Origin: Turneriella sp. | GTDB lineage: Bacteria > Spirochaetota > Leptospiria > Turneriellales > Turneriellaceae | NCBI GenBank assembly: GCA_965279515.1 | Contig: CBDIID010000003.1 | Location: 1,920,001 to 1,984,000 of the forward strand | Length of the DNA stretch: 64,000 nucleotides | Direction: 5' to 3' | Shown here: positions 1 to 64,000 of the stretch, one piece after another | Numbering within the stretch: the first letter of the stretch is position 1 | Layout of the letters: each line of letters begins with the position of its first letter | Made by a program: the position numbers and the translations under genes | The notes under the pieces: generated by a model | What the model saw: the letters and a program-made list of their open reading frames with translations, nothing else | Told to the model about the DNA's origin: nothing | Databases searched by the model: none

Positions 1-524
1 CGATCTTTGTTTCTTATTTTCTCCAGACCAGCGTGGATTTTTTTGCGCTCGGATCCATTAAACCGGATTTCCTGTTAATCCTGACAGTGTACTTCGCCCT
101 CTACCGCGGTGCCTTTGCGGCCCTGTGGATCGGTTTTTTCGGCGGCCTGCTGCAGGACATCAACCTCGGCGGTTATACCAATCTCATCAAACAGGACATG
201 CAGTATTATATCGGCACCTCGGCGCTGGCAAAAACCGTGATCGGTTTTATGGCTGGCAAAGTGGCGCGCGATATCAATAAAGAAGCAACGTCGCTGATCG
301 TCATCGTTGTGTTCGTCGCGTGTTTTTTAAAGGGCGTCATCATGTTCTTTACCGTCGCCCTCTTCCACTCCAGCGCACATGCCTCATCGCTGATTACCAT
401 TGTGATTCCGGAGGCGCTTTTCACGGCGGTACTCTCGATCGTTTGGTTCCGCCTGTTGCGCTGGGCTTTCCCAACAGTCGAAAAAGCGGAAGGCCAACGG
501 ATTATCCGCCGCATGGGTCAATAG
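1..524 (+). CDS. mreD: Rod shape-determining protein MreD (5' end outside window)
   Basis: Hydrophobic protein with PDFLLIL...GLLQD motif directly upstream of PBP2 and RodA. The frame is open back to the window edge, so the GTG at 33 is probably not the true start. Confidence 0.88.
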   Translation, partial: IFVSYFLQTSVDFFALGSIKPDFLLILTVYFALYRGAFAALWIGFFGGLLQDINLGGYTNLIKQDMQYYIGTSALAKTVIGFMAGKVARDINKEATSLIVIVVFVACFLKGVIMFFTVALFHSSAHASSLITIVIPEALFTAVLSIVWFRLLRWAFPTVEKAEGQRIIRRMGQ

Positions 525-527
525 ATT

Positions 528-2384
528 ATGGCCCAGACGATACAGCAGTTCCAGCTCCGCCAGCGTCTGGATCGCCGTGTGACCGGTCTCACGATCTTTA
601 CGCTGGCCATGCTGGGCCTCTTAATTTTACGTATCGGCGACCTGCAGATTCTGCGCGGCGACGAATTCTTTGATAAATCACAACGCGTGATTCGCCGCGT
701 CGTGGCACTCACCGCGCCGCGCGGCGAAATGTTTGCACGTAACTACACCAGCCGCGACAAGGCCACGTACATTGTCTCAAATTCGTCGGCCGTGTCTTTG
801 AGCGTGATTCCATCCCACTTTCCGAAAAAGAAAGAACTGAAAGAGCTCGTCGCCAAACTCGAACGCCTGCTACGTTACCCCGAAGGATCGCTCACGGTAA
901 AAGTCGCAGACAATAAGTACAAGGCGCACGAAGAAATCGTGCTGATTGAGAACCTGAAATCGGAACAGACGACTGTGATTGCTGACTATTATATTACCTT
1001 TTCAAAGTTTATCATCCGCCCGACGTCGCGTCGGTTCTATAATCTCGGCGCCTCGGCAGCTCACCTGACGGGTTACATCGGCCTGCCAAACCAGCGCGAG
1101 GTGGCCGCAGGTGTGCGCAGCTACCAGTATACGGGTAAGAACGGACTCGAGTCGCAATACGATACGATTTTGCGCGGTGACGACGGCGAGATTGTGCAGA
1201 TCAAATCAGCGACCGGCGACATTGAAGAGCAAAAAGTGTTTCGTAATTTTGCGCCGGGCAATAACCTGATTCTGACCATTGACGCCGATCTGCAGATCGC
1301 CGCCTCGAAGGCGATGGGCGATAAGACCGGTGGCCTGATCGCGATGCGCCCGCATACGGGGGAGATCCTCGCTATCGTTTCAAAACCCGATTTTGACCCG
1401 AATATCCTGATCGCACTCGACAACCCCGACCGCCCCGACCATATCAGGCAGATCCAGGAGCAGAGAGCGGAGCTCAATCGCACGATTTCAACCAAATACC
1501 CGCCGGCTTCAACCTTCAAACCGCTCGTGGCTCTTGCCGGTCTCGAAGAAAAACGCCTGGCGAAAACCGATCATTATTACTGCAATAAAACCTTCACGCT
1601 GAAAAGCAGCTACAAAGGTTCGGCCGACACAACATGGGGCGACTGGGGCCGGCATGGCGATAATGACCTGACCGGGGCTCTCGCGCAAAGCTGTTCGGTT
1701 TATTTTTACGAAGCGGGATACCGCATGGGAGCCGAACCCATGATCAAATACTCGCGCTATTTCCATCTCGGCGAAAAATCGCAGATCGATCTGCCCAGCG
1801 AGATTGCGGGCTTTGTGCCCGACAATGCCTGGAAAGAAAAAACGTTTAATACGCGCTGGTTTGACGGCGATACGGTAAACCTCTCAATCGGCCAGGGTTT
1901 CATCGAAACGACGCTCATCGGCATGGTGGGCTTCTATGCAGGCGTCGCAACCGGTGGCACCATCTATAAGCCGCACCTGATACGCCAGATCCGCTTCGCC
2001 GAAAACGACCAGGTAAAACTTGATGTCAAACCCCAGGTACAGGACCAGATACCGCTCTCAAAATCTGCGGTGCAGGCAGTGCGAGAGGGATTGCGTGCCG
2101 TGACGACGCGGGGTACTGCCGGCGGAGTATTCCGCGTGCCCGGTATTATTCCTGTCGCCGGGAAAACCGGTACCGTGCAGACGCGATCGGGCGCGCCCGG
2201 CGACAAGGCATCGCAGCACGCCTGGTTCGTCGGTTATGGCCCTTTTGAAGGCGAGCCGAAAGACATGCTCGTCATCGGCGTTATCATCGAACGCGGCGTC
2301 GGTGGTTCGGTCGGCGCGGCGCCGATTGCGCGCGACGTGTTTGTGAAATACTCACAAAAACTCAAAGCGGGGACAGCCAACTGA
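528..2384 (+). CDS. mrdA: Penicillin-binding protein 2 (class B transpeptidase)
   Basis: N-terminal TM, dimerisation motifs (APRG, GKNGLE), SxxK (STFK), SCS and KTG; lies between mreD and rodA. Confidence 0.95.
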   Translation: MAQTIQQFQLRQRLDRRVTGLTIFTLAMLGLLILRIGDLQILRGDEFFDKSQRVIRRVVALTAPRGEMFARNYTSRDKATYIVSNSSAVSLSVIPSHFPKKKELKELVAKLERLLRYPEGSLTVKVADNKYKAHEEIVLIENLKSEQTTVIADYYITFSKFIIRPTSRRFYNLGASAAHLTGYIGLPNQREVAAGVRSYQYTGKNGLESQYDTILRGDDGEIVQIKSATGDIEEQKVFRNFAPGNNLILTIDADLQIAASKAMGDKTGGLIAMRPHTGEILAIVSKPDFDPNILIALDNPDRPDHIRQIQEQRAELNRTISTKYPPASTFKPLVALAGLEEKRLAKTDHYYCNKTFTLKSSYKGSADTTWGDWGRHGDNDLTGALAQSCSVYFYEAGYRMGAEPMIKYSRYFHLGEKSQIDLPSEIAGFVPDNAWKEKTFNTRWFDGDTVNLSIGQGFIETTLIGMVGFYAGVATGGTIYKPHLIRQIRFAENDQVKLDVKPQVQDQIPLSKSAVQAVREGLRAVTTRGTAGGVFRVPGIIPVAGKTGTVQTRSGAPGDKASQHAWFVGYGPFEGEPKDMLVIGVIIERGVGGSVGAAPIARDVFVKYSQKLKAGTAN

Positions 2385-3907
2385 TGGAACGTTTTAGCCG
2401 TCTCGACTGGGTTTCGATTTTCCTCTCGGTCTCCGCGACGCTGATCGGTGTGGCCGTGCTTTATGGCGGGGGTATCACGGGCGAGGAGCTCGCGCAACGC
2501 AAACTCATCTGGCTTATACTCTGTGTGATAGCGATGCTGGTTTTCGCCAACATCAACTACCAGCTCTTAGGTTCCTTTGCGCCGATCATCTATGCCATCG
2601 GCGTTTTCGTCCTGATTCTGGTACTGGTACCCTTCATTGGTAAAGAAGTTAAGGGTGCCCGTTCATGGCTGCGCATCGGCTCGCTGGGTTTTCAGCCGGC
2701 GGAGTTCATGAAGCTGGTGGTTGTCATTACCCTCAGCAAGTACCTCGTGTTGCGTGAATCGGAAATCGGCAAACTCAAAGAGCTCATTATACCGGCCGTA
2801 CTCGTTACGATACCCGCGCTGCTCATCGGTGTACAGCCCGACCTTGGTGGCGCAGTGATGTTCATGGCAATCCTCTTCGGTATGTTGTTCATCGGCGGCG
2901 CGAACACGGCTGTGCTCTTCGGTTTTGCCATCATCGGTTTTTTCGCCGTCTTCACACCGATGTTTCTCGAATATGAACGTTACATCATCGTCGACGACGT
3001 CTATAACGCGCTGCGCGAAGAGCATTTTCGCCTCGCCGATGCGGTGCGCATTCTCAACTTCGAAGTCTGGGAGGTGGCCGAAAATCTTAACTATAACACC
3101 CGGCTGATCCAGGACAAAACTCTTGTGACCTGGGCCAAAGAGACCTTGTCGCAGGGTGAGAACCTCAAGATTTTCTGGCAAACCGCTGCGGCCGTCGAAC
3201 AAAAAAGCCCGAGCTTTTTGCGCGACATGCTGCGCAATACCACAGTCATGATTGCCATCGGCGGTACCGGTATTTTCTTTTACGGTCTCGGCGTACTCGG
3301 CAACTTTATGACGGGCGCCCCCTGGATGCGCCGCATCGGCAACATTGCACTGATCGTGGGGCTATCGTTCAGCTCGGGTTACATGTTTAACAAGTTCATC
3401 AACTTCAAACCCCACCAGGTGATTCGCATCGTGTCGTTTGTGAATCCCGACAAGTTCCAGAAGGGCGCGGGCTACCAGCTGCGGCACTCTCTGATCACCG
3501 TAGGCTCGGGCAAGTTTGCCGGCAAGGGCCTGTTCAAGGGTGACATGACCAAGGGAGACACGCCGTTTCTACCCGAGTGGTATAACGACTTTATCTTTTC
3601 CGTTGTCGGCGAACAGCTGGGCTTCTGGGGCGCGGGCACGTTACTGCTGCTATTATTCGGGCTGATCTTAAGGGCGATCAATATCGCGGTAACATCGAAG
3701 GATGATTTTGGCGCCATGCTTGCCTCGGGCATCGCTTTGATTTTCTTTCTGCACGTCTTCATCAACATCGGCATATCGCTGGGTCTCATGCCGGTGACGG
3801 GTATACCTCTAAGCTTTGTCAGCTATGGCGGATCGCATATGCTCTTGTGTTTTGTCTGCGTGGGCATACTCATCAACATCTACCGCCGCCGCTTTATCAA
3901 CGCGTAA
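2384..3907 (+). CDS. rodA: Rod shape-determining protein RodA (SEDS family)
   Basis: GARSW, FQPAEFMK, QPDLG, DFIFSVVGE and PVTGIPLSFVSYGGS motifs; start overlaps mrdA stop (TGATG). Confidence 0.95.
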   Translation: MERFSRLDWVSIFLSVSATLIGVAVLYGGGITGEELAQRKLIWLILCVIAMLVFANINYQLLGSFAPIIYAIGVFVLILVLVPFIGKEVKGARSWLRIGSLGFQPAEFMKLVVVITLSKYLVLRESEIGKLKELIIPAVLVTIPALLIGVQPDLGGAVMFMAILFGMLFIGGANTAVLFGFAIIGFFAVFTPMFLEYERYIIVDDVYNALREEHFRLADAVRILNFEVWEVAENLNYNTRLIQDKTLVTWAKETLSQGENLKIFWQTAAAVEQKSPSFLRDMLRNTTVMIAIGGTGIFFYGLGVLGNFMTGAPWMRRIGNIALIVGLSFSSGYMFNKFINFKPHQVIRIVSFVNPDKFQKGAGYQLRHSLITVGSGKFAGKGLFKGDMTKGDTPFLPEWYNDFIFSVVGEQLGFWGAGTLLLLLFGLILRAINIAVTSKDDFGAMLASGIALIFFLHVFINIGISLGLMPVTGIPLSFVSYGGSHMLLCFVCVGILINIYRRRFINA

Positions 3908-3955
3908 TAACAAAAGAGATTGACCCGCTAGCGGACCGGCGTTCCGCAAGAATAG

Positions 3956-4510
3956 ATGTTGGCTTTAAGGATCACATTCTTTTTTTCCTTAGTGAGCCTA
4001 GGCATGGCTACGGACCAATCGTCTCGCCTGCAGAAGATTAATCGAATCTATACGAAAATTGCCGCCCTGGAAGATTCGCGAGATTTGCTGACTTCAGAAG
4101 AAGAAGGCATCTTAATACTCAGCAAATTTGTCTGTTTTGCCGATCTGCAATGTGAAAAATTCCCCGAAGAAATTATACATGTGCCGGAATCGAACAGCAC
4201 CTTCTACGTCGGGACACGAAACAGCGATGGTTGTTACGGAGCATGGAACATTCAGAACCGGCCTATCGGTCATCGCATAGCCCGCCCTCAAAATCATTTT
4301 TTCTCAGCCATGGGTGTAAAACCAAAAGATGTCATCGTCGCAATGGAAGGTCATTTGATTCTGGGAGAGAATCAAACGGCCTTGTGGCAGAACATTCGCG
4401 TTGCTGCAGAAAACCAAAAAAAATTGTCGATTGATCTATTCCGGGGTACCAGGCTGATTCGCCTGATAACCCCGATGCCCAAACTCAGATTGATTGCGCC
4501 AAGCACATAA
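3956..4510 (+). CDS. Hypothetical exported protein, possible degenerate C-terminal PDZ-like region
   Basis: 184-aa ORF with signal-like N-terminus; GVKPKDVIVAMEG resembles the PDZ 'GLxxGDxIxxVNG' segment. Confidence 0.5.
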   Translation: MLALRITFFFSLVSLGMATDQSSRLQKINRIYTKIAALEDSRDLLTSEEEGILILSKFVCFADLQCEKFPEEIIHVPESNSTFYVGTRNSDGCYGAWNIQNRPIGHRIARPQNHFFSAMGVKPKDVIVAMEGHLILGENQTALWQNIRVAAENQKKLSIDLFRGTRLIRLITPMPKLRLIAPST

Positions 4511-4523
4511 CAACGTAGCTGCC

Positions 4524-5513
4524 TTACGCAGCCCCGCCCGAAAATGTGCGGCGAATCGCCGGCAGCACGCGGACGACACCGCGATAAACGAGATAGCCGA
4601 TCAGCAGCAGTGGCACGATATAGATCAGCGCATAGACCAGTTGCAGCAGCACATTCAGCAATCCCACAAAGGCATTGCGAAACTCAGGTACCTCTACCGG
4701 CGCTGGTGCGGCGATGGCGGGCAGCGAAAGCGTGATCTGCAGCGTCGCCCAACCGGTGCGGTCAGCGATGCGCCACTCTTCCATGCGGGTCGCCAACTGC
4801 TTGTCTTCGCTCTGCGACAGTAGATTCTCGGTGGCTTCCCAGTTTTTAGAACCTGTGCCGGTATTCGCGTTGGCAGCAGTACGACGACGATTGCGGATAT
4901 CTTCGCGTGCCGCAAGCATCTGCTGATGGACCGCATTTTCCGTGTGATCCGTCACGGTAATATTTTCCGATGCCAGGGCGCCGATCGCATCGAGGTCATT
5001 TAAAGCTGCGTATAGATTGGAACTCCGCACGCGCACGCGCAGCGTCATGTAGCCGTTATGCTGGCCAGACGCGCTTTCGTTCAGCAGGAAACCGTATCGC
5101 GGAATCCACTGGTTAAAGAAGGCCCGCGCCGGTTTCAGCGCATCGATCTGGTAGTTGACCGCGATATTGTATTCGAGTTTGCGTTCGCCGTTAACAACAG
5201 GAGTGAAGACTTTACCGAGATGGACGTCCGCATCTTTAATTTTGTTATTCTCGCTGTAGAACCGGTCCTTATCCTGATTTTTTTGTTCGGACGCAGCCGC
5301 ACGGGTCTTGGCTGCGAATTCGCCGCCGATGGCATCGATTTCAGCTGCAGGCCGGTTTTCTTCCCGCTCATCGAGGGTGATATCCATGGGCTTCGCCGGG
5401 CTGCGTGCTTCGGTCTTCTTGAAGACCGAACGATTTTTGATAAAAAAAGCCGCGGTAATACCGAGGCCGACGAATGCCACCGAAGCGGCGGCGATGATAA
5501 TTTTCTTTTTCAT
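4524..5513 (-). CDS. DUF4349-like membrane-anchored protein
   Basis: N-terminal TM, 'MTLRVRV...SENITVTDHTE' pattern, coiled coil, 'WATLQITL' and C-terminal TM, as in DUF4349 proteins. Confidence 0.7.
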   Translation of the reverse strand: MKKKIIIAAASVAFVGLGITAAFFIKNRSVFKKTEARSPAKPMDITLDEREENRPAAEIDAIGGEFAAKTRAAASEQKNQDKDRFYSENNKIKDADVHLGKVFTPVVNGERKLEYNIAVNYQIDALKPARAFFNQWIPRYGFLLNESASGQHNGYMTLRVRVRSSNLYAALNDLDAIGALASENITVTDHTENAVHQQMLAAREDIRNRRRTAANANTGTGSKNWEATENLLSQSEDKQLATRMEEWRIADRTGWATLQITLSLPAIAAPAPVEVPEFRNAFVGLLNVLLQLVYALIYIVPLLLIGYLVYRGVVRVLPAIRRTFSGGAA

Positions 5514-5545
5514 GCGGATTCGACGCTCGGCGAAAAAAAGAGTTC

Positions 5546-5572
5546 AAAAAAAACGCCCCAGCGGGGCGTTTT
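5546..5572 (-). terminator. Rho-independent terminator after the Omp85-family gene
   Basis: AAAACGCCCC-AGC-GGGGCGTTTT inverted repeat with an A8 run that gives a U-tract on the minus strand, ~20 nt after the stop at 5594. Confidence 0.8.
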
Positions 5573-5593
5573 GTAAGCAGACCGTTGCGGTGC

Positions 5594-7081
5594 TTAGAAG
5601 ATATGGCTGAAGTTGATGAACATGTTTGAGTCTTCTTTACTCAATGCATAATCCACCATGATAATCGTCGCCTGATTCCAGGCCAGACGCAGACCCGCGC
5701 CATATGCGTATTTCCAGATGCTGACGCCGATATCTTTCGGCTGGTCGAATGCGCTACCGATATCAAAGAATGGTACCAAGATCGGCGCAAAATTCTGCCC
5801 AAAGACCGTGAATTCAAACATCGTCCAGCGGAGTTCGAGGTTGGCGAGAGCGATGTTGTTGGCGACAAAGCGGCTCGCCTTGTAACCGCGCAGCGAGCGC
5901 AAACCACCCAACGCCCCCTGGTAGACACGCTCGGTGCTCGAGAACTGGTCCTTCACGTAGAATGGCACATCACCCACGGATTGTGTATAAGCGACGCGAC
6001 CGGCAATAACGAGGTCGACCAGTTTTTCAAACGGGCTGAGGAAGAATTTTTCTGAAACGGTGTATCGTGCGAAGTTGAACTCCGAGCCAACTGCTTTGTT
6101 TGAAACCTCGGCGATCGCTTCGAACATTTGGCCTTTGTTCGGGTCTGGTTCGTAGTCGCGTGTATCGATCGCAATGCCGAAACGCACAGTATTATTCCAA
6201 CCCCCGCCGTAACCGGTAAGAAGCCCCGCATTCTGGTATTGTGTCAACAGCGTGCTGGGACTGTTTGTCGCATCACCGTCGGCGGCTTTGACCGTAGTAC
6301 CGGCCAGATCGCGGATTGTGTATTTGCTCACCTGAATGCCTAATTGCGGGCGGATAATGCCGCCAAACACATCGCGTTCAAGCATCGCGGTAAAAGCAGG
6401 CCTTTCATAGGAGTAATGGTTGAATGCCGCATTCGTAGTACCGGCAGTCGTTTTCCGCAGTTCATCGTTAAAATCCGAATACTTTTCGAAATCGCGACCA
6501 CTGAACGCCAGGCCGTTCATACTACTGGCATTGCTGCCGAAAAAATTCGCCCAAGTATTCTTTTCAAAGACTACTGCGGAGCGAATGCGGAAGAGCGAGT
6601 TACCGATGTAAGGAGCATCCCAGTTGAGCTCATGGTATTGGTAACCCAAAGTCGTCTGAAAGAACTGTGCATAGAGCTGCGAACGGTAAGGCGTACGGCG
6701 GAAAAGCGGGTTATCCTTCTCACCATTATAAAAATAGAAAACGCGGGCGCCATAGCCGATACCCGTATTGGGGTCTGAGTTGATCAGCGGAAGGCCCGTA
6801 ATGAAGCCGCCCTCTTTCTTTTTACCGAAGTCGTGGTCGCTCAGCTTGCGCTTGCGGCGGATCGCCTCAAGCAATTCTTCGGAAACGCCGTATTTCTTAG
6901 CGGCTTCCATCTCTTGCGCGTGTTCTGCATCGGCAGGTGTTGCGGCTGCAGCAGCCACCGGGGCTGTGGGTGCCGCGGCGGCGGCAGGTTTCTTAGGTGG
7001 TGCCTTGCGCGGCGCAGACCAGACCGCAGCCACGCTGAATAAAAGCATGGACGTTAATGGGATAAAAATTCGTTTTAGCAT
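5594..7081 (-). CDS. Omp85/BamA-TamA family outer-membrane beta-barrel protein (no obvious POTRA array)
   Basis: Signal peptide, LGGLRSLRGY lid motif, NLELRW, amphipathic beta-strands, C-terminal Phe (FSHIF). Confidence 0.85.
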   Translation of the reverse strand: MLKRIFIPLTSMLLFSVAAVWSAPRKAPPKKPAAAAAPTAPVAAAAATPADAEHAQEMEAAKKYGVSEELLEAIRRKRKLSDHDFGKKKEGGFITGLPLINSDPNTGIGYGARVFYFYNGEKDNPLFRRTPYRSQLYAQFFQTTLGYQYHELNWDAPYIGNSLFRIRSAVVFEKNTWANFFGSNASSMNGLAFSGRDFEKYSDFNDELRKTTAGTTNAAFNHYSYERPAFTAMLERDVFGGIIRPQLGIQVSKYTIRDLAGTTVKAADGDATNSPSTLLTQYQNAGLLTGYGGGWNNTVRFGIAIDTRDYEPDPNKGQMFEAIAEVSNKAVGSEFNFARYTVSEKFFLSPFEKLVDLVIAGRVAYTQSVGDVPFYVKDQFSSTERVYQGALGGLRSLRGYKASRFVANNIALANLELRWTMFEFTVFGQNFAPILVPFFDIGSAFDQPKDIGVSIWKYAYGAGLRLAWNQATIIMVDYALSKEDSNMFINFSHIF

Positions 7082-7448
7082 GTTGTCTCCTCAGGTTGTT
7101 CGCCCGGTATGTATTTGTTCCGGGTCGTCCACGGGAGAGTGCGCAACGCAATCGTCAAGTACGAAAAAACAACCGAAAATCCTAGGCAGAAACGAGTAGA
7201 AAGTCAATAGCATAATAAGGTACACACGTTCCCCCAGTAAACCGGGATGCATGAGTCGAAACCCGGAGAACATAGGGAGGCTATCGAGAGGCCTGACAGC
7301 CGGCAGCGTGTGTCATTTTTTGACACAGCTACACGTGGCCGGACACATCTGGCACACCTTGTTTTTTTTAATGATTGACGCGCCTTGAGGGAAACTCTCA
7401 TGCAGAACGGTCCGGGAGAATCTAACGATTCACCGATTCAGGGGGTTT

Positions 7449-8060
7449 ATGGTCGCTGCTCCATTCCGCAATATTGAAGTGCTCGTCGCCGATGATGAGG
7501 CCCAGTTACTTGAAATACTTAGAAGTACGCTGATTACGGCAGGGTACGGCTGCACGGCGGTCGATAGCGGCGAAAAAGCGCTCAGTGTGCTTAATTCGCG
7601 GCAGATTAACATCCTTGTCTGTGATGTCTATCTGGGAAAAACCGACGGCCTGGAGCTAGGTCAGAAGATCCGGCAAACGAATGCGAATTTGGCCTTCGTT
7701 TTTATCAGCGGTAAACCTTCAGTGAAAGCCGGCACACGCGCGCAGCAATTGTCGGCCATACAATACGTAGCAAAACCTTTTGACCCAAAGGAATTCACCG
7801 AGACGGTTTCCCTCGCAGCCCGGTGGAATGTAGCGCAATTGATCGTAGCCGCTGCGGAAAAATATTTTGCGATACGCAGGGAACACCTGCAGAAATTGCA
7901 TCACAATATTCAAAGAGTCAAGTCAGAACTCAAGAATCTGATGATCTCGAAACAAGATGTCCGTCCCCTGCGCGATTTCGTTTTAACAAAGAATAGCCAG
8001 GCACATGAGTTGTTTCTGCTGTTGGATGCGAAGCTTATCCCCTTCTCACAGGTAAAATAA
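7449..8060 (+). CDS. Response regulator (receiver domain plus small C-terminal helical region)
   Basis: LVADDE, ILVCD (phospho-Asp), FISG and AKPF receiver motifs; upstream of a kinase gene. Confidence 0.9.
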   Translation: MVAAPFRNIEVLVADDEAQLLEILRSTLITAGYGCTAVDSGEKALSVLNSRQINILVCDVYLGKTDGLELGQKIRQTNANLAFVFISGKPSVKAGTRAQQLSAIQYVAKPFDPKEFTETVSLAARWNVAQLIVAAAEKYFAIRREHLQKLHHNIQRVKSELKNLMISKQDVRPLRDFVLTKNSQAHELFLLLDAKLIPFSQVK

Positions 8061-8088
8061 TCGACACACGGCAAAATGCTGAACGGTT

Positions 8089-10431
8089 ATGGAATCCGAA
8101 CTGAAACTGGCGGCCGCATTTATCACAGCCCTGACAGAACCTAGCTGCGGCGTCGGCCCAGAAGGGCAAATTCTGGTCAGCAACCCCGCATGGCAAACGC
8201 GTTTCAACGGTGGCCAAATACAAGACAATCTGCTGCAATTATTAGAAAAACATATTTCCGGGAATAATACCGCGGTATCTGACGGGATTTCCCAGTGTTA
8301 TCTCCGCGTAAATTCCGGACTCGAAGCCTCGGCACAAATAGCTGTCAAAGACCAATACGACGAGCTGGGAAAACAACATGTCGTCAGATTCAGTCGACTG
8401 GCCTTAACCAAACAAAGCATGACCTTGGTACGGCTCGAAGAAAAGGAAAATCCGGCGTTAGAACCCGGAAACATACCCGATGCGGTTTTTCGGACCTTGT
8501 CGAATAACTTGCCGATGCTTCTCAGCATCTGCAACAGAAACAACGAATACATTTGGGTCAATGAGGCATATTCCCGGCATTTTGAGTTAGTTAAAAAGGC
8601 AACAAACGATAAACATGTGGCAAAATCCCGGGAATCGGATGAAGCCAAGGCCATCGATAAACTGCGGCAAAAATGTTTCGAGACGGGTCAGGCGCAGGTA
8701 GAACATATTACCCTTGAGAACCTGGGTAAACCCATAGTCCTCGAAGTGACATGCCTGCCGGTGCAGGTTGATGGGCTTGTACAATATGTCGTCAGCGCCA
8801 AACGCGATATAACCAAACAATTCCAGTCGCAGAAATCCCGCGCGGCGGCGTATGACCTGCTGAACGACGTCCTTGAAAGAATGCCGGTAGGTTTCGTAGC
8901 CACAGATGACCATTACAACATTTTGCGGACGAATGACACAGCCTGCCGTCTTTTCGAATATACCAAAGACGACCTGGTCGGTCAGAATATTGACCTTCTG
9001 ATTCCACTGGAAGCCCGGCTCATCAATTCGACCTTTGTCGAGAATTTTCTGAATACCCCGCGCCCTTCCGGTGAAACCAACCCAAGTATCGAAATCTCGG
9101 GGCTCAAACGTAACGGCTCCGTGTTTCCGATGCTGATTTCCGTATTGCCCATGGCGCTGGGGGAGTTTCCCCTGTTCTGTGTAATGATCATCGACCTGAC
9201 AGAAATGCGCGGCGCGGAACAACGCCTCGTCGAAACGCAACTACGCGTGCAGCGCATGCAAAAACAAGAAGCGTTAGGACAGCTGGCAGGTAACATCGCG
9301 CATGACTTTAATAACCTTTTGACGATCATTTACGGTTACGCCGAAATCGTTCATGCTGATCCGAACTGTTTAGCGCCGCTGAAAAAAATCATGACTGAAA
9401 TCAAAAGCGCAGTAAACCGCGGGGCAGCGTTAACAGGCCAGATTCTCGCATACGCAAAGCACCAGGCGCTCGAAGTTAAGCCCCGGGATATGCATCTGAT
9501 TCTCCGGGAAAACCAGTCCATGATCGAAGCTGCATTGACATCAAAGATCAAGTATCAAGTGGATCTCAGCGCGGAATCTCACATCGTTGAAATTGATGAA
9601 AATCAGCTGATGCAGGTACTGTTAAACCTGGCGGTAAATGCCCGTGATGCCATGGCATCCGGCGGGGAATTCTCCGTTAAAACAGCCTCGATATCCCGTG
9701 ATTCGGATTTCTTTTTGTTCCGTTCGATTGAGCCGAAGGTCGATAAGTATCTCTGCATCACTGTCTCGGATACCGGCCCTGGAATTCCGGAGCAAATTTT
9801 GCCACGTATCTTCGATCCGTATTTTTCCACCAAACCCAGAAATAAAGGCACCGGCTTAGGTTTAGCAGTAGCCTACGGAATCATTAAACAGCACCAAGGA
9901 TTTATATTCTGTTTCTCTAAACCCGGCCATGGCGCCACGTTCGAAATTATTTTGCCCGCATGCGCCCCGAATACAACAGCTGCTAATCCCGACGCCCATG
10001 AAAACAGCATGGCGATGAACCCCGAAGATATCCGGCGAACTATAATTCTTGTCGTTGACGATGAAGCGCCGATTCGAAACTTCTTAACCGCCAGATTAGA
10101 GAGCGCCGGCTTCCAGGTGCATTCGGCCTCGAACGGCGAAGAGGCCCTGGATTTTATCGACGCTTTTGAGGGCAAAATCGATATTATCCTCAGCGACATC
10201 ATGATGCCCAGAATGACAGGGCTGGAGATGGCCGAAATTGCACAACTGCTGCAGCCTGAAACGATGTTTATTTTTATGAGCGGCTATTCAAAAGAATTGC
10301 TGGATAATGACAGACCCAGGGGAAACTTTAACCTGCTGGTAAAACCCTTCAGGACAGAAGCATTATTCGCTGAAATTAACCGCTTAATCACAATAAAACG
10401 CGATCTGTTTCTCAGTCAGAACAATACCTGA
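8089..10431 (+). CDS. PAS-domain hybrid sensor histidine kinase/response regulator
   Basis: PAS/PAC repeats, H-box AHDFNNLL, N-box [27 protein letters not shown]-terminal receiver (VVDDE, SDIMMP, KPF). Confidence 0.95.
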
Positions 10432-10474
10432 AGGCGCGCATACGGATCTGAATTTCCGTTAGCCGAATTACCGG

Positions 10475-11584
10475 CTAAGCAAAAGTTTTCTTCAGCACAC
10501 GGTAGGTTTTATAGCGCACGCAGCCGATCTTTTCGAGCACCGAAACCATGGCTGTATTGGTCTCGACGATCAGCGAACAATCCGCATCTTTCATGCCCAT
10601 CGCCACGCCGTTTTCAATAGTCTTGTGGATCATGGCGATCTCATAGCCCTTGTTGCGGTGTTCCTTGAGAACTCCCATGATGGTTGTACGCACGCGCGTA
10701 ATCTTTTTCATTTCAAGCAGCAATTTGATGAGACCGAACGGGAAAAGGCTGCCGTTCGCTTTTTTAACGGCCTGGTTCGCGTCGATGAGGCTGATCGAGA
10801 AGGCGATCGGCACACCGTCGATCTCGGTGATAAAAGCGAGTTTTTCATTCAGGATCATCTTGAGCTCTTTGACCAGGTGATGCCACTGGTCGTCGTTGAA
10901 GGGGACATTCCCCCAGTTATCTGCCCAGGCCTGGTTGAATATATGTTTCACCGCTTCGGCTTCTTTGTCCACGTTCTTGCGGTTCACTTCGCGTATCACA
11001 ACGCCCTTCTGTTTCAGCACCCTGTTGTAGATCAGCCGCATAAAATTAGGGATCGTGGTGTCCTTGAGAAATGCATACCAATCGACTTCTTTCTTATAAC
11101 CAATCTTATCGAGCAACGTGAGATAATACGGCGGATTGTAAGTACACATGAGTATCGGGTCGACATCAAAAGCATTCGTGAGCAGCCCCATCTCGTCATA
11201 GACAGAAAAGTTCATCGGCCCCAGCGCCGACGTACAACCGCGCTCTTTCAGCCACTTTTCCCCGGCGGCAAAAATAGCATCGACTGCTTCCTGGTCATCG
11301 AGGGCCTCAAAAAAGCCGAAGAAACCCTGGTTCTCTTTATAGTGGTCGTTATGCGCATAATTGCGATGCACCGAAAGCCGGGCGACGATCTTGTCGCCGC
11401 GGTAGGCCAGGTACAGCTGCTTCTCACCGATCTTATTGAACGGGCCCTTCATGATAAATTTTACCACTTCGGAATAGATCGGCGGCACAAAATTGGGATA
11501 GTTCTTATAGACGTCTTTCATGAAATTCACAAAAGCCTTGGTCTCTTTCTTGCTGGGGCCGATGGGCACGATACGGAGCGACAT
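10475..11584 (-). CDS. GNAT-family N-acetyltransferase (YghO-like)
   Basis: GFFGFFE, GPMNFS, YNPPYY, NWGNVP, GVLKEHRNKG and SLIVETN...KTYR motifs. Start at MSLRIV preferred over 11599. Confidence 0.8.
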   Translation of the reverse strand: MSLRIVPIGPSKKETKAFVNFMKDVYKNYPNFVPPIYSEVVKFIMKGPFNKIGEKQLYLAYRGDKIVARLSVHRNYAHNDHYKENQGFFGFFEALDDQEAVDAIFAAGEKWLKERGCTSALGPMNFSVYDEMGLLTNAFDVDPILMCTYNPPYYLTLLDKIGYKKEVDWYAFLKDTTIPNFMRLIYNRVLKQKGVVIREVNRKNVDKEAEAVKHIFNQAWADNWGNVPFNDDQWHHLVKELKMILNEKLAFITEIDGVPIAFSISLIDANQAVKKANGSLFPFGLIKLLLEMKKITRVRTTIMGVLKEHRNKGYEIAMIHKTIENGVAMGMKDADCSLIVETNTAMVSVLEKIGCVRYKTYRVLKKTFA

Positions 11585-11700
11585 GCGCTGAAAATGCACT
11601 CTCAGACCCGGCGAAAATGAGATTTTTCAGATTGACCGAGTATAGGCTCAAAATCCGATGCGTGGTCGCATTGGCGAAAAAACAATACTCAGGAGAAAAA

Positions 11701-12051
11701 ATGAAAAAGAAAATGTTCATTGGGGTCATTCTGATCCTCGCTACCGTCTTCGTACTCAATTGTGGGCGTAAAAAAGCTACCCATCCGGCGGGTATGCTGC
11801 TCGATACAGCGATCGAACAGCTCAAAGCGGCAAAAGACGCGAAAGCGGCGGCGGCAGCCATTGACACACTCGCGACGGCCGCGGCAGCGCTCAAAGAAAA
11901 AGATCCCAACGCATTTGCCGACCGCACTAAATTCGCCGATTCTGACAAGGCATTCATCGATGCATACACCGAAGCCGCCATTGCGCATATGGGCAACGAA
12001 GACTTCGGCGCAGCAGAGAAAAAACTGCTTCCCCTCGGCGTTCTCCACTAA
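11701..12051 (+). CDS. Small Ala-rich lipoprotein
   Basis: AGGAG RBS before ATG 11701; MKKK + hydrophobic stretch + VLNC spirochaete-type lipobox. Confidence 0.75.
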   Translation: MKKKMFIGVILILATVFVLNCGRKKATHPAGMLLDTAIEQLKAAKDAKAAAAAIDTLATAAAALKEKDPNAFADRTKFADSDKAFIDAYTEAAIAHMGNEDFGAAEKKLLPLGVLH

Positions 12052-12062
12052 TTTCTCTCACG

Positions 12063-12086
12063 GGTCCGCGGCGTATGCCGCGGGCC
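12063..12086. terminator. GC-rich hairpin after the lipoprotein gene (possible terminator or stabiliser)
   Basis: GGTCCGCGGC-GTAT-GCCGCGGGCC; no immediate U-tract. Confidence 0.35.
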
Positions 12087-12131
12087 GAATCCCGGTCTTA
12101 TGCTTTTTACCGAAAAAACCGATAATCAACT

Positions 12132-12941
12132 GTGAAAATACGCGTTCTCTTATGCATCTTTATGGCCATGGTGGCCGGCCTTTGGGCCCAGGCGGGACGC
12201 CCCCCGGCGGCGGCGCCTGCACGACCAGCGGCAGCCACGCCCGCAGCACCACCAAAACCCGGAACCATCGGTACGGGTGTAAAACCGCCCGCAGGCCAGC
12301 CAACCAGCACCACCGGCGGCCCCGCTTCGACTACGGGCAATAACCCGAACGATAAGAACGGCTCGTCCAAAATCGAAGGTTTTGACGGCGCCGCGTGGGG
12401 CATCACCTACAAAGAGATGAAAGACCGTTTCCGCGTCATGGCATCCAACGCCAACGCGGCCGACAATGTCGAGATTGTCTCAGACACACCTGACCGCGAG
12501 ATTCTGATACGCCGGCGCGAGATCTATTACCGTTACGTCTTCTATAAGAAGCCCGCCGCCAAGTCGGTCGAATCGATGCCCAAACCCGAGGCGGGTAAGC
12601 CGGCAGAAAAACCGGCAGCCGACGACCCAACCGCAGGCACGGCGAAATTCTTTTTTGTCGAGAGTGTTTTTCCGCTTTTGAAATCCGAAGAGCTCTACAC
12701 CACGCTCACGGCAAAATATGGCCAGCGCACGGGTTCGAGCGTCGGCGATACGATGCGCGGCGCTCACACCTGGGAAAAGGAAGAAGGTTTTATGGTGCAA
12801 TGGGTTGAGCCCTATGCGAAGAACGGTTACACGCGCTCGCTCTACTACCTTTCGCGCAAAATACGGGACGAAATCAAAGCAGACCTGCAGGCATGGCAGT
12901 TTGTGCGCGAAATCAAGGCACTCGATTCACTATTAAAATGA
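12132..12941 (+). CDS. Hypothetical exported protein with Pro/Ala-rich N-terminal linker
   Basis: Signal peptide (LWA-Q), low-complexity region, then a globular domain (GFDGAAWG...YYLS). Confidence 0.75.
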   Translation: MKIRVLLCIFMAMVAGLWAQAGRPPAAAPARPAAATPAAPPKPGTIGTGVKPPAGQPTSTTGGPASTTGNNPNDKNGSSKIEGFDGAAWGITYKEMKDRFRVMASNANAADNVEIVSDTPDREILIRRREIYYRYVFYKKPAAKSVESMPKPEAGKPAEKPAADDPTAGTAKFFFVESVFPLLKSEELYTTLTAKYGQRTGSSVGDTMRGAHTWEKEEGFMVQWVEPYAKNGYTRSLYYLSRKIRDEIKADLQAWQFVREIKALDSLLK

Positions 12942-12942
12942 C

Positions 12943-12992
12943 AACCCCTCCCCTTCCCCTCCCCTATTAGGGGAGGGGTTAGGGGCGGGGTT
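12943..12992. repeat. GC-rich palindromic REP-like element, copy 1 (intergenic)
   Basis: Core CCCCTCCCCTATTAGGGGAGGGG at 12956-12978 within a longer imperfect inverted repeat; near-identical cores at 15445 and 36002. Confidence 0.85.
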
Positions 12993-12996
12993 AAAC

Positions 12997-13878
12997 ATGA
13001 AGCGCTTCGCAGTCCTCATTAACCCCAGTTCTGCGGGCGGGCGTACGCTCGCGCTCTGGCCCGGCTTTGAGAAGAAGCTCCAGGGGGATGGCTTTCAGGT
13101 AACGCACCATTTCTCAGAAAGCGAGGCCGATTTCCGAAACCGCGTCAAAATCTTCGCACGCACGTTCAAATATATCGCCGTATGCGGCGGCGATTCATCG
13201 CTCACCATCGCCGCCGAAGAACTCGCACAGACAAAATTTTCCGGCGAGCTACGGTTTTTGCCCGCGGGTTCGGTGAACGACATCATTCTCGATATTGCTG
13301 AGCAGCAGCACGGCAAAAAAGCACCGATCTACCTGGGCCATCTCAGCGCCGCCGGAGCTACGCACAGTTTTATCGGCCAGGCAAACTGGGGTCTCGGCGT
13401 TGTCGTCAACCGCTGGGTCAGAAATATTCTGCACACCCTGCCCTTTCTGCGGCCGGCGCAGAATCTTATCGGTACACTCTGCATCATCACCGCACATATT
13501 CTCAAAAGGGAAAAAGTTGCGCTCACGGTTCAGGCCGGCGCGCGCACAGTTTCCGGAGAATATTCTCTCGTGTTGGTGAGCCAGATCAGGCATTGGGCAT
13601 CCGGCATGCTTTTTTGCCCGGGCGCAAGTTATCTCACTCCTGAATTCCAGATTGTCACAATCGCACGCTGCGGTCTCTTCCGCCTCATCCGCATCATTCT
13701 AGCCGCTAAAAACGGGGAACATCTTGGGTTTCCGGAGGTTGCAAGTATCCGCGCGGCCAGCATCGAAGTCCATTCCGCAAAACCGCTCCGCGTACAGATC
13801 GATGGTGATGTGCCGGATTTGGAAAGCCAGGTTTTTAAGCTGACTAAGAAAAAATCCATGCTGCGTCTTTCGTTGTGA
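12997..13878 (+). CDS. Diacylglycerol/lipid kinase family protein
   Basis: INPSSAGG, CGGDS, LPAGSVND and QIDGD motifs. Confidence 0.85.
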   Translation: MKRFAVLINPSSAGGRTLALWPGFEKKLQGDGFQVTHHFSESEADFRNRVKIFARTFKYIAVCGGDSSLTIAAEELAQTKFSGELRFLPAGSVNDIILDIAEQQHGKKAPIYLGHLSAAGATHSFIGQANWGLGVVVNRWVRNILHTLPFLRPAQNLIGTLCIITAHILKREKVALTVQAGARTVSGEYSLVLVSQIRHWASGMLFCPGASYLTPEFQIVTIARCGLFRLIRIILAAKNGEHLGFPEVASIRAASIEVHSAKPLRVQIDGDVPDLESQVFKLTKKKSMLRLSL

Positions 13879-13891
13879 GCAGCGCGGCGAA

Positions 13892-15280
13892 TCAGCCCGA
13901 AATCATCAGCCGGTTAAGCCACTTTTTCCCGAAAAATCTCAGGAAAAAAAGCGTTCCGAGAAAGAAAATCATCCCGGTGAGAACCCACCAGGCGCCAAAT
14001 GCCGTCAGGCCCCAGTGGCCCTTGAACTGGAAGACAACAATCGCCGTCGTCCACATCGCGGTATTTGAGACCAGCATCGTCCAGACGGTATCACCCGCGC
14101 CCTTGAGAATGCCGCCCAGTACGCTGTAGGTTGCGTCGAAGAAAAAATACAGGCATGAAATGCGCAACATCGTCGTGCCGGCTGCCATGACACCGGCAAA
14201 GTTTGCCCATTGTTCTTCTGTTGAAAAAATGCGGATCAGTGCCTGTGTCGCCGTGAAGTAGAGCGTGGTGATGATTGCCGCGTAGATCCATCCGGCCTTG
14301 AGCCCCGACCAGGCCGAGCGCAGTGCCAGCTTTTTTTTACCGGCGCCGAGATACTTGCCGACAAGGCTCGATGCCCCCTGGCTGACGCCCAGAAGCGGCA
14401 GAAACGAAACCATATCCCAGTTGAGGACGATCGTCGTCGCCGCCGCGATGTCGGCGCTATAAGAATACATCACCATCGTAAAGAAGGTAAAGCCGCCGAC
14501 ATTGACGAACATCTCCATGCCTGCGGGCATACCATAACGTATCAGCTGAAACAAAACTGCGCCGTTGATGCGGAAACGCCCGCCCGTCTGGAATTCGCGT
14601 CTTAAATCAGGGGCAAAAAACCGTACGGCGAGAATCGCGATGGGCAAAAATCCGGCGAAGAATGTCGCCCACGCGGCGCCGCGGATTTCAAGGCGCGGTG
14701 CTCCCCAGGCGCCGAAAGTCAACGCATAGGCGAGCGGCAGGTTCAGGATGACCGCGCTGAAAGATGCCAGGGACACCATCTTTGTTTTGCCGATACCGAT
14801 AAAAAAATTGGCGAAAATCTGCCTGAGTGTTGTGGTAAAAATCGTCAGACTCAGGATCGAAAAGTATTCGAGCTCGCTGCTGAGCAAAACGCCGCCGTGG
14901 TTAAAGAATGCAAAGACCTTTGGCGCCGCGAGCTGCGCGATAAAAAAAATTGCCGGGGCAAATATGACGCTGAAAAGGAGACCCTGGTGAACCACCTGGG
15001 TACATTCCGCTTTACGGTTAGCGCCACGGTACTGTGCGACCAGCGGATTCATCTGGCCCAATGTACCGGTGATCAGCGTGGTAATCATGAAGGTGAGAAT
15101 GCCGCCTGAAAGCGTCGCCGCGAGCTGTTCTTTGCCAATCTGCGACAAAAAAAGACGGTCGCAGAAGAGCATCAGCACGTCGATGGCCTGCGAGATGACA
15201 ATCGGCAGCGTGACCGGCGTCAGTTCGCGGATAGTGCCGAAACGGTACCGGAAATTTTGCCGAATAAACCGGCCGATCAT
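13892..15280 (-). CDS. MATE-family efflux transporter
   Basis: About 12 TMs; D(R)LFLSQIG, GAAWAT, LVGKYLGAG and LKGAGDT motifs. Confidence 0.92.
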   Translation of the reverse strand: MIGRFIRQNFRYRFGTIRELTPVTLPIVISQAIDVLMLFCDRLFLSQIGKEQLAATLSGGILTFMITTLITGTLGQMNPLVAQYRGANRKAECTQVVHQGLLFSVIFAPAIFFIAQLAAPKVFAFFNHGGVLLSSELEYFSILSLTIFTTTLRQIFANFFIGIGKTKMVSLASFSAVILNLPLAYALTFGAWGAPRLEIRGAAWATFFAGFLPIAILAVRFFAPDLRREFQTGGRFRINGAVLFQLIRYGMPAGMEMFVNVGGFTFFTMVMYSYSADIAAATTIVLNWDMVSFLPLLGVSQGASSLVGKYLGAGKKKLALRSAWSGLKAGWIYAAIITTLYFTATQALIRIFSTEEQWANFAGVMAAGTTMLRISCLYFFFDATYSVLGGILKGAGDTVWTMLVSNTAMWTTAIVVFQFKGHWGLTAFGAWWVLTGMIFFLGTLFFLRFFGKKWLNRLMISG

Positions 15281-16266
15281 TCGAGTTTGTCGCCAGCAAC
15301 CAGGCGGTAACCGTTAATGAAATCGCCGGCCTGCATGGCTTTTTTACCTTCGGGGGTGACGGTTGAGATTTTCAGTGTATTGCCATCGCCGCAGAGGACG
15401 TAGAGATCAGTTTTATTTTGCCTGGATAACGACCCCACCCCCATCCCCTCGCCTATTAGGGGAGGGGTGCCGGAGGCGGGGTGGGGTTCAAATCCCAGCT
15501 TCACCTTCTTTTCACGAAAAAACGCAAATACTCCCGGCCGCGGGGTATACGCCCGGTACTTGTTATGGATTTCCATAGCCGGCCGGGAGAAGTCGATCCG
15601 CCCATCTTCAGCCGAAATCTTACCGCAGTGCGTTGCCAGCGCATGGTTTTGCGGATGAATTTCCGAGCGGCCCTGCACATAGTCAGACAGCATCTGCGCG
15701 CCATGTGCCAGCAAATCTTGTGTCAGTTTTGGGTAGAGGGTTTCCGTTGTATCAGTGGGCTCAATCGCCACCTTACTCTGCGCGACAATGTCGCCCGCGT
15801 CGAGCTCCATGACAATGCGCTGCAATGTCCAACCTGTTTCTGTAAAACCGTAAAGCAATGCATGCTCAATGGGCGCCGCACCGCGCAGTAAGGGTAACAG
15901 GCTGCCATGGAAGTTCACAGATTTTAGTCGGGGCGCGTCGATAATACTTACGGGCAAAATTTTTCCGTATGCGAGCACGACAAAGAGATCAAAACCGATT
16001 TTATTCAGCTCGCTAAGAAGTGCATCCGCCTCTTTTTTAACCGACTTGGGGGTAAAAACAGGTATGCCAAGCTCTTCGGCTTTTACATGCACTGCGGAAC
16101 GCGCGGCGGCTTTGCCCTGACGCTGGATGACTTTTTCTGTCTGCGTGACGCAGGCAACGACGACAAATTCATCGCTGTGATTTGCCACGAGATGCGCGAG
16201 AAATTCCGCGGCAATGCGGGGAGAACCCCAGAAAACAATGCGTGTTTTTCCGGTCACGGCTGACAC
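15277..16266 (-). CDS. fmt: Methionyl-tRNA formyltransferase
   Basis: IVFWGSP, VLAYGKIL, NFHGSLLPLLRGAAPI, LDAGD, RAYTPRPG and GKKAM motifs. Confidence 0.95.
   Translation of the reverse strand: MSAVTGKTRIVFWGSPRIAAEFLAHLVANHSDEFVVVACVTQTEKVIQRQGKAAARSAVHVKAEELGIPVFTPKSVKKEADALLSELNKIGFDLFVVLAYGKILPVSIIDAPRLKSVNFHGSLLPLLRGAAPIEHALLYGFTETGWTLQRIVMELDAGDIVAQSKVAIEPTDTTETLYPKLTQDLLAHGAQMLSDYVQGRSEIHPQNHALATHCGKISAEDGRIDFSRPAMEIHNKYRAYTPRPGVFAFFREKKVKLGFEPHPASGTPPLIGEGMGVGSLSRQNKTDLYVLCGDGNTLKISTVTPEGKKAMQAGDFINGYRLVAGDKLE
15431..15488. repeat. REP-like element, copy 2, in-frame inside fmt
   Basis: GACCCCACCCCCATCCCCTCGCCTATTAGGGGAGGGGTGCCGGAGGCGGGGTGGGGTT, nearly identical to 35988-36045. Confidence 0.85.
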
Positions 16267-16269
16267 CGT

Positions 16270-17295
16270 TCAACGCCCCTTATCGATTAAGGCAGCGAAT
16301 GATTTCGCCCACGGCGTGTCGTCGTTGAGACATGGAATATACGTGAAGCGTTTTCCCCCGGCGGCGAGAAAAATTTCGCGCAGCTGCATATTGACTTCTT
16401 CGAGCGTTTCGAGATTATCCGCAACGAAGGCCGGGGCGATGACGGCCAGGTTGCGGATGCCCTTTTGCGCGAGGTCGACAACGAACTCGGAAGTCATGGG
16501 TTTCAGCCACTCAGCGCGGCCGAGGCGCGACTGGAAGGAGAAGCTGTAGTTCTGCGGCTTGAGTTTTAATGCTTTTGCCACCAGCTCGGTGGTCTCAATC
16601 ACCTGGTGGCGGTAACAGGTTTTATGCGCCTCGGAATCAATATGACAGCAATTTTCGCGCTGCAGGCAATGGCTTTTGGTTGGGTCGGCTTTGGTGATAT
16701 GTTTCACCGGCAAGCCGTGGTAGCTAAACAACACGTGGTCGTCGTCATGGATAAGTCGTTTTACCTGTTGCGTCAGCGCAACCTGGTGTTCCTTAGTGTC
16801 GTAGAACGCAGGCACAAATTCCATCTGTATGCCAAGGGCAGCCCCGTGCTTTTTGGCCTCTTCGATGGCTGTAACGGTCGACGACAGTGCATGGTGGGGG
16901 TAGAGCGGGACAATGCGGACTTTATCGAAGCCAGCTGCTTTAATTTCCCTTAACACGCCTTGGATGGCAGGGCTACCATAACGCATCGCCCAAAAGACTT
17001 TGCTCTTACTAAACTTTGCTACTTTTTCTGCAAACCGTTTGGTATTGAGAAGCAGCGGTGAACCTTTCTCTGTCCAGATTTTTGCATAAGCTTCTGCCGA
17101 ACGCTTCGGACGGAACGGCAAAATGAAAAGGTGAACGATGAGCCAGCGCAGCACATAGGGAACATCGATGACGTAACCATCCATGAGAAACTCACCGAGG
17201 TAACGGCGTACGTCGCCCACCTCGGGCGAAGCGGGCGAGCCGAGGTTAATCAGCAGTATTGCCGGACGTTCCGGTTTAACCGTTTTTACGCGCAA
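16270..17295 (-). CDS. hemH: Ferrochelatase
   Basis: LINLGSP, MRYGSP, LYPH, FSYHGLP, FQSRLG..WLKP and FVADNLETLEE motifs; TTG start overlaps the serC end. Confidence 0.95.
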   Translation of the reverse strand: MRVKTVKPERPAILLINLGSPASPEVGDVRRYLGEFLMDGYVIDVPYVLRWLIVHLFILPFRPKRSAEAYAKIWTEKGSPLLLNTKRFAEKVAKFSKSKVFWAMRYGSPAIQGVLREIKAAGFDKVRIVPLYPHHALSSTVTAIEEAKKHGAALGIQMEFVPAFYDTKEHQVALTQQVKRLIHDDDHVLFSYHGLPVKHITKADPTKSHCLQRENCCHIDSEAHKTCYRHQVIETTELVAKALKLKPQNYSFSFQSRLGRAEWLKPMTSEFVVDLAQKGIRNLAVIAPAFVADNLETLEEVNMQLREIFLAAGGKRFTYIPCLNDDTPWAKSFAALIDKGR

Positions 17296-18385
17296 AGTCC
17301 TGCATGAACTTCACCAGTTCATTGATCGAATTCTGATCGACGGCGTTATAGATCGAAGCGCGCAAACCACCCACGGAGCGGTGCCCCTTGAGGCCGGCAA
17401 AACCCGCAGCTTCGGCTTCTTTGACAAATTTCTTTTCAAGTTCTTCATCTGCGGTGTCGCCCTTGTAGATGCGGTAGTTGACATTCATGCGCGAGCGGTC
17501 GGCTTTATTCACCGGGCACCGGTAATAACCGTTCGAGCCGTCGATCGCATCGTAGAGCGCCGTTGCCTTCGCGATATTGCGCGCTTCGGTTGCCTTGAGG
17601 CCACCCGTTTCCTGGATGTGTTCCATAGTCAGCGCCAGCATATAAATACCGAAAGTCGGCGGCGTATTATAGAGCGAGTTCTCGGCGATGTAGGTACGGT
17701 ACTGCAGCATCGACGGCAGGTTTTTGTCGGCGCGCTCGGCGAGGTCTTTGCGCACAATCACCAGCGTGATGCCCGATGGACCCAAATTCTTCTGTGCACC
17801 GGCAAAAATGAGGCCGTATTTGCTGACATCGATCTGGCGCGAAGCGATGTTCGACGACATGTCACTCACGAGCGGCACACCCTTGGTGTCGGGCAACCAG
17901 CCATTATATTCGGTACCGAAAATGGTATTGTTCTCACACATATGCACGTACGCCGCATCGGGTGTGAGTTTATACTCTGCCTGTGCCGGCAGGCGCATAA
18001 AATTTTCTGATTCCGTACTCGCTACAATATTGACCTCGGCGTGCTTTTTCGCTTCTTTGTACGCCTTTTGCGTCCAGGCGCCGGTCTGGATGAGATCGAT
18101 CTTTTTGCCGGGCAGCGCAAGATTCATCGGCACCATCGTGAACTGCAGGCTGGCGCCACCCTGAACCAGAATGATCGAATAATCATCAGGTACCGAAAGC
18201 GTCTTCTTGATGCCATCAATAGCACGGGCAAGCACAGCTTCGAATTCTTTCGAGCGGTGCGACATCTCCATCACCGACATGCCAGTGCCGGCAAAATTCA
18301 GGAATTCTTCCTGAGCCTTCTTGAGAACAGGTAAGGGAATCGCCGCCGGGCCGGCGTTGAAGTTGTGGATACGGTGCGTGAACAT
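17276..18385 (-). CDS. serC: Phosphoserine aminotransferase
   Basis: NFNAGPA, EMSHRS, GGASLQF, DMSS, AGAQKNLGPSG (PLP Lys), NTPP and GHRSVGGLRASIYNA. Probable true start is MFTHR at 18385. Confidence 0.97.
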   Translation of the reverse strand: MFTHRIHNFNAGPAAIPLPVLKKAQEEFLNFAGTGMSVMEMSHRSKEFEAVLARAIDGIKKTLSVPDDYSIILVQGGASLQFTMVPMNLALPGKKIDLIQTGAWTQKAYKEAKKHAEVNIVASTESENFMRLPAQAEYKLTPDAAYVHMCENNTIFGTEYNGWLPDTKGVPLVSDMSSNIASRQIDVSKYGLIFAGAQKNLGPSGITLVIVRKDLAERADKNLPSMLQYRTYIAENSLYNTPPTFGIYMLALTMEHIQETGGLKATEARNIAKATALYDAIDGSNGYYRCPVNKADRSRMNVNYRIYKGDTADEELEKKFVKEAEAAGFAGLKGHRSVGGLRASIYNAVDQNSINELVKFMQDFARKNG

Positions 18386-18451
18386 GCGTCCAAAATAGAG
18401 AGCGAAACAGGGGGTCGAGCAGGAAGAAAGGAACAGCCCCGAAAGGGTAAC

Positions 18452-19010
18452 TCCACCAGTCAGTACGTCATCAGCCAAGGTCGCGGCCGAAACGATACCC
18501 CTGGCACCTTCAGGAACCGATCGTGCTCCCCAATTTTCAGTGCCGGGTATGTGATGACAAAGCCAGGACACACAGAATTTACTTTAATTTGCGTTCTCAG
18601 AGCTCCCTTACGATTTTGACTGCCAGGCCATTCAATGCTACCTTTGTTAAGGCATAGACCGGTACTCAGCTGGGGTGTGGGGATAATCCAAAAACAGGAT
18701 CTGTAAAGAGCCTGCTACACTGGAGACATTCACTACGCGTCCCGAAGAACTTTTTTAAGGTAGGAAAACATGGCAACGATAAGCCACTATGCACCAAAGA
18801 GATTCGTATCAAAGACATCACCGGCAAACTTAAAATCCGGTTCTAATGCGGCTTTTCCCGCATCAAAATAACCCCCGGCATTATTGATGATTGTATCCAA
18901 ATGATCAAACCTGCCGCTAAAATGTGAGATGAAGTTCTCTATACGGGAAAGGTCGACAACATCCAACGGATGCGTTTTGCCAATTCCGCCATCTTTGCCC
19001 CATACGGGAA
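18452..19010 (-). pseudogene. Degraded short-chain dehydrogenase/reductase (carbonyl-reductase-like) pseudogene
   Basis: Ordered SDR motifs across shifted frames and stops: LDTIINNAG...TNLFGA(stop), GRVVNVSSVAGS, YALTK (YxxxK), IKVNSVCPGFV, GARSVPEGARGIVSAATLADDVLTGG. No intact N-terminal TGxxxGxG seen. Confidence 0.85.
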
Positions 19011-19033
19011 AATTGAAATTATTTAAGCGTGAG

Positions 19034-22000
19034 TCAAAATTTTTGCAGACCAATCTTGTACAGCTCAGTCTCTTTTAAGGTGCCCATCAGATATAACTGC
19101 GTCCAACCTAAGCGCACAATTTCCAGCGCAATTAATTCTGCTCTCTCGCGGCGTTTCCAATATCCATCCATTGCTTCCAAAAACTCGGTGGCCGAAACCC
19201 GCCCTTGTGCTACGCGGGATTTTTCACGAGACAGGATGCGGCTGTATTCTATTAATTCAGTGACTAACGTTTCTGCGTGTTCCTTAGATGTCTTCAGGCG
19301 GAGCTTGACATCGTTTAGCTGGATTTTGGCGGCACGACGAGCATCCACCAACTGTTGTCGCTTTTCCTCATAGGCTTCTGCCTTCATTTGCCTACGCGTA
19401 ATCTGTGTGCCGCCATCGAGGATACGCCATCGAGCACCTATGGATGCCTGGAACCAATCCTCAGGTGTGAATTGCCGTGCTCCATAATGTGTATAATTGC
19501 CACGGGCATAAATCTCCGGAAGTGATTCCAGAAGAATCCCGTCTCGCTCTGCTTCCAGTGCCGCCATGAATGTCTCAAGTGATTTGAGATCGGGACGATT
19601 TGCGATATCATTTTCATGAACTTCAGGCGGAAGTGCCTTTTCACCAGTGAGTGGCGTTCTTGGGCCATCGGAAGCAGTGAGCCGACCTAAATCTTCCTCA
19701 CAGAGTCTTCGTGCATCGCCAATGGTGTCCAGTCCATTGCGCGCTTCCGCTGTTTTCATCGCAACTTTTGCCTGATCAATTTCGCGCGAACGCCCGGAGC
19801 GGGCGAGACGCCGGAGCTCTACGGTGAGCGATTCGAGATTTTTTACGCGCTCCCTGGCGATTTTCTGCCGCTCACCGAGCTCGGCGCAATCGTAGAATCG
19901 GGATAGTGCCATGTAGATCGCACTCATCGATTCCCATTCAGCCATAAGTGCCGCAGCTCGTTCGCGGCGCGCAGCGGCCGGGATTTTCGACAGAACGCTG
20001 TCGGAGGCCCAAAGAGTCTGGTAGACTTCTACGCCCAGTTGGCCATAGTTCTGCCTGCCATAGGGGAACTGCCCAAAGGGAGTTTGCAGAAAAAAGTCAC
20101 GATCCCGAAGGATGTATTCACCTCCGGCTGTTATTTTAGGTCCCCAAACACCCAAAATTTCGGTATTCTTCCCTGCGCTAGCGATCGCGGCGCGGTGCCA
20201 TGCCGCTTTTGCCGAGGGGGCATCTGCTGCCCGAACCAGCACTTCAGCGGTGGTGATGGGGGGAACATCAACAGCCCTCAAGGGATTCATGGCAACCGCA
20301 AATAGTGCTACTGTAGCGATGACTTCCATCCGTATTTTTTTATCCTTCAATTTTGCATAGAGCCAGGGCACAATGAATAATGTAAAGAGCGTCGAAACTC
20401 CGAGCCCCGACATCATCGCCCACGCAAATGGGGGCCAAAGTGTCGAGTCGGTAAACGTGAGTGGCACCATGCCCAGAATCGTTGAGCCACTCGTCAGCAA
20501 GATCGGACGCAGGCGCTCTCGTATACCGATACGTACGGCAGCCTCTCTGCTTTTGCCCTCCGCCTGCGCGGATTTAAAACGATCTATGAGTAAAATCCCG
20601 TTGTTTACCACAATACCAATCAAAGCAAAAAGCGCCAGCAGCGCCATGAAGCCGAATGGTTTGCGCCCAATGGCGAGGCCTGGCAAAACACCCAATGCGG
20701 CTGTGGGCACACAGGTCAGGATAATGAGTGTAAGTTTGAGCGAATTGAACTCCCAGATCAGGATCGCAATCAGGATAATCATCGCGAGCGGCATAGCGGC
20801 CAGAATCGCGCCATTTGCTTTCAGTGATTCGCCCACCTCGCCGCCGATTTCATACCGAGCCCCGGACGGCAGGGGATGAGTTTTTATATATTCTTTTGCA
20901 TGAGAGAGCAGGTGAGCTGCGCTCAGGGTACCATTCGTTTCCGCCAATACACGCACGACGTTCTCGCGATCCCGGCGATGTAGAATGCCCGTGCCGTGCT
21001 TCTCTGAAAAAACTGCAGTGTCCGCGATGGTGATCGCGTGGTCTGGATTCTGCCCAACCACGGCGCGTTTCAATATCGTCGGGGTTGTTTTTTCCGCCTC
21101 ATTGTAAGCGACTATGATCGGTAGGGTTTCCGTATCGGTGCGGAAAAAACCGGCTGGAATACCCCGGGTTGCCTGCAAAGCCGCCAAAGCGAGGTCATTG
21201 CGTGTCAGTCCATTTTCCGCGAGTACCCGATCGCGGGGATTCAATCTAAGCTCGCGCGAAAAACCTTCCGCATCGTGACGCACGGTTCCCGCACCCGAAA
21301 TAGCAGAAAGCGATGATACCATCATGTCAGCGTATGGAAGAATATCCGGCCCCAGGAGACGAATCTCCACCGGCGCCGGAATCGGTGGGCCTTGCTCCAG
21401 TGAGCGGACGATGATGCGCGGCTGCCCTGTCAGTGCAAGTTCGCCGATTTCGCGCCGCAAATTCGTATGGCTCGACACCGCGGTAGTCATCACCAATATT
21501 TGCGCCAGATGCGGCGCATTGGGTTGCTGGTTAAGATTGTAATAAAATCGCGGAGTCGAGCGGCCAATGAACGAAGCATATCCGTTGACAAATTTGGAGT
21601 CCCCAAGTCGGGCTTCGATGGCATCGACAGCCTTTCGGGTGCGCGAGAGCGCGGTACCTTCCGGATACAGTATCTCTATGACGAGCTGCTGCCGGTCCGC
21701 TGAGGGGAAAAATTTTTGGCCGATGGTGAATGCTGAAAGCACGGCAACGATGATAAGTGTGCCGATGCCAAAAACAATGTGGTGTGAGGCGCCAGTGGCG
21801 ATAGAAGAAATCCATGTGGATACTCTGTCAAGAAATGGCCATTCACGGGTCATACCACGTTTGAGGCCCCAGGCAGCGAGCGTGGGCGTCAGATAAACCG
21901 CTGCAAGCCAGCTCACGCTGAGCGTCGTGATAGCGATAGCAGGTATAGCAAACGTAAACTCTGAGGTCGTGCCCTTGGCCAAGAGCATCGGTAGAAACGA

Positions 22001-23320
22001 AGCAACCGTTGTGAGCGTCGAAGAAAGTAATGGAACCGCGAACATCGAAACCGTTTTTGTTGCGGCAACCATTCGTGGCACGCCGCGGTCGATCTGCTCT
22101 TGTACACTTTCTGCCACGACAATAATGTTATCAATCAAGAGACCCAGTGACATAACAAAGGCTGCTATCGAAATCTGCTGCAAGACACCACCTACAATGG
22201 AATTCAGGGCCAAGGCAATAAGACTGATAAGCGGGAGCATCAGGGTGACCACCAGGCCGACGCGGATCCCCATGGTGATGAGCATCATTGCCCCGAGAAT
22301 GATCATACTTTCGAGCAGTGAGACCGCAAGTTCATTGAGGCGAGAGCGCACAAAAGCAGGTTGTGAATTAATGATCTCAATATCCACGCCTCCTTTCGCT
22401 TCAAATTTACCGATGAGTACGGCAATATCGTCGCCAAAACGTACCAGGTCGATCTCCTGTCGGGCTACGATACCGAGAGCTGACGCAGGTTTCCCCTTCC
22501 AGCGCATTTCTTGCGTGGCTGGCCTTCGCACAGTCTCATCTACCTGTGAAATGGATTTAAGAATGATCGATCCCCCGTTACGCGCTGTGAGAGTAAAATT
22601 GCGAATATCATCCATGGCTTCGAAACCATTCACTGTCTTCAGATTTATTTTATCTCCACCAACGTCGATGCTGCCAGTGCCGAGGCGCTGATTCGCTGCG
22701 AGTACCTGCCCTATCACCTGCGGGCTAGTCAGGCCTGACGCCGCGAGCGCATTGCGATCAAAGGTCAATGTTACCTGTCGGCCTTCGTCTCCTATGTTCG
22801 TGACCGCCGAGACATTTCTGATTTTTAACAGTTCAGTTTCAAGATCCACCAAAGCACGGTGGCGTGCCGCATCCGGGCCTGTCAGGGCAATGAGGATCGC
22901 TTCCTGGTCTAATGCCTTGCGGTTGAGCTGCGGCTTCACCACACCCTGTGGAAAACGCGATTCCGCGCGGCGCAAGGCTGCTTCAACGTCGTCCCATTCG
23001 CGTGTTATCGCCGCGTCAGCAGAGATGGCTCCTTTAAGCTCCACGCGGAAAAAAGCAAATTCAGAACGGATGAGTACATCGAGATGTTCGATACCAGTTA
23101 CTGCACTGAACTCCTTTTCTACTTCGCGGACGACATATTTATTCATTTCCACGGGCGACGCACCCGGATAGATAATATTAATTGTGCCGAAGCGTGGTTT
23201 AAGTCTTGGATCTTCTTCTTTCGCTACGGTGAACCATGAAACAAATCCATAGATGGCGAGAGCACCACCCAGAAACCAAAAGAAACGGGCTCGGCCGGTA
23301 ATTGCTGAACTTGCATTCAT
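19034..23320 (-). CDS. RND efflux permease (AcrB/AcrD/AcrF family) fused to a C-terminal TolC-like outer-membrane domain
   Basis: First ~990 aa carry RND motifs (YPGASP, GLLIDNIIVV, GIVVNNGILL, RLRPILLT). A signal-like segment follows, then ~420 aa with two OEP-like repeats (NRPDLK, PEIYARG, W..LDGG). Confidence 0.88.
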   Translation of the reverse strand: MNASSAITGRARFFWFLGGALAIYGFVSWFTVAKEEDPRLKPRFGTINIIYPGASPVEMNKYVVREVEKEFSAVTGIEHLDVLIRSEFAFFRVELKGAISADAAITREWDDVEAALRRAESRFPQGVVKPQLNRKALDQEAILIALTGPDAARHRALVDLETELLKIRNVSAVTNIGDEGRQVTLTFDRNALAASGLTSPQVIGQVLAANQRLGTGSIDVGGDKINLKTVNGFEAMDDIRNFTLTARNGGSIILKSISQVDETVRRPATQEMRWKGKPASALGIVARQEIDLVRFGDDIAVLIGKFEAKGGVDIEIINSQPAFVRSRLNELAVSLLESMIILGAMMLITMGIRVGLVVTLMLPLISLIALALNSIVGGVLQQISIAAFVMSLGLLIDNIIVVAESVQEQIDRGVPRMVAATKTVSMFAVPLLSSTLTTVASFLPMLLAKGTTSEFTFAIPAIAITTLSVSWLAAVYLTPTLAAWGLKRGMTREWPFLDRVSTWISSIATGASHHIVFGIGTLIIVAVLSAFTIGQKFFPSADRQQLVIEILYPEGTALSRTRKAVDAIEARLGDSKFVNGYASFIGRSTPRFYYNLNQQPNAPHLAQILVMTTAVSSHTNLRREIGELALTGQPRIIVRSLEQGPPIPAPVEIRLLGPDILPYADMMVSSLSAISGAGTVRHDAEGFSRELRLNPRDRVLAENGLTRNDLALAALQATRGIPAGFFRTDTETLPIIVAYNEAEKTTPTILKRAVVGQNPDHAITIADTAVFSEKHGTGILHRRDRENVVRVLAETNGTLSAAHLLSHAKEYIKTHPLPSGARYEIGGEVGESLKANGAILAAMPLAMIILIAILIWEFNSLKLTLIILTCVPTAALGVLPGLAIGRKPFGFMALLALFALIGIVVNNGILLIDRFKSAQAEGKSREAAVRIGIRERLRPILLTSGSTILGMVPLTFTDSTLWPPFAWAMMSGLGVSTLFTLFIVPWLYAKLKDKKIRMEVIATVALFAVAMNPLRAVDVPPITTAEVLVRAADAPSAKAAWHRAAIASAGKNTEILGVWGPKITAGGEYILRDRDFFLQTPFGQFPYGRQNYGQLGVEVYQTLWASDSVLSKIPAAARRERAAALMAEWESMSAIYMALSRFYDCAELGERQKIARERVKNLESLTVELRRLARSGRSREIDQAKVAMKTAEARNGLDTIGDARRLCEEDLGRLTASDGPRTPLTGEKALPPEVHENDIANRPDLKSLETFMAALEAERDGILLESLPEIYARGNYTHYGARQFTPEDWFQASIGARWRILDGGTQITRRQMKAEAYEEKRQQLVDARRAAKIQLNDVKLRLKTSKEHAETLVTELIEYSRILSREKSRVAQGRVSATEFLEAMDGYWKRRERAELIALEIVRLGWTQLYLMGTLKETELYKIGLQKF

Positions 23321-23329
23321 ATTTTCTCC

Positions 23330-24100
23330 TTATGGCACGGCAAGAAATGCTCGGCCTCGTAAGGCCTGCAACAAAGTAAACGTTGCGAACGAACCATAAA
23401 TTAAGGCGAAGGCCAATGTGAGCCAGATATTTTTTAGAAGGTAGAAAGAAGCCAGAGGAATAATCTGTAGTGCGTGCATACCGAAGAAATGAGCGACCCG
23501 GCCATCACCAAACTCTAAGCTCCAGCCGAAGAATCTCATACCCTGACCGCCATCTTCGCCGCCAATAGTATGCTTTAGCTTTGAACCCATAACGAAGCCC
23601 TGAAAGGAAAAAATGATGAAGATGATGAGACCGAAGCGTATTGCCCAGAGATAATGCAGCGGTAATTTTAAATCTGATGAAGATAAAAAAATCACTGCCA
23701 TGTACGTTGTCATCATTGTCGCAATTGCCGCTGCAAGGGCCATAAGGGCATAGAGCGCGGCGTACATAGGTGTACTCAGGTTGAAATGGGATGCTTCCCC
23801 GCGCGCAGCCTGAACCGCAATATAGCCGAGATCAAATCCTAATGTTACGATGGTTACGAAGTTAAAAAGTCCTGTGTTCCATTTTCCGCCGAGGTAGCCG
23901 CTGTACCAGCTAACCGTCAACGCGTAGATTCCGATGGACAGACTAAACTTTATGGGCTTAAACCATGCATTTACACCACCAACCTGGATGTGCGTAAGAA
24001 GACTCAAAAACGTGAAAATCAAGGCTAGAGTGAGGCATACCGTTCCGAAATAAAACATTGCTTCATTGCGCTGTCGTATGCCATCCAAAAACACACTCAT
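23330..24100 (-). CDS. Multi-pass membrane protein of unknown function
   Basis: About 6-7 TMs; WFKPIKF, QAARGEASHFN and GDGRVAHFFGMHALQ motifs; coupled to its neighbours. Confidence 0.8.
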   Translation of the reverse strand: MSVFLDGIRQRNEAMFYFGTVCLTLALIFTFLSLLTHIQVGGVNAWFKPIKFSLSIGIYALTVSWYSGYLGGKWNTGLFNFVTIVTLGFDLGYIAVQAARGEASHFNLSTPMYAALYALMALAAAIATMMTTYMAVIFLSSSDLKLPLHYLWAIRFGLIIFIIFSFQGFVMGSKLKHTIGGEDGGQGMRFFGWSLEFGDGRVAHFFGMHALQIIPLASFYLLKNIWLTLAFALIYGSFATFTLLQALRGRAFLAVP

Positions 24101-24915
24101 GCTACGCCCCGCTTTTCCCGAGTCATGGCCCCCATCACGACTTGCATCGCCCGCACCGCAAAACGGCGTGGCAGAGTTTTCAGTGAAAAGATGAGGAACT
24201 TGCTGAGAAAGCCGGGCATGACTAGATATCCCCGACCAAGCTTTTTCAGAATCCGTGCACCGATATTCTCAGCCGATGGCGGTTTTCCCATACTCATACC
24301 AGCGCGTTTTCCGAATCCACTGGCGACCGGCCCTGGGGCTGCCGCGAGTACATCGACACCGAAGGGCCTCAATTCAACGGCAAGAGCTTCGGCCAGCGAT
24401 TGAATATAGGCTTTTGTCGCGGCATAGTTTGCCGCGTAAGGCACTCCCTGAAACGCCACCAGAGAGCTCATGAGAATAATGCCTCCGCGCCGTTGCCAGA
24501 CAAATTGTTTTGCAAAATGGTGCGTCATACGCATCACCGCTTCGGCATTCACGCGAAGCATCTGTACTTCGGCCGCTAAATCTCCCTGATGGAAATAACC
24601 CGAGGTACCGAAGCCTGCCGCGGCGACCAGAAGGCCGACCTTAAGATCTGCCGTGTATGCAAAAATGCGGTCGCAGGCTTTCGGGTCACCGAGATCTTCT
24701 GCCAGCACATAGGTCTCTATGCCATAGCGTTCAAAGAGATCTTCTGCAAAGCTTTCCAACTCGCTCTTGTTGCGGGCGATGAGCACCAAATTAAGTGACG
24801 CTGCTGCGAGATTTTCGGCGAGGCTGCGCCCAATGCCCGAAGAGGCGCCGGTGACTACCGCCCAGCTTCCGTAGCGATCTTTCAGACGGCGACCTTCTTT
24901 TCCTGATAATCTCAT
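24097..24915 (-). CDS. SDR-family oxidoreductase
   Basis: VTGASSGIG, AAGFG, SS and YAATK motifs. Confidence 0.92.
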   Translation of the reverse strand: MRLSGKEGRRLKDRYGSWAVVTGASSGIGRSLAENLAAASLNLVLIARNKSELESFAEDLFERYGIETYVLAEDLGDPKACDRIFAYTADLKVGLLVAAAGFGTSGYFHQGDLAAEVQMLRVNAEAVMRMTHHFAKQFVWQRRGGIILMSSLVAFQGVPYAANYAATKAYIQSLAEALAVELRPFGVDVLAAAPGPVASGFGKRAGMSMGKPPSAENIGARILKKLGRGYLVMPGFLSKFLIFSLKTLPRRFAVRAMQVVMGAMTREKRGVA

Positions 24916-25964
24916 CGTTTAGCTCCTTTATCTGAAAGTTTAATGGATAACGTCTCACCCTCAGCAAGCATGCGGAATGGGAGCGATTCCGGATTGTGCG
25001 CAATGGCCTGCTTCAGATCACGGGCCGGCGCATCTATTGCTTCAGCCGTAAGATTAAATGCACCAAAATGCATCGCTACGGAGGTGCGTGATTTCAGATC
25101 GATATGGGCCTGAACGGCCTCTTTAGGATTCATGTGAAATTCCCGCATGCGTTCGTTCGGTTCATACGCTCCAATTGGCAACAAGGCAATAGTGGGATTT
25201 CCCAGCCGCCGGTAAATTTCGCTGAAATGGCTGCTATACGCCGTGTCGCCGGCGAAATAGACATAATTTTTTCCGCCTAAAAATATCGCATACGAGCCCC
25301 ACAGGGATTCGTCGCGGTCAAATAAACCGCGACCTGAATTATGCCGAGACGGCGTGAGAAGAATTGAGCTTCCCTCACCGACTTTATAAGACGCCCACCA
25401 GTCGAGTTCAATCACGTTTTCTGAGACATGTTCGCGGATAACCCCCGCATTTCCGAGCGGGACAACAAATACGGGATTGGAATGTTCCTTCAATTGAATG
25501 AGTGTTGGTAAATCGAGATGGTCATAGTGGTTATGGCTGATGACAACTGCATCGACATGCGGCAGACGAGACATTGCGATACCCGGCTCGACAGCGCGTT
25601 TGGGGCCAGCCCAAGGAAAGGGACCAACCTTCGTAGACCAGACGGGATCGGTGAGCACCGCTGTGTCAAATGAGCGGACGAGCAGCGTTGCATGGTTTAT
25701 GAATGTTATTGAGATTTCTCCGCGGTTCACTTTTGGCAGTGTAACGTTTGTTGTGACTGCCCGCGTGCCATCGGGCCAATCACTGTTTCGTCCTGACGCG
25801 ATATGCCGCGCGACTGCAGCAAAGCTCATGTGTTTAGTACGGGGCGTGTTATGAAAGACTTTACCATCAAAATGGTCAGACAATGGATAGTTATGTGCAG
25901 TAGCGCAGCCAACAGCAAGACCAAGCGGGCAGAATATTAGTAAAAAAAACGCAGGGCTACACAC
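24912..25964 (-). CDS. Metallo-beta-lactamase-fold hydrolase (RomA/NAPE-PLD-like)
   Basis: TDPVWS, ISHNHYDHLD, YFAGDT, LPIGAYEP, HMNP and MHFG motifs. Confidence 0.9.
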   Translation of the reverse strand: MCSPAFFLLIFCPLGLAVGCATAHNYPLSDHFDGKVFHNTPRTKHMSFAAVARHIASGRNSDWPDGTRAVTTNVTLPKVNRGEISITFINHATLLVRSFDTAVLTDPVWSTKVGPFPWAGPKRAVEPGIAMSRLPHVDAVVISHNHYDHLDLPTLIQLKEHSNPVFVVPLGNAGVIREHVSENVIELDWWASYKVGEGSSILLTPSRHNSGRGLFDRDESLWGSYAIFLGGKNYVYFAGDTAYSSHFSEIYRRLGNPTIALLPIGAYEPNERMREFHMNPKEAVQAHIDLKSRTSVAMHFGAFNLTAEAIDAPARDLKQAIAHNPESLPFRMLAEGETLSIKLSDKGAKR

Positions 25965-25965
25965 C

Positions 25966-26532
25966 TCAGATACCCTGCTCCGCTTTGCGCTTAATCTCAG
26001 TCAGCCAGGCATCGTGTAGGCGCGATAATTTATTCGGCACGAAAATTTTTTGAAAGAAAGTTAGAAATCCCTTCTGCGATTCATCCGTTATCAGAATGAC
26101 GCCGTCCTTCTTCGGAATAATCAGCCAGGCATGGTAGCCGCGAATCACAGCCTTTTTTGACTCCCAGGAAAGCCGGCGATTCGGTACATATTCCCTAATC
26201 GTCGAGACGAAGTCCAGGCCCATCGTAGTCCAGGTAAAGACGCTCGCCTCCTGTAGTTTCGGATGATTGTTCATGATGACGACATTTTGGGCCCCGTCGT
26301 ACCATTCGGGCCATGCCTTCGCGTCGATCAGAACCTTCCAGACAGCCTCTGGTGCGGCTTTTATCTCTATCGAATTATGGATATAGAAACTGGCATCTTC
26401 AGGCAGGTAATCTTCGGGCCAGTTAATTTGTTCTTCATAGCTGCGGCTCTTCGCAATGGAAGGGCCTGTCGACTGGCAGCCAACAGCTAGAACCAGTGCA
26501 GCGCAGAGGAATCGGATATTCTTGTTTTTCAT
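25966..26532 (-). CDS. SRPBCC/polyketide-cyclase-like lipoprotein
   Basis: Lipobox (AVGC); IEIKAAPEAVWKVLID...WPEW and LSWES patterns. Confidence 0.8.
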   Translation of the reverse strand: MKNKNIRFLCAALVLAVGCQSTGPSIAKSRSYEEQINWPEDYLPEDASFYIHNSIEIKAAPEAVWKVLIDAKAWPEWYDGAQNVVIMNNHPKLQEASVFTWTTMGLDFVSTIREYVPNRRLSWESKKAVIRGYHAWLIIPKKDGVILITDESQKGFLTFFQKIFVPNKLSRLHDAWLTEIKRKAEQGI

Positions 26533-26567
26533 TTAGCCCCCTATTACAATACAATATCTACTTTTTT

Positions 26568-26582
26568 GTAGACACTGTCTAC
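26568..26582. promoter_or_regulatory. Candidate TetR operator
   Basis: Perfect palindrome GTAGACA-C-TGTCTAC between the divergent operon and the TetR gene; degenerate second copy ending ATATCTAC near 26549-26561. Confidence 0.65.
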
Positions 26583-26672
26583 TTATTTTCGCAGATTTTT
26601 CCTTCAGGAGGTGGGAATCCGCAAAGATAGACGCTGGGAGTCTGCGTTGTTTTCTGCTCGCCGCAGGGTCAT

Positions 26673-27320
26673 ATGGCTGTTAAGCGCAAAAACATCCCAA
26701 AAAAACGCGCTACGCTTGGCGAAACAGTACCTGAGGACTTGCGCACAGCGGTTCTCACTGAAAGCCTCAATATTTTACGTAGCGAGGGTATCGGCGCGCT
26801 CAGCATACGCAAAGTGGCCCGTAATCTCGGGATTTCGCATGGTGCGCCCTACCGGCATTTTCCCACCCGCGAGCATATTCTGGCTGCGCTTACAGAGCGG
26901 GGATTCACCTTGTTCGCAGCGGCGCTCAGGGAAAATCTGACACCGCTCTACGAAGTTGACAAACTCGAAGAGCGCCTGATGATGATGTGTGAAAACTATT
27001 TTCGGTTTGTCTTCCGTAATACCGATTACTACCAGTTTATCTTTGGGCCTCGGCGCTTTCCCCATCTTTCGTTTCCGGAGGTAGAGTCTAAGGCCGACAT
27101 GTCGTTTGCAATCCTCACCGAACAGGTCGCGGCGATGATGCACGCGGGTCATATTCGCCGAAGCGACGTCACGGCGGTTTCGATGTTCGTGTTCTCGGCG
27201 ATGCATGGCGCGGCTTCGCTGATGCTCAATGGTGTGACAGAGCACCTCGTGGCCGACCAAAAGATGCGCAATGCCCTATCGGCATTCGTGCAACAGAAAA
27301 TTCTAACCGCCATCCGGTAA
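26673..27320 (+). CDS. TetR/AcrR family transcriptional regulator (WHG-like C-terminus)
   Basis: LSIRKVARNLGISHGAPYRHF helix-turn-helix; SAMHG in the C-terminal domain. Confidence 0.93.
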   Translation: MAVKRKNIPKKRATLGETVPEDLRTAVLTESLNILRSEGIGALSIRKVARNLGISHGAPYRHFPTREHILAALTERGFTLFAAALRENLTPLYEVDKLEERLMMMCENYFRFVFRNTDYYQFIFGPRRFPHLSFPEVESKADMSFAILTEQVAAMMHAGHIRRSDVTAVSMFVFSAMHGAASLMLNGVTEHLVADQKMRNALSAFVQQKILTAIR

Positions 27321-27335
27321 CATACATGTCTCAAG

Positions 27336-28829
27336 ATGGCAGAATATTGGCTTTATGCACCTCTGGGGCAAATGGCAGTGGCGCTCATGATGCAGCTCAA
27401 AATGAATGTGCGGTCTCTCGATGAAAAATTATTTTCGATTACCCAGAGTTCACCACCGCTCGAAACCGCCCTGCCGCTATTCCGAAAATACATAGAGGAA
27501 GCAGATGACTTTGATCTTTTTCGGATAAATCCGTTTTACTTCGCGAAAAATCATGATCTTTCCGACAGTCAATCCATCGATTTATTTCTGCATGCGACCA
27601 AAGCCGGTCTCTTTATTCTGAACTGGCGCCTGATCTGCCCGCGCTGTGGTGACTCGGTCGAAGACTTCAAGGATTTGAAAGACGTGCACGCACATTTCGT
27701 CTGCACGATTTGCCGGCGCGAGCACGACGCTTTCTTAGACGATTACATCCTTATTGATTTCACGATCCATCCTGCGATTCGGCCGATCGCATACCATAAT
27801 CCGGAAAATCTCCCGGTGGAAGATTACCATTACAAATACCATTATTCGCGCGAAGGAAAAATCCCCGGTGGGCCACCGTTCACGGACTGGCTGCGCACCC
27901 AGGAAAAGTTCATCGCCTATGTAAATCCGAACGAGGAGATTAGGAAACCAGTTGACCTGGAAGCCGGGTATGTCATCGGCAACGATTTTATTAACGGGCG
28001 GGAATTCGTTTTCGCCGTTTCTGGGACCAAAACCCCCGATACGCCGTCCGTAAAAACAATCCGCCTGAGCGACAACCATTTAGAAGTCGACGAAAATGTG
28101 GTTGCCAGCGGGCAAAATATTCTTGTCGTCAAAAATCAATCCGCGCAAAAATTCCCACTCGTCATGTATGGTATGGGCCCCGATTTTTACACGAGCGTTT
28201 TCCAGATCGATTTCGATCCTTATCTGACGGCCAAGCGCCTCTTGGTGTCGACAGCCTTCCGCGAACTGTTCCGCAGTGAGGCAATAATCGGCTCAGAGGG
28301 TTTAAGCGTCAAAGATATCACCGTTTTATTCACTGACCTGCGTGGCTCAACGGAGCTTTACGAACGCATTGGCGATCTTAAGGCTTTTGCCCTGGTGCAG
28401 GCGCACTTTGCCCAGATGGGCAAAGTGATCACAAGCAATGCGGGCACGATGGTAAAGACCATCGGCGATGCAATCATGGCAGTCTTCTCCGAACCTGCGA
28501 AGGGTGTGCAAGCTGCTTTGGAAATGTTGGATGAGATTGAAAAATTCAATCAAAATCAGCACCGCAACGAACTCGTATTGAAGATAGCTCTTCACCGCGG
28601 GGCTTCGATCGCAGTAACTCTCAATGATCGCATCGATTATTTCGGGCAAACCATCAATACGGCCGCGAGAGTTCAGGGTGCAGCGCATCCTGAGGAGATC
28701 TGTATTACGCAGGACGTATTCGCAAATGCGGGGGTTACCGTTTTATTGGAGGGCAAAAAAGTCGCCGCAGAAACAATTCAGCTAAAGGGTATTCAAGAAA
28801 AGGTACTAATCCACCGAATCAACCGTTGA
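27336..28829 (+). CDS. Soluble class III adenylate/guanylate cyclase with N-terminal zinc-ribbon-like domain (DUF5939-like)
   Basis: CPRC...CTIC, LFTDLRGST, KTIGDAIMA and DYFGQTINTAAR motifs. True start may be ~20 codons downstream. Confidence 0.88.
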   Translation: MAEYWLYAPLGQMAVALMMQLKMNVRSLDEKLFSITQSSPPLETALPLFRKYIEEADDFDLFRINPFYFAKNHDLSDSQSIDLFLHATKAGLFILNWRLICPRCGDSVEDFKDLKDVHAHFVCTICRREHDAFLDDYILIDFTIHPAIRPIAYHNPENLPVEDYHYKYHYSREGKIPGGPPFTDWLRTQEKFIAYVNPNEEIRKPVDLEAGYVIGNDFINGREFVFAVSGTKTPDTPSVKTIRLSDNHLEVDENVVASGQNILVVKNQSAQKFPLVMYGMGPDFYTSVFQIDFDPYLTAKRLLVSTAFRELFRSEAIIGSEGLSVKDITVLFTDLRGSTELYERIGDLKAFALVQAHFAQMGKVITSNAGTMVKTIGDAIMAVFSEPAKGVQAALEMLDEIEKFNQNQHRNELVLKIALHRGASIAVTLNDRIDYFGQTINTAARVQGAAHPEEICITQDVFANAGVTVLLEGKKVAAETIQLKGIQEKVLIHRINR

Positions 28830-29127
28830 TGCATGAAGTCCGGACATGAGGTGTTCGGTTAATTGTATCATACCCTTCACAACGATAACGCAGATATGCC
28901 AGACCATGTGATGATACGACAAAGACCTCCAGGCGCAAAACAGAGTCCCCACGGTATTGGCTGCGGCCTTGGCACGAACGGATTTACGGTTTTTTTGACG
29001 GGTTGGCACTTAAGTAGGATGCATTTGCTTTGAAATTGTTTCCAAAAAATCTCACGCAGCGTTTATTTTGTCCATGGTCTTAGGCCATATCACTTTACAG
29101 TCACCGGCTGGCGCGTAGGCCGCGCTC

Positions 29128-30633
29128 ATGCATCAGAACTACTTTCGCAACTGCTACATCGCTATGTCGCTCGTCAGCTTTATGGCAAATGCGATTGTCG
29201 TCACCTCGATTACCTGGCTCAGCGGATTTTTCATCGCACCAGAGCAACGCTATCTTGCAAAAATTTTCGATTCCGATCTTACAGTACTGTTTTGTTCGCG
29301 TATTCTTCCGTTTGTCATTGTGATGCCGCTCATCGTATATAACCTCTCCCCGGGTTTTGCCACAGACTTCAAAGAACGCGTTATATCATCGGTGGCCTTG
29401 CAAAAACGCGTACTGCAGTTACCGATTCTCACGAGCATTTCGGCGACGCTGGGTTGGGTGATAGGAATTTTCTCTTTCGGAATCATCATTATTTTTTTCC
29501 GGCCTGGTACACCGTTGTCTTTTGTCTTCGACACCTTTGTATTTACCTGGGTTCTTGCTGCCATGGCGCTGTTGATATGCTATTATGCTCTCGAATTCAT
29601 CAATCGCCGCATGATACTTCCGCATATCAGTCAGCACATCAGCGCCGCGGCACTTAGAGGCACATTCAACCTCTCTATACGTATGCGACTGGCGATACAT
29701 CTGCTCGCCACGTTCGGCTTGCCGATGATTATTCTGGCACGCATTATTTTCTTCCTCGATGCGCATAAGCCCGCAGATTTCGCCTACCTTCAGGCACGCG
29801 ATCTCGTCATGTTACTCGGAATAATCGTAGCAACCGGCGTTGTGCTCACCTGGCTACAGAGTAAATTTATCAGCGCGCCCTTGCGTGAAATGCAGAATGC
29901 TACCGCTAGAATTCAGGCGGGTAATTTTTTGACAACCGTTTCCGTAACGTCAGGCGATGAAATCGGCACACTCGCGGCAGACATCAATTCGATGGCGCAG
30001 GGCCTGGCCGAACGCGAACAAATGCGCGAAACCTTCGGGCGTATTGTCGATCCCTCGGTACGTGATTATCTGCTGAAAGAAGGTCATCTCGAAGGGGAGC
30101 TCAGGCATGTCACGGTACTCTTCTGCGATCTTGCAGGCTTTACGACCTTTTCGGAAATACATGAACCCGCAGAGGTGGTCAACTTTCTCAACCGCTACTT
30201 TGCGCTCGGGCAGAAAACGGTCGCAGCGCATGGCGGTATCATCAACAAATTTATCGGCGACGCTTTCATGGCGCTCTTTAACGCACCCGCTCCGCTCGCT
30301 GCACATGCCGACGCCGCGATCGCTGCCGCTGAAGAGTTTCGTGCACGGTACCAGACCCTCGCGGGCACGCCTAAGCCTGGCATCCGCATCGGCATACACT
30401 CGGGCGCAGTGCTGGCCGGCCGTATTGGCAGCGATGAAAGGCAGGAATACACAGTCATCGGTGATACCGTCAACGTCGCTTCGCGCATCGAAGCGCTGGG
30501 CAAAAAGATCAGTGAGAATCTTTTATTCTCGGGAGAAACCGCCGCGCTACTCACGACGGAGAAACCATGGCGTCGAATCGGTCGTATCCGGCTGAGGGGT
30601 AAATCCGCCGAAACGGCCATATTTGCCCTGTAG
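29128..30633 (+). CDS. Membrane-bound HAMP-domain class III adenylate/guanylate cyclase
   Basis: About 6 TMs, HAMP (DEIGTLA..INSM), FCDLAGFT, KFIGDAFMA and YTVIGDTVNVASR. Confidence 0.92.
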   Translation: MHQNYFRNCYIAMSLVSFMANAIVVTSITWLSGFFIAPEQRYLAKIFDSDLTVLFCSRILPFVIVMPLIVYNLSPGFATDFKERVISSVALQKRVLQLPILTSISATLGWVIGIFSFGIIIIFFRPGTPLSFVFDTFVFTWVLAAMALLICYYALEFINRRMILPHISQHISAAALRGTFNLSIRMRLAIHLLATFGLPMIILARIIFFLDAHKPADFAYLQARDLVMLLGIIVATGVVLTWLQSKFISAPLREMQNATARIQAGNFLTTVSVTSGDEIGTLAADINSMAQGLAEREQMRETFGRIVDPSVRDYLLKEGHLEGELRHVTVLFCDLAGFTTFSEIHEPAEVVNFLNRYFALGQKTVAAHGGIINKFIGDAFMALFNAPAPLAAHADAAIAAAEEFRARYQTLAGTPKPGIRIGIHSGAVLAGRIGSDERQEYTVIGDTVNVASRIEALGKKISENLLFSGETAALLTTEKPWRRIGRIRLRGKSAETAIFAL

Positions 30634-30889
30634 CCATATTGGTGTGAGTGCACTTTTTTTTGCTTTTTCGTCTGTGACAGCCTGGCCGGGCTTTGGCGAC
30701 CGGCAGCAGAGTGATTTTTCTACGGCACACTCTAGTGCACGGTATTAGGTGCGGTTGCGGCGAAGATCACCAACCTTATAAAATCGGCGGATAGATGCGG
30801 TATATGCGGATGTTTTACGAAAATCAACAGGATTGGTCGAAAACGCTCCACCCTCTGGAATCACAGACCTGCTGGCTCGCGGCTAAACG

Positions 30890-33439
30890 CTACTGCAACA
30901 CCATCGTCTGCAGCTGCGCCGCCCTCTGGTGTTCAGGGTCGAGCTCCAGCACACGACGGATATAGCCGCGCGCCTTCGCGCCCCGGCGCATCATGATGTT
31001 GAGTTCCGCCGCCACCAGCAAATATCTCAGCTCTTCACCTTCGCGCAGCACACAGCGCTCTGCCCATTGCAGAGCCAGTTTAATCTTTTTTTCGCGGCGC
31101 AGCGTCTGCGCAATATTGTAACAAACTTCCAGATCATGCGGATTCAGATCGTGCAGGCGCATATAAACCTCCACGGCTGCCGCAGTATCGCCGGCTGCCA
31201 CCAGCGCCGCGGCTTTTTCACGCAGCGCCTCTGTGTCAGGCGTTTCACCGGAAATCATGCCTGCGGCATCGGCCTGGAACTCGATTTTGAGCAGGGATAG
31301 GTCGTCCATAATCTCGCCCATACCCTCGACGCGTTCGAGAATTTTCTTCAAATCACCGCCTGTTTCACGCACGTGCTCCAGGAACAACTGTTCGTTCTCG
31401 TTGATGATATTTGAACCGTCGGGGTTGCGCCCCAAAATGACATCGTCTCGCCCGTCTGAGCCCATGACCAGCGTATCACCCGGCTGCAGCTGAAAGCAGT
31501 GGATCTTGAGCTTGCCCTTGATGCCGGGCGTGCCGAGTTTGCGCAGAATATTCGCATCAAGAAAATGCGCTTCGCCGTTGCGGTAAAGAGCGATACTGGG
31601 ATGTTCGGCGTTGATGTAGTACATCAGCCCCGACGTCTCATCGATGAGACCGATTACCATGGAAATCAACATCGAGCCCTCAAAACTCTCGAAGATGCGG
31701 TGGAGTTCGAGAAAGGTCGTGTGTAGCCAGGTCTCAGGGAAAACATCCGAAAGTTCTTTTGTCCAGCGCATGCGCTCGATCGTCGACTGGAAGACCGCAC
31801 CCAAAACCAGCGCTCCACCTGCCCCCTGCATCGATTTGCCCATCGCATCGGCATTGACGAACACGACATAGGGTTTATCCTTCAAAGTGATGGAAGCTGC
31901 CATGTTGATGTCGCCGCCGATTTCGGATTTCCAGCGGCGGAACTCGAAGGTCTTTTTCTGTTTAATGAGATATTCAATCTGGATGTTCTTACTGGTACTG
32001 GTATTTGCCGCCAGCGGTTTTAAGAGCAGCGCCGTCAGAAAATAATCCGCATCCTGTTGTTTTTTGAGGTCAGAGACACGCACGAGGCTCGCCTGTAATT
32101 CGCGCGTGCGCTCTTCGACTTTCTTTTCGAGATTCGTGTTTAGCTCTTCGACCTCTTTATAGACATTGAGAAACCGGTTGGCGAGCATCACGGCGATTCC
32201 GAGAACAAAAAAAGCAAAACCGTATTTCGACAAGGCAACACCCGTGGCAAAAACCAGCGAATCGAGAATATCGAAAACGGCGGTTGCCATGATCGTGAGC
32301 ATACCCAAAACCAGATTCCCCGGGGGCGAAAACAGCATCGCATTTTTAAAAGATGCGACGAATTTCCCGAAAGCGCTTTTGCGGCCCGAACGCGCGATGC
32401 GGGCCTTTATTTCGCGCACCACGGCCCGCATCAGCTGAAAAATAACGAAATACAGAATACCGATCAGGGCGATGAGCTGCCAGATTCGTAAAATGGAAGT
32501 ATTAAAAACTGATGTCGTGGGTATTACCACAAGGGAAAGTGCCAGGGCAATGCCTGCGTAGATTTTCGGGAACAGTGAAATCCGGTTGCCGAATAATTTA
32601 TCAACGAAAAACAAAAATGCGGATACCATGTTGAACAACACCACGTATTCAACTTTTTGTATTAACGTCGAATCACGGATAATGTCGAAGACAATTCCTG
32701 TACGCGTAAAGAGATAGATAAAAATACCGACACAGAAAATGCCGAAATAGAAGTTATAGCTTTCCTGACGACGGCGCGAATAGAGTAACAGGTGGTAGAG
32801 ACCGATCGCCAGATAGAGCGAAATCAGAATTAAGACGATCGTTTCACCGCGCTTCTGCATCAGTACACGCAGGGAATCCACCTCGTAGGGCTGCCCCATA
32901 AAAAAGCCGACGTCGGCACTGCCTGCATCCCCGGCGAAACGGAATGCCAGCAGATTTTCCCCGTCGACGAGAGCTGATGCGGGAATTTCAATCAGCGCAT
33001 CGCGTACAGCGCGGTGCCGGTAAATTTTTTCATTCTTCGCGTCGGCAAACCATTCAGAAGCGATCTGTTTGCCGTTGAGGAAAATCTGCCAGTTATCAGC
33101 GATTGCACCAAGGCGCAGCCCCCATGCCTGGGGCAATTTGCGCTCGTCGGGCGTGAGGAAAAACCTCGTGATCGCGGTATAGTCGTGCAGGCCATGCACG
33201 GGCCATTTATAGATGCCGGGCGCCGGGAAGGGTGCCCCCAATGTGGACACCTTAACCGGCCGGTTGTCGCCCGGCGACGAGGGTATATGCTTCCAATCGG
33301 AGAGTTTTTTCGCGCGCTCGGGCCAGTCCTTGAGCCAGGCGGCGTCAAACCCCGGACGAATGAACAGATCTTCGCGTATGAGATTTTTCGCCGAAACGGG
33401 AAAACCCACAAGTAACAAAAGCCATCCCACTATGCGCAT
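30890..33439 (-). CDS. 7TM sensor - SpoIIE/PP2C phosphatase - TPR protein
   Basis: Signal peptide, extracellular domain, ~7 TMs, coiled coil, GGD...DAMGKS...SDG...DD PP2C motifs, TPR-like tail. Confidence 0.88.
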   Translation of the reverse strand: MRIVGWLLLLVGFPVSAKNLIREDLFIRPGFDAAWLKDWPERAKKLSDWKHIPSSPGDNRPVKVSTLGAPFPAPGIYKWPVHGLHDYTAITRFFLTPDERKLPQAWGLRLGAIADNWQIFLNGKQIASEWFADAKNEKIYRHRAVRDALIEIPASALVDGENLLAFRFAGDAGSADVGFFMGQPYEVDSLRVLMQKRGETIVLILISLYLAIGLYHLLLYSRRRQESYNFYFGIFCVGIFIYLFTRTGIVFDIIRDSTLIQKVEYVVLFNMVSAFLFFVDKLFGNRISLFPKIYAGIALALSLVVIPTTSVFNTSILRIWQLIALIGILYFVIFQLMRAVVREIKARIARSGRKSAFGKFVASFKNAMLFSPPGNLVLGMLTIMATAVFDILDSLVFATGVALSKYGFAFFVLGIAVMLANRFLNVYKEVEELNTNLEKKVEERTRELQASLVRVSDLKKQQDADYFLTALLLKPLAANTSTSKNIQIEYLIKQKKTFEFRRWKSEIGGDINMAASITLKDKPYVVFVNADAMGKSMQGAGGALVLGAVFQSTIERMRWTKELSDVFPETWLHTTFLELHRIFESFEGSMLISMVIGLIDETSGLMYYINAEHPSIALYRNGEAHFLDANILRKLGTPGIKGKLKIHCFQLQPGDTLVMGSDGRDDVILGRNPDGSNIINENEQLFLEHVRETGGDLKKILERVEGMGEIMDDLSLLKIEFQADAAGMISGETPDTEALREKAAALVAAGDTAAAVEVYMRLHDLNPHDLEVCYNIAQTLRREKKIKLALQWAERCVLREGEELRYLLVAAELNIMMRRGAKARGYIRRVLELDPEHQRAAQLQTMVLQ

Positions 33440-33541
33440 ATGCCAAGTATAGAGGTGCAGCGATTCTGGGTAGGAAAATTCCCAAATCGGGCTTTACGGT
33501 TACAGCAAGTTTACGTGCGCTAGCCGTACTCGGCACGCTTT

Positions 33542-34276
33542 ATGAAAATTCTCGTGATTGAAGACGACGAAATTCAGTATGAACTATTAGGGGCGATCTT
33601 TAAGCAAATCGGAATCGAAGGTTTTTTCTGCGGCACGGGCGAAGCAGGCCTCGAAAAACTCAAGACGCATTTTTTTGACGCCGTCATTCTCGACCTCGGC
33701 CTGCCCGGCAAAAGCGGCGTCCAGGTCTTAAAGGCGATTCGCGAGAATGTCATGACCAAAGAAATCGCCGTCATCGTGCTCACAGCATCAAAAACGCGCG
33801 AGACGCTAATGCAGTGCATGAAATACGGCATCAGCGACTATATCGGCAAGCCGTTTCAGCTGCAGCAGTTTGCGCAAAAGATGGCGACGTTAAAGCGTAT
33901 TCTGACTCTTAAGAATGTCAGCGCCGACAAGGCCGATGCCGTTAAGGTCATCATGGAGCGGATGCCCGACGTTGTTAAATTTACCTTTGGCGGTTTATTC
34001 AACGACGAGTCGGTACGCCGCTTTCTCGTGTATTATACCAGCGCATTTAAGGCGCTGACAAAATCTGACAGCGTGCTGCTGAATTTTGCAGCGCTGCCGA
34101 ACCTGAGTGAGCCGCAACTCAGGATGTTTGGCCTCATTTCAGACGCAATACAACCCAAAAAACCCGTCGTCGTCGCCGGCCGCAGTTATGGCCCGATGCT
34201 TGGGGTTCTGCAAGACCATGAAGAGCGCCTCTTCATCACTGAAGAAGACGCTTTAGAGTTTTTAGGACAGAAATAA
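33542..34276 (+). CDS. Response regulator (receiver plus STAS-like C-terminal region)
   Basis: IEDDE, LDLGLP, LTA and KPF receiver motifs; the C-terminal assignment is tentative. Confidence 0.85.
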   Translation: MKILVIEDDEIQYELLGAIFKQIGIEGFFCGTGEAGLEKLKTHFFDAVILDLGLPGKSGVQVLKAIRENVMTKEIAVIVLTASKTRETLMQCMKYGISDYIGKPFQLQQFAQKMATLKRILTLKNVSADKADAVKVIMERMPDVVKFTFGGLFNDESVRRFLVYYTSAFKALTKSDSVLLNFAALPNLSEPQLRMFGLISDAIQPKKPVVVAGRSYGPMLGVLQDHEERLFITEEDALEFLGQK

Positions 34277-35950
<1,674 letters not shown>

Positions 35951-35987
35951 GACTTTTCCCTATTTGAAAAATTTATCGGCGTCGCCT

Positions 35988-36045
35988 GACCCCACCCCTA
36001 GCCCCTCCCCTATTAGGGGAGGGGTGCCGAAGGCGGGGAGGGGTT
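35988..36045. repeat. REP-like element, copy 3 (intergenic)
   Basis: GACCCCACCCCTAGCCCCTCCCCTATTAGGGGAGGGGTGCCGAAGGCGGGGAGGGGTT. Confidence 0.85.
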
Positions 36046-36063
36046 TGGCTATATAGCCGTAGA

Positions 36064-37086
36064 TCATATCGAATTCTCATCGGAAGGTTGCGCCGGTTGC
36101 GGTCCGCCCGGTGCAGGCATCGGCGCCAGTTCGCCCGGTGGATTGATCTGCACCGGCCCGCGCTCGCCGACTTTTTCAAGCGTCGACTCGAAGGGGCGCA
36201 GCGTAAAAGACACGGCAAAGATGACGGCGCAAAGCAACGCCAGGTACTGCCGGCGCCGGTCGAGCGGCTGCCGCGTCGTCGCCTGCGTCATATCGAAGAA
36301 CAGCGGGTTCTTTGCCTGTCGGAGTTCGGGATGCTCGACGCCGAGATAAATAAACATCAGAACGAAAGCAAACCACATCGGGTAATAGAGCGCCATGACA
36401 AAAAGGAAGGCCATGAAGATATAGGCGATGTCGCGCTGGCGGTTGCCAAAGAGCGCATAGACAATTTGTCCGCCCGAAAGCGAACCCAGCGGAAAAAGAT
36501 TGATCGCGGTAAAGAGCAAACCCGCCCAGCCCGCGGCGAGCAGCGGGTGCGCCGCGAGGTCATAGCCCAGGGGGATATCCTTCATGAGTCGTGCAATGCC
36601 CTTGAGGATCAAAGGATTTTCAAACTGGGGAGTGCCCGCCACTACTTCACTTAAATAGGTACCAAGGACAAGGCAGGGCACCGAAAACGAAAAGCTCATC
36701 ACCGGCCCCCAAAAGGCGATGTCAAAAAGCGCGCGCGTATTCACGCCGACATTGGCAGTGCGCGTGATGACGCCGAAGGTGCCGAAAGGCGAAAATACCG
36801 GCATCGGGATAAAAAACGGTAACCCGGCATAAACGCCGTACGAGCGCGCCTGCACAAAGCGCGCGAAGGCATAGGACGAAAGAATGACAATCACGGCCAC
36901 TGCATAGATCGCCGCATCGATATATTTTGCCGACGCCGTGCTATGCGACGAGAAATTCGCACCGGCTAAAAAAAGCGTAAAGCAGGTCAGTACAAAAAGC
37001 ACGAGGTGCCGGCGCCGCGTCGCGGTATCGCTCTGGCGAAAGCCGTCGCGGATGATGTTCCAGTTGCGTTTTATTTTCCCTAACAT
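36064..37086 (-). CDS. Site-2 protease (M50) family membrane protein lacking catalytic motifs
   Basis: LPFFIP..FGTFG, LFDIAFWGP, HPL..AGWAGL..TAINLFP...GG match the M50 family. Start at MLGKIK (37086) fits the upstream stop. Confidence 0.85.
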   Translation of the reverse strand: MLGKIKRNWNIIRDGFRQSDTATRRRHLVLFVLTCFTLFLAGANFSSHSTASAKYIDAAIYAVAVIVILSSYAFARFVQARSYGVYAGLPFFIPMPVFSPFGTFGVITRTANVGVNTRALFDIAFWGPVMSFSFSVPCLVLGTYLSEVVAGTPQFENPLILKGIARLMKDIPLGYDLAAHPLLAAGWAGLLFTAINLFPLGSLSGGQIVYALFGNRQRDIAYIFMAFLFVMALYYPMWFAFVLMFIYLGVEHPELRQAKNPLFFDMTQATTRQPLDRRRQYLALLCAVIFAVSFTLRPFESTLEKVGERGPVQINPPGELAPMPAPGGPQPAQPSDENSI

Positions 37087-37087
37087 A

Positions 37088-39481
37088 TCAGTCAATGAGC
37101 TCGGGCAGGCGCTTCGTTGGCGCTTTTTGCCCCGGCGGTTTTCCACCTGACCTTTTTTTCTTCACCGCCTGTACAGAAACTTCGCGTTTCCGCTCCAGCG
37201 CCGCGGTCTCCTGCATTGTCGGGTATTGCGGCCGTTCATGGTAGGTGCTGACGAGCACGTCAAGAAACGCCTTGCGCACAACCGAAAGCTCGCCCAACGT
37301 CAGGGGGGATTCATGGAACTGCTCTTCGCTGATCTTATTTTCGATGATGCGGTCAATGATCGAGGCGAACTCTTCCGCACTGGCGGTCGTCGCTGTACGC
37401 GACGCCGCCTCAACGCTGTCAGCGATCATCGCCACCGCGGTTTCGCGGCTCTGCGGCTTGGGTCCGGGGTACTGGAACTGTTTGCGCGTGATCGGCTGCG
37501 CACTTTTGCCGTCCGCCTGCTCCAGCGCCTTATGGTAAAAATACTGTATCGTCGTCGTGCCGTGGTGCTCGGGAATAAAACTGATGACCTTTTCGGGCAG
37601 GCGGTTCTCCCGCGCCATCGCGACACCGTCGCTCACGTGCCGGGTAATCATCTGCGCCGACTTGAGCGCGCCCAGCTTCTTGAAGGCTTCAGAGGTAGGA
37701 TAGAGGTGGCGATTCTCAGCATAAAAATCCGGGTGCGCCATTTTGCCGATGTCGTGGAACAGGCAACCGACGCGCGTGAGCAGGGTATCGCCACCGAGTG
37801 CACGCACTGCAGCCTCGCTGAGATTAGCCAGCATGACACTGTGTGAGTGCGTCGATGGCGCAATCGCCGCCATACGTATCAGCAGGGGATGATTGAAGTC
37901 GTTCAGTTCCATGAGCCGAAATGGCGTCGGCAGGTTGAAGATAAATTCTATCAGCGGCAAAAGGCCGAGAGTCAGCAGAATGCTGAGAACGCTGTTCGTC
38001 AGAACAGCGGCGACCTTCAGGTCGTAACTTTTCGCCGATGGCGCCATGAGTTCGAAACCTGAAATCAACACAAAGTTTGCGATTGCAATAATGAGCCCGC
38101 CCTTAAACATCTGTGTGCGCTTCTCCATACGCGTCGAGGCATAGAGCCCCGCAATGGCAGAGGTCAGGGCCAGCATCAGGCTCTGGTTATCAAAGCCTGT
38201 GAGAATGTATGAGTATATCGCGAGATAGATGCCGGCCGAGAGGGCAATCCGCGCACCAAAAAATTGCCCCGTCAAAATGCCGAAAAACCCGAAGGGAACA
38301 AAAAGAACAAAATTCACGTCATAACCGCGCAGGGGGTTGACCATCATGATGATGAGTTCGGTGACGAACATCACCCAAAACAGGCCATGCAAAATAAAGT
38401 GAGACCCATAATCTCTCACCTGCTCATAAGCAAAACGAAACGTGAAATAACACAGCGATACGGCGAGCACTCCCATCACCAGCAAAATGCCCAACACCTG
38501 CGAACCGTTGCGGCGCCGGTGATTATCGCGCACCTGCTCGAGCAACTTAATTTTCTCCGCGTCAATGATGTCGCCGGCGCGGATCAGCATCGTGCCGCGC
38601 TTAATAAGACGCGTGACGGGCGTCACTTTCTCCGCGGCCTGCCGGCGCCTGAGTTCGGTATATTGCGGATTATATGTCAGGGCTGGGTTTTCCCGCATGA
38701 GCTCGCGTATGCGCGTCAGAATAATACGCAACGTCCCCGGTGCAAGATCGGGGTCGGCGAGGCGGTTCTCGCGGATGATGAGTTTCACGGAACCTTCGAC
38801 GCTCTGCAGCTGTTCTGCCATCCACACCAGATCGTGTACTTCGCGCATGCCGCCGATGGTACGTATCTGCGCGCCCTTTTCGAGAAGTTCGCCCAGGACT
38901 TTGTCGGCGAGGTTAGCTGTCAAAAAACCGGCTTCGTTGAAGGCTTTCTCACCCAGGCGCTCGGCTTTGGCTTCCATGACATCCGCTTTTTTTTCACGGA
39001 TAAGTCCCTCGACGTCTTCGCGGCGGTAAAGCGCGCCCTTAAGAAACGGCAGGCGTTCGGTGAGTAGCGCGGTGCGCTGCGCTGCGGGCAGGGCCGGGCT
39101 TTCGCGCACCGTATTGGCGATCCATGTGAAATCCGTCTTGAGCTGCTGCTGCACCTTTTCGAAGACTGCCAGGTCGCGGTCAAACGCGGGCCGCTCGCGC
39201 TCGAACGCAGTTCTTTTGAGACGTTCAGTTTCGGGCTGGTCGACGATTTTCAGATCCATGAGCGCCTTGAAATCCGCCTCTGCAATCTGCCCCGCTTCGA
39301 AGCGCGGCAGCTTTTGTACGAGGGGTAGCGCCAGGAGTAACGTTGAAACGATGAGTGTCAGGCCATAAGAGATGAGCGCGGCTTTCTTAATGTCGCTGGG
39401 CGTGCGCCGCTCGGAGAGGAAACGGTTGAACCTGACACCCGACGCCCGCAGCTTTTGGCTTAGACCGGTGCGGGCCATCAA
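37088..39481 (-). CDS. 7TM-HD family phosphohydrolase (PgpH-like)
   Basis: N-terminal TM, large extracellular domain, ~7 TMs, APST.SHS, FHDIGK, EHHGTT, YPGPKPQSRE and ADSVEAASR. Confidence 0.9.
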   Translation of the reverse strand: MMARTGLSQKLRASGVRFNRFLSERRTPSDIKKAALISYGLTLIVSTLLLALPLVQKLPRFEAGQIAEADFKALMDLKIVDQPETERLKRTAFERERPAFDRDLAVFEKVQQQLKTDFTWIANTVRESPALPAAQRTALLTERLPFLKGALYRREDVEGLIREKKADVMEAKAERLGEKAFNEAGFLTANLADKVLGELLEKGAQIRTIGGMREVHDLVWMAEQLQSVEGSVKLIIRENRLADPDLAPGTLRIILTRIRELMRENPALTYNPQYTELRRRQAAEKVTPVTRLIKRGTMLIRAGDIIDAEKIKLLEQVRDNHRRRNGSQVLGILLVMGVLAVSLCYFTFRFAYEQVRDYGSHFILHGLFWVMFVTELIIMMVNPLRGYDVNFVLFVPFGFFGILTGQFFGARIALSAGIYLAIYSYILTGFDNQSLMLALTSAIAGLYASTRMEKRTQMFKGGLIIAIANFVLISGFELMAPSAKSYDLKVAAVLTNSVLSILLTLGLLPLIEFIFNLPTPFRLMELNDFNHPLLIRMAAIAPSTHSHSVMLANLSEAAVRALGGDTLLTRVGCLFHDIGKMAHPDFYAENRHLYPTSEAFKKLGALKSAQMITRHVSDGVAMARENRLPEKVISFIPEHHGTTTIQYFYHKALEQADGKSAQPITRKQFQYPGPKPQSRETAVAMIADSVEAASRTATTASAEEFASIIDRIIENKISEEQFHESPLTLGELSVVRKAFLDVLVSTYHERPQYPTMQETAALERKREVSVQAVKKKRSGGKPPGQKAPTKRLPELID

Positions 39482-39483
39482 AA

Positions 39484-39966
39484 TTATTTTTTGGCTTTGC
39501 GGCTGAGTTCGGCGAGCAGGGCTTCATGGCCAGCGAGAATATTTTCGACCTGTGCTTCATTCAGCGATTTTTTGTCGCGCAGTTCAACCAGTAAGGCGCG
39601 CAGGAATTTCTGTTCGGTCGCCGCATAGTCGAGCAGGTATTCCTGTGCGCGCAGCGTTTCATGGAGGTCTTTCATGCGCCCAGCCATGAGGTCGAGCGTG
39701 TTTTCACGGACGGCCTTTTCTTTATGCCATTCTTTCTCGATTTCGTCGCGGTATTTCTGTACGTTCTCCAGGGCGGAGCTGATATTGCGTTGCTGGTATA
39801 AGAGCTGGGCTTCAAACTCGGTCAGTTTTTCAAATGCCTGAGCGCGCACCTCGGAATTCGCGAGCTCGTCGGTCGTAAAGCGCAGGATGCTCTCGATGCG
39901 GGAAAGCACGTCGGTTTCGCTGAACTTGCTATCCGCCTCATTTCCCGGTTTTTTGGCTTCAGCCAT
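39484..39966 (-). CDS. Hypothetical coiled-coil protein
   Basis: Charged helical ORF; probable start MAEAKK; ends 2 nt before the HD gene. Confidence 0.7.
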   Translation of the reverse strand: MAEAKKPGNEADSKFSETDVLSRIESILRFTTDELANSEVRAQAFEKLTEFEAQLLYQQRNISSALENVQKYRDEIEKEWHKEKAVRENTLDLMAGRMKDLHETLRAQEYLLDYAATEQKFLRALLVELRDKKSLNEAQVENILAGHEALLAELSRKAKK

Positions 39967-40045
39967 GCGCGATTTTACAAAGGATTGACGTGAGGTCAAA
40001 AAGAATAACACTGCGACCCTACGAGGCATTTAAAGGCCGGTATTT

Positions 40046-40774
40046 ATGCGCGAAACGCCCCCCATTGAGCCCAAATTAAAAGCCGCCATCGACGCGGCGA
40101 TCAGCAAGGAACACCTTGTACGTATACGTGCTTACGCCGTCATTTCAGCGACCGAATCGGGCCTGAGCTACATCGTCGAATCGATCCTCAAAAAATACGG
40201 CCGCGACGACATGGTCGGCCCCGTCTATACATCGGTCAAAGAATTGTCCTTGAACGGCGCCAAGGCTAACTTCAAGCGTATCCTGTTCGAAGACGAGAAT
40301 CTCAACGCTGAAAACGACGGCGAATATGACAAGGGAATGGATCTCTTCAAACATAACCTCAACGAAAACTGGGTTCTCGAATACGGTAAAAAATCCAAAC
40401 AACGCAAACTCTACGTCGATATCTTCTTCGACTTCAACGCCGACCGCCTGATCGTCGAAGTCCTGAACAACAGGCCGATTTCGCAAAAAGAAGACAAACG
40501 CATCCGCGAAAAGTTCCACACCGCGATGCGCTACGACGATATCGCGCAGTTTTATATGGAAGGCGGCGACTCTTCTGAAGGCGCAGGTATGGGTATCGTG
40601 CTGGTGACGATGATGCTCAAGGCACAACAGATCGATCCGCATCTTTTCACGATCCGTTCTGATTACCGCGAGAAAACTCTGGCGCGTGTGGAGTTTCCGC
40701 TCTCACATGACTACCAGCCGTCACGCCAACGCTTCATCACAGAGTCGAACGCCGAGCTTGTGCTCAGCGTCTGA
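40046..40774 (+). CDS. Hypothetical protein with HATPase-like motifs
   Basis: KELSLNGAKAN (N-box-like) and GAGMGIVLV (G-box-like); no H-box evident. Confidence 0.65.
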   Translation: MRETPPIEPKLKAAIDAAISKEHLVRIRAYAVISATESGLSYIVESILKKYGRDDMVGPVYTSVKELSLNGAKANFKRILFEDENLNAENDGEYDKGMDLFKHNLNENWVLEYGKKSKQRKLYVDIFFDFNADRLIVEVLNNRPISQKEDKRIREKFHTAMRYDDIAQFYMEGGDSSEGAGMGIVLVTMMLKAQQIDPHLFTIRSDYREKTLARVEFPLSHDYQPSRQRFITESNAELVLSV

Positions 40775-40776
40775 AA

Positions 40777-41193
40777 TTGAAACCGGCGATCACCGGTGGC
40801 TGTTTGTGCGGAAATATCCGCTATTCATACAATGGAGAACCGGGTATGGCGAACTACTGCCACTGTGCCGATTGTCGCAAAATCACCGGCAGCGCCTTCA
40901 ACGTCGGTATCCGTTTCGAAAAGATAAATTTCACTCTACTGAGCGGTGAAATAAAACGGTTCACTAAAAACGGCGAGAGTGGCCGCTTCATCACGCGCGC
41001 GTTTTGCCCGGATTGCGGCTCTCCCATTTTTACGGAATCTGAAGCACATCCCGAATTACTCTATATCAAGGCGGGTAGCCTCGATCAACCTGCAATAGTG
41101 CGGCCCGCATACGAGATCTATAACGAGTCCAAAGTGGCGTGGTCCCAGATTCCCACGGGCATCAAATCTTACCCGCGCGGCTCAGGGCTCTGA
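40777..41193 (+). CDS. GFA (glutathione-dependent formaldehyde-activating) family protein
   Basis: GGCLCG, CHCADCRK and FCPDCGSP zinc motifs. Confidence 0.92.
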   Translation: MKPAITGGCLCGNIRYSYNGEPGMANYCHCADCRKITGSAFNVGIRFEKINFTLLSGEIKRFTKNGESGRFITRAFCPDCGSPIFTESEAHPELLYIKAGSLDQPAIVRPAYEIYNESKVAWSQIPTGIKSYPRGSGL

Positions 41194-41200
41194 TTCAGGA

Positions 41201-44200
41201 TTACATATTCCTGCGGTAACTGCCGCCGACCTCATAGAGCGCCCCGGTAATCTGACCCAAAGAGCAGGTCTTCACCGTCTCCATGAGTTCGGCAAAGACA
41301 TTGCCCGATTTAAGCGCGACGTGGCGCAGCTTATCGAGCGCTTTCGGCGTTTCATCGGCGTGGAATTTTTCGAATTCACCGAGCGAGACAATCTGCCGCT
41401 GCTTTTCTTCGTCGGTCGAACGCATGAGTTCGCCATGGTAATATTCCGTCTCTGCGCTGAGAAAGGTGTTCACACCGACAATCGGCAGCTCGCCCGAAGA
41501 TTTCAGCTTTTCGTAAAATAAACTTTCTTCCTGGATCTTGTTGCGCTGGTACATCGTCTCCATCGCGCCCAAAACACCGCCGCGGTCTGAGATGCGGTCG
41601 AACTCTTTGAGGATGGCCTCCTCCACAAGGTCGGTGAGACGCGTGATGAAAAAGCTACCCTGCAGCGGGTTTTCATTTTTAGTGAGCCCCAGCTCGCGGT
41701 TGATGATGAGCTGAATGGCAATCGCGCGGCGCACGGATTCCGGTGTCGGTGTTGTCACCGCCTCGTCGTAGGCATTGGTATGCAGGCTGTTGCAGTTGTC
41801 CATGATCGCATAGAGCGCCTGCAACGTAGTGCGGATGTCGTTGAATGAAATTTCCTGCGCGTGCAAACTGCGGCCGGATGTCTGGATGTGGTACTTTAAT
41901 TTTTGCGAGCGCGCGTCGGCCTTATAGAGATTGCGCATGGCAATCGCCCAGATGCGGCGCGCCACGCGGCCGATCACCGCGTATTCGACATCCATACCGT
42001 TCGAGAAAAAGAAACTGAAATTGCGCGCAAAGGCGTCGATCTGCATGCCGCGGCTCAGGTAATATTCGGCGAGAGTAAAGCCGTTCGCGAGCGTGAACGC
42101 GACCTGGGTGATCGGGTTTGCCCCCGCTTCGGCAATATGATAGCCTGAAACGCTGACTGAATAAAAGTTCGTCACATCGTTGTTGATGAAGAACTGCTGG
42201 ATATCCCCCATGACCTTGAGAGAAAATTCGGCAGAGAATATGCAGGTGTTCTGCGCCTGATCTTCCTTTAGAATATCAGCCTGCACCGTGCCGCGCACCT
42301 GCGACAGCGTCTTCTTGCGGATGTTCGCGTAAACTTCGGCAGGCACGACGTGCTCGCCGGAAACACCGAGGAGTGACAGGCCCAGGGAATTGTGGTTCTC
42401 AGGCAGTCCGTCGCGGTATTCGGGTGGTTTCAGGCTTTTTGCGCGGTAGAGATCCTGGATTTTCTTTTGTGCTTCGGCAAGTTTACCTTCGTTTTTAAGA
42501 TAGGTCTCAATCTGCTGATCGACCGCGGCATTCATAAAGAACGCGAGAATCGTCGGTGAAGGTCCGTTGATCGTCATCGAAACGCTGGTTGTCGGTGCCG
42601 AAAGATCAAAGCCCGAATAGAGCTTTTTCATGTCGTCGACCGTGCAGATCGAAACTCCGGCATTGCCGATCTTGCCGAAAATGTCGGGCCGTTCCGCAGG
42701 GTTCTCGCCATAGAGCGTGATCGAGTCGAAGGCCGTTGAAAGCCGCGCGGCGGGTTGCCCCTTTGCAATCAGGTGAAAGCGTTTGTTCGTGCGCTCGGGC
42801 GAACCTTCGCCCGCAAACATGCGCGTTGGATCTTCGCCTTCGCGCTTGAACGGAAAAACGCCCGAGGTAAAGGGAAATTCGCCGGGAATATTCTCTTTGA
42901 GAATGTACTCAGCAAGAGCACCCCAATCTTTAAAGGGAGCCGGCGCGACCTTGGCCGTCAAGGTATCAGAAAGCGATGGCACGCCCGCACGCACAGTAAT
43001 CTCTTTGTCGCGCACGTTGTAACTAAAGGTCTCTTTGCTATAATCGCGGCGTATCTGCTCAAACGATTCCAAAGATTTCAGGAGCTTTGGATCGATTTTA
43101 CCGCGCAACTCTGTTTGTTTTGCATCAATGCCCGCCGCCGCAGCGCCCGTGAGCAGGCTTTTTGCTGTCTCAAGCGCCTGTATCTGCCGCGCGAACTCGG
43201 CTTGTTCTTCCGCATTGTGGTGATAGCCGCGCACGGCGTCGGCGATTTCTGAAAGATAGCGCGTGCGCTTCGCAGGAATAAAATCATCGCTGACAGAAGC
43301 CGACTCGATCACGACGGCCGGCTTGAGATCGCCTTTAAGCAAACCTTTCTTCTGCAGAATGCCGGTGAGTGCCGCAAAGGCATCATCGACGAGCTTGTCG
43401 CCAAAACGGTTCGCCACCGTGGGATAAATCGGCAACTCTTCGTCCTTTTGCGTCAGCAATGCATGATTGCGGCGATACTGCTTACGCACCTGAATAAGAG
43501 CGTCTTCGGCGCGCACGCGATCGGACTTATTGATGATGACCATATCGGCATAATCGAGCATCGCGATTTTCTCGAGCTGCGTTGCCGCGCCATACTCCGG
43601 CGTCATGACATAGACCGACATGTCGCAGAGATCAGTGATTGCGGTATCTGACTGGCCGATGCCCGCCGATTCAATAACGATGAGATCAAACTTTTCACCA
43701 CGCAAAAAAGCGAGGATGTCTTTGAGTGTCGACGAGATCGCCGCGTTATCTGTACGCGTCGCGAGTGAGCGCATGAAGATTTTGCCGTCATTGACAGAGT
43801 TGAGCCTCAGGCGATCACCCAGGAGAGCACCGCCGGTTCTTCGTTGCGTCGGATCAACGGACAAAAGAGCGAGTTTCAGACCAGGATACAACAATTTAAA
43901 GCGGCGGAGAAATTCATCGATGAGCGAAGATTTACCCGCGCCGCCCGAGCCGGTGAAACCGAGCACGGGAACTTTCCCTTGCCCCCGATTCACATCGGGG
44001 GCAAGGGCACCCGATTCAATCTGTGATATGCGGCGCGAGAGCAAATGGCCATAGTCTGAGTAGAGATCCCCCTCTGCTTTTTCTGGACGTTTCGATGCAG
44101 CCGCCTTGGCAATCATGTCGCGCGCCATACCGTCAAGACCGAGCGCGCGCCCGTCATCGGGCGAATAGATACGCTCAACACCATAGGCCATGAGGTCCTT

Positions 44201-44503
44201 GATTTCGCTGTCGACAATCACGCCGCCGCCGCCACCAAACACCTTGATGTGCGAGGCGCCGGCCTTTTTCAGCAAGTCGATCGTGTATTTGAAATATTCG
44301 TTGTGCCCGCCCTGGTATGAGCTGATCGCGATGCCATGCGCGTCTTCTTGCAGGGCGGCGATCACGACTTCATGCACCGGCCGGTTGTGACCGAGATGCA
44401 CGACCTCGGCGCCTTCGCGCTGCAGAAACCGGCGGATGATATTGATCGAGGCGTCATGGCCGTCGAAGAGCGACGTCGCCGTGACAAAACGAATTTGATT
44501 CAT
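41201..44503 (-). CDS. icmF: Fused isobutyryl-CoA mutase (B12-binding + MeaB-like GTPase + mutase domains)
   Basis: FDGHDA B12 motif, GSGGAGKSS P-loop, RLSTAFDS, GTVQADILKE, SGYHIAEAGA and SLHTNAYDEA; 1100 aa. Confidence 0.93.
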   Translation of the reverse strand: MNQIRFVTATSLFDGHDASINIIRRFLQREGAEVVHLGHNRPVHEVVIAALQEDAHGIAISSYQGGHNEYFKYTIDLLKKAGASHIKVFGGGGGVIVDSEIKDLMAYGVERIYSPDDGRALGLDGMARDMIAKAAASKRPEKAEGDLYSDYGHLLSRRISQIESGALAPDVNRGQGKVPVLGFTGSGGAGKSSLIDEFLRRFKLLYPGLKLALLSVDPTQRRTGGALLGDRLRLNSVNDGKIFMRSLATRTDNAAISSTLKDILAFLRGEKFDLIVIESAGIGQSDTAITDLCDMSVYVMTPEYGAATQLEKIAMLDYADMVIINKSDRVRAEDALIQVRKQYRRNHALLTQKDEELPIYPTVANRFGDKLVDDAFAALTGILQKKGLLKGDLKPAVVIESASVSDDFIPAKRTRYLSEIADAVRGYHHNAEEQAEFARQIQALETAKSLLTGAAAAGIDAKQTELRGKIDPKLLKSLESFEQIRRDYSKETFSYNVRDKEITVRAGVPSLSDTLTAKVAPAPFKDWGALAEYILKENIPGEFPFTSGVFPFKREGEDPTRMFAGEGSPERTNKRFHLIAKGQPAARLSTAFDSITLYGENPAERPDIFGKIGNAGVSICTVDDMKKLYSGFDLSAPTTSVSMTINGPSPTILAFFMNAAVDQQIETYLKNEGKLAEAQKKIQDLYRAKSLKPPEYRDGLPENHNSLGLSLLGVSGEHVVPAEVYANIRKKTLSQVRGTVQADILKEDQAQNTCIFSAEFSLKVMGDIQQFFINNDVTNFYSVSVSGYHIAEAGANPITQVAFTLANGFTLAEYYLSRGMQIDAFARNFSFFFSNGMDVEYAVIGRVARRIWAIAMRNLYKADARSQKLKYHIQTSGRSLHAQEISFNDIRTTLQALYAIMDNCNSLHTNAYDEAVTTPTPESVRRAIAIQLIINRELGLTKNENPLQGSFFITRLTDLVEEAILKEFDRISDRGGVLGAMETMYQRNKIQEESLFYEKLKSSGELPIVGVNTFLSAETEYYHGELMRSTDEEKQRQIVSLGEFEKFHADETPKALDKLRHVALKSGNVFAELMETVKTCSLGQITGALYEVGGSYRRNM

Positions 44504-45237
44504 GTCCGTTTAACTTTCCTCTGCCGCTTGCGCAAGATAGCCGTATAAGGCGGCAGCAGCACGCGCCAATTGGTGTAGAGATAACGCAGCCCCGAGATCG
44601 CTGTAATCAGCGTTGTCAGCAGCAGCAGAAAATAGGGCACAGATTCAGCAAAATATTTATTGCGCTCTTCTTTGGGAATCTCATTCGACTTAAAGGACTG
44701 TACGGCCTTGATAAGCATCGATCCGGCGATTTCGATATTCTTTTTACCCGCCGCACGGCCTTCGGCGTAGGTCGCCGAAATATCGAATGGCAACGCGCGC
44801 ACGATCAGAATCAGAATGATGAGCACGATCGAAAACATCTGGAACAGGGTCTTGGCTTTGCCGAGGCGCGTCGTGCGGATCTCCGCACCCTTGCGGATCG
44901 CGAGGTAACGCATCAGCGTTACCAGCATGTCGCGCAGGATAATGATGATAACCATGTAAAGAGGCACAGCCTGATCGAGCAGAATAAAAATGATGAGCGT
45001 CGCAATCACGAGCGCCTTATCGGCGAGGGGGTCCAGAAAGCGGCCCAGCGGAGACTCCTGCTTCCATTTGCGCGCGAGATAGCCGTCGAAAAAATCTGTG
45101 ATCGAAGCGATGCCGAAAATCATCAGAGCCAAAAAACGATCGCCCGGATGCTGCGAGAGCAGGTAATAAAGAAAAAACGGAATCATCACGATTCTCAGAA
45201 TTGTCAGAAAGTTAGGCAGGTTGAGCCATGCCAGCAT
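44500..45237 (-). CDS. pgsA: CDP-diacylglycerol--glycerol-3-phosphate 3-phosphatidyltransferase
   Basis: NLPNFLT.LR and TDFFDGYLAR...G.FLDPLADK CDP-alcohol motif; GKAKT. Confidence 0.88.
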   Translation of the reverse strand: MLAWLNLPNFLTILRIVMIPFFLYYLLSQHPGDRFLALMIFGIASITDFFDGYLARKWKQESPLGRFLDPLADKALVIATLIIFILLDQAVPLYMVIIIILRDMLVTLMRYLAIRKGAEIRTTRLGKAKTLFQMFSIVLIILILIVRALPFDISATYAEGRAAGKKNIEIAGSMLIKAVQSFKSNEIPKEERNKYFAESVPYFLLLLTTLITAISGLRYLYTNWRVLLPPYTAILRKRQRKVKRT

Positions 45238-45336
45238 GGGGTTAACTGGGTTTCAGAGACCCTGCCTCAAGAAGAATTCGAAGAGTCATCGGTCACCCAG
45301 CGCCTGAAAGATGCAATAATCGGCCATTACGGCGCT

Positions 45337-46041
45337 TTATTTAGCACCGGGGCCGACGAGCAGAACCGCCGCCAACTGGAAGGGACTGGTTACGATATCG
45401 ACGGGTACAGCGATTCCATACCAGGCATACAGCAAAGCAAGTTGAAACCGACTCCGCTGTACCCACTCGATGTCGCCGAGCACCTCACTGTACTCGGCAC
45501 CCGGCGCTTGCACGAAATATGCCAACTCCGATTCTTTCTGCCAGAAACCGTGCATCGCGCTGAAGGTATAGGTGTTGCTGAAATCCATGACCAAAAGTCC
45601 CGCGGGCAAACCCGGCACGGCGGTGAAAGTGAAATGGCGCTTGAGGATATCCGCCAGATCTGTCTTATCACCCGGCTTGAGAAACAGAATGGTGCGAAAG
45701 GCCTTCTCGTCCATGCAGCAGGTATTTTGCTGAATCAGGAAAACATTTTCGTCGCTCGCAAACCTTTGGCGCGATTCAAAGAAACGTATGCCGCGCGGCG
45801 ACGATTCGACATTCAGATAGCGGCCTTCGCCGATCAGCAGCCGGTCGAATTGCATGGAGGCGACGCCGTCTTTCACCCGAAGGCGGCCCGGCAGAATACG
45901 ATAATTGCCCGTCGCGCCCTGTGAGCGGTCGAATTCGTTAATGCTCGAGCGGTATTCGCTGACCGCCTTGTTATTCCGCGTGGTCAGGCAGGCGGAGGCC
46001 ACAAGGGCAACGGTAAGTGGTAACAGCCAAAATCGGCCCAT
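45337..46041 (-). CDS. Hypothetical lipoprotein
   Basis: Lipobox (ASAC); C-terminal AVPVDIVTSPFQL hydrophobic motif. Confidence 0.7.
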   Translation of the reverse strand: MGRFWLLPLTVALVASACLTTRNNKAVSEYRSSINEFDRSQGATGNYRILPGRLRVKDGVASMQFDRLLIGEGRYLNVESSPRGIRFFESRQRFASDENVFLIQQNTCCMDEKAFRTILFLKPGDKTDLADILKRHFTFTAVPGLPAGLLVMDFSNTYTFSAMHGFWQKESELAYFVQAPGAEYSEVLGDIEWVQRSRFQLALLYAWYGIAVPVDIVTSPFQLAAVLLVGPGAK

Positions 46042-46165
46042 GTGCTGAGTTTTATCCGGGCCCTCTTACTGAAAGCAAAAACATGCTTCAGAGGCGGTGC
46101 GGACTACGCAAGGGGCTGCCAGCAGGTTGTTTAAAACGGTTCGTTTCGTTCACACCCGGGGATAG

Positions 46166-47224
46166 CTAATCATTGCGGCCAAAATCGATTACATAGGATA
46201 AGGAAAACCCCATACGGTACAACAGGTTTTGCTGTGGTTCATTCAAATACCTTAGGAAGGGCACCTGAAAAAAACAGGAAATTGCAAGCCCCGAAGGCCA
46301 CGCCACAATCATGCCGGGTGACACAAATGCCACAGTACCACCCGTATTCGTAATTGTCGTACCCGAAGATTCGGCGCGCGCCTGGTGGCGCATCGCAAAT
46401 TCAGCGAACAGAGAAAAGTTCGCCTCGTCGCGGCCTCCCCAGCGCTTTTGCAACGAGACGCCCCAGTCAAGACTGTCTCCGATCTTATAATTTTGTGACT
46501 CCGAACGCCGCGTAAACAATACCGAGGAGGATAGTGAGACCCCCTCCGCTATCCATCGCGAATATGCAGCAGCTCCTGAATAATCCCAGGCACCACTGCC
46601 CGGTGTGAGCGATGGTTCGTAGGAGTATTTCTGCGCCAGGGGGTCGCCACTCGCTGCACCCACAAGGTGAAACGAGGGATTTCTCGAATTAGACGCGTAG
46701 GTTGATAAGGGTTGCGATTCGTCGACGGCATAATATTTACCCAAGGGAGCCTTGACTGCAGCCAATACCGCAAAGCTGTGGGTTTCGTCTTTCAGCACAC
46801 GCCATTTCAGGCTAAAATCCGGATCAGCGATTCCGGCCACGGTGCCTAAGTCTAGTTGCCGGTATGTACCCCCTGAATCAATCAAGCCCTCGCGGATATT
46901 TTCTCCCCGGTAGTAACGAAACCTGAAACCGGCTTCAACACTGTCACGCAAACCATAGGCGATGGTTGTGACAGCCATGAGACTTTGGCGTATGGCGTCG
47001 ACATGGGTGCCCAAGCCCCCGGCTTTCTGTGTGAGTTCCTTGAGTTGTGCATCAGAAAAGCGCTCATAACTATTGCCTATGATAGCCTGCCCAAGAGCCA
47101 GAGTTCTTCTCTTCAATGTATTGGGTTCAATCAATGTTGCGCCGGCCCCGGTCGTCAAGGGGCCATGATCGGCACTGACGCTGCCCAATGAGATTGCGAA
47201 ACAGCAGATGTAAAAATATTTCAT
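46166..47224 (-). CDS. Outer-membrane beta-barrel transporter (MetA-pathway/phenol-degradation-like), paralog 1
   Basis: AGGAG RBS, signal peptide, GIAD...KAPLG...PGSGAWD pattern, alternating beta-strands; colinear with 50702-51793. Confidence 0.75.
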   Translation of the reverse strand: MKYFYICCFAISLGSVSADHGPLTTGAGATLIEPNTLKRRTLALGQAIIGNSYERFSDAQLKELTQKAGGLGTHVDAIRQSLMAVTTIAYGLRDSVEAGFRFRYYRGENIREGLIDSGGTYRQLDLGTVAGIADPDFSLKWRVLKDETHSFAVLAAVKAPLGKYYAVDESQPLSTYASNSRNPSFHLVGAASGDPLAQKYSYEPSLTPGSGAWDYSGAAAYSRWIAEGVSLSSSVLFTRRSESQNYKIGDSLDWGVSLQKRWGGRDEANFSLFAEFAMRHQARAESSGTTITNTGGTVAFVSPGMIVAWPSGLAISCFFQVPFLRYLNEPQQNLLYRMGFSLSYVIDFGRND

Positions 47225-47234
47225 GAAAAAACTC

Positions 47235-48488
47235 CTAAGGATTGTTGAAATGTCCTGCGGGCCAGGGGTTTGCATACGCCGGGTTATTGATAAACTTCGT
47301 ATCGGTGAGCGACTTCAGAAATTCAATGAGGTCAGCGCGTTCTTGCGTGGTAAGGGAAAATCCCTTGACGAAAGAATTTTTCAAGGGAGAAAGTTTTCCA
47401 TCTCCTGCATTAGGTCCCGAAGCAATCAACCTGCCCCCGCGGGCGTAATGATCAATGACGCCGTCGAGATCTGTGACCGAACCATCATGCATGTAAGGTG
47501 CGGTGAGTTCGACATTGCGAAGTGTGGGCGCCTTAAAACGCCCCATATCCGCCGCATTTCCCGTTACGTCCTTAATTCCCTGGCTGGCCGTGGGATACGC
47601 ACCGGTACCGCCCAGATTATAGAGACCATTATTCGCAAAATCTATTTCGGCAAAAGATTTGCGCGAGTGATCCTCGCTGTTCGTAAAATTGATACCTGTG
47701 TGGCAATGAAAACATTCGAGATTTTCGCTGTTAAAGAGATTCAACCCGTTTTTCGCTGATGCGCTAAGAGCTGCAGAGTCGCCCCGGTTATAGCGGTCAA
47801 AAGGAGAATCAAAGCCGATGATGGAGCGTTGAAAGACTTCGAGTGCGCGGGTTATATTCCCCATGGAAAACGGATCGCCCGTATCCGGAAATGCAGTGCG
47901 GAAAAGTTTTTGATAAATTGAATCTGCCCGCATTTCAGCGAGCCGGACATTTTCAAAGCCAGTCATGCCAAGTTCGACCGGATTCTCCCCGAAAATCGGT
48001 ACCTGCGCCTGAATATTCAGTCTTTTCATCAGCGGGTTTTCCCACGTAACGACCGGCTGCCACGCAATGTTGACAATATGCATACTGTTGCGCGGATGAA
48101 AATCCCCGGTCGAACCTTTCGCAGTGAGAATACGATCTGTTCCCGATTTTGAAAAATCAGCGCTGCCATCGTTGACATTCATGTCATCGGCAAATGCATT
48201 CGCCTGGTGATGGCAGGTGGCGCAGGCAAACGTCTTGTTACCGGAGAGCCGTTTGTCATAGAAAAGATGGCGTCCAAGTTCAACCTTTTCGTACGTCATC
48301 GGATTATCCGCCAGGACCCGCGGCGGTGGAATATTCGCGGGAATTTGCCAAACGTAATCTCCCGAGGGCGTTATCAGCTTCGGGGTGAAATTCTCGCACC
48401 CCACAGCCACAAGCAGCCCACCGCACGCGCCGAGCGCGCGTACGGAGACCGCTTGTTTTAAGGCGGTTAAAAAGCCGGAAACAATCAT
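47235..48488 (-). CDS. MbnH-type di-heme enzyme (bCcP/MauG superfamily), paralog 1
   Basis: LGRHLFYD.RLS, CATCH, CFHCH and FKAPTLRN...APYMHDG; adjacent to an MbnP gene. Confidence 0.88.
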   Translation of the reverse strand: MIVSGFLTALKQAVSVRALGACGGLLVAVGCENFTPKLITPSGDYVWQIPANIPPPRVLADNPMTYEKVELGRHLFYDKRLSGNKTFACATCHHQANAFADDMNVNDGSADFSKSGTDRILTAKGSTGDFHPRNSMHIVNIAWQPVVTWENPLMKRLNIQAQVPIFGENPVELGMTGFENVRLAEMRADSIYQKLFRTAFPDTGDPFSMGNITRALEVFQRSIIGFDSPFDRYNRGDSAALSASAKNGLNLFNSENLECFHCHTGINFTNSEDHSRKSFAEIDFANNGLYNLGGTGAYPTASQGIKDVTGNAADMGRFKAPTLRNVELTAPYMHDGSVTDLDGVIDHYARGGRLIASGPNAGDGKLSPLKNSFVKGFSLTTQERADLIEFLKSLTDTKFINNPAYANPWPAGHFNNP

Positions 48489-49459
48489 TCGACGCGGAAA
48501 AAAGACTGGGTCGAACTCTGTGTCACCTGACCACCGCTTACCGCCGCATACGATGTTCCGTTTGTCGCATCCCGTGCTGCATTTGTTGTACCTGTATAAC
48601 TATAGGCGAGTCCAAGGCGAGGCATGACAAAACGGCATTCCGGATCGCCGGTTCCCGACATACATCCGGCAGGTGCTCCCTGGTCCGCAGTGTTCAGGTT
48701 CAGATCGCGCACGACTTCTTTAAGGTCGGCGATAATGCGCAGCGAAGAAAGTGACGACAAACCGTTTTGGTAGGCTTCGGGAATATTCAGAGTCACCTCG
48801 GGGCGATTCGGTGTGGTACAGGTTACCTGATCCTGCGTTGCCCCTGTTTGTGTGCAGCTTAAGCTACCAATATGAACATTGAAAGCCGAAGCGTCATATC
48901 CGCCACCGCCTGAGGTCAGAAAGTCGAGCCGGGCTGCTTTGCGTCCACTCGTCCACGACCAGTAAAGAGCCGCAACATTGAGAGGGGCTGGAGCATTGTT
49001 CACGTCAAGATGATTCAAGCTGGATGGAATCCCGAGCGTGAATTTAATCTTCGAGTACTTATCGCCTGCCGTCACCGCAACAGTCCCCTTAACCTGGGAA
49101 TTTGTTGCGCTCGTAGGGCCGGTAGTCGCTGCGCAACCGCCCGTACCATTCTCAAAATCGAGGAGTGTAACGTTTTGGTACTGCCAGGTATTGTCTGCTG
49201 TCAAAGAAACGGTGACCTCACTGCCGTCCGATTTCACCAGTTTTACGTCATGAATATAGAAACGAAAATCGCGCGCAGCAAGCTGGGTCGACCCGGTACC
49301 AACACCGGAATAAGTCGTACCGCAGGCAAAATCTGCCGAACCGACTTTGGCTTGAAAATTCAGGACTAAATCCGTGGTATTCGCATCGATCTGGGTTTTT
49401 ACGCATCCCGCGGTAAAAAACATACCGCAAAGCATGGTTATGATTATTTTGTTTTTCAT
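48485..49459 (-). CDS. MbnP-family copper-binding lipoprotein, paralog 1
   Basis: Lipobox, DFRFYIHDV, WQYQNVTLLDFE, F.LGIP..LNH, WSW, HIGS..C and CMS...DPEC. Confidence 0.85.
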   Translation of the reverse strand: MKNKIIITMLCGMFFTAGCVKTQIDANTTDLVLNFQAKVGSADFACGTTYSGVGTGSTQLAARDFRFYIHDVKLVKSDGSEVTVSLTADNTWQYQNVTLLDFENGTGGCAATTGPTSATNSQVKGTVAVTAGDKYSKIKFTLGIPSSLNHLDVNNAPAPLNVAALYWSWTSGRKAARLDFLTSGGGGYDASAFNVHIGSLSCTQTGATQDQVTCTTPNRPEVTLNIPEAYQNGLSSLSSLRIIADLKEVVRDLNLNTADQGAPAGCMSGTGDPECRFVMPRLGLAYSYTGTTNAARDATNGTSYAAVSGGQVTQSSTQSFFRVE

Positions 49460-49483
49460 TTTTTTCTCCTTGTAAATTTTGGG

Positions 49484-50131
49484 TTAAAAAGTCATGGCAA
49501 CGCTCAGAAGGGGTTGCACGCTTAAGGCACTCGCCGAATAATCCGTACTTGCCCCGCCGCCGCTGGCCGCCTGGCTGACGGTCCAAAAAAAATACGAGAA
49601 ATTCACCGCGCCACCGACAAAGATATGGGTGGCGATTTCATAATCGTATCCCACCCGCAAAGCGGCGAGCGGACTGACTGCTGTGTACGTGGTCGCCGTT
49701 GCCCCCGAAATCTTGAGCAGGTTTATGCTCGCGCCGAGACCGAGACCCACGTAGAGATTTTTTACTGGAAAATACCGCGCATACGCTGCGACAGGCACCT
49801 GGGTAAGCTGGGTCGTATTCGTCGCAGAACCGATCGTAGCATTATTCTTGTAGGTAACCTGGTATCCGCCGGATATCCCCAATTGAGAGCTACTGTTACC
49901 GTACCACAGGGTTACGCCAAACGCCGGCGAAAGCACGGCACCGTTATCGGAGCCATAGACCGTCTCAACCGCAGAAGCGTATGAGCTTTTTGTGGCGTAA
50001 TTGATACCGCCATAAACCTGACCGATAAGATTCGCAGAGCGCCAAAACTCGTGGGGTGCTGGCTTGGTTTCTGCGGACAGCGTTCCAAAACCGGCAAATA
50101 TTGAACATAGAAAAATAATTCGTAATTTCAT
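49484..50131 (-). CDS. Small outer-membrane beta-barrel protein
   Basis: GAGG RBS, signal peptide, ~8 amphipathic beta-strands, C-terminal Phe. Confidence 0.7.
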   Translation of the reverse strand: MKLRIIFLCSIFAGFGTLSAETKPAPHEFWRSANLIGQVYGGINYATKSSYASAVETVYGSDNGAVLSPAFGVTLWYGNSSSQLGISGGYQVTYKNNATIGSATNTTQLTQVPVAAYARYFPVKNLYVGLGLGASINLLKISGATATTYTAVSPLAALRVGYDYEIATHIFVGGAVNFSYFFWTVSQAASGGGASTDYSASALSVQPLLSVAMTF

Positions 50132-50249
50132 AAATTCCTCGTAATTAAAAATTTTTGATGATCGCGCACACCGGAAGTGAGCAAACAAAACGCCTGACCA
50201 CGCGACTCAATGGCGCGGGCTTTAAAGCGGAAATTGCTACTTGTGTGCG

Positions 50250-50639
50250 CTAAGCCCGGGGGGGCGGAGTTTCAATGTCGGCAAGGTATGAAATGTAAAG
50301 AGGAGAGCTGATTTGAATGGCGGAAACATGGTATTGCACCGCGGTTAATCCCACCTGATTGCCCGTGAATACCCAGCGCGCGAACGCTGGCAGCACAGAA
50401 TCGTCGGCTTCGTCGGCGCAGGGATGGTCGGCTTTCAGAATTTTCGCCTTTGCCATGGCCTTGTTCAGCCTGTTGCATCCGCAGGGGCAATCTTTGCCCT
50501 TTTGCACTTTCTGCTTTGTATGAACGCAGAGAAAATATTTCGGTTGCTGCGCCGTAGCAACTTCAAAAGCACCAGCGAGCTGAGCAATAAACAGCGTGAG
50601 GCCAAAGCCGTGCAAGATTTTACACCGGAACACGCGCAT
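50250..50639 (-). CDS. Cys-rich PPPR-ending leader protein A (candidate stalling uORF)
   Basis: Signal/TM, CVH...CPCGC...HPC, ends DIETPPPRA; paralog of the ORFs at 56745, 60174 and 61970. Start uncertain. Confidence 0.8.
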   Translation of the reverse strand: MRVFRCKILHGFGLTLFIAQLAGAFEVATAQQPKYFLCVHTKQKVQKGKDCPCGCNRLNKAMAKAKILKADHPCADEADDSVLPAFARWVFTGNQVGLTAVQYHVSAIQISSPLYISYLADIETPPPRA

Positions 50640-50701
50640 GCGTCCAGAATTGATGGCGAGACGCTCCGTCAAGAGATATAAAGATCTTTTATTTCACTTG
50701 T

Positions 50702-51793
50702 TTACCCTGCCTCGTTGTGGTTGTGGTGAGAGTAAAGGCTGAAATTCCATGAAACGCCGAAATTCAGCCTGCCCTCGACTTTCTGCTGCGGCTCGTTCAA
50801 CATCTGCAAAACCGGAAATTCTTTGGAGATAAAACAGCCGAGTTCGAGCGGCAGATTCAAACGCATACCCACAGTCCAGAACGTGATAAGACCCCCACTG
50901 TTAACAATTATCGCGTCATGGTCGCGGGACTTCATCATATAACGCGCGGTTAACTCGGTGAAGGTAAAGAGTTTCGTGCGATCGAGATCAAATGCCCTGA
51001 ACGAAAGCGCGACGCCGCCGTCGATGCGGTCTCCGATTTTATAGGTCTTGTAATAGCCGCGGTAGATATAACTGCCGCTCGCGGTCAGTGTGAAGACATT
51101 CGCAAATTGTTTACTGGCTGCAAGACCCGCCATAAAATCTACGCTCCCACTGCCGGGTGTCGCCGACGGATCGAGAGAAAACTGATCTGTTCCCCCGGCG
51201 CCCGAGACCACATGATAGCTCGGCTGCGGAATGTTGCCGCCCGCAACCTGCGCAGCGGGTAGAGAATTCAAGGCCACCGACTCGCTGGCGCCCGCGAGGT
51301 TGCCGGTGGGTAACTTGACCCCGCCCAACCCCGCGAGGGTCCAGCCTGCGCCGGAGAAAAATTTCACCTTGCCATTCAGCCAGAGGTCGGTGAGACCCGC
51401 GACATTTCCCGCGTCGATGAGCTTGTAGGCAGTATTCGAATCAAGCACGCCCTCGCGTAAGCGGTGCCCGTAATACCACCCGATCGTCGCCGATGCGTCG
51501 AGCCATGAGAGAATGCCATAACCCAAAGTCACGTTCGAGATCGACCCCAGGCCCAGCGTGTCGATATGCGATCCCGCCGTCTTCATCTTCTGTGTCGCGT
51601 CTGAGATCGCCACGTCAGGGTATTCTGCGTACGAAGTAAAACTCTGCATAATGGAGAGCGAGAAATGATGGCGCTCAATCGTATCGGGCATGATCACGCT
51701 GCCGGTGGCCCCCGTCGTTCCGGGCCCATGGTCGGCGTGTACGAAACTTTGCAGCAGGGATAGAAACAAAAAAACGGAGAGAATATTTTTCAT
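50702..51793 (-). CDS. Outer-membrane beta-barrel transporter, paralog 2, with His-rich tail
   Basis: Signal peptide then DHGP; GLTD...KLPTG...PGSGSVD; ends SHHNHNEAG. Confidence 0.75.
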   Translation of the reverse strand: MKNILSVFLFLSLLQSFVHADHGPGTTGATGSVIMPDTIERHHFSLSIMQSFTSYAEYPDVAISDATQKMKTAGSHIDTLGLGSISNVTLGYGILSWLDASATIGWYYGHRLREGVLDSNTAYKLIDAGNVAGLTDLWLNGKVKFFSGAGWTLAGLGGVKLPTGNLAGASESVALNSLPAAQVAGGNIPQPSYHVVSGAGGTDQFSLDPSATPGSGSVDFMAGLAASKQFANVFTLTASGSYIYRGYYKTYKIGDRIDGGVALSFRAFDLDRTKLFTFTELTARYMMKSRDHDAIIVNSGGLITFWTVGMRLNLPLELGCFISKEFPVLQMLNEPQQKVEGRLNFGVSWNFSLYSHHNHNEAG

Positions 51794-51815
51794 ATAATTT
51801 CCTTGAAATAAAACA

Positions 51816-52988
51816 TTATGGATTGTTCGATGACCCCTTCGGCCAGGGGTTCGAGAATTTGGGATTCGTCACAAATTCCGTATCGGTGAGGCTACGCAGA
51901 AATTCTATCAGGTCGCTTTTGTCGCCAGCAGTAAAACTGCCACTAAAGTTCTTTACCAGCGGATTCTTGCGCGTGTTGAGAGCCCCGTCGCCATCGAAAC
52001 CGGCGCCTTTACCGGTTACATTGCGGCCGCCGCGCTTATAATGCTCGATCACATTATCGAGAGTATCGATCGAACCGTCGTGCATATACGGCGCCGTGAG
52101 TTCGATATTTCTGAGCGTCGGTGCCTTAAAGCTGCCGTTATCAGCGACATTGCCCGTCACGAGGTTGAGGCCGCTGTTGCCGCTCGGGAAGACATTGGCG
52201 TTGCCAACGTTATAGATCCCATTGTTCAGAAACTGGATGTCGGCCGCTACCTTGCTGTAATAGTCTTCGGCGCTCGAAAAGGTAATACCCGCATGGCAGT
52301 GAAAACAATCCGCGGTTTCACCAAAAAAGAGGTTCATACCACGCTTTGCCGCTGCGCTCATCGCCGTCTTATCGGTGCCCGTGATATACTTGTCGTATGG
52401 AGATTTGCCGCTGATCAGCGTACGCTGAAAGGCCTCGAGCGCATCGCGTATGTGAGCGACAGAAATCGTCGGGGCATCCTTGGCAAAGGCGGCATTAAAG
52501 AGACCAACGTATTTGTCATCGGCCGCAAGCCGCGTCACGACTGTAGCTTCCATACCCGCAAGCCCCAGCTCGACCGGCGTCGTACCAAAGAGCGGCACAT
52601 TTGCCTGTACATTGAGCCGTGTCTGCAATGAATTCGCCCAGGTCAGCACCGGCTGGTACGCGAGGTTAATCAGCGACATCGAGTTGCGCGGATGCGCCTC
52701 ACCTGTCGAGCCGATGCCCACGGTGAGGCCGTCTGAGAACGCCTTGTTCTGGTGGTGGCAGCCTGCACAGGCCTGCGTCTGGTTACCTGACAGGCGTTTG
52801 TCGTAGAAAAGATGGCGACCCAGATCGACCTTCTCGTTGGTCATCGGGTTATTTTCAAATTCGCGTGGCCGTGGGAAACCGGGGGGGAGATCCCACTTAA
52901 ATGCGCTGGGCTCCTGGATGTATTTGAAATCCAGGTTCTGGCAGCCGACGGCCACGAGGGCCAGAGCGAAACTCAATACCGTACGCAT
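51816..52988 (-). CDS. MbnH-type di-heme enzyme, paralog 2
   Basis: Lipobox, CAGCH, CFHCH and FKAPTLRNIELTAPYMHDG. Confidence 0.88.
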   Translation of the reverse strand: MRTVLSFALALVAVGCQNLDFKYIQEPSAFKWDLPPGFPRPREFENNPMTNEKVDLGRHLFYDKRLSGNQTQACAGCHHQNKAFSDGLTVGIGSTGEAHPRNSMSLINLAYQPVLTWANSLQTRLNVQANVPLFGTTPVELGLAGMEATVVTRLAADDKYVGLFNAAFAKDAPTISVAHIRDALEAFQRTLISGKSPYDKYITGTDKTAMSAAAKRGMNLFFGETADCFHCHAGITFSSAEDYYSKVAADIQFLNNGIYNVGNANVFPSGNSGLNLVTGNVADNGSFKAPTLRNIELTAPYMHDGSIDTLDNVIEHYKRGGRNVTGKGAGFDGDGALNTRKNPLVKNFSGSFTAGDKSDLIEFLRSLTDTEFVTNPKFSNPWPKGSSNNP

Positions 52989-53972
52989 CTATTCTACCCT
53001 GAAGAAGACCTGGCCCGAGGTAGGGTAAACAGTGGGAGATCCCGCACTGCTCGCAGTTAAGCCGCGCGCGGTGGATGACCCCGTATAAGAGAAGTCGACA
53101 CCCCAGTTGTTGAGTACGGCCTTACACTCGGGATCGCTGCGGTCAGAGTGACAGCCCGGCTGCGTGCCCCCGGTATTCGCGATCGAGAAATCCGTGTCTT
53201 TATAGAGCTCTTTCGCGTCGGCGACCACTGTCTGCCCGTAAGTGAAGTTCAATTCTATTGCCGGCCGGTTCGATGTGTCGCAGACAATGTCGGGCGGCGA
53301 CGCGAAGGTATCACAATCGATACTGCCCAAATGCGTGAAAAACGGATTGTACGTGTTTACGTTGAACTCCACGACCGCATGTTTGTAGCCGGTCGTCCAG
53401 CTCCAGAACATATACGTCACGTTGAGCGGCGCATTGGTGTTGCCGACGCCATTCTGATTGAGGTTCTGCGGTACGCCGAGCTTGAAGCGTAGCTTCGTAA
53501 ACGTGAGCGCCTCGCTCGCGGCGATGGTGCCACGCACCGTGGTATTCGTACCGGCATTACCCTGTGCAGCGCACTGCGTACTAGCGGCGGCATTCTCAAA
53601 ATCGAGCAGCGCGAGGTTCTGGTACTGGTAGGCGGCATCTTGAGTGAGGGTGACGGCGACTTCGCTGCCATTGGCCCTCACGAAACGCACGTCGTGCACA
53701 AAGAAGCGGAAATCTTTGGGCACGAGCGTCGCTCCGCCGCCAGCGCCGACACCGGAATAACTGGCCGTCGAACAATCGAAGACCTGCGTCCCGACCTTGG
53801 CAGCAAACTGTATCGTCACATTTTGCTGGGGTACGGAGCTGCCCGAACCCGAGCCCGCCGAAGACCCCGCTTCGGCTTTCTTTTTTTCTTCATCAATCGC
53901 CTGCAATATTTTATTGTCTGCGCATGCACTCAGCGAAAGAAAAAGTGCGGCGAAAAATAGATATATTTTCAT
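52989..53972 (-). CDS. MbnP-family copper-binding lipoprotein, paralog 2
   Basis: LSAC lipobox, DFRFFVHDV, LALLDFE, MFWSWTTGYKH, HLGS..C and CHS...DPEC. Confidence 0.85.
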   Translation of the reverse strand: MKIYLFFAALFLSLSACADNKILQAIDEEKKKAEAGSSAGSGSGSSVPQQNVTIQFAAKVGTQVFDCSTASYSGVGAGGGATLVPKDFRFFVHDVRFVRANGSEVAVTLTQDAAYQYQNLALLDFENAAASTQCAAQGNAGTNTTVRGTIAASEALTFTKLRFKLGVPQNLNQNGVGNTNAPLNVTYMFWSWTTGYKHAVVEFNVNTYNPFFTHLGSIDCDTFASPPDIVCDTSNRPAIELNFTYGQTVVADAKELYKDTDFSIANTGGTQPGCHSDRSDPECKAVLNNWGVDFSYTGSSTARGLTASSAGSPTVYPTSGQVFFRVE

Positions 53973-53980
53973 ATCATCTC

Positions 53981-55030
53981 CTAATCCAATCGGAATTCTT
54001 TTCTTTTCAGAAAATTTTCGTCGGTAAGGGTCAGTAAAAACTCTTTGAGGTCGGCTTTATCCTGCGTCGAAAAATGAAATCCGCCTGCCGGTAGTTTGGC
54101 ATCGAGTGTCGCAGACCGCTGAATACCCGATGAATAATGTTCGATCACGGCCTCAAGCGTCGCAAAACGCCCGTCGTGCATGTAGGGCTTTGTCACGGCA
54201 ATGTTGCGCAATGTGGGAGTGCGGAATTTGCCGATGTCTTCGTTCTTGCGGGTGATACGAAACCGGCCCATGAGCTGACCTTCGTGGTCGGGGGGATATT
54301 TGGTATCGAGACCGTTGTTGTGATAACCATTATCGGTCAACAGCGGGCCGTTATGACACACGGCGCATTTGCCGGTATACAGATTGCGCCCCCGTGCTTG
54401 TGCGTCGTTGAGCATGCCCTCTTGTCTCAGCACACGATCATAGAGCGAATCGAAAGAAACGAGGGTTCGCACGAATTGCGCCAGCGCCTGCAGCATGTTT
54501 GTGATAGACACCTGCTGGTCGGGAAACGCCTTTTCAAATGCGCGGCGGTAAGCACCGTCAGCCCTGAGCTTATCGAGCGAAACGCCGATCGGTTGTCCCA
54601 TTTCATCTGCGTTATGCAATGGTCCAATCAGCTGCGACTCAATATTTTTAGCACCGCCATCCCAGAATAAGCCGTTGTTCGACCAGGCGAGGTTAATGAG
54701 AGCCGGAGAGTTGCGCGTCGCCGGTTTGCCCGACACGCCGCTCTTCGCCAATGCGACGCCATCGCTGAACGCCAGCGATTGATCGTGACAGGTCGCGCAG
54801 CTGACTTTGTCATTGGCAGAAAGCCTTGGCTCATAAAACAGCCTGCGCCCGAGCGCGATAATTTCCTTTCGGAATCTATTGGTATCAGGCTCGGGCAACG
54901 GCCCCAGAAAGCGCAGTGTTTTGGGATGTGCATATTCGTGCACGGCAAGCACCGGATTTTCAGACCGGCAAGCGATCACGAACAGCGCACCCCAAAGCGC
55001 GGCAAGCCGCGCTTTGTTGGTCACGCGCAT
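53981..55030 (-). CDS. Di-heme cytochrome c peroxidase-like protein (MbnH-like), third and divergent copy
   Basis: LGRRLFYE.RLS, CATCH, FWDG, CAVCH and FRTPTLRN...PYMHDGR. Confidence 0.88.
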   Translation of the reverse strand: MRVTNKARLAALWGALFVIACRSENPVLAVHEYAHPKTLRFLGPLPEPDTNRFRKEIIALGRRLFYEPRLSANDKVSCATCHDQSLAFSDGVALAKSGVSGKPATRNSPALINLAWSNNGLFWDGGAKNIESQLIGPLHNADEMGQPIGVSLDKLRADGAYRRAFEKAFPDQQVSITNMLQALAQFVRTLVSFDSLYDRVLRQEGMLNDAQARGRNLYTGKCAVCHNGPLLTDNGYHNNGLDTKYPPDHEGQLMGRFRITRKNEDIGKFRTPTLRNIAVTKPYMHDGRFATLEAVIEHYSSGIQRSATLDAKLPAGGFHFSTQDKADLKEFLLTLTDENFLKRKEFRLD

Positions 55031-55032
55031 GA

Positions 55033-56634
55033 TTACGGTACGCTGGCCGAGGTTACCGAGAACACGTTGTTCTGGTAAGCGTTAGCCAAATTACCCATGA
55101 GCGCCGAATTGGTCGATGCATTGATGTACTTAGGCGACCCGGAAACTGTCGAGGTATTCACACCCGCACCACCATTAACCTGGAACAGTTTCGCCACGTT
55201 TGCCCGAACGTTAATCACCGCATTCTTGCCTTTGGTTAGCGTTATGCTCGCAGGAAAAGTTAAGGCTGTCAGGCTGCGATAATTTGCGTTTGCGCCGATA
55301 TCGAAGCCAAAATTGACAGAACCGCAACTCACGCACTGCCCGGTAATTTGTGAAAACAGGTAACTACTATTCCACATCCAGGTATACGTTGCCATATCAC
55401 GGTGAATATGCAGCTCTCCTGCTTGCAGGCTTAGGTTGTTGTTATAGGTCGAGTCTACACCAACCGAAAACTGGATGGCTGTGTAAGTCCCTGATGGCAC
55501 ATCGGCAATCGAAATTTGCTCACGGTTGGCCGCCGCAATCGTCATACCGCTATTGATGTTGCCTGGGCTAATCGCACTGTTTGTTGTCATCAGATAGTAA
55601 CTACCCGGCACGGAGTATTGCGTTGTGTCCGCTTTGGTAAGTTTAACGTTGCTTATCCAATAGCGAAAACGCGTAAAACGCAACGTGTTACTGTGATCAT
55701 CGGTATACGTCGTATTCAGCGCAAAGGTGGTGCCGTTAAAATCCTTGGCGACGTTAATTGTCGCAGTGCCGACATCGGCTTCAGAAACCGCCGTGGTAGT
55801 GGCGCTTACAAGGCTTACCGCAGAAGCAAAGTTTGCGGCTACGGTACTCATCTGGCCGGCATTATTGAAGCCGTTGATAGCACGCTTTGTAACACCCGTA
55901 TCGACGCTAACTGTGCCAATATCGATACCCGCGAACAATTTTTCTACGTCAATCTTTGCGACAATCGTTGGGGCAGAGGTCGCACTGACAGTGATATTCG
56001 TGGGAAAGCTCAGTGTTTTAGTCTGATAATTTGCATTCGTACCAAATTCGAGCGCAAAAGCCTGCTGCCCTGAGCAGCTTGTGCAGGTTCCCGAAGTTTT
56101 GCCAAAAATGTAGCTGGTAACCCACGACCACTCGATGTTGCCCATATGAGAAAAGAGGTGAAGTTCCCCTGTTCTCAAGCTCAGATCGTTATTATACGTT
56201 GAATCGACGCCTACGCTGAATTTAATCCCTTTATAGCTTCCGACAGGGACTTTTTTCAGGGTCACATTTTCCCTATTTCCCGCCGCCAGATTAAAGTTAG
56301 GCACGCGTTCGCCAGTCGTATCGCCCGTGACAGCATTATTCTGCGAAAGCAGGTAATACGCGTCCGGCACCGCAACTTCGGAATTGTCGTCCTTGATGAA
56401 TTTAACGTTCGATACCCAATAACGAACCTCGTTGATGGTGATTGTGTTTCCCGCTGCTGTCGTATACGATGTGCCGAGAGCAAAAGCCGCCCCATTGAAA
56501 TACTTCGGCATTTGCAGCGAAACCTCGCCCGTTTCGCTGGCAGATGCAGCGGTGGTACCAGATTCCTCTGAATTTTTTGCGCAGGCACCCAATAGCGCGC
56601 TGCAAAGTAAGATAAGATAAAATTTCGATTTCAT
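55033..56634 (-). CDS. Lipoprotein with two tandem MbnP-like domains
   Basis: GGAGG RBS, LGAC lipobox; internal duplication with RYW(V/I)SNVK, YYL, FSVGVDSTYN, WxW and CxxC in each half. Confidence 0.8.
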   Translation of the reverse strand: MKSKFYLILLCSALLGACAKNSEESGTTAASASETGEVSLQMPKYFNGAAFALGTSYTTAAGNTITINEVRYWVSNVKFIKDDNSEVAVPDAYYLLSQNNAVTGDTTGERVPNFNLAAGNRENVTLKKVPVGSYKGIKFSVGVDSTYNNDLSLRTGELHLFSHMGNIEWSWVTSYIFGKTSGTCTSCSGQQAFALEFGTNANYQTKTLSFPTNITVSATSAPTIVAKIDVEKLFAGIDIGTVSVDTGVTKRAINGFNNAGQMSTVAANFASAVSLVSATTTAVSEADVGTATINVAKDFNGTTFALNTTYTDDHSNTLRFTRFRYWISNVKLTKADTTQYSVPGSYYLMTTNSAISPGNINSGMTIAAANREQISIADVPSGTYTAIQFSVGVDSTYNNNLSLQAGELHIHRDMATYTWMWNSSYLFSQITGQCVSCGSVNFGFDIGANANYRSLTALTFPASITLTKGKNAVINVRANVAKLFQVNGGAGVNTSTVSGSPKYINASTNSALMGNLANAYQNNVFSVTSASVP

Positions 56635-56744
56635 ATTTCCTCCAAATTCCAAAATCTGCCGTAAACTTACGGCGCGCACACGGCTCGCCTTAGCTGACCG
56701 CGCGCAAATAGCCTGAGATTTTGCTCAGGGTATGTTATGTGAAT

Positions 56745-57137
56745 TTAGAGCGCCCGGGGGGGCGGAGTTTCAATGTCGGCGAGATAGGATTTATAGAGAG
56801 GAGAACTGATTTGAATTAGCGAAATACGATACTGCACCGCGGTTAATGCCACTTCATTGCCCGTGAACACCCAGCGCGCGAAAGCTGGCAGCACAGAATC
56901 TTCGGCCTCATCGGCGCAAATACGGTCAGATTTCAGAATTTTCGCTTTTGCCATTGCTTTTTTTAACTTACTGCAACCGCAGGGGCAAGCTTTGTGCTTT
57001 TCAATTTTTTGTTTGGTATGAACGCAGAGATAATATTTGGGTTGCTGCGCGTGGATTACCTCAAAGGCACCGCTGATTTGCGCGAAAAACAACACCAAAC
57101 CGAAGCCGTGAAGAACTTTGTAGCGCTTTAGCCCCAC
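56745..57137 (-). CDS. Cys-rich PPPR-ending leader protein B (candidate stalling uORF)
   Basis: Closely similar to leader A in protein and DNA; ends DIETPPPRAL. GTG start at 57137 inferred by alignment. Confidence 0.8.
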   Translation of the reverse strand: MGLKRYKVLHGFGLVLFFAQISGAFEVIHAQQPKYYLCVHTKQKIEKHKACPCGCSKLKKAMAKAKILKSDRICADEAEDSVLPAFARWVFTGNEVALTAVQYRISLIQISSPLYKSYLADIETPPPRAL

Positions 57138-57197
57138 AGCTGAAACCCCGCCCAAACAAGTGCCCGGTCAACCATTTTTCAAGATGAGTCGCGAGTC

Positions 57198-57234
57198 AAA
57201 AAATCCGGACACATTGTTTGCACAATGTGTCCGG
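57198..57234 (-). terminator. Rho-independent terminator after the cytochrome pair
   Basis: Perfect 13-bp stem CCGGACACATTGT-TTGC-ACAATGTGTCCGG followed on the minus strand by ATTTTTT. Confidence 0.8.
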
Positions 57235-57258
57235 TAGTGTTAGCAGTTGAAACGAGAT

Positions 57259-58605
57259 TTATTTCACAGAGAGAATGTAAGCCGCAAGCGCCTCGAAATC
57301 CTTCGCCTGCAACTGGTCTTCGAAACCCGGCATCTGTGGATAGCCTGGCCTTTTTTTGCCCGGCTTGCGTATCCACTGCATGAGTTGGGCTTCTTTACCC
57401 TTGTAAATCGAGACCATTTCGACCACGGGTGGGCCCACGAGCTTGGTCTTGATCTGGTGGCAGCCGACGCAATAGTTGTCGAAAAGCTTTTGCCCCTCGC
57501 CCACGAGAGGATTCTCTTTCGCCGGCCCGGCCTCGGGTTTCTTCTGCGCCGCGACTGCCGCATTAGCCTCGGCCACAAGCTTCTCGTATTCAGCCGTGCG
57601 TTCGGCGACGAGTTTCTTGTGTGGCCCCAAAGCGGTCTCGCGAATCACATGACGCCCCGACACCATGAGGATAACCACGATAGTCAGCGCAATCACGATC
57701 TTCGAAAAACGGCTGCCGATGGCCTCGGCAGGGCCAGAAACCGACTTCCACATCCAGACGAGCGTGAGAATGCCGACGACGACGGCAGGCGCCAGAATGG
57801 CGAGCAACGCCCAACTGATTGCCTTAGAAGGCAAGGTCAAGAGCACCAGCGGTCCCGCGACAAACTGCAGCAGCGTCGCCATGAAGGCGAGCGAGAGCAT
57901 GCGCTTGCGAATCTCATAGCGCGACAGATTGACAAACTTCTCTGCGTGCGGATATCCCTCGCGGCCAAAATACCAGAACAGAAAAAGTCCGGTCACTGTC
58001 AGCGAGGCTAACACGAAGTGAAAATAACGCGGGAAAACATTCGGCAATGCAAGCGCCGAGAAGAATCCCGAGACACTGCCCCATTTTTCCGGGTAGAGCA
58101 TCAGGTTGATGTTCGTCAGAAAAATCAACGGTATCGTCAGAAAGATCGCCGATGCAGCGCCGATCATCGCGATATGCAGCCCCTTGTTATCCTTGAGGAT
58201 ATCCCACAGATACTTGTGCGGGTACGTGAGTAAAAAACCCACCGTCACGAGCGGCACAATCGCAATCCAAAAGAGTCCCGTCAGCGCATTCGCCGAATAA
58301 AAATACACCGTGTAGAGCGTATTGATGAGCAACAGCGGAGCTACCCCCATCACGACGGCGAGACTCTTGTTGACGGTGATCGTCTTGGCAATCTCATGCG
58401 CAAGCTGGTCATAGTCTTTCTCTTTAAGACCCTTGAGCTGTGCGAAAAATGTCAACAGTGTTCCGCCCAGCATCAGGTTCACGAAAAGAATATGCACCAG
58501 AAACGAGAAGACCAACAGACCGACTGCGAGCCACTCGGGTAGCGGCAAGGGTAGCGGAATGTCTTTTGGCACCGGCACCGCGGCGAGAAATAGCGCGAAA
58601 TTCAT
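57259..58605 (-). CDS. Multi-TM membrane protein with C-terminal c-type cytochrome (cytochrome bd-related partner subunit)
   Basis: About 9 TMs, HILFVN and RYFHF; C-terminal CVGCH...MP heme c domain; coupled to the upstream gene. Confidence 0.75.
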   Translation of the reverse strand: MNFALFLAAVPVPKDIPLPLPLPEWLAVGLLVFSFLVHILFVNLMLGGTLLTFFAQLKGLKEKDYDQLAHEIAKTITVNKSLAVVMGVAPLLLINTLYTVYFYSANALTGLFWIAIVPLVTVGFLLTYPHKYLWDILKDNKGLHIAMIGAASAIFLTIPLIFLTNINLMLYPEKWGSVSGFFSALALPNVFPRYFHFVLASLTVTGLFLFWYFGREGYPHAEKFVNLSRYEIRKRMLSLAFMATLLQFVAGPLVLLTLPSKAISWALLAILAPAVVVGILTLVWMWKSVSGPAEAIGSRFSKIVIALTIVVILMVSGRHVIRETALGPHKKLVAERTAEYEKLVAEANAAVAAQKKPEAGPAKENPLVGEGQKLFDNYCVGCHQIKTKLVGPPVVEMVSIYKGKEAQLMQWIRKPGKKRPGYPQMPGFEDQLQAKDFEALAAYILSVK

Positions 58606-60002
58606 TTGCGCACCTCTGCCTCTGGCAGCCGCACACCGACTTCCTGTGCACCCTCGGCATTATCGGGATATTTTGCTGCGGCGAGAATGTAACTCGCGAG
58701 CGCACCCAACTCGGCCTCATTGCCAGGAAAAGGCGGCATGAAGTAGCGCGACTTATGCATGTTGCGCATATAGCCGACCATGGCATCTGCATTGAAATTA
58801 TCTTTACCCAAAAGGTTCTCAAACTTTTTCACCACAGAGTTGATGCCGCCCGAAGTGTGGCAGCGGCTGCATGCAAGCATAAAGATGTCTTTGCCCGATT
58901 CTACAGCATTTGCAGATGTAACCTCGCGGTACTTCACATAGGTCGCATGCTTCAAGATGCCGTCACGGTTTAAGAGCGCCATCTCTTTCGGCCGCACCAT
59001 GTTCGAATACATGTAATCGGCGATCACATAGGGTTTGCGAATGAATTCACGCGTACGCTCGAAGGTGACCATCAGCGTAATCGCCAGCCCTATCGGTAAC
59101 ACAAGAGCCAAGGCCGGTATACGCCAGCGGCCAATGATGCCCAGCACAGCGACAAAACCGATGACGCCTGCGGCGACTGCCATGATAACGAGCAGATTGT
59201 CATACCATGACGAGAACTCCATCGTGCCGATCGCGACCGACATGTTCTGCCGCATCATATCGGGTATGACCCAATAATAATAGATCGAACCGATGATGAG
59301 AAATGGCGTCCACGCGAGTACCCACGAACCCGTAAGACGTACGGCAGATCGTCTGAGCGCGTCATTATTCCGCACAAAAAACGGAATCAGGGCAAAAACG
59401 ACAGATCCGCCCATGACCATCGCGAGCGGAGTACGAAACGCCAGCTGCGCAGGGTAAACGGGATTCAGAAACCCCTTAATCAGCGACTGGTCGGTACGCC
59501 AGCTGCCCGGGTCCATCATGAAACTCAATATCGCGACAATGATCGCCATGGTGACCCAAGAGGCGATCGAAAGCGCGATGCCGAAGCGAATGTGTTTCCA
59601 TTTTTTCTCTGGTGAAGCATTTGATCTGCGCCAGCTGAGAAAATAAATCAGAATGAGGATGACTTCGGTGACGAAGACAATCCACTCCACGAACCAGGCG
59701 GCGAAAAAGACCCGTATCAGGCTGCCAATCGATGCAGGGCTGACAAGGCTCGCCGAGAGCCAGATGCCGACGCCGGTCATGGCGCCGAGCGATGTGGTGA
59801 TGATGAATGCGAAGAACATGACCTTGCGGGCCAGTTCATCCCATTCTTTGCTGTTATTCTTGTACCCGACGTATTCGAGATACGTCACATACGGTATGAG
59901 GCCCACCGCCAAAGCGTGGTTAATCACCACGTGCAGAATCGCAATGATCGCGATTAAAATGCGGTTGCCCATAAAATCCAAATGAAATATGGGAAAGTCC
60001 AT
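58602..60002 (-). CDS. Cytochrome bd subunit I-like membrane protein fused to cytochrome c
   Basis: ILHVVINH, GAMTGVGIW, WFVEW.VFVTE, ILSFMMDPGSW and RE.IRKPY resemble CydA TM motifs; C-terminal CSRCH...MPPF; no evident Q-loop. Confidence 0.72.
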   Translation of the reverse strand: MDFPIFHLDFMGNRILIAIIAILHVVINHALAVGLIPYVTYLEYVGYKNNSKEWDELARKVMFFAFIITTSLGAMTGVGIWLSASLVSPASIGSLIRVFFAAWFVEWIVFVTEVILILIYFLSWRRSNASPEKKWKHIRFGIALSIASWVTMAIIVAILSFMMDPGSWRTDQSLIKGFLNPVYPAQLAFRTPLAMVMGGSVVFALIPFFVRNNDALRRSAVRLTGSWVLAWTPFLIIGSIYYYWVIPDMMRQNMSVAIGTMEFSSWYDNLLVIMAVAAGVIGFVAVLGIIGRWRIPALALVLPIGLAITLMVTFERTREFIRKPYVIADYMYSNMVRPKEMALLNRDGILKHATYVKYREVTSANAVESGKDIFMLACSRCHTSGGINSVVKKFENLLGKDNFNADAMVGYMRNMHKSRYFMPPFPGNEAELGALASYILAAAKYPDNAEGAQEVGVRLPEAEVRK

Positions 60003-60173
60003 AGTTTGAACTCCTTATAGTTAATAATGTATAGGTTAAGCCGCGCGCAATAATCGGTGTTTATATGCTGCGCCATCAGGTACAGCGACGTCACCGGCGC
60101 GAATCACGGCAGTGAGAGGGCATACCTGTGGCTGCGTGCGATTCAGGCTGATTCAATGCGCGGCAGGCGGCGC

Positions 60174-60575
60174 TTAGGCCGCAGCAGATCGGGGTGGAGG
60201 CGGAGTTACTTCAGCGATAATACTATGATAAAATGGATCAATACTGGGGACAACCACAGTGAAATAACGGGGAGTCGGCACCGAAAACGGTAAGTATATG
60301 CCGCCGAAGCGATCAAAATTCGGCATGTGAGCAATATCGTCATCGGGGCTGGCACAGACATCGTCGGCGTCGACGAGCACCGCGATTTTTTTGGGTGACT
60401 TATGCTTGTGCCCGCACGGACAGGGATTTCCCTTCTGTACGCGCACCTTCATGTGGGGACACATATAATATGTTTTCACCTGTAGATTCGAAACGAGGTC
60501 GGGCACAGCCGACAATTGCAATGTAAAAAGAAAAAGACCACAAAGATGAATCGGCGTGAGAAAGCGGATCAGCAA
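60174..60575 (-). CDS. Cys/His-rich PPPR-ending leader protein C (candidate stalling uORF)
   Basis: Signal/TM, CPH...CPCGHKH...DVC, ends EVTPPPPRSAAA. Start uncertain (TTG at 60575 or 60641). Confidence 0.75.
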   Translation of the reverse strand: MLIRFLTPIHLCGLFLFTLQLSAVPDLVSNLQVKTYYMCPHMKVRVQKGNPCPCGHKHKSPKKIAVLVDADDVCASPDDDIAHMPNFDRFGGIYLPFSVPTPRYFTVVVPSIDPFYHSIIAEVTPPPPRSAAA

Positions 60576-60661
60576 GTTATGACCAAAGACTTTTTTCGTA
60601 CAACCGGTAAAGAAATTTCGCGAAGACTTTACGACGTTCAAAGCAAGAAGACTCTGACAAC

Positions 60662-61237
60662 ATGAAAATTGCCCTGCTACTTGTTTTCTCTACTCTGCCG
60701 CTCACCGCTCAAACAAACGCGGGGTTAAAACTCGGCGGCACGCTCATGAACGGCAAAGAGGGTACACGCGCGATCGTCGAGTTGGGTGACGGCAGAACCA
60801 CGCAGGTCTGCGAAGCGGGCAAAGCTTGCTCGAAAAATGCCTGCGACTGCGAGGTCGCCGGTTATAAAGTCGTGCATATCGAAGCGCGCAAGGTAACGCT
60901 GCGGCGCGGCGGCGAACGTTTCACGCTGACCCTCGATGGCCTGCGCCCCGAAGGACAAACAGGTAAATATGCGGGCACAATTACCCGGGACTTTTCCCGC
61001 GCAAAACTTCAGGAAACCCTGAATACTCGCGGCGAGAAGGCCACGGACGTGTTACACAAACTGCTCGCTGGCGCCGATGTCAGGCCGACAGACACCATCA
61101 AAACCGTGCAAGGACATCCCCTTGAAAGAGTAAAGTGGGGTACGGTGCACGGGAGCATTCAGGCCGCCGAACAGGTGGCCATTGAAATCGAGCGCGAAGG
61201 CAAGCTGATACTCTTACAGCTGCGCATGACGCAATAA
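60662..61237 (+). CDS. Exported hypothetical protein with Cys cluster; weak GspC/PDZ-like features
   Basis: Signal peptide; LGGTL...AIVE...GYKVVHIE..KVTL resembles the GspC HR domain; CEAGKACSKNACDC; C-terminal IEIEREGK. Confidence 0.6.
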   Translation: MKIALLLVFSTLPLTAQTNAGLKLGGTLMNGKEGTRAIVELGDGRTTQVCEAGKACSKNACDCEVAGYKVVHIEARKVTLRRGGERFTLTLDGLRPEGQTGKYAGTITRDFSRAKLQETLNTRGEKATDVLHKLLAGADVRPTDTIKTVQGHPLERVKWGTVHGSIQAAEQVAIEIEREGKLILLQLRMTQ

Positions 61238-61248
61238 AAGCCAAGAAC

Positions 61249-61875
61249 TCAGCCGGGACAGACCGGGCTCAGCTTAGCGGTAATTTTCACATCGATATCG
61301 GGCCACAGCTTGCTTTGGCCGTCTTTACCCTTATGCAGGTCTTTGCAGGCCAGGTTCAAGGCCGCGAGCGGTGAAAGGGCGTTGAATTCAGCGATATCAA
61401 GCCTAAAGGCGACTTCGAGCCCTGCACCGTCGACGCGGCGCACCGTAGCCGAGACCTTTTTCTCGATGCCGTTGATTTTCAGGAGCAGGGTGGCGTTGTT
61501 TGCGCTCACCGATTCGACGCGTGCCCTGATCTCCCCCTTATTTTTCATCGCTGCGAAAAACGCGTAATAAATCTTCTTATCGCGGTCGGGATTATTCGTA
61601 TTCACGCTCGCGGCATCGACGATGAATTCGGCTTCTGCAAAGACCTCTTCGGGTTTCGTGGCGGTGCGCGCATTTTCAGTTCGAATCGAATTAAAAGTTC
61701 CCGAAACACCGAGGCGCTCTGTAAACTTGTATGCAGTCCATTGCAGCTTTGCCTGCGTGGGGTCGAAATCAAAGCGGCAGAGGCTGTAATCCGGTTTTAT
61801 TTCTGCTTTCTTGCAAGACCAGAAGAGTGCCAAGATAAGTACAATGCCAACAATGTGACTCTTTCGCAAAATCAT
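61249..61875 (-). CDS. YceI-family lipoprotein
   Basis: WSC lipobox; WTAYK...VSGTF and SVNTNNPDRD motifs. Confidence 0.8.
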   Translation of the reverse strand: MILRKSHIVGIVLILALFWSCKKAEIKPDYSLCRFDFDPTQAKLQWTAYKFTERLGVSGTFNSIRTENARTATKPEEVFAEAEFIVDAASVNTNNPDRDKKIYYAFFAAMKNKGEIRARVESVSANNATLLLKINGIEKKVSATVRRVDGAGLEVAFRLDIAEFNALSPLAALNLACKDLHKGKDGQSKLWPDIDVKITAKLSPVCPG

Positions 61876-61969
61876 AGTTGGGAAAAGCCTCTGCGATACC
61901 GCGCGTAAAGCCGGTTTTCACAACAGCGGTTTACGCTGTATCCATAAGATAGATTTGCTGCGGAGCGCC

Positions 61970-62326
61970 GTGCTGAGAAAGATTACCGCCACGCTGATTT
62001 GCCTCTTGCTTCTTGCAACTGCCACCGAGGCGGTCGGACTTATCTCACACTCGACCGGCGTACTCAAATGCCCCAGCTGCAAAATGAAAATGCAGAAAAT
62101 CGACGACTGCCGCTGCCATAAGAAAAAACCTGTTTCCGCGGCGAAAATCCACGACCCCTGCGGCGACAACGAGGGGGATTTCCACATTTCCTTCGACCGG
62201 GTGCAGGGTGTTGCGGCGCCCGAAGTCTTTGTGCCGGCCGCTTTTGTCAGTACATACCTCTCTCTCTCTTATCGCTACCCCACCGGTATCACGAGCGATA
62301 TTCCGCAGCCGCCGCCGCGGCGTTAA
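61970..62326 (+). CDS. Cys-rich PPPR-ending leader protein D (candidate stalling uORF)
   Basis: GGAG + GTG start, signal peptide, CPSC...CRCH...HDPC, ends DIPQPPPRR; directly upstream of the TonB-dependent receptor. Confidence 0.8.
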   Translation: MLRKITATLICLLLLATATEAVGLISHSTGVLKCPSCKMKMQKIDDCRCHKKKPVSAAKIHDPCGDNEGDFHISFDRVQGVAAPEVFVPAAFVSTYLSLSYRYPTGITSDIPQPPPRR

Positions 62327-62400
62327 CTCCTGCCCAACAAACAAATAACCACTGAAAGTGGTGCATCCGCGCTAAGGCGCGAGATAAAGGAGTTATGTTT

Positions 62401-64000
62401 ATGCGATTATTTACGATCAAAGCCGTTGCCGTTCTTCTCATCACGAGCAGCGCAATCTGGGTACAGACACCCGAAAAGAAAGATGAAAAAACTAAAAAAA
62501 ATCCCGTGGAAATTCCCGCTAACGCAGCGGATCCTGAAGGTGTAAAAACCATCGCGGTTGAAAAAGGCGAGACTAAACCTCTCGAAGAAGAAGAAACCCT
62601 GCCCGACGTCGTCGTCACGGCCACGCGCGAAGAAGAAAAACGCCGCGATGTGCCGATGTCGATCGGCAAGATCAAACGCGACTCGATTAAAGATACGAAG
62701 CCGATCCATCCATCCGAGCTGATGAACCAGTCGCCGGGTGTGTTTGTGAACACGACAAGCGGTGAGGGACACCAGACAATGATCCGCCACCCGATCACGA
62801 CCGGCTCGGTGTATCTTTACCTCGAAGACGGTGTGCCGACGCGCTCACCAGGATTTTTCAACCATAACGCGCTCTTCGAAATTAACGTGCCACAAGCCGG
62901 CGGTATTGAAATCATCAAAGGCCCTGGTTCAGCGCTCTATGGCAGCGATGCACTCGGTGGGGTTGTCAACGTGCTGACGCGCCCTGTGACAAAAGACCGC
63001 GAAATCGACCTGAGCTTCGAATACGGCGGTTTCGGCTGGAAAAGGCTTTTGGCCTCGGCCGGCGAAAAGTTTGGCGACCATGCCATACGCGTCGATGGAA
63101 ACATGACCGATTCGAAGGGCTGGCGTGACGGTACGAAATACTCGCGCCAAAGCGGTACGCTGCGTTGGGATGCAGTCTTCGGCAAACATAAGTTCAAGAC
63201 CGTCGTCACGGCTTCGAATATCGACCAGCAATCGGCAGGCGCCGCGGCATTGCGCGAGGCGGATTATCTGAATAATTCGCAGGCGAACTACATGCAATTC
63301 TCCTACCGCCGCGTCAAAGCCGTACGTGTTTCAACTCAGTACGATTACGAAATCAGCCAGGGCAACAAGCTATCGGCCATTCTCTACGGACGCTACAACG
63401 AGATGGGGCAATTACCGAATTATATCGGCGCACAGACAACCCAGCGGGAAAACAACTTGCGCAATGCCTCGGCGGGATTGCTTTTCAAGCACCTGCTCGA
63501 TATTCAGCTTTTTCACTCAAAGCTGATTTCGGGTATCGACGCCGATTATTCGCCGGGAGTCTTTAACGAATGGAATGTAACGACTACAAAATCCGGCGAT
63601 TATTTTACGAGTTACACAACCGGCGCATTGCAATACGACTATGATGTTAAATTTTATCAGGCATCGCCGTTTGTCCAGCTCGAATCATCGCCGCTTACGC
63701 GAAAACTAAAACTGCAACTCGGTGCACGGTATGACTACATGGGTTATATCTATAAGAATAACCTGAGCGTCATTCAAACCGGTAATACACGCCGCCCCGA
63801 AGATGCATCGCCCAGCTTCAACCACCTCTCGCCTAAAGCGGGCGTCGTGTACGACTTCTTCGCCGAACTCAATGTCTTCGCGAGTTACCGCCACGGCTTT
63901 CGTGTGCCACAGCAAAGCGACCTGTTTCGCCAGGGCAGCGCCAATTCGGCCCTTGGCATCAAACCGATTAAAATCGATAGCTTTGAAATCGGTGTGAGGG
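62401..64000 (+). CDS. TonB-dependent receptor (3' end outside window; absent from the ORF track)
   Basis: My translation: AAGGAG RBS, signal peptide, TonB box LPDVVVTATR, plug (SPGV, GEGH, LEDGVP, FNHNAL, IEIIKGPGSALYGSDALGGVVN), then beta-strands towards the window edge. Confidence 0.95.
   Translation, partial: MRLFTIKAVAVLLITSSAIWVQTPEKKDEKTKKNPVEIPANAADPEGVKTIAVEKGETKPLEEEETLPDVVVTATREEEKRRDVPMSIGKIKRDSIKDTKPIHPSELMNQSPGVFVNTTSGEGHQTMIRHPITTGSVYLYLEDGVPTRSPGFFNHNALFEINVPQAGGIEIIKGPGSALYGSDALGGVVNVLTRPVTKDREIDLSFEYGGFGWKRLLASAGEKFGDHAIRVDGNMTDSKGWRDGTKYSRQSGTLRWDAVFGKHKFKTVVTASNIDQQSAGAAALREADYLNNSQANYMQFSYRRVKAVRVSTQYDYEISQGNKLSAILYGRYNEMGQLPNYIGAQTTQRENNLRNASAGLLFKHLLDIQLFHSKLISGIDADYSPGVFNEWNVTTTKSGDYFTSYTTGALQYDYDVKFYQASPFVQLESSPLTRKLKLQLGARYDYMGYIYKNNLSVIQTGNTRRPEDASPSFNHLSPKAGVVYDFFAELNVFASYRHGFRVPQQSDLFRQGSANSALGIKPIKIDSFEIGVR

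Follow-up and report, generated by a model that had tools for sequence, protein, structure and literature searches.

CutF of Rhodobacter capsulatus (cutFOG) has the C-terminus P109-EPEGPPPRL-118 (bioRxiv 10.1101/2025.02.05.636593). CutF is described as stalling at PPP despite EF-P, with a stem-loop concealing cutO's Shine-Dalgarno sequence (SD) (bioRxiv 10.1101/2025.02.05.636593; PMC9973294). In cells, the CutF peptide is undetectable or quickly degraded. By the published definition, a CutF-like protein is shorter than 150 aa, carries PP among its last 15 residues and a signal at its N-terminus, and has a neighbouring gene on the same strand no more than 1000 nt away; the published set comes from iterative jackhmmer searches with 29 CutF-like clusters (list D), Spirochaetota are called scarce and a few members from them are named (PMC9973294). 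CruR (Bp2923) of Bordetella pertussis is the prototype of DUF2946 (PF11162). Its CXXC and RAPP lie a conserved 45 residues apart, it acts through Rho-dependent termination within a spacer of 162 nt, and the neighbours of DUF2946/CruR genes are TBDT, MbnPH-like and AhpC_TSA genes (PMC9426467). The exported arrest peptides SecM, MifM and VemP report on the export machinery and rely on tunnel-specific arrest sequences; they pause near the C-terminus and the stalled ribosome melts an SD-hiding stem-loop (PMC9973294; bioRxiv 10.1101/2025.02.05.636593).

The window analysed here, 64,000 nucleotides of a Turneriella sp. genome, contains four ORFs that a sequence-only reading had claimed to be paralogous, Cys-rich and PPPR-ending. 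All four translate as stated, and they are the only copies of the family in this genome:

50250..50639, minus strand: leader A, 129 aa, ATG start, C-terminus ...ADIETPPPRA, then TAG stop
56745..57137, minus strand: leader B, 130 aa, GTG start (alternative TTG at 57155), C-terminus ...ADIETPPPRAL, then TAA
60174..60575, minus strand: leader C, 133 aa, TTG start, C-terminus ...AEVTPPPPRSAAA (TPPPPRSAAA), then TAA
61970..62326, plus strand: leader D, 118 aa, GTG start with GGAG 6 nt upstream, C-terminus ...SDIPQPPPRR (PQPPPRR), then TAA

Leader A shares 77% identity with B, 31% with C and 28% with D. A four-way alignment nevertheless keeps C38, C51, C53, C74, K42, K47, F86, R88 and PPPR invariant (A numbering), with PPPR 1-4 codons ahead of the stop. 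The family cysteine pattern is C-x12-C-P-C, with the fourth Cys 15-21 residues later. The distances reported from the last Cys to the PPPR Arg were reproduced exactly (54, 54, 55 and 53 residues in A, B, C and D); to the last Pro they are 53, 53, 54 and 52. Genome controls seldom show CTCC right after the stop, PPP among the final 8 residues or the fixed Cys-to-Pro spacing, so these features exceed chance. By eye, each N-terminus combines a basic n-region with a hydrophobic stretch of 15-18 residues and with small residues (ATA, TEA, LSA), and an AlphaFold model places a helix at residues 3-30; this segment is probably an export signal, a cleaved signal or a membrane anchor fitting equally. 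The same model gives residues 87-116 a pLDDT below 50 but is poor overall (pLDDT 62, pTM 0.26), which makes it weak evidence for a disordered spacer.

Each leader heads a different co-oriented unit, and the neighbours match their earlier description (two with MbnP/MbnH, one with a cytochrome pair and one with a TonB receptor):

45337..50131, minus strand: unit A, 215-aa protein, MbnP, MbnH, outer-membrane channel, 234-aa protein
49484-50131 (ATG 50131), minus strand: first gene of unit A, 215 aa, no family, weak outer-membrane-barrel hint
48485-49459, minus strand: MbnP of unit A
47235-48488, minus strand: MbnH of unit A
46166-47275, minus strand: Phenol_MetA_deg-type outer-membrane channel of unit A
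45337-46041, minus strand: last gene of unit A, 234 aa, no family
50702..56634, minus strand: unit B, double MbnP, di-haem peroxidase, MbnP, MbnH, outer-membrane channel
55033-56634 (ATG 56634), minus strand: double MbnP of unit B
53981-55030, minus strand: di-haem peroxidase of unit B
52989-53972, minus strand: second MbnP gene of unit B
51816-52988, minus strand: MbnH of unit B
50702-51793, minus strand: outer-membrane channel of unit B, paralogue of the unit A channel (33% identity, E 1e-57)
57259..60002, minus strand: unit C, two paralogous-looking membrane proteins of 466 and 448 aa, each with a C-terminal cytochrome c domain
57205..57234, minus strand: intrinsic-terminator-like hairpin (13 pairs plus T run), closing unit C just upstream of leader B
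62401..64000 (ATG 62401), plus strand: unit D, TonB-dependent receptor (Plug and barrel), continuing beyond the window

As a lead on the unit C proteins, Cyt_bd_oxida_I occurs in 26-94% of the members of the clusters that resemble them most closely.

This arrangement holds across the family. In 28/28 leaders with enough flank, a co-oriented gene lies 32-283 nt downstream and the leader is first in its unit, never at another position, ahead of copper-type genes. The class of downstream gene tracks leader subtype. MbnP immediately follows 8/9 ETPPP-type leaders, and a TonB Plug follows 3/4 of the xPPPR type, the fourth being followed by a 91-aa fragment at a locus end. DPPD-type leaders precede a TlpA/ResA-like redoxin (7/7), and PG-type leaders a conserved protein of ~277-291 aa and no family (6/6).

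The spacing behaves as a ruler. The last Pro lies 50-54 residues past the fourth Cys in 67/68 family members: a first measurement gave 56/57, the sole exception being a truncated fragment, and 11 further members missed by the first pattern (12 rows, one duplicate) gave 51-53 residues. The distance between the third and fourth Cys varies from 15 to 21. The spacer itself has a mean identity of 27% across nine A/B-type genes, in which its dN/dS is roughly 0.6, compared with 0.12 in the Cys domain and 0.27 at the C-terminus, values that are rough because dS is saturated. Diverged subtypes end in DPPDxPS*, PPPDTPS*, PPG*, PPVPPG* or (K/R)PG* in place of PPPR. The near-stop proline run is kept and the surrounding residues are not; some PG-type members (P0047-P0049) have no PP run at all. 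These replacements are mostly other proline motifs prone to stalling.

Such turnover bears on the idea that the leaders are stable copper-binding accessory proteins, either periplasmic or tethered to a membrane, which would act as chaperones or would partner MbnP, the receptor or the cytochromes, and whose proline end would serve structure or docking. A tail used for docking ought to conserve its sequence, yet subtypes exchange PPPR for DPPDxPS or PG; what is conserved is the Pro position counted from the fourth Cys, while the 28 residues ahead of the tail evolve almost freely. Nor would accessory proteins account for a gene that always comes first, or give a role to the pairing of stop and SD described below. 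The four invariant Cys in a compact hairpin-plus-helix, the constant co-transcription with copper proteins (by gene order) and a length of 118-133 aa, long for regulatory peptides, do fit such proteins, as does the presence in the published CutF-like set of members lacking the proline motif, such as CzcI (PMC9973294). Overall, we consider this explanation unlikely.

The spacers point to how the leaders could act on the next gene:

50132..50249, minus strand: spacer A, 118 nt, long hairpin whose base GCGCACAC right after the stop pairs with GUGUGCGC ~85 nt downstream; z -2.9
56741..56750, minus strand: anti-SD of leader B, CUCUAAAUUC, covering the last codon and the stop codon
56640-56651, minus strand: its partner, UGGAAUUUGGAG, containing the SD of the double-MbnP gene (ATG 56634)
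60003..60173, minus strand: spacer C, 171 nt, structured, GC-rich hairpin directly after the stop; z -2.0
62324..62331, plus strand: anti-SD of leader D, UAACUCCU, the stop codon plus CUCCU
62388-62395, plus strand: its partner, AGGAGUUA, the SD of the TonB receptor gene (ATG 62401)

Spacers B and D measure 110 nt and 74 nt. The predicted leader B helix is in the MFE structure (z -4.4, 0/200 shuffles as good, P 0.92) and is kept in orthologue L005 through a two-sided U-A to C-G change. That of leader D (z -2.9, P 0.80) is the best of 52 windows; its anti-SD is kept in 5/5 D-type orthologues, RNAalifold recovers the helix from the five D-type sequences, and CTCC directly follows the stop in 5/5 D-type leaders versus 6/4746 genome ORFs. 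Across the family, in which orthologues are not independent of one another, the SD pairs with a +/-15-nt stop window at P >= 0.5 in 15/28 pairs and at >= 0.75 in 6/28, against 6.9% and 1.6% of 1104 co-directional ORF pairs of the Turneriella sp. genome, a control based on crude gene calls. Part of this pairing is compositional, because Pro codons are C-rich and SDs G-rich: the duplex beats dinucleotide shuffles of the stop window at z <= -2 in 8/28 only. The remaining 13/28 pairs fall below P 0.5. In leader A the downstream SD is unpaired with the stop region (P 0.00), and in leader C it is chiefly engaged with the start codon in a local hairpin, pairing weakly with the stop (P 0.30).

The absence of stop:SD pairing in leaders A and C, together with their 118- and 171-nt structured spacers, would suit mainly transcriptional control, whether through an unrecognised regulator encoded at another place or through termination within the spacers, with the leader ORFs contributing little. 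Termination is the output of CruR, spacer C is mildly C-rich (C/G 1.3), and two cluster ORFs of no family could be regulators. As the sequence-only reading had maintained, however, no transcription-factor family is detectable in the cluster; no k-mer >=7 is common to at least three of the four upstream regions, and 44000-64000 has no Rfam match at E <= 1. Control of this kind is very improbable, and it overlaps with leader-based regulation rather than replacing it, because termination in a spacer would, as with CruR, remain leader-dependent.

A helix containing the leader stop codon would equally give plain translational coupling, and the leaders might be stalling or coupling devices that sense no metal, either reporting Sec export capacity or the periplasmic disulfide-forming (redox) state or merely tying the next gene's translation to that of the leader. 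SecM, MifM and VemP monitor export, Cys-Cys disulfide formation aids pause release in the CutF model (bioRxiv 10.1101/2025.02.05.636593), and one subtype precedes TlpA/ResA-like thiol-disulfide oxidoreductases in all seven cases. The downstream genes are nevertheless overwhelmingly of copper type (MbnP/MbnH, TonB receptor) and not secretion components, and the invariance of the four Cys and flanking Lys/His over wide divergence exceeds the needs of plain coupling. A device without metal sensing therefore seems rather improbable.

The family has 20 representatives among 1.84 billion and is confined to one spirochaete genus and one sister genus. It matches no Pfam or NCBIfam model, DUF2946 included: leaders A-D have no match to DUF2946 at E <= 10, the Turneriella sp. 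genome has none above the Pfam cut-off (23.7 bits), and 0/401 Spirochaetota genomes searched contain the domain. A 30-member family profile aligned to a small template, a 4-member Hahella DUF2946 clade, with an hhalign probability of 0.2%; a language-model search listed a DUF2946/CzcI cluster at rank 14 of 30 (score 0.95), so very remote kinship may exist. The family lacks CXXC and RAPP ~45 residues apart, the DUF2946 hallmark, and shares the DUF2946-type context, a first gene in a putative copper-homeostasis operon (TBDT, MbnPH-like, AhpC_TSA, Sco, PCuAC). In size (118-133 aa), PP position (1-4 codons before the stop) and spacing (74-171 nt) the leaders follow the CutF-like rules. A Turneriella parva homologue (P0024) is present in UniRef and could be among the few Spirochaetota entries of the published CutF-like set; the terms Turneriella, Spirochaet and Leptospir are absent from two supplementary files of PMC9973294, neither of which is File S1 with the CutF-like list.

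Like CutF, the leaders are small proteins with a putative Sec signal and a putative Cys metal motif, first in a copper operon, ending in PPPR near the stop (PPPR, one residue and stop in CutF), and in B and D a short spacer structure is predicted to hide the next SD. They differ in having four Cys (C-x12-C-x-C ... C) rather than CxxxC, in preceding genes of uptake type (MbnP/MbnH, TonB receptor), where CutF precedes a detoxifying oxidase, and in an anti-SD that, in B and D, includes the leader's own stop codon. With CruR they share operons that contain MbnPH-like, AhpC_TSA and TonB-dependent transporter genes, what is probably an export signal at the N-terminus, and a conserved distance from Cys motif to arrest motif, here CPC...C to PPPR (50-54 residues from the last Cys) rather than CXXC to RAPP; B and D have predicted SD sequestration in shorter spacers where CruR uses Rho-dependent termination. 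The resemblance to SecM, MifM and VemP would lie in the exported, C-terminally paused nascent chain and SD release, whereas the leaders have metal-gene neighbours and plain polyproline. The claim of a distinct PPPR-type family thus holds for sequence and not for design: PPPR does not set the family apart, since CutF carries PPPRL at its own C-terminus. The family is probably a lineage-specific addition to the known CutF/CruR class, not a new kind.

We propose that leaders A-D are probably cis-acting leader genes of this class, pairing an exported Cys metal site with a terminal polyproline pause. The ruler, the motif turnover, the first co-oriented position and the pairing in B and D all favour this part of the earlier proposal. 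Each leader would encode a Sec-exported peptide with a four-cysteine metal site, most likely for copper, followed by a spacer of fixed length and free sequence and a polyproline end at which the ribosome would pause. During the pause the fourth Cys would lie ~50-54 residues from the peptidyl-transferase centre, roughly the length of tunnel plus translocon, so that pause length could depend on what happens at the Cys site beyond the membrane. In units B and D, the paused ribosome would cover the leader stop region, the pairing partner of the next SD, and would therefore free that SD for translation of MbnP or the TonB receptor. Spacers A and C are longer, structured and lack this pairing, so the output there may be another RNA switch or transcription termination. 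By analogy with CruR, we would expect copper to switch the uptake-type genes off. The sequences show the anatomy, its conservation, the spacing, the gene context and the predicted pairing; from these we infer that the peptide is exported, that the ribosome pauses, that a metal is bound and which one, in which direction expression responds, and the ribosome-footprint geometry. EF-P, which normally relieves PPP pauses, is present in the Turneriella sp. genome and counts against pausing at PPP. The four Cys could instead bind zinc or just form disulfides.

More tentatively, the family could be an independent, spirochaete-born metal-sensing arrest leader rather than a diverged DUF2946. Inside a single genus it would have diversified into five or more subtypes, each serving one copper-gene class with its own proline stop motif, and four side-by-side copies, in place of a transcription factor, would regulate the whole copper-acquisition locus. 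Metal would release the pause and turn uptake genes off, as in CruR, with the leader's own stop codon as the anti-SD of a CutF-type switch, and the 50-54-residue ruler would directly measure ribosome tunnel plus SecYEG.

To our knowledge, exported nascent chains have been shown to sense copper at the post-transcriptional level in just two cases, both of them proteobacterial proteins. If the proposal is true, a sequence-unrelated Spirochaetota family with the same anatomy would indicate that the design is general and easily re-invented. The family would also be a natural experiment, with paralogues in one locus controlling different outputs, subtypes with differing proline motifs at equal distance from the sensing cysteine, and two of the four window copies (B and D) with a simple, mutable anti-SD helix. 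It would further give a functional label to unannotated genes that precede the MbnP/MbnH, TonB-receptor and TlpA-like genes of the genus.

Four paralogous small ORFs in the window, leaders A to D, each head one gene unit. Their translations were confirmed and can be aligned end to end, in agreement with the layout described by the sequence-only reading.

Leaders A to D and the units behind them (window coordinates)
50250-50639 (-): leader A, PPPR followed by one codon before the stop
unit A (-), 118 nt 3' of leader A: a 215-aa protein without a family, MbnP, MbnH and a 369-aa channel
56745-57137 (-): leader B, PPPR followed by two codons before the stop
unit B (-), 110 nt 3' of leader B: a double MbnP, a di-haem peroxidase, MbnP, MbnH and a 363-aa protein
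57205-57234 (-): strong terminator-like hairpin (13 pairs and a T run) that ends unit C
60174-60575 (-): leader C, PPPR followed by four codons before the stop
unit C (-), 171 nt 3' of leader C: two ~450-aa proteins, each with a cytochrome c domain at the C-terminus
61970-62326 (+): leader D, PPPR followed by one codon before the stop
unit D (+), 74 nt 3' of leader D: TonB-dependent receptor, whose true start is the second ATG, at 62401

In a four-way alignment, leader A is 77% identical to B, 31% to C and 28% to D. Residues C38, C51, C53, C74, K42, K47, F86 and R88 (A numbering) are invariant, as is the terminal PPPR. These four are the only family copies in the genome (4.9 Mb, 3 contigs). 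The idea of a common operator ahead of the leaders was set aside, since no k-mer of at least 7 occurs in three or more of the four regions (a weak test).

The MbnP and MbnH calls of unit B are matches to TIGR04039 and TIGR04052, both over the cut-off. MbnP is described as a copper binder, with MbnH making its kynurenine ligand (PMC11951088). Leader A begins 62 nt past the gene for the 363-aa protein of unit B. This protein and the 369-aa protein of unit A, a Phenol_MetA_deg-type outer-membrane channel, are paralogues (33% identity, E 1e-57), and the two units are therefore duplicated modules. The unit C pair (57259-60002(-)) combines a membrane part without family assignment with the C-terminal cytochrome c domain. 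Its look-alike clusters (score 0.98-0.99) combine Cyt_bd_oxida_I and cytochrome c domains, and for the first protein Cyt_bd_oxida_I is found in 26-94% of the members of the nearest such clusters. Of the earlier label 'bd-like cytochrome pair', the cytochrome part stands and 'bd-like' is a reasonable lead from the look-alikes; they suggest that a copper-type leader here heads an unusual pair of fusions between a bd-subunit-I-like part and cytochrome c. Elsewhere in the window, and unrelated to the leaders, 41201-44503(-) encodes an 1100-aa fusion of B12-binding, MeaB-like GTPase and methylmalonyl-CoA mutase domains, presumably an IcmF-type fused mutase.

The four leader proteins match no Pfam or NCBIfam family at E <= 10 beyond chance-level rows, and a PDB sequence search with the family profile returned only two chance-level SecA peptide matches (E 0.5-1). 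Word-seeded searching with the four-protein profile yielded 34 proteins; the few that carry a name are labelled 'hypothetical protein' and come from Turneriella or Leptospiraceae. With a 30-member profile, full HMMER searching of 1.84 billion cluster representatives gave only 20 matches at E <= 0.001. The family is present in 15 of 20 genomes of the window's taxonomic family: all 13 other genomes of the same genus, the single genome of a second genus and none of five genomes from four other genera. Across the phylum it was found in 2/401 sampled genomes, both from the window's genus, and in none of 75 genomes of the largest sister family. What the relatives have in common is the signal, the C-x12-C-x-C cluster, F-x-(R/A/K) and a fourth Cys next to acidic residues; their C-terminal ends differ and define subtypes.

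C-terminal subtypes and the gene that follows
ETPPPR(x1-3)*: before MbnP in 8/9; the ninth is leader A of the window, where MbnP is the second gene
(T/I)PPPP(R/T)...: before a cytochrome protein in two cases, one with a weak cytochrome signal only
(Q/Y/S)PPPR-x* (D-type): before a TonB Plug domain in 3/4 (four of five loci scanned); the fourth is a 91-aa fragment
DPPDxPS* or PPPDTPS*: before a TlpA/ResA-like redoxin in 7/7
PPG*, PPVPPG* or (K/R)PG* (PG-type): before a ~277-291-aa protein without a family in 6/6

Wherever the flank was long enough (28 leaders), a co-oriented gene lies 32-283 nt 3' of the leader. PPP, DPP, PPD and PPG are among the stronger EF-P-dependent stalling tripeptides, and EF-P is encoded in the genome. 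The conserved protein behind PG-type leaders (L022, L024-L028; ~277-291 aa, 61% identity between two genomes) has a signal-like start and an aromatic C-terminal residue. Neither Pfam nor NCBIfam has a family for it, and it probably belongs to the copper set as an outer-membrane protein.

The distances from the last Cys to the PPPR Arg claimed earlier (54, 54, 55 and 53 residues) proved exact on remeasuring, and the spacing holds across the family. The fourth Cys lies 50-54 residues from the last Pro of the terminal motif in 56 of the 57 unique members matched by the first pattern, the exception (P0028) being a truncated fragment. A looser pattern added 11 members, mostly PG-type, at 51-53 residues (12 rows with one duplicate; P0037, a fragment without the motif region, was left out). 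The spacing between the third and fourth Cys is, by contrast, variable (15-21 residues). When nine A/B-type genes are compared, the 28-residue stretch preceding the C-terminal motif has a mean identity of 27% and dN/dS of about 0.6, against 68% and 0.12 for the Cys domain and 60% and 0.27 for the C-terminal 11 residues; dS is saturated, so these dN/dS values are only rough. A segment of this kind, fixed in length and free in sequence, is what one would expect of a spacer. An AlphaFold model from a 30-sequence alignment was poor (pLDDT 62, pTM 0.26). Its elements are a helix at the N-terminus (3-30), a small hairpin (35-46) and another helix (55-71); confidence is low over 79-116.

Two exported copper-responsive leader proteins, CutF and CruR, are the studied representatives of this class and offer a comparison. 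CutF of Rhodobacter capsulatus is described as Sec-exported, with a CxxxC motif and the C-terminus P109-EPEGPPPRL-118; with copper bound it stalls at PPP despite EF-P, and the stall melts a stem-loop masking the cutO SD (PMC9973294; bioRxiv 10.1101/2025.02.05.636593). CutF itself thus ends in PPPR plus L, so PPPR does not define a new type and the proposal that it marks a distinct kind of leader was dropped. CruR, encoded at the head of a TonB-transporter operon in Bordetella pertussis, has CXXC and RAPP motifs; copper releases it from arrest, upon which Rho terminates within the 162-nt spacer (PMC9426467). CruR shows the same kind of fixed spacing, 45 residues from CXXC to RAPP, and its relatives head operons with TBDT, MbnPH-like and AhpC_TSA genes (PMC9426467), the gene classes found behind the Turneriella leaders.

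By sequence the leader family is separate from DUF2946: there is no Pfam match, and the hhalign probability is 0.2% against a thin template, the only DUF2946 clade assembled (four Hahella-type sequences ending in RAPP). None of 401 Spirochaetota genomes, the sample shared with the leader-family search, carried a DUF2946 (PF11162) match, and none of 25 genomes with MbnP relatives had one at E <= 0.001. One of the four Hahella-type members heads an MbnP-MbnH pair. This ORF of Hahella ganghwensis (NZ_AQXX01000123.1, L049:1968-2369(+)) is a marginal, full-length DUF2946 match (20.5 bits), ends in ...SRAPPAS* and lies 520 nt upstream of the pair; it is a direct example of a proteobacterial counterpart in the same MbnP-MbnH context. 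In a protein-language-model search the neighbours of the leader family were small unnamed proteins from Bacteroidota and Acidobacteriota, and a DUF2946/CzcI cluster ranked 14th; this is a lead to likeness of kind and not evidence of homology. A published rule-based 'CutF-like' list holds 5,334 proteins in 29 clusters with varied Cys/His motifs and calls its Spirochaetota members 'scarce' (PMC9973294). Turneriella parva homologues may already be within it; 'Turneriella', 'Spirochaet' and 'Leptospir' are absent from two supplementary text files of that paper. Searches for Turneriella copper and DUF2946 copper returned no paper on the leader family within the library searched.

The spacers between leader and first gene suggest how a pause might be read out. 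In the MFE fold of the spacer behind leader B, CUCUAAAUUC (56741-56750), comprising the last codon, the stop and four further bases, pairs with UGGAAUUUGGAG, which contains the SD of the MbnP gene (z -4.4; 0/200 shuffles equally good). At leader D, UAACUCCU (the stop and CUCCU) pairs with AGGAGUUA, the receptor SD (z -2.9). Predicted pairing of the SD with a +/-15-nt window around the stop reached P >= 0.5 in 15/28 leader-gene pairs and P >= 0.75 in 6/28, against 6.9% and 1.6% of 1104 control pairs (co-directional neighbouring ORFs of the same genome with 55-290-nt gaps, from crude gene calls). It fell below 0.5 in the other 13/28. In 6/28 pairs the stop window outranked every other of the ~50-120 windows. 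Pro codons are inherently complementary to SDs, and dinucleotide shuffles of the stop window were beaten at z <= -2 in only 8/28. CTCC directly follows the stop codon in 5/5 D-type and 2/6 PG-type leaders versus 6/4746 genome ORFs. RNAalifold recovered the same stop:SD helix from five otherwise barely alignable D-type spacers, with 5/8 pairs kept in all five sequences and no compensatory changes among them, so that covariation speaks neither for nor against the helix.

The leader B orthologue L005, from the same genus, keeps the helix: one U-A pair has become C-G and two pairs have been added. That spacer (L005:1240-1500(-)) also has a ~60-nt insertion after the conserved GGAGG. The insertion forms a separate hairpin (GGAGGCGGC...GCCGCCUCC) and brings in another SD ahead of the start of MbnP, which may make the switch two-layered in this orthologue. 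Pairing is weak at leader C (P 0.30) and nil at leader A (P 0.00), whose spacer instead forms a long hairpin anchored directly 3' of the stop. An Rfam search of 44000-64000 gave no match at E <= 1. As for a Rho-utilisation signature, only spacer C is mildly C-rich, too little for a claim.

For every step past leader translation, we infer the following. The leader would be translated and presumably exported co-translationally. The ribosome would pause at the proline motif when some 50-54 residues separate the fourth Cys from the peptidyl-transferase centre, a distance close to that of tunnel plus translocon, and how long it pauses would be set by the four-Cys site through its metal or redox state. 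If the P site held the second or third Pro codon, the anti-SD would be some 7-21 nt further 3', either at the mRNA entry channel or within it; the paused ribosome should therefore block helix formation. The stop region would remain unpaired during the pause and the next gene would be translated. Such SD release may serve B, D and most redoxin- and receptor-type relatives, with A and C perhaps using a different spacer structure or termination instead. Copper would be expected to shorten the pause, as in the CruR logic, because the targets are acquisition-type genes. The output device would then be CutF-like, though the metal logic would be CruR-like.

Further small ORFs with proline-rich ends occur in the genome, where 21 of 160 PPP-containing ORFs (crude gene set), many of them small, have PPP within the last eight residues. 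An exported 111-aa ORF (G000:C3:2030304-2030639(-), L075:1805-2140(-)) ends in ...LPPPRRS* and carries the Cys/His-rich motif SCHAKPAHKNHG...KPCCNLHC. It has no Pfam or NCBIfam family, falls outside the leader family and lies 48 nt upstream of a 105-aa secreted protein (L075:1439-1756(-)) extremely rich in Cys, with CC and CxxC repeats. Together they resemble a further stalling-leader unit, unrelated to leaders A to D and about 46 kb away from the window. Two exported paralogues of ~146 aa (C3:2258006-2258446(-), L077; C3:2264800-2265246(-), L078) lack a Cys cluster and end in ...SRYPIPPPVRSI* and ...SRYPIPPPALSLA*, respectively. One directly precedes a CusA/CzcA-family RND pump (TIGR00914, 835 bits) and the other an outer-membrane efflux protein (OEP), the setting published most often for CutF-like genes. 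A 116-aa membrane ORF with an acidic stretch (C3:817917-818267(+), L076) ends in ...EEIPTPPPLS*; 42 nt further 3' lies the gene of a SulP-family permease with a fused beta-carbonic anhydrase. In a Myxococcales MAG (JADKKI010000023.1, L056:2159-2704(+)), a 181-aa ORF without a Pfam match has a hydrophobic segment, a dense Cys/His cluster (HCCCGDH...ECGCPDCP) and the end ...TPPYEPPR*, 296 nt upstream of an MbnP relative, and is possibly another analogue of the leader design.

The interpretation of the leaders given by the sequence-only reading is thus largely reasonable, and the putative leader family belongs to the known CutF/CruR class. Particular to it here are the four paralogous leaders for four adjacent units, the radiation of subtypes with different proline endings matched to different copper-gene classes, the very tight measured Cys-to-Pro ruler, and the stop codon itself lying within the predicted anti-SD.

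Follow-up and report, generated by a model that had tools for sequence, protein, structure and literature searches.

Does the end of a short open reading frame of Turneriella sp. hide the translation start of the metal-related operon that follows it and, if so, what would expose it? The reading frame, here called leader B, lies in a window of 64,000 nucleotides (the whole stretch of DNA analysed) and stops 110 nt before the ATG (56634) of a gene with two MbnP stretches. MbnP binds copper through a kynurenine made by MbnH, according to PMC11951088. In Rhodobacter capsulatus, the tail PEPEGPPPRL of the leader peptide CutF stalls the ribosome and opens a stem over cutO's Shine-Dalgarno (SD) sequence, as described in PMC9973294 and bioRxiv 10.1101/2025.02.05.636593. 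In this report, we present evidence that the RNA pairing at leader B is real and selected, and that leader B is most likely a leader-peptide switch whose mechanism is already known from CutF. What is new is an unannotated protein family, a spirochaete lineage and a long-range anti-SD sequence that overlaps the stop codon. Coordinates are collected in Table 1.

Table 1. Features of the leader B locus and of the surrounding gene cluster
Feature	Position	Strand	Remarks
Double-MbnP lipoprotein-like gene, first target	55033..56634	minus	Pfam MbnP, two stretches, E 1.3e-69
Following genes	50702..55030	minus	MauG/MbnH-like, MbnP, MbnH, one without family match
SD-containing arm of the double-MbnP gene	56640..56649	minus	GAAUUUGGAG
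Spacer hairpin 3	56658..56673	minus	94% of cells paired
Spacer hairpin 2	56675..56706	minus	GCTAAGGCG near loop; 85% of cells paired, two two-sided changes
Spacer hairpin 1	56712..56729	minus	two one-sided changes; all cells (100%) paired across 3 sequences
Anti-SD arm	56741..56750	minus	overlaps last codon and UAA stop (56745-56747)
T-P-P-P-R tail, putative arrest motif	56754..56768	minus	PPP at 56757-56765; P126 invariant
Second segment complementary to SD	56793..56805	minus	inside leader B coding region, Ser-Ser-Pro-Leu codons; putative role
Putative metal-binding cluster	56916..57026	minus	C38-x-H40, C51-P-C53-G-C55, distal C74
Basic then hydrophobic N-terminus	57048..57137	minus	resembles Sec signal or anchor; hydropathy peak about 2.0
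Leader B open reading frame	56748..57137	minus	130 aa from probable (inferred) GTG; longest frame 57155-56745, 136 aa
Terminator-like hairpin	57205..57234	minus	between upstream cytochrome genes and leader B; consensus match only
Paralogous leader A	50250..50672	minus	no predicted SD switch
Paralogous leader C	60174..60641	minus	no clear SD switch
Paralogous leader D	61955..62326	plus	UAACUCCU (62324-62331) pairs with AGGAGUUA (62388-62395) of TonB-dependent receptor gene

The original prediction held that the last codon of leader B, its stop codon and the next 4 nt can pair over 10 nt with a segment containing the GGAG that precedes the downstream ATG. Both the identity of the two segments and the pairing are exact: the reverse complement of 56741-56750 is CUCUAAAUUC, that of 56640-56649 is the SD-containing arm, and together they form 10 contiguous pairs, one of them G-U. 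On the basis of sequence and folding, the hidden SD of mbnP is a predicted pairing potential. The 10-bp helix is present in the minimum-energy and centroid structures, where it closes a multiloop of three hairpins, and z scores against dinucleotide shuffles are -2.75, -3.61 and -4.70 in three windows. Its probability is at least 0.98 when 30, 45, 90 or 150 nt of upstream context are included and 0.18 with 60 nt, because a coding segment 46-58 nt before the stop competes. The TCT CCT codons of the second complementary segment (Table 1) are retained in leader A and in the orthologous leaders L031 and L005. When the peptide is held fixed and codons and post-stop bases are randomised, the native pairing is reached at p = 0.042, and the significance of leader B taken alone is modest. 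A GTG at 56679 was considered as an alternative start of the MbnP gene and is disfavoured; orthologs align at MKSK/MKTK, with an SD.

All three hairpins that had been proposed for the spacer (56712-56729, about 56676-56705 and 56658-56673) occur in the minimum-energy structure. Shuffling the spacer gave a divided result. At -58.1 kcal/mol, the native fold is more stable than the shuffled ones (-46.7 +/- 3.2 kcal/mol). The native helix probability is, however, equalled by 7.3% of 300 shuffles; therefore, the hairpins are real but may not be needed to close the helix. The prediction had also pointed to GCTAAGGCG as common to the spacers of leaders B and D. The segment is indeed in both (56686-56694, minus strand; 62371-62379, plus strand), but it is not conserved and carries no weight. 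It is missing from the other 30 of 32 leader spacers, and some shared 9-mer is found in 88 of 3570 control spacer pairs. We rejected it as a motif because it is absent from orthologs and its frequency in the genome is as expected (30 occurrences against 30.2). The minus strand of the leader B spacer yielded no intrinsic terminator, and Rfam covariance models of riboswitches and leaders produced no match at E<=1 in positions 46000-64000.

Evidence for selection on the pairing comes from related leaders. All 10 pairs are kept in the three aligned B-type loci, namely B and both alignable orthologs. In L005, two adjacent pairs have changed on both sides in a compensatory manner, and L031 gains an eleventh pair, although three sequences are thin evidence. 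L005 also carries an inserted 62-nt repeat that has pushed the ancestral SD away from the start codon and shifted its working SD away from the conserved helix. The insert was discarded as a part of the switch, since the same repeat precedes unrelated genes and is better described as a low-copy repeat. Repeats of this kind, of approximately 60 nt with a long hairpin, a short hairpin and their own SD, lie directly before the start codons of unrelated genes in 5 places in 3 of 14 genomes (the L005 spacer; L016, L018, L067-L069), and none is in the genome to which the Turneriella sp. window belongs. At a fourth double-MbnP locus (L019), proline codons serve as the anti-SD arm instead.

We then compared 32 family members that have a stop codon and a downstream open reading frame (L033 and L036 were dropped as incomplete) with 226 control gene pairs from the Turneriella sp. 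genome, of which 203 were used for pairing and 120 for recoding. The probability that the SD is paired with the end of the reading frame exceeds 0.5 for 18 of 32 leaders and 8 of 203 controls. Masking that end saves more than 4 kcal/mol on opening the ribosome-binding site (RBS) for 18 of 32 and 6 of 203, the peptide-fixed recoding null gives p<0.05 for 12 of 32 and 7 of 120, and a helix of at least 9 bp between stop window and RBS is found in 7 of 32 and 1 of 226; because the leaders are related and the controls come from a crude home-made open-reading-frame caller, p-values overstate the case and counts overstate independence. Leader B itself has P = 0.13 in the 60-nt context of this family-wide pairing test, and 14 of the 32 leaders, including A and C of the window, do not reach P>0.5. 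Within the family, pairing shows weak cognate specificity (median rank 0.39; residual -0.89 kcal/mol, p 0.009). The anti-SD register differs by subfamily: across the stop (B), just after the stop (D type), in Thr-Pro codons (single-MbnP type) or in T-P-S codons (redoxin type).

A second set of leaders shows the same arrangement. Of the 161 genomes of the class that were searched for MbnP, 118 carry such a gene, and among 69 MbnP loci picked by score and genus spread, 62 are preceded by a leader resembling LIC_11090 (NF047775), nearly always with a PP tail; all four such leaders tested exceed the NF047775 cut-off. Excluding duplicates, L112, whose start was miscalled, and L160, which lacks an AGG, left 52 pairs of this Leptospira type, in a register that places the stop U opposite the A of AGG. 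In this register 77% of cells are paired, versus 32-50% in slid registers, and SD pairing has P>0.5 in 36 of the 52. Positions -3 to -6 from the stop covary, with U-A in 34 and A-U in 11 pairs at position -3, and C-G in 24 and U-A in 12 at position -4, although much of this covariation may reflect a few clade-level events. Cognate pairing exceeds noncognate pairing by 2.1 kcal/mol (57 distinct pairs). The original claim of selection on structure is thus backed by compensatory changes in a B ortholog, registers that differ by subfamily, enrichment over controls and Leptospira-type covariation.

In another family of the class, the leaders before mbnP end in RAPP, RGPP, RPPP or DPPR (L152, L153, L155, L156, L157, L161). 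Stems hiding the SD are predicted for L153, L155 and L156; L152, which scores 23.5 bits on the DUF2946 model (cut-off 23.7), and L161 have no clear switch, and the downstream start of L157 is uncalled. In sister genera (L083, L084), a transporter-like gene and mbnP are preceded by a further type of leader, which is rich in His and Cys and ends in PPS; SD pairing is predicted here too, and the leader has no significant match to a family.

Leader B is a protein-coding gene: dN/dS is 0.09-0.15 among B, L031 and L005 at about 45% synonymous difference. A GTG 130 codons before the stop, the probable start, is present in 13 of 29 homologs. Its signal-like N-terminus, modelled by AlphaFold as a helix over residues 3-30, suggests that the peptide is probably exported. 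C38, C51, C53 and C74 are invariant in all 29 aligned leaders, and the Cys/His cluster that they form part of would be suited to binding a metal. The peptide ends in ETPPPRAL, which is close to the GPPPRL of the CutF stalling tail, and the distance from the distal Cys to the PP is 50-52 aa in 25 of 32 leaders. The Thr codon before the proline run (56766-56768, minus strand) is ACT in 16 of 16 cases, compared with 364 of 2527 (14%) genome-wide. This codon is seen in B too, though the anti-SD of B lies elsewhere, and may be an ancestral or alternative anti-SD.

The four paralogs in the window are all that the genome contains. Every one of 13 genomes of the genus has homologs, as does 1 of 6 other genomes of the taxonomic family; 3 weak matches outside these, among 190 genomes of the class, were left out of the count. 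Searching 1.84 billion representatives gave 22 matches. The relatives that bear a name are assemblies of Turneriella and of other spirochaetes. Pfam and NCBIfam contain no significant match to the family. The C-P-C-G motif (56973-56987, minus strand) weakly matches three NCBIfam hypothetical families (best E 0.007-0.05), which we take to be SEC-C-motif proteins; judged by these matches, the ligand could also be zinc or iron. In the ESM Atlas, a DUF2946/CzcI cluster at 0.95 shares 138 of 256 features, which is a lead only. The AlphaFold model is uninformative (pLDDT 65, pTM 0.33), and Foldseek found no match to it at E<=0.001.

Copper is probably the metal sensed, judging by the cargo genes. 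Across the family these encode MbnP/MbnH, TonB receptors, redoxins, an unassigned transporter-like protein and cytochrome c membrane proteins. Within the window (47235-62326), the four leaders divide a metal-related cluster into modules, which hold three pairs of the MbnP/MbnH type, two membrane proteins carrying cytochrome c domains at their C-termini, and one TonB-dependent receptor. The two membrane proteins, encoded behind leader C (57259-60002, minus strand), are multi-pass, and their membrane parts lack a family assignment.

Of the known systems, CutF-cutO is the closest parallel. Both leaders are short, CutF being exported and leader B probably so, and both have a Cys motif, a PPPR tail and a stem that hides the downstream SD, which stalling is proposed to open. 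The rule for CutF-like leaders in PMC9973294 asks for fewer than 150 aa, PP in the last 15 residues, a same-strand neighbour within 1000 nt, a cleavable Sec signal peptide and retrieval from CutF-like seeds by an iterated profile search. Leader B conforms on the first three points, with 130-136 aa, a PPP that spans residues -6 to -4 and its 110-nt spacer, and the basic and hydrophobic N-terminus seen in hydropathy and the AlphaFold model is a candidate for the Sec signal. An SD-shielding stem within the reach of a stalled ribosome is represented by the predicted, covarying B stem, with release by one ribosome uncertain. The two differ in that leader B carries CxH...CPCGC...C rather than CxxxC, its anti-SD extends over the stop codon and, across 110 nt, closes a multiloop of three hairpins, its cargo is MbnP/MbnH rather than a multicopper oxidase, and its host is a spirochaete. 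It also lacks the DUF2946 match: none of 29 leaders matches PF11162 at E<=1, while another mbnP leader of the class matches at E 1e-4, so the model was in the searched set. The DUF2946/CruR signature, CxxC together with RAPP at the C-terminus, is likewise absent from leader B, which has CxH, CPCGC and PPPR. We therefore do not place leader B in DUF2946.

CruR homologs head operons for TonB receptors, MbnPH and AhpC-TSA, according to PMC9426467. CruR-bfrG of Bordetella pertussis, as described there, shares with leader B these cargo operons and a Cys motif that lies at a conserved distance from the arrest motif; it differs in having CxxC, RAPP and Rho-dependent termination, whereas leader B has PPPR and a visible output of SD occlusion. 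Arrest peptides of the SecM, VemP and MifM type also have a stalled ribosome open an SD-sequestering stem, but PMC10987492 and PMC9973294 describe them as monitors of protein export, and they lack a metal-ligand cluster. LIC_11090-type leaders resemble leader B in that they lie before mbnP, contain Cys and His, end in a PP tail and have an anti-SD over the stop codon, but use another helix register. Homology between the two families was not detected (HHalign probability 1%), and 0 of 29 leader B family members match NF047775. According to PMC9973294, Spirochaetota are scarce but present in its list of CutF-like proteins, so some of the leaders described here may already be in that list; those supplements of PMC9426467 that were examined name no spirochaetes. 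A literature search, for which few subscription papers were within reach, found no report on such leaders in Turneriella or Leptospira.

We favour, as probably correct, a CutF-like model in which stalling releases the SD and turns the MbnP/MbnH operon on. Leader B would be translated into a sensor peptide that is probably exported. In the default state, the terminal part of the reading frame would pair with the double-MbnP SD across the three hairpins and keep operon translation low. A ribosome dwelling at the PPP-R tail would cover the anti-SD arm, open the SD and allow translation of the operon; the assignment of the stalled state as ON follows from this geometry. During the dwell, the Cys cluster, about 50 residues from PPP-R, would sit just beyond the tunnel and translocon, and metal bound there, probably copper, would set the dwell time. 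For the sign of the response, analogy with the uptake-type cargo of CruR operons gives a slight edge to copper relieving the stall; that copper induces it, as in CutF, is a little less than an even prospect.

Folding with the RNA 5' of the ribosome masked agrees with this sequence of events: opening the B RBS costs 8.5, 5.5, 3.8 and 3.6 kcal/mol with the P site at P1, P2, P3 and R, and L031 and the D types show a similar step, while A and C show none. When one footprint is blocked and upstream RNA left free, the B RBS does not open (its cost goes from 11.9 to about 11 kcal/mol), and in footprint models opening needs three queued ribosomes in B and two in L031, because the SD of these two re-pairs with coding RNA. 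Loci of the D and Leptospira types are mostly open with one footprint, although the drop for D is smaller with 150 nt of context. Equilibrium folds disregard sterics and kinetics; therefore, the closed state may reflect either an artefact or a genuine second lock. On a speculative view, which we consider unlikely, three unalignable leader families of the class (the leader B family, LIC_11090 and DUF2946-like RAPP leaders) would have converged on hiding an SD with their own last codons and stop, and the second anti-SD of B-type leaders would keep the operon closed until at least two ribosomes have queued behind a long stall under metal control, as a dwell-time filter that ignores ordinary terminating ribosomes.

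The same helix could serve plain translational coupling, in which any ribosome reaching the leader stop melts it and no stall depends on metal; the leader would then be a small metal-binding protein of the ordinary kind. The helix statistics are the same for coupling and stalling, and because the arm overlaps the stop, a terminating ribosome would open it as well as a stalled one. We nevertheless judge coupling to be quite improbable, as it leaves unexplained the conserved proline tail at its fixed distance from the distal Cys, the recurrence of PP tails in unalignable leader families, and the spacers of 60-290 nt. Only just behind it in our estimation comes CruR-like control, in which a stall protects the transcript from Rho-dependent termination while the SD helix has a secondary role, such as keeping downstream RNA free of ribosomes for Rho. 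The shared cargo, the lack of an intrinsic terminator in the B spacer and the existence of leaders A and C, which have no SD switch and point to another output for some members, all suit this idea; yet the B spacer is mostly paired and offers little free C-rich RNA, and the SD pairing is selected and covaries.

Least credible, and in our view very improbable, is that the pairing is a by-product of composition, with C-rich proline codons and A/U-rich flanks pairing with any GGAG. The modest p-value of B alone, the 20 of 32 leaders that miss p<0.05 in the recoding null and the alternative partners in the coding region are what such an explanation would predict, but the B arm sits after the proline codons, and composition does not account for the compensatory changes, the excess of long helices over controls or the covariation across 52 Leptospira-type pairs.

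Stall-gated SD release thus remains our preferred reading, and it proposes a testable function for two unannotated families of small genes, the leader B family and LIC_11090. It extends to spirochaetes a mechanism shown, in the literature that we found, in one alphaproteobacterium, with covariation indicating that the SD-hiding stem is selected. It also offers a possible account of how metal tunes MbnP/MbnH operons in organisms other than methanotrophs. Finally, the Turneriella sp. cluster packs four paralogous leaders into 12 kb, and a switch is predicted for two of them but not for the others, which would allow a direct test of how one leader design gives different outputs.

Follow-up and report, generated by a model that had tools for sequence, protein, structure and literature searches.

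The window is a 64,000-nucleotide stretch of a Turneriella sp. contig. On its minus strand lies a compact unit of one small upstream open reading frame (leader C) and two membrane protein genes (ORFs A and B), flanked by two paralogous leaders. The features, by window position, are:

55033-56679: double-MbnP gene, which with MbnH-like genes is headed by leader B
56745-57155, minus strand: leader B, a paralogue of leader C
57205-57234, minus strand: terminator-like hairpin of 13 pairs plus a T-run (consensus scan), closing the unit of leader C, ORF A and ORF B
57259-58605, minus strand: ORF B, OR-C1b-type subunit, 448 aa, CydA fold with 8 TM segments
58602-60002, minus strand: ORF A, OR-C1a-type subunit, 466 aa, CydA fold with 8 TM segments and a C-terminal monohaem cytochrome c
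60003-60173, minus strand: intergenic region of 171 nt; a predicted fold-back brings the proline codons of leader C beside the Shine-Dalgarno sequence (SD)
60009-60014, minus strand: GGAGUU, SD of ORF A
60174-60575, minus strand: leader C, CutF/CruR-like ORF, 133 aa from TTG 60575, hydrophobic N-terminus
60202-60207, minus strand: AACUCC, anti-SD in the V-T-P codons of leader C (predicted fold)
61955-62326, plus strand: leader D, a paralogue heading a TonB-dependent receptor (from 62395)

The first-pass annotation described two coupled multi-TM genes with a C-terminal CxxCH each, preceded by leader C. This description holds: ORFs A and B overlap by ATGA at 58602-58605, eight hydrophobic segments are found in each, the cytochrome c domains of both match Pfam above the cut-off, and leader C is an open frame over 60174-60641 (its likelier start is TTG 60575). 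The joint induction with uptake genes suggested there is not supported as co-transcription, given the terminator-like hairpin after ORF B and the separate leader of mbnP. No named Pfam or NCBIfam family was found for the membrane domains of A and B or for any of the leaders.

Two CydA-fold subunits

ORF A matches Geobacillus CydA (5doq_A) in sequence (E 1.6e-8, residues 13-224). Its model has CydA chains as 10 of its 10 top Foldseek matches, and VIA superposition on CydA gives Z 25.7 and rmsd 3.2 over 304 aligned residues. The conserved residues include H24 (=H19), E319 (=E445), R322 (R448 equivalent) and H137, and the proton-channel glutamates E106/E113, with six-residue spacing, correspond to E99/E107 of CydA. 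H24, E106, E113, E319 and R322 are kept in 87/87 close A sequences. The b558 histidine of CydA is replaced by F189, and the canonical Q-loop region with the K252/E257 quinol site aligns to a gap. The CydA-like motifs and absent Q-loop first proposed for this gene are both recovered. The C-terminus carries one CxxCH and a distal Met (C378/C381/H382/M422).

ORF B is a CydA paralogue, a second CydA-fold subunit and not CydB; the original label of a bd-like gene paired with a plain cytochrome c was incorrect. The best Foldseek matches of its model are CydA chains (E 5.6e-4), and HHalign of ORF A against ORF B gives 96.9%. It carries H38 (=H19), H196 (=H186) and a co-varying M314, while the proton-channel glutamates are absent in the alignment to CydA. 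A long helix leads to the C-terminal monohaem cytochrome c with one CxxCH and a distal Met (C379/C382/H383/M425). The b subunit is present in 85/86 close loci (from the best 80 of 581). A natural a-b fusion was suspected; five loci were checked and none was confirmed.

The glutamates and both active-site haem ligands retained in A point to proton-consuming O2 or NO chemistry. They argue against a quite unlikely alternative, in which the pair would not back up respiration but assist copper acquisition as a redox helper. As a haem wire in the membrane it would reduce Cu(II) or chelated copper, or work for MbnH/SCO, and it might hold its own metal site at H7, D9 and H29 of A. In favour of it, these three residues are invariant in 87/87 close A sequences, and 15 distant sequences mostly differ there. 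The invariant H7 and H29 also leave the first-pass label 'heme-only' unsupported. Neither ORF contains a Cys outside CxxCH and there is therefore no CuA site, which also speaks against the helper.

Placement in the bd superfamily

The bd superfamily has three families. One is OR-C, whose OR-C1a/OR-C1b subfamilies were established on genome sequences in 2021 (Murali, Gennis, Hemp; bioRxiv 10.1101/2021.01.16.426971). By the features described for that family in the main text, the pair fits OR-C1a/OR-C1b: both have two adjacent CydA paralogues with 8 TM segments each, H19 in both subunits, no quinol site, CxxCH in the C-terminal periplasmic part, and a glutamate pair with six-residue spacing in the a subunit only, absent in b. 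A and B likely form one predicted OR-C1a/OR-C1b enzyme. The bd-superfamily, cytochrome c-linked identity proposed at first is upheld by sequence, Foldseek, VIA and residue alignment, and now has a name. Here there is one haem c per subunit and a precedes b, whereas the more distant OR-C1 loci retrieved are often b-a; in these the a subunit has as many as 8 CxxCH and b lacks haem.

ORF A shares its fold and the equivalents of H19, E99/E107, E445 and R448 with canonical CydAB (5doq, 6rko), but A and B have no Q-loop, A lacks the b558 His, both carry fused cytochrome c domains, and CydB is replaced by a CydA paralogue. A canonical quinol bd (qOR) was rejected for this locus, as the Q-loop, the b558 ligands H186/M393 in subunit I and a CydB partner are missing. 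OR-N, which is defined by 10 or 14 TM segments and a defining subunit without fused haem c, was rejected as well (8 TM segments and fused CxxCH here).

No OR-C enzyme with a measured activity or physiological role appears in the literature found. The main text of Murali et al. contains no mention of a leader, copper context or activity. A literature search that covered the main text of that work returned no paper tying OR-C to copper or leader peptides.

Leader C and the ribosome binding site of ORF A

Leader C ends in TPPPPRSAAA (PPPP at 60189-60200), has Cys codons at 60461, 60422, 60416 and 60356, and reaches an N-terminal hydropathy of 1.9 over 13 residues. The last Cys lies 51 aa before the proline run (50-52 in its family), and the family is present in 13/13 other genomes of the genus. 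With 133 aa, PPPP and 171 nt to the next gene, leader C agrees with the length, proline and spacing parts of the operational rule for CutF-like ORFs in PMC9973294 (<150 aa, PP among the final 15 residues, and a gene on the same strand no more than 1000 nt away). Its assignment to DUF2946/CruR was rejected (no Pfam or NCBIfam match at E 0.1; CxxC and RAPP motifs absent). RAPP does occur in Leptospira leaders upstream of the same A-B pair. The end of leader C is C>G-rich, with a maximum C-G of 0.22 that is reached by 3% of 2414 ORF ends. This C-rich stretch is owed partly to the proline codons.

Two six-base complementarities between leader C and the start region of ORF A had been reported. The first is as described, and the predicted minimum-energy fold pairs 60202-60207 with the SD at probabilities of 0.58-0.76. 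The second, between the H-S codons and the start codon, exists as a match, but the pairing is not in the fold (probability ~0.003) and was rejected. Such matches were rejected as evidence by themselves, since at least two of these 6-mer matches occur in 20% of dinucleotide shuffles (n=2000). Masking the footprint of a stalled ribosome raises the modelled SD accessibility from 0.03-0.07 to 0.12-0.25. The gain is modest, as the SD then finds a new partner in the coding region. For the closest relative, one of two folds fails to reproduce the pairing between SD and leader. In Leptospira loci folded or aligned (n=5) the SD region is mostly paired with the leader end, and the SD is unpaired at 0.05-0.15 in the four that were folded.

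The anatomy resembles two known systems. Like CutF upstream of cutO in Rhodobacter capsulatus (PMC9973294; bioRxiv 10.1101/2025.02.05.636593), leader C is a small, Cys-bearing upstream ORF with a putative export signal, a C-terminal proline run that is not RAPP, and a predicted SD-hiding stem. It differs in having no CxxxC and an unrelated sequence, and its presumed target is a bd-superfamily oxidase whereas that of CutF is a multicopper oxidase (PMC9973294). With CruR (DUF2946) of Bordetella pertussis (PMC9426467), on which ribosome arrest was demonstrated (PMC12992588), it shares a long intergenic region, a C-rich 3' end, a fixed spacing from Cys to the arrest site (45 in CruR, 50-52 here for a predicted site) and the position of the upstream ORF ahead of copper-uptake genes (TonB receptors, SCO, PepSY_TM, MbnPH). 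Unlike CruR it has PPPPR in place of RAPP, no CxxC and no DUF2946 match.

Copper turns CutF on and CruR off, so leader anatomy alone does not fix the direction of control. In CutF the same anatomy goes with induction by copper excess (PMC9973294). With that polarity, excess copper would stall the ribosome and melt the SD stem, and the induced pair would serve as an oxidase that resists copper or detoxify periplasmic copper. The features shared with CutF favour this reading, but it is improbable: the C>G-rich stretch and long intergenic region are CruR-like, and efflux or multicopper-oxidase genes are absent among the 22 genes scanned downstream of the leader family. Those with a name are either of uptake type (MbnP 6/22, TonB receptor 2/22) or thioredoxin-like (6/22); the thioredoxin-like genes count against the copper-shortage explanation given below. 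The control direction of leader C is probably opposite to that of CutF.

Gene neighbourhoods of related loci

Neighbourhoods were compared between 86 close loci (from the best 80 of 581) and 20 canonical cydA loci. Copper markers were SCO, MbnP, MbnH and PepSY within ~8 kb, with profiles built from the tested OR-C1 loci themselves. A leader lies directly upstream in 14/86 of the close loci and upstream via an AraC gene in 10/86, each against 0/20 in controls; 49/86 have neither leader nor AraC upstream. Copper-handling genes are found at 35/86 of these best-ranked loci, spanning two phyla, against 0/20, and 51/86 have no copper marker. The Fisher p values of 1e-4 and 0.006 are overstated, as related loci are not independent. 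None of 15 distant OR-C1 loci has a leader. As background in this genome, a rule-defined leader precedes 19/2205 long ORFs, and 2% of random 17.4-kb windows contain a copper marker.

Three predicted leader families without detectable mutual homology occur at the head of such pairs: Turneriella-type, Leptospira RAPP-type and Bacteroidota HPP-type (HHalign mutual probability <=3.2%). Cytophagales leaders directly before the pair have no conserved Cys. In this window, the receptor after leader D scores 320 bits against a profile of the receptors beside Bacteroidota OR-C1 loci.

The commonest copper neighbour is SCO (29/86 loci from the best 80 of 581), which lies directly 3' of the pair in Leptospira L008; PepSY_TM, MbnP/MbnH and TonB receptors recur beside related pairs. 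These neighbours would also suit the redox helper. They are harder to reconcile with a stress role, in which the pair would act with high affinity or under stress (at low O2, or with NO, peroxide, sulfide or cyanide), the leader would report another metal, disulfide state or export capacity, and the copper island would be a chance landing. This is unlikely given the copper markers in two phyla and the fact that the closest paralogues of leader C head MbnP.

Oxidase inventory

The other O2 reductases found in the genome, caa3 and cbb3, both need copper; haem-copper oxidases were thus detected, as the first-pass annotation had called for looking. A cNOR, an NrfD-family (ACIII-like) gene and cytochrome c assembly genes are also present. 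PF01654 and PF02322 have no match in this 99.99% complete genome, so no canonical bd was found and the early statement that canonical cydB is missing stands. PF01654 is likewise matched in 0/5 other OR-C1-bearing spirochaete genomes. Together with the neighbourhoods in other phyla, this inventory backs the proposed link to copper.

Elsewhere the picture is mixed. Canonical CydA is also present in 47/79 genomes with this subtype; a copper-free oxidase is therefore often already there, and mutual exclusion with canonical bd, considered as a pattern, was not seen. By tally, canonical CydA accompanies 17/35 leader or copper-context loci against 30/44 other genomes. Haem-copper oxidases occur in 78/79 host genomes, as a copper-acquisition helper would lead one to expect, but they are also found in 143/151 background genomes, so that their co-occurrence with the pair is not above background and says little. 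The AOX search was uninformative, as it gave no match in any control genome.

Proposed role

The best explanation, with about an even chance of being right, is that the pair is a predicted cytochrome c oxidase that needs no copper and is induced when the metal is scarce. Small proline-tailed leaders upstream and adjoining copper-uptake genes, here and in several unrelated bacteria, make a backup-oxidase role under copper shortage likely. Periplasmic cytochrome c would supply the electrons with which the enzyme turns O2 into water. Electrons would enter via the two c haems of A and B and pass, probably by way of a His196/Met314 b haem in B, to a b/d-type site at His24/Glu319 of A, where protons would arrive through Glu106/Glu113.

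Leader C would be exported during its translation. Without copper, the ribosome would pause at PPPPR and cover the anti-SD codons and the C-rich stretch, and A and B would be made. Copper bound to the Cys ~51 residues upstream would free the pause, after which the SD would re-pair or Rho would terminate transcription. The A-B enzyme could then keep the cytochrome c chain respiring when caa3 and cbb3 are short of copper, while sister leaders would switch on MbnP/MbnH and the TonB receptor to fetch it. CruR is a precedent for leader control (PMC9426467), and MbnPH act in copper release and uptake (PMC13729199). In Mycobacterium tuberculosis cydAB is induced by copper deprivation (PMC12140626), which similarly pairs copper capture with a haem-only oxidase; there, however, the enzyme is a canonical quinol bd and the response is transcriptional, without mention of a leader peptide in the portion covered.

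A wider reading is tentative: the monohaem OR-C1 pair would be a copper-free cytochrome c oxidase, a third way to oxidise cytochrome c beside A- and C-type haem-copper enzymes, with at least three unrelated stalling-leader families in Spirochaetota and Bacteroidota independently placed upstream to swap it in once copper is exhausted. It would amount to a ribosome-operated switch that spares copper in respiration. The pattern of leaders and neighbours suggests a specific growth condition, copper limitation, and the compact two-gene enzyme has cultured hosts (Flavobacterium, Sphingobacterium, Arcicella, Leptospira relatives). Since databases annotate ORFs A and B merely as 'cytochrome c', genome surveys overlook the oxidase and call such genomes bd-negative. 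If the explanation is true, bacterial oxidation of cytochrome c by O2 does not always require copper, and copper-sensing arrest peptides would govern the choice of terminal oxidase, beyond copper transport and detoxification.

The ORF A-ORF B gene pair

ORF A and ORF B are joined by an ATGA overlap and lie downstream of leader C, a small proline-tailed ORF:

60174-60575, minus strand: leader C (stop 60174, likely start TTG 60575), 133 aa, 171 nt upstream of ORF A
58602-60002, minus strand: ORF A, 466 aa
57259-58605, minus strand: ORF B, 448 aa
57205-57234, minus strand: terminator-like hairpin 3' of ORF B

C-terminal cytochrome c domains are the sole Pfam/NCBIfam matches of both proteins, and their named homologues are mostly labelled 'cytochrome c'. 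The nearest named relatives are from Turneriella sp. (83%) and Leptospira (62-70%), followed by many Bacteroidota; searches with ORF A and ORF B found 1712 and 1501 homologues among ~8000 candidates scored. The pair is single-copy in the source genome and patchily distributed: the relatives sample gave a match in 4 of its 41 genomes (one weak and partial), other Turneriella-genus genomes in just 1 of 13, the source phylum in 13/401 and the phylum of a Flavobacterium genome in 16/301. Divergent from leader C, with 87 nt between, is a weakly GspC-like gene (60662-61237, plus strand), and beyond it a YceI lipoprotein gene (61249-61875, minus strand). In one relative both still adjoin the pair, with YceI on the opposite side.

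CydA-fold subunits of the OR-C1 type

ORF A and ORF B fit the description of OR-C1a and OR-C1b, from the cytochrome-c-carrying branch of the cytochrome bd superfamily. In the accessible part of that account these have 8 TM each, no quinol site and haem c motifs, and cytochrome c is proposed as donor, in a description without biochemistry (bioRxiv 10.1101/2021.01.16.426971). A literature search from 2021 onwards listed no other paper on the family. In six distant OR-C1a proteins, from other spirochaetes, CxxCH occurs 6-8 times; where seen, a haem-less b subunit precedes them, and the leader is absent.

The first-pass annotation called the first gene CydA-like with no evident Q-loop and the pair devoid of canonical cydB, all of which holds. 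ORF A matches Geobacillus CydA in sequence (E 1.6e-8). Its model (pLDDT 84) retrieves CydA chains throughout the Foldseek top 10, and scores Z 23-26 (VIA) against CydA but lower, Z 16-17, against ACIII subunits. For the ORF B model (pLDDT 87) CydA chains also rank first, more weakly (E 5.6e-4). ORF B is a CydA paralogue (HHalign to ORF A 96.9%; 99.7% with deeper alignments), and PF02322 has no match in the genome.

Residues were compared with 20 canonical Bacteroidota CydA sequences. The roles given to E445, R448, H186 and M393 are those of E. coli CydA. Some other residue roles follow the available Murali text (bioRxiv 10.1101/2021.01.16.426971). ORF A retains H24 (haem ligand H19), H137, E319 (E445), R322 (R448) and the glutamate pair E106/E113, six residues apart, all in 87/87 close sequences. 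F189 replaces the b558 ligand H186, and the Q-loop region is a gap in the alignment. ORF B retains H38 and H196 (the H186 equivalent) and lacks the glutamate pair. H196 co-varies with M314 (75 H/M and 9 E/Y among 84 close sequences), which points tentatively to a b haem with His/Met ligation on the ORF B side. The joint change to E/Y, seen at nine loci, suggests that one b haem was lost there and the c haem kept. H7, D9 and H29 are invariant in ORF A and might bind metal, which counts against a copper-free reading.

Leader C and its family

Leader C has no Pfam or NCBIfam match and does not agree with DUF2946 by profile or motif. It satisfies the operational CutF-like rule in the accessible part of PMC9973294, which places CutF-like proteins mainly in Pseudomonadota and Bacteroidota, with few in Spirochaetota. 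Feature similarity in the Atlas links it to CzcI-like proteins and to small secreted proteins of Bacteroidota. Three paralogues lie within the window and one 46 kb outside, and the family occurs in 13/13 other genomes of the genus. Its common features are a hydrophobic N-terminus, CPC plus another Cys, and a terminal proline run. The last Cys is 47-52 residues from the proline run in most members (51 in leader C), which is enough to span the ribosome tunnel.

The 22 genes scanned downstream of the family comprise 6 MbnP, 2 TonB receptors, 6 thioredoxin-like and 8 unnamed. MbnP/MbnH are associated with copper release or uptake (PMC13729199). That the pair is a redox helper of copper uptake is rather unlikely. 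Three tandem MbnP/MbnH-like pairs (46166-56679, minus strand), one MbnP with a duplicated domain, are interspersed with beta-barrel-like genes and headed by leaders A (50250-50672) and B (56745-57155). The fifth leader paralogue (contig positions 2030304-2030675, minus strand) ends in PPPRRS and precedes the gene of a small, 105-aa secreted protein that is rich in His and Cys and has no Pfam match. At six same-genus loci a DPPD-ended leader branch heads thioredoxin-like (TlpA/ResA-type) genes.

As far as the accessible text goes, copper shuts off uptake genes in CruR through RAPP-stall release and Rho (PMC9426467), and in CutF turns cutO on, with the SD stem melted (PMC9973294; bioRxiv 10.1101/2025.02.05.636593; PMC12992588). 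In both systems the downstream genes are on while the ribosome is stalled. Judged by sequence alone, the ribosome on leader C could stall in either metal state; induction of the pair by copper excess is improbable.

Two 6-mer complementarities had been proposed between leader C and the ORF A start. Both are present, but while pairing to the Shine-Dalgarno (SD) is favoured (p 0.58-0.76), the start-codon pairing is not (p 0.003), and two such matches arise in 20% of shuffles. When a stalled ribosome is masked in the model, the SD gains only modest accessibility because it re-pairs with the beginning of the coding region. Two folds of the closest relative differ: one pairs the SD with a different leader part, and the other shows almost no pairing between SD and leader. 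The SD stem predicted from folds is plausible. A C>G-rich stretch at leader C (0.22, top 3% of 2414 ORF ends) means that a Rho route is also allowed.

Neighbourhoods in other genomes

The 86 loci scored were the best 80 of 581 matching stretches together with six close loci from outside that set: four Leptospira-like, one from Bacteroidota and one from the same genus. L181 was excluded as a duplicate of L042. An ORF B homologue is found with the ORF A homologue in 85/86. In 14 loci a rule-defined leader immediately precedes A, and in 10 an AraC gene stands between them; 13 have AraC alone and 49 neither, with the caveat that the rule overlooked leaders visible by eye in L088 and L059. SCO, MbnP, MbnH or PepSY_TM occur in 35/86, although marker profiles were derived from the test loci themselves and kin among loci are not independent. 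The gene order SCO - leader - AraC - A - B recurs as a block. Canonical cydA controls gave 0/20 for markers and 0/20 for upstream leaders, and distant OR-C1 loci 0/15 for upstream leaders and 1/15 for an MbnH-like match. In the source genome a rule-defined leader was found at 19/2205 long ORFs and a copper marker in 2% of random windows.

At each of the five Leptospira-type loci the leader is an unrelated one that ends in RAPP; SCO lies within the locus, and an anti-SD falls at the leader's stop or RAPP codons. No alignment was obtained among the leader profiles of Turneriella, Leptospira and Bacteroidota (probability <=3.2%), and the two Bacteroidota types align with each other (88.9%); given the Atlas feature similarity, the families may be remote kin.

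On a FastTree tree of A sequences (no clade test), leaders and copper markers fall in spirochaete, Cytophagales and Flavobacteriales/Chitinophagales/Sphingobacteriales clades plus one Ignavibacteria-clade locus. Prolixibacteraceae, Planctomycetota and Acidobacteriota clades have neither. At ten Bacteroidota loci an AraC-type regulator separates an HPP/KPP-ended leader from the pair; it is possibly a leader-controlled activator of a copper-shortage regulon. Eight Cytophagales leaders directly upstream of A are kin to a Cys-rich Bacteroidota family, without its Cys cluster.

Several results count against the copper-shortage reading: Cytophagales leaders have no conserved Cys, copper context is missing at most close loci, and canonical CydA is also present in 47/79 host genomes. 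Haem-copper oxidases occur in 78/79 host genomes, the background level (143/151, a tally including G810, marked unpublished). A stress enzyme whose leader senses a signal other than copper is unlikely.

Oxidases of the source genome and proposed function

The profile search for haem-copper oxidases recovered three PF00115 genes:

gene 1: caa3-type subunit I
gene 2: fused CcoN/O cbb3
gene 3: NorB, beside NorC

PF01654, like PF02322, had no match in the source genome. Both recognised O2 reductases therefore depend on copper and take electrons from cytochrome c, and the sole bd-superfamily candidate found is the pair. The genome also has an NrfD-family gene and genes for cytochrome c assembly. 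A denitrification cluster 12-22 kb past the window (contig positions 1995820-2006141) holds a NirK-like copper protein fused to cytochrome c, an FGE-like gene, SCO, NnrS, a CopD-like gene and NorC/NorB.

The likeliest reading, at about even odds, is that the pair is a cytochrome c:O2 oxidoreductase that needs no copper, and that leader stalling switches it on in copper shortage. Stalling would turn the pair on, and MbnP/MbnH and the TonB receptor would respond in parallel. A precedent, from the accessible part of PMC12140626, is that M. tuberculosis turns to bd under copper deprivation. Repeated coupling of an OR-C1-type pair with such leaders was not found in literature searches, and the available portions of PMC13038864, PMC12914433 and PMC10839748 do not mention it. 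Taken separately, the OR-C1 enzyme family and the CutF-like leader class are both known already.

Follow-up and report, generated by a model that had tools for sequence, protein, structure and literature searches.

The window, that is the whole 64,000-nucleotide stretch of Turneriella sp. DNA analysed here, carries on its forward strand a small open reading frame, referred to as leader D, followed by a gene for a TonB-dependent receptor. The small ORF spans positions 61970 to 62326, starts with a GTG codon at 61970 that is preceded by a Shine-Dalgarno (SD) element (GGAG, 61962-61965), and encodes a protein of 118 amino acids; the longest frame opens at a TTG at 61955 and encodes 123 amino acids. 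The receptor gene, on the same strand, extends from 62401 to 64000, where it runs off the window, contains the plug and beta-barrel Pfam domains and encodes 728 amino acids in the genome. Its start is placed at the ATG at 62401 (MRLF...), 8 nt after a GGAG. An ATG at 62395 was also considered as the receptor start and was rejected: the closest ortholog reads ATA at this position and keeps the second ATG, which makes 62401 the most likely start. The full-length receptor (from L042) is generic and falls below every NCBIfam equivalog cut-off, and comparison with Pfam and NCBIfam did not identify it as a copper receptor.

The original prediction called the upstream ORF a leader. It is not a short leader, however, but encodes a 118-residue protein with four conserved cysteines, exported as judged by inspection, that belongs to a conserved family. 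The N-terminus is basic and then hydrophobic, which by inspection resembles an export signal, and is followed by a conserved cysteine-rich, sensor-like part, a variable linker and a C-terminus that reads PQPPPRR. The cysteine cluster (62069-62161, forward strand) comprises a CPSC motif (62069-62080), a C-R-C motif (62108-62116) and Cys64 (62159-62161). The putative pause motif (62309-62323, forward strand) is formed by three prolines (62309-62317) and two arginines (62318-62323). Four cysteines and the C-terminal PP are invariant among 32 aligned family members, and in the family alignments conservation is high over the N-terminal half. Conservation within the protein is lowest between the last invariant cysteine and PP; this stretch measures 49 residues in 14 and 50 residues in 11 of the 32 members, within a range of 42-51, and in the window Cys64 lies 49 residues ahead of PP. 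In every sequence of the D type, to which leader D belongs, exactly two residues separate PPP from the stop codon, with Gln in place of Arg in one case. The synonymous codons used for PPPR differ among the orthologs, which indicates that selection acts on the peptide. An AF2 model built with the family alignment has a mean pLDDT of 63.8 and is confident solely for an N-terminal helix (residues 3-34 of the 123-residue form).

Three paralogs of the small ORF are located on the reverse strand of the window (50250-50672, 56745-57155 and 60174-60641), and their products end in PPPRA, PPPRAL and PPPPRSAAA. The four paralogs in the window head operons with genes for MbnP, an MbnH/MauG-like di-haem protein, cytochrome c and the receptor, and an AhpC/TSA-redoxin gene lies downstream of a family member in locus L016. 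Homologs of the small protein were found in 13 of 13 other genomes of the genus and, within the family, in one further genus; none was found in the rest of the order, and a D-type profile matched nothing elsewhere in the class. A profile search of 1.84 billion protein representatives returned just 20 cluster representatives, all of the same type, and the representatives of the family measure 101-135 amino acids, except for one fragment and one 223-residue form. Scans of the small protein against Pfam and NCBIfam matched no family, and none of the 32 family members matched DUF2946 in Pfam even at E<=10. A six-frame search of the host genome with PF11162 gave a sole match, located elsewhere, below the cut-off and with four stops inside, and the same model had no match in 301 sampled genomes of the phylum. 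DUF2946/CzcI clusters were among the nearest named clusters in a language-model look-up (0.94), a similarity that serves as a lead only.

Between the small ORF's stop codon and the ATG at 62401 lies a spacer of 74 nt that is almost wholly structured in the predicted fold. This fold is closed by an 8-bp helix, recognized from sequence and folding, in which a 5' arm on the forward strand, TAACTCCT (62324-62331), pairs with a 3' arm, AGGAGTTA (62388-62395). The 5' arm consists of the stop codon TAA (62324-62326) and CTCCT and has the character of an anti-SD, as the 3' arm contains the receptor SD (GGAG, 62389-62392). Two hairpins lie inside the helix. The first (62348-62362, ACCACT-GAA-AGTGGT) has a 6-bp stem and a GAA loop, and the second (62365-62385) has the core CGCGC-TAAG-GCGCG (62368-62381) with three more pairs in the minimum free energy (MFE) structure. 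Both the MFE structure (-41.9 kcal/mol) and the centroid obtained with RNAfold for 62280-62420 hold the 8-bp helix and both hairpins. The exact reverse complementarity between the arms, with the leader stop codon in the first, and the two hairpins had been part of the original prediction; the positions are confirmed in the sequence, the hairpins recur as described, and the helix, whose absence from a fold of this region would have counted against the idea, is present in the predicted ensemble. Compared with shuffled sequences, the fold of 62280-62420 has a z-score of -2.30 (4 of 200 shuffles equally good), and the 88-nt core (62318-62405) has a z-score of -2.94 (2 of 200). The spacer between both genes contains no terminator-like or sigma-70-like site on the forward strand, and an Rfam search over 61850-62500 gave no credible match, only a match (E = 0.18) of the opposite strand to an sRNA model.

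The evidence from this single genome that the helix between the small ORF and the receptor exceeds chance is weak. As a background, same-strand junctions were taken from our own crude ORF call (4899 ORFs covering 87.5% of the genome), and a perfect helix of at least 8 bp was sought between a stop window (-12 to +15) and an SD window (-20 to -2). Such a helix was present at 5 of 1187 junctions and at 2 of the 414 junctions with GGAG or GAGG, the small ORF/receptor junction included, so that a lone case could be due to chance. A stop codon immediately followed by CTCC occurs in 10 of the 4899 ORFs genome-wide. With respect to ensemble pairing between the SD core and the stop-proximal region, the junction ranks joint first of 251; pairing of at least 0.9 was reached at 5 of these 251 background junctions, and two of the five belong to members of the small-ORF family. 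Raw duplex energy was also considered as a chance test. It did not single out the junction, which lies outside the 25 lowest RNAduplex energies of 1187 for stop against SD window (background -8.8 +/- 3.9 kcal/mol), and was set aside in favour of the contiguous-helix counts and the ensemble pairing.

The comparison across orthologs provides, at the level of sequence, the decisive evidence for a helix beyond chance. The D-type set comprises six distinct loci: the window, L005, L013, L015, L007+/L029 and the metagenomic L031, of which L005 was the one locus added by a scan of genome contigs and L031 the one added by a metagenome scan. The D-type orthologs measure 117-118 amino acids and share 38-79% identity with the window protein. 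A receptor ortholog was found by tblastn downstream of the small ORF in four of the five other loci; the sequence of L031 ends too early. The spacers, 72-110 nt long, cannot be aligned apart from the blocks that form the helix arms. In all six loci, the stop codon with CTCC and GGAGT(T/A)A are kept. When the sequences are anchored at the stop codon, CTCC alone is invariant over the next 24 positions, and when they are anchored at GGAG, the invariant block is AA-GGAG-T.AT alone. The triplet after GGAG is TTA in five orthologs and TAA in one; genome-wide, the 15 triplets most often found at this position do not include TTA. The stop codon varies (TAA in four loci, TAG in one and TGA in one), and each form can pair with the UUA or UAA after GGAG by way of G-U wobble.

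In the predicted ensembles of all six orthologs, CUCC pairs with GGAG with a probability of 0.99-1.00, the unpaired probability of GGAG is 0.00, and the pairing of the SD with the stop region is 0.96-1.00, while the two or three inner hairpins differ in sequence. The CUCC:GGAG pairing is held in five of the six with a folding context of up to about 550 nt; the weakest helix is that of L007+, where a larger context lowers the pairing to 0.61 and then to 0.00. Covariation among orthologs had been named in the original prediction as a check, and the outcome is divided: the arms are invariant in six of six loci and the one-sided changes are compatible with wobble pairing, but two-sided compensatory change does not occur within the six-locus D-type set. 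Furthermore, all six orthologs belong to one genus, and the phylogenetic depth is therefore small.

Helices of this kind recur in the wider family, where pairing of at least 0.9 was predicted at 13 of 30 distinct junctions, compared with all six D-type junctions and 5 of 251 in the background. In paralog B of the window, CTCTAAATTC lies across the paralog's own stop codon and pairs with GAATTTGGAG. Members ending in PPDxPS have the anti-SD in the last three codons, with the pairs TACTCCTT/AAGGAGTA, TATTCCTTCA/TGAAGGAGTA and CCCCTCTT/GGGAGGGG, and two members ending in KPG have TAGCTCC/GGAGTTA ahead of an unrelated gene of 277 amino acids. Part of this signal in other clades may be a by-product, because codons for Pro, Ser and Thr are CU-rich and pair readily with GGAG. 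The remaining 17 of the 30 junctions lack such pairing, among them the window paralogs A (0.00) and C (0.01), whose spacers of 118 and 171 nt are without a helix.

Polyproline stalls usually occur with the second proline in the P site and the third in the A site. The consequences of ribosome position were modelled by forcing all RNA up to the leading edge (14 or 12 nt beyond the first base of the P-site codon) to be unpaired and recomputing the accessibility of GGAG. The mean unpaired probability of GGAG in the free mRNA of the orthologs is 0.00. With the second proline codon in the P site, the ribosome covers the stop codon only, which leaves the SD closed (0.00-0.22). When the third proline codon occupies the P site the value is 0.14-0.76, and with the arginine codon, the last codon or the stop codon in place the SD is open (0.23-0.83; 0.24-0.83 for the stop codon by itself). 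The original prediction held that a ribosome on PPPR covers the anti-SD and frees the ribosome-binding site (RBS). In the model this applies to the third proline, to later codons and to termination, but not to the canonical PP|P position. Counted from the first base of the second proline codon, the stop codon begins at +13 in all D-type loci, which places a ribosome paused at PP|P right at the foot of the helix. The genome encodes EF-P, so that any stall must be conditional and PPP need not stall.

Two leader systems of Proteobacteria bear on the reading of this locus. CutF of Rhodobacter capsulatus is an exported protein with four cysteines and a C-terminal PPP, at which a copper-induced stall melts a stem-loop that shields the SD of the next gene; the C-terminal PPP, the cysteines, the signal peptide and the stem-loop are each required, and EF-P counteracts the stall (PMC9973294; 10.1101/2025.02.05.636593). 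The proline motif alone did not stall in a LepB reporter (PMC9973294). In Bordetella pertussis, CruR (Bp2923, DUF2946) carries a C-terminal RAPP in addition to its export signal and CXXC motif, and its gene precedes that for a TonB-dependent transporter (bfrG). Arrest on RAPP blocks Rho-dependent termination and copper, acting via CXXC, relieves the arrest. The spacing of 45 residues between CXXC and RAPP is conserved and was shown to be important, and cruR homologs head operons with genes for TonB-dependent transporters, MbnPH, Sco, PCuAC and AhpC_TSA (PMC9426467). These co-translational copper leaders (CruR in 2022, CutF in 2023-2025) form a young class that has been described mainly from Proteobacteria and defined via DUF2946. 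According to the authors of the CutF study, CutF-like proteins are scarce in Spirochaetota (PMC9973294). This remark was the sole statement on CutF-like or DUF2946 proteins in spirochaetes found in the literature, and the available supplementary text of the same study, its lists of CutF-like proteins aside, does not mention spirochaetes.

A helix-mediated coupling of some kind between the end of the small ORF and translation of the receptor is very probable. In the free mRNA, the receptor SD would be locked in a helix of 7-10 bp with the small ORF's stop codon and the CUCC that follows it, and the two or three inner hairpins would draw both arms towards each other. The 5' arm would be covered, and the SD freed for a second ribosome, while a ribosome occupies the stop codon or one of the last three or four codons before it, and the helix would re-form once the first ribosome departs. 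Because the presence of the ribosome would open the SD and its departure would close it, receptor output would scale with the frequency of small-ORF translation and with dwell time. From the fixed position of PPP two codons before the stop and the linker of 49-50 residues between cysteine and PP, we infer that a polyproline pause sets this dwell time. The pause may in turn depend on the nascent chain and its state, that is on metal (probably copper) on the cysteine cluster and on export, and on EF-P, as for CutF. Stalling and the metal response of the small ORF are thus inferred features, and the PPP, the cysteine cluster and their fixed spacing suggest a regulated ribosome dwell time. The full statement, that the small ORF is a CutF/CruR-like cis-acting leader in which a regulated, metal-responsive proline pause gates receptor translation, appears moderately probable in view of its architecture, spacing, context and precedent. 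As the target is an uptake-type receptor, we lean towards a receptor that is switched on under scarcity of metal, as in the case of CruR.

The most serious competitor of such a metal-responsive leader is a plain, unregulated coupling, in which any terminating ribosome opens the SD without a programmed stall or signal, and the cysteines and the PPPR tail serve a mature periplasmic protein, for example a metal chaperone that works with the receptor. Several observations fit this explanation, which we regard as rather unlikely all the same: a ribosome at the last codons or at the stop codon suffices to open the SD in the footprint model and one at PP|P does not, EF-P is encoded, the N-terminal half is conserved as in a working domain, and the opening of SD-occluding helices by upstream translation is classical, as in the IF3-L35-L20 operon and the MS2 coat-replicase pair. 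It is hard, however, to explain for a mature protein why the spacing between cysteine and PP is fixed over a hypervariable linker and why PPP-X-X-stop is fixed as well, and the AF2 model is poorly ordered. Moreover, architecture and neighbourhood match those of CutF and CruR, whose mature proteins are reported to be undetectable or dispensable (PMC9973294; PMC9426467).

A second competitor follows CruR more closely and assigns to the paused ribosome mainly the role of shielding the spacer from Rho-dependent termination, with the SD helix being secondary. CruR is described as controlling a TonB-dependent transporter in this manner (PMC9426467), in both the window and L005 the first ~20 nt that follow CUCC are rich in C and A and poor in G, and paralogs A and C have longer spacers and no helix. 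This mode of control is nevertheless improbable for the small ORF, as a nearly fully structured spacer of 74 nt leaves little room for a rut site and the conserved blocks are exactly the two arms of the helix, whereas the CruR spacer measures 162 nt, the reason its authors give for excluding coupling (PMC9426467). Least probable by far is a chance complementarity without function, for which the two comparable cases among 414 SD-bearing junctions and the unremarkable duplex energy might speak, but against which stand arms conserved in six of six otherwise unalignable spacers and a frequency of strong pairing in the family far above that of the background.

When the proposed metal-responsive leader is placed among known systems, SecM-secA, MifM, VemP and ApdA/ApdP resemble it in that the upstream protein is exported or targeted to the membrane and, by arrest at its C-terminus, exposes a downstream SD held in a helix. 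SecM, MifM, VemP and the RAPP-type ApdA/ApdP regulate components of the Sec/YidC machinery and sense translocation force. They differ from the small ORF in their arrest motifs (FxxxxWIxxxxGIRAGP, RAPP) and in their targets, since the gene downstream of the small ORF encodes a metal-type TonB-dependent receptor and not a Sec/YidC component. Classical coupling by SD occlusion is alike in that sequence at the end of the upstream cistron pairs with the downstream SD, which a translating or terminating ribosome then opens. It requires no nascent-chain motif or signal, in contrast to the PPP, the cysteine cluster and the fixed spacing that are found here.

The likeness to CruR extends from the gene order to the layout of the protein. 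In both cases, the upstream ORF heads a copper-type operon and the next gene encodes a TonB-dependent transporter; at the present locus, the receptor gene follows the small ORF, the paralogs head genes for MbnP, MbnH and cytochrome c, and a redoxin gene lies downstream in L016. Both proteins have a C-terminal proline motif of the arrest type a few residues before the stop, the export signal of CruR has a putative counterpart in the N-terminus of the small protein and its CXXC motif one in CPSC of the window, the spacing between cysteines and proline motif is conserved (45 residues in CruR, 49-50 here), the product is predicted to be poorly structured, and genes for MbnPH, thioredoxin-like and AhpC-TSA proteins occur in synteny. 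The CXXC motif takes the form CP[SLKR]C in the D type, whereas C-x-H-T-K stands at this place in the other clades, so that the first cysteine alone is invariant. The proline motif differs as well, being RAPP in CruR, PPPR-x in the D type and PPDxPS or PPxxKPG in other clades. In CruR, control is by Rho-dependent termination over a spacer of 162 nt without coupling, whereas here a structured spacer of 74 nt is predicted to sequester the SD. In addition, CruR is independent of EF-P and of its own signal peptide, in which it would differ from the small ORF.

The original prediction compared the locus with secM-secA. Its general idea, a stall near the C-terminus of an upstream ORF that unmasks the next RBS, is sound, a proline stall of this kind having been established experimentally for CutF-cutO (PMC9973294; 10.1101/2025.02.05.636593), which is a closer precedent than secM-secA; the mechanism it proposed would essentially be that of CutF, acting on a CruR-type target. 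Like CutF, the small ORF is first in its operon and encodes a small, probably exported protein with four cysteines in the mature part and a C-terminal PPP, and an intergenic stem-loop, here by prediction and conservation, shields the next SD. Translation of CutF is needed in cis and a paused ribosome is proposed to melt the stem-loop, which by analogy would apply to the small ORF too. The filter used for CutF-like proteins (PMC9973294) calls for fewer than 150 residues, a PP among the final 15, a neighbouring gene on the same strand no more than 1000 nt away and an N-terminal signal peptide. The small protein has 118 residues, all 32 aligned family members have PP in the required range, the distance to the ATG at 62401 is 74 nt, and the basic and then hydrophobic N-terminus is recognized by inspection only. 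The two proteins nevertheless differ in that the small protein has no detectable sequence similarity to CutF and no match to the DUF2946 HMM, and in that its cysteines follow the pattern C-x12-C-x-C-x14-C, with CPxC in the D type, where CutF has CxxxC. Furthermore, the target here is an uptake-type TonB receptor and not a detoxifying multicopper oxidase, which means that the polarity may be opposite, and the anti-SD begins at the stop codon itself.

It is possible, although we hold this view tentatively, that the family evolved independently as a counterpart to the CutF/CruR leaders of Proteobacteria and is confined to one spirochaete lineage, characterized by a stop codon that forms the first base pairs of the anti-SD, by a ruler of ~50 residues and by a bank of four leaders that act as sensors. 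If so, a nascent-chain ruler of ~50 residues would set a four-cysteine metal site just outside a ribosome positioned on PPP. The four leaders within one locus of 14 kb, in each of which the helix is either solved differently or absent, would constitute a bank of sensors that detect metal during translation and separately gate one receptor and three sets of the MbnP/MbnH type. The geometry, with PPP, two codons and a stop codon that provides the first pairs of the anti-SD, and with a ruler of 49-50 residues from cysteine to PP, is clean and could help to settle where ribosomes must pause to open a downstream RBS. The locus suggests that CutF/CruR logic exists in Spirochaetota in a family that is invisible to the DUF2946 model, which would mean that searches based on Pfam membership undercount the class of co-translational leaders. 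In relation to the two precedents, it would combine the output of CutF, the unmasking of an RBS, with the target of CruR, a TonB-dependent receptor.

A stop codon paired with the following gene's Shine-Dalgarno (SD) sequence is found a second time in the window, at paralog B, a minus-strand relative (56745-57155) of leader D, the small Cys-rich ORF upstream of the TonB-dependent receptor. The sequence CTCTAAATTC across the stop codon of paralog B itself (56741-56750) pairs with GAATTTGGAG (56640-56649, minus strand), which is the SD of the downstream MbnP-like gene. This helix comprises 10 bp, including one G-U pair, and has a predicted pairing probability of 0.96. The true start of the MbnP-like gene is the ATG at 56634, the GTG at 56679 being the start of the longest ORF only. 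In the paralog B ortholog at L005, a locus of another genome, the helix is retained as CCTCTAAATC/GATTTGGAGG, by eye 1 bp shorter on each side.

At L005 (minus strand) and at the further loci L017 and L019, a conserved insert of ~60 nt separates the original SD from the start codon, lying at L005 about 60 nt upstream of the MbnP-like start. It consists of a GGAGRCGGC...GYCGYCTYCC hairpin, followed by GATACYTCGTGTATC and a second SD. An Rfam search with this hairpin insert gave no match, and a motif search of the window's genome returned zero copies.

At the leader D junction, the 88-nt fold contains four further pairs, between GCGU (62320-62323) and AUGC (62401-62404), which cover the receptor start codon and are absent from the centroid of that fold. 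The nucleotide 3' of the leader D stop codon (62327) is a C belonging to CUCC in all six orthologs. In E. coli, a C directly after the stop codon leads to poor termination; by analogy, poor termination at this position would prolong the stay of the ribosome on the leader D anti-SD.

The minus-strand region 46166-56634 holds three MbnP-type genes, each with a MauG/MbnH-type di-haem gene behind it: 55033-56634, with two MbnP stretches, and 53981-55030; 52989-53972 and 51816-52988; and 48485-49459 and 47235-48488. These genes, two cytochrome c proteins (57259-60002) and a YceI-like gene (61249-61875) jointly constitute a large copper-type locus.

Elsewhere in the genome, only one other junction reaches a predicted SD-to-stop-region pairing of 1.00. 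It lies outside the window near position 1598112 of contig G000:C3 (minus strand), where CCTCCTGTA in the final codons before a TGA forms pairs with the next gene's TACAGGAGG at a distance of 58 nt.

For paralogs A (50250-50672, C-terminus PPPRA, spacer 118 nt) and C (60174-60641, C-terminus PPPPRSAAA, spacer 171 nt), both on the minus strand and with longer spacers, predicted pairing of the SD with the stop region is absent (0.00 and 0.01, respectively). These two may have a different mode of action, for example a CruR-like route. PPP occurs within the final 10 residues of 26 of the 4899 ORFs called in this genome. Outside the window, the product of a 123-aa ORF (G000:C3:2030303-2030675, minus strand) is hydrophobic at its N-terminus, rich in Cys and His in its middle part and carries the tail LPPPRRS. 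The ORF is followed after ~60 nt by GGAGG and a further gene, whose product begins signal-like and carries a His-rich stretch. This ORF may be an additional CutF-like leader, from another family.
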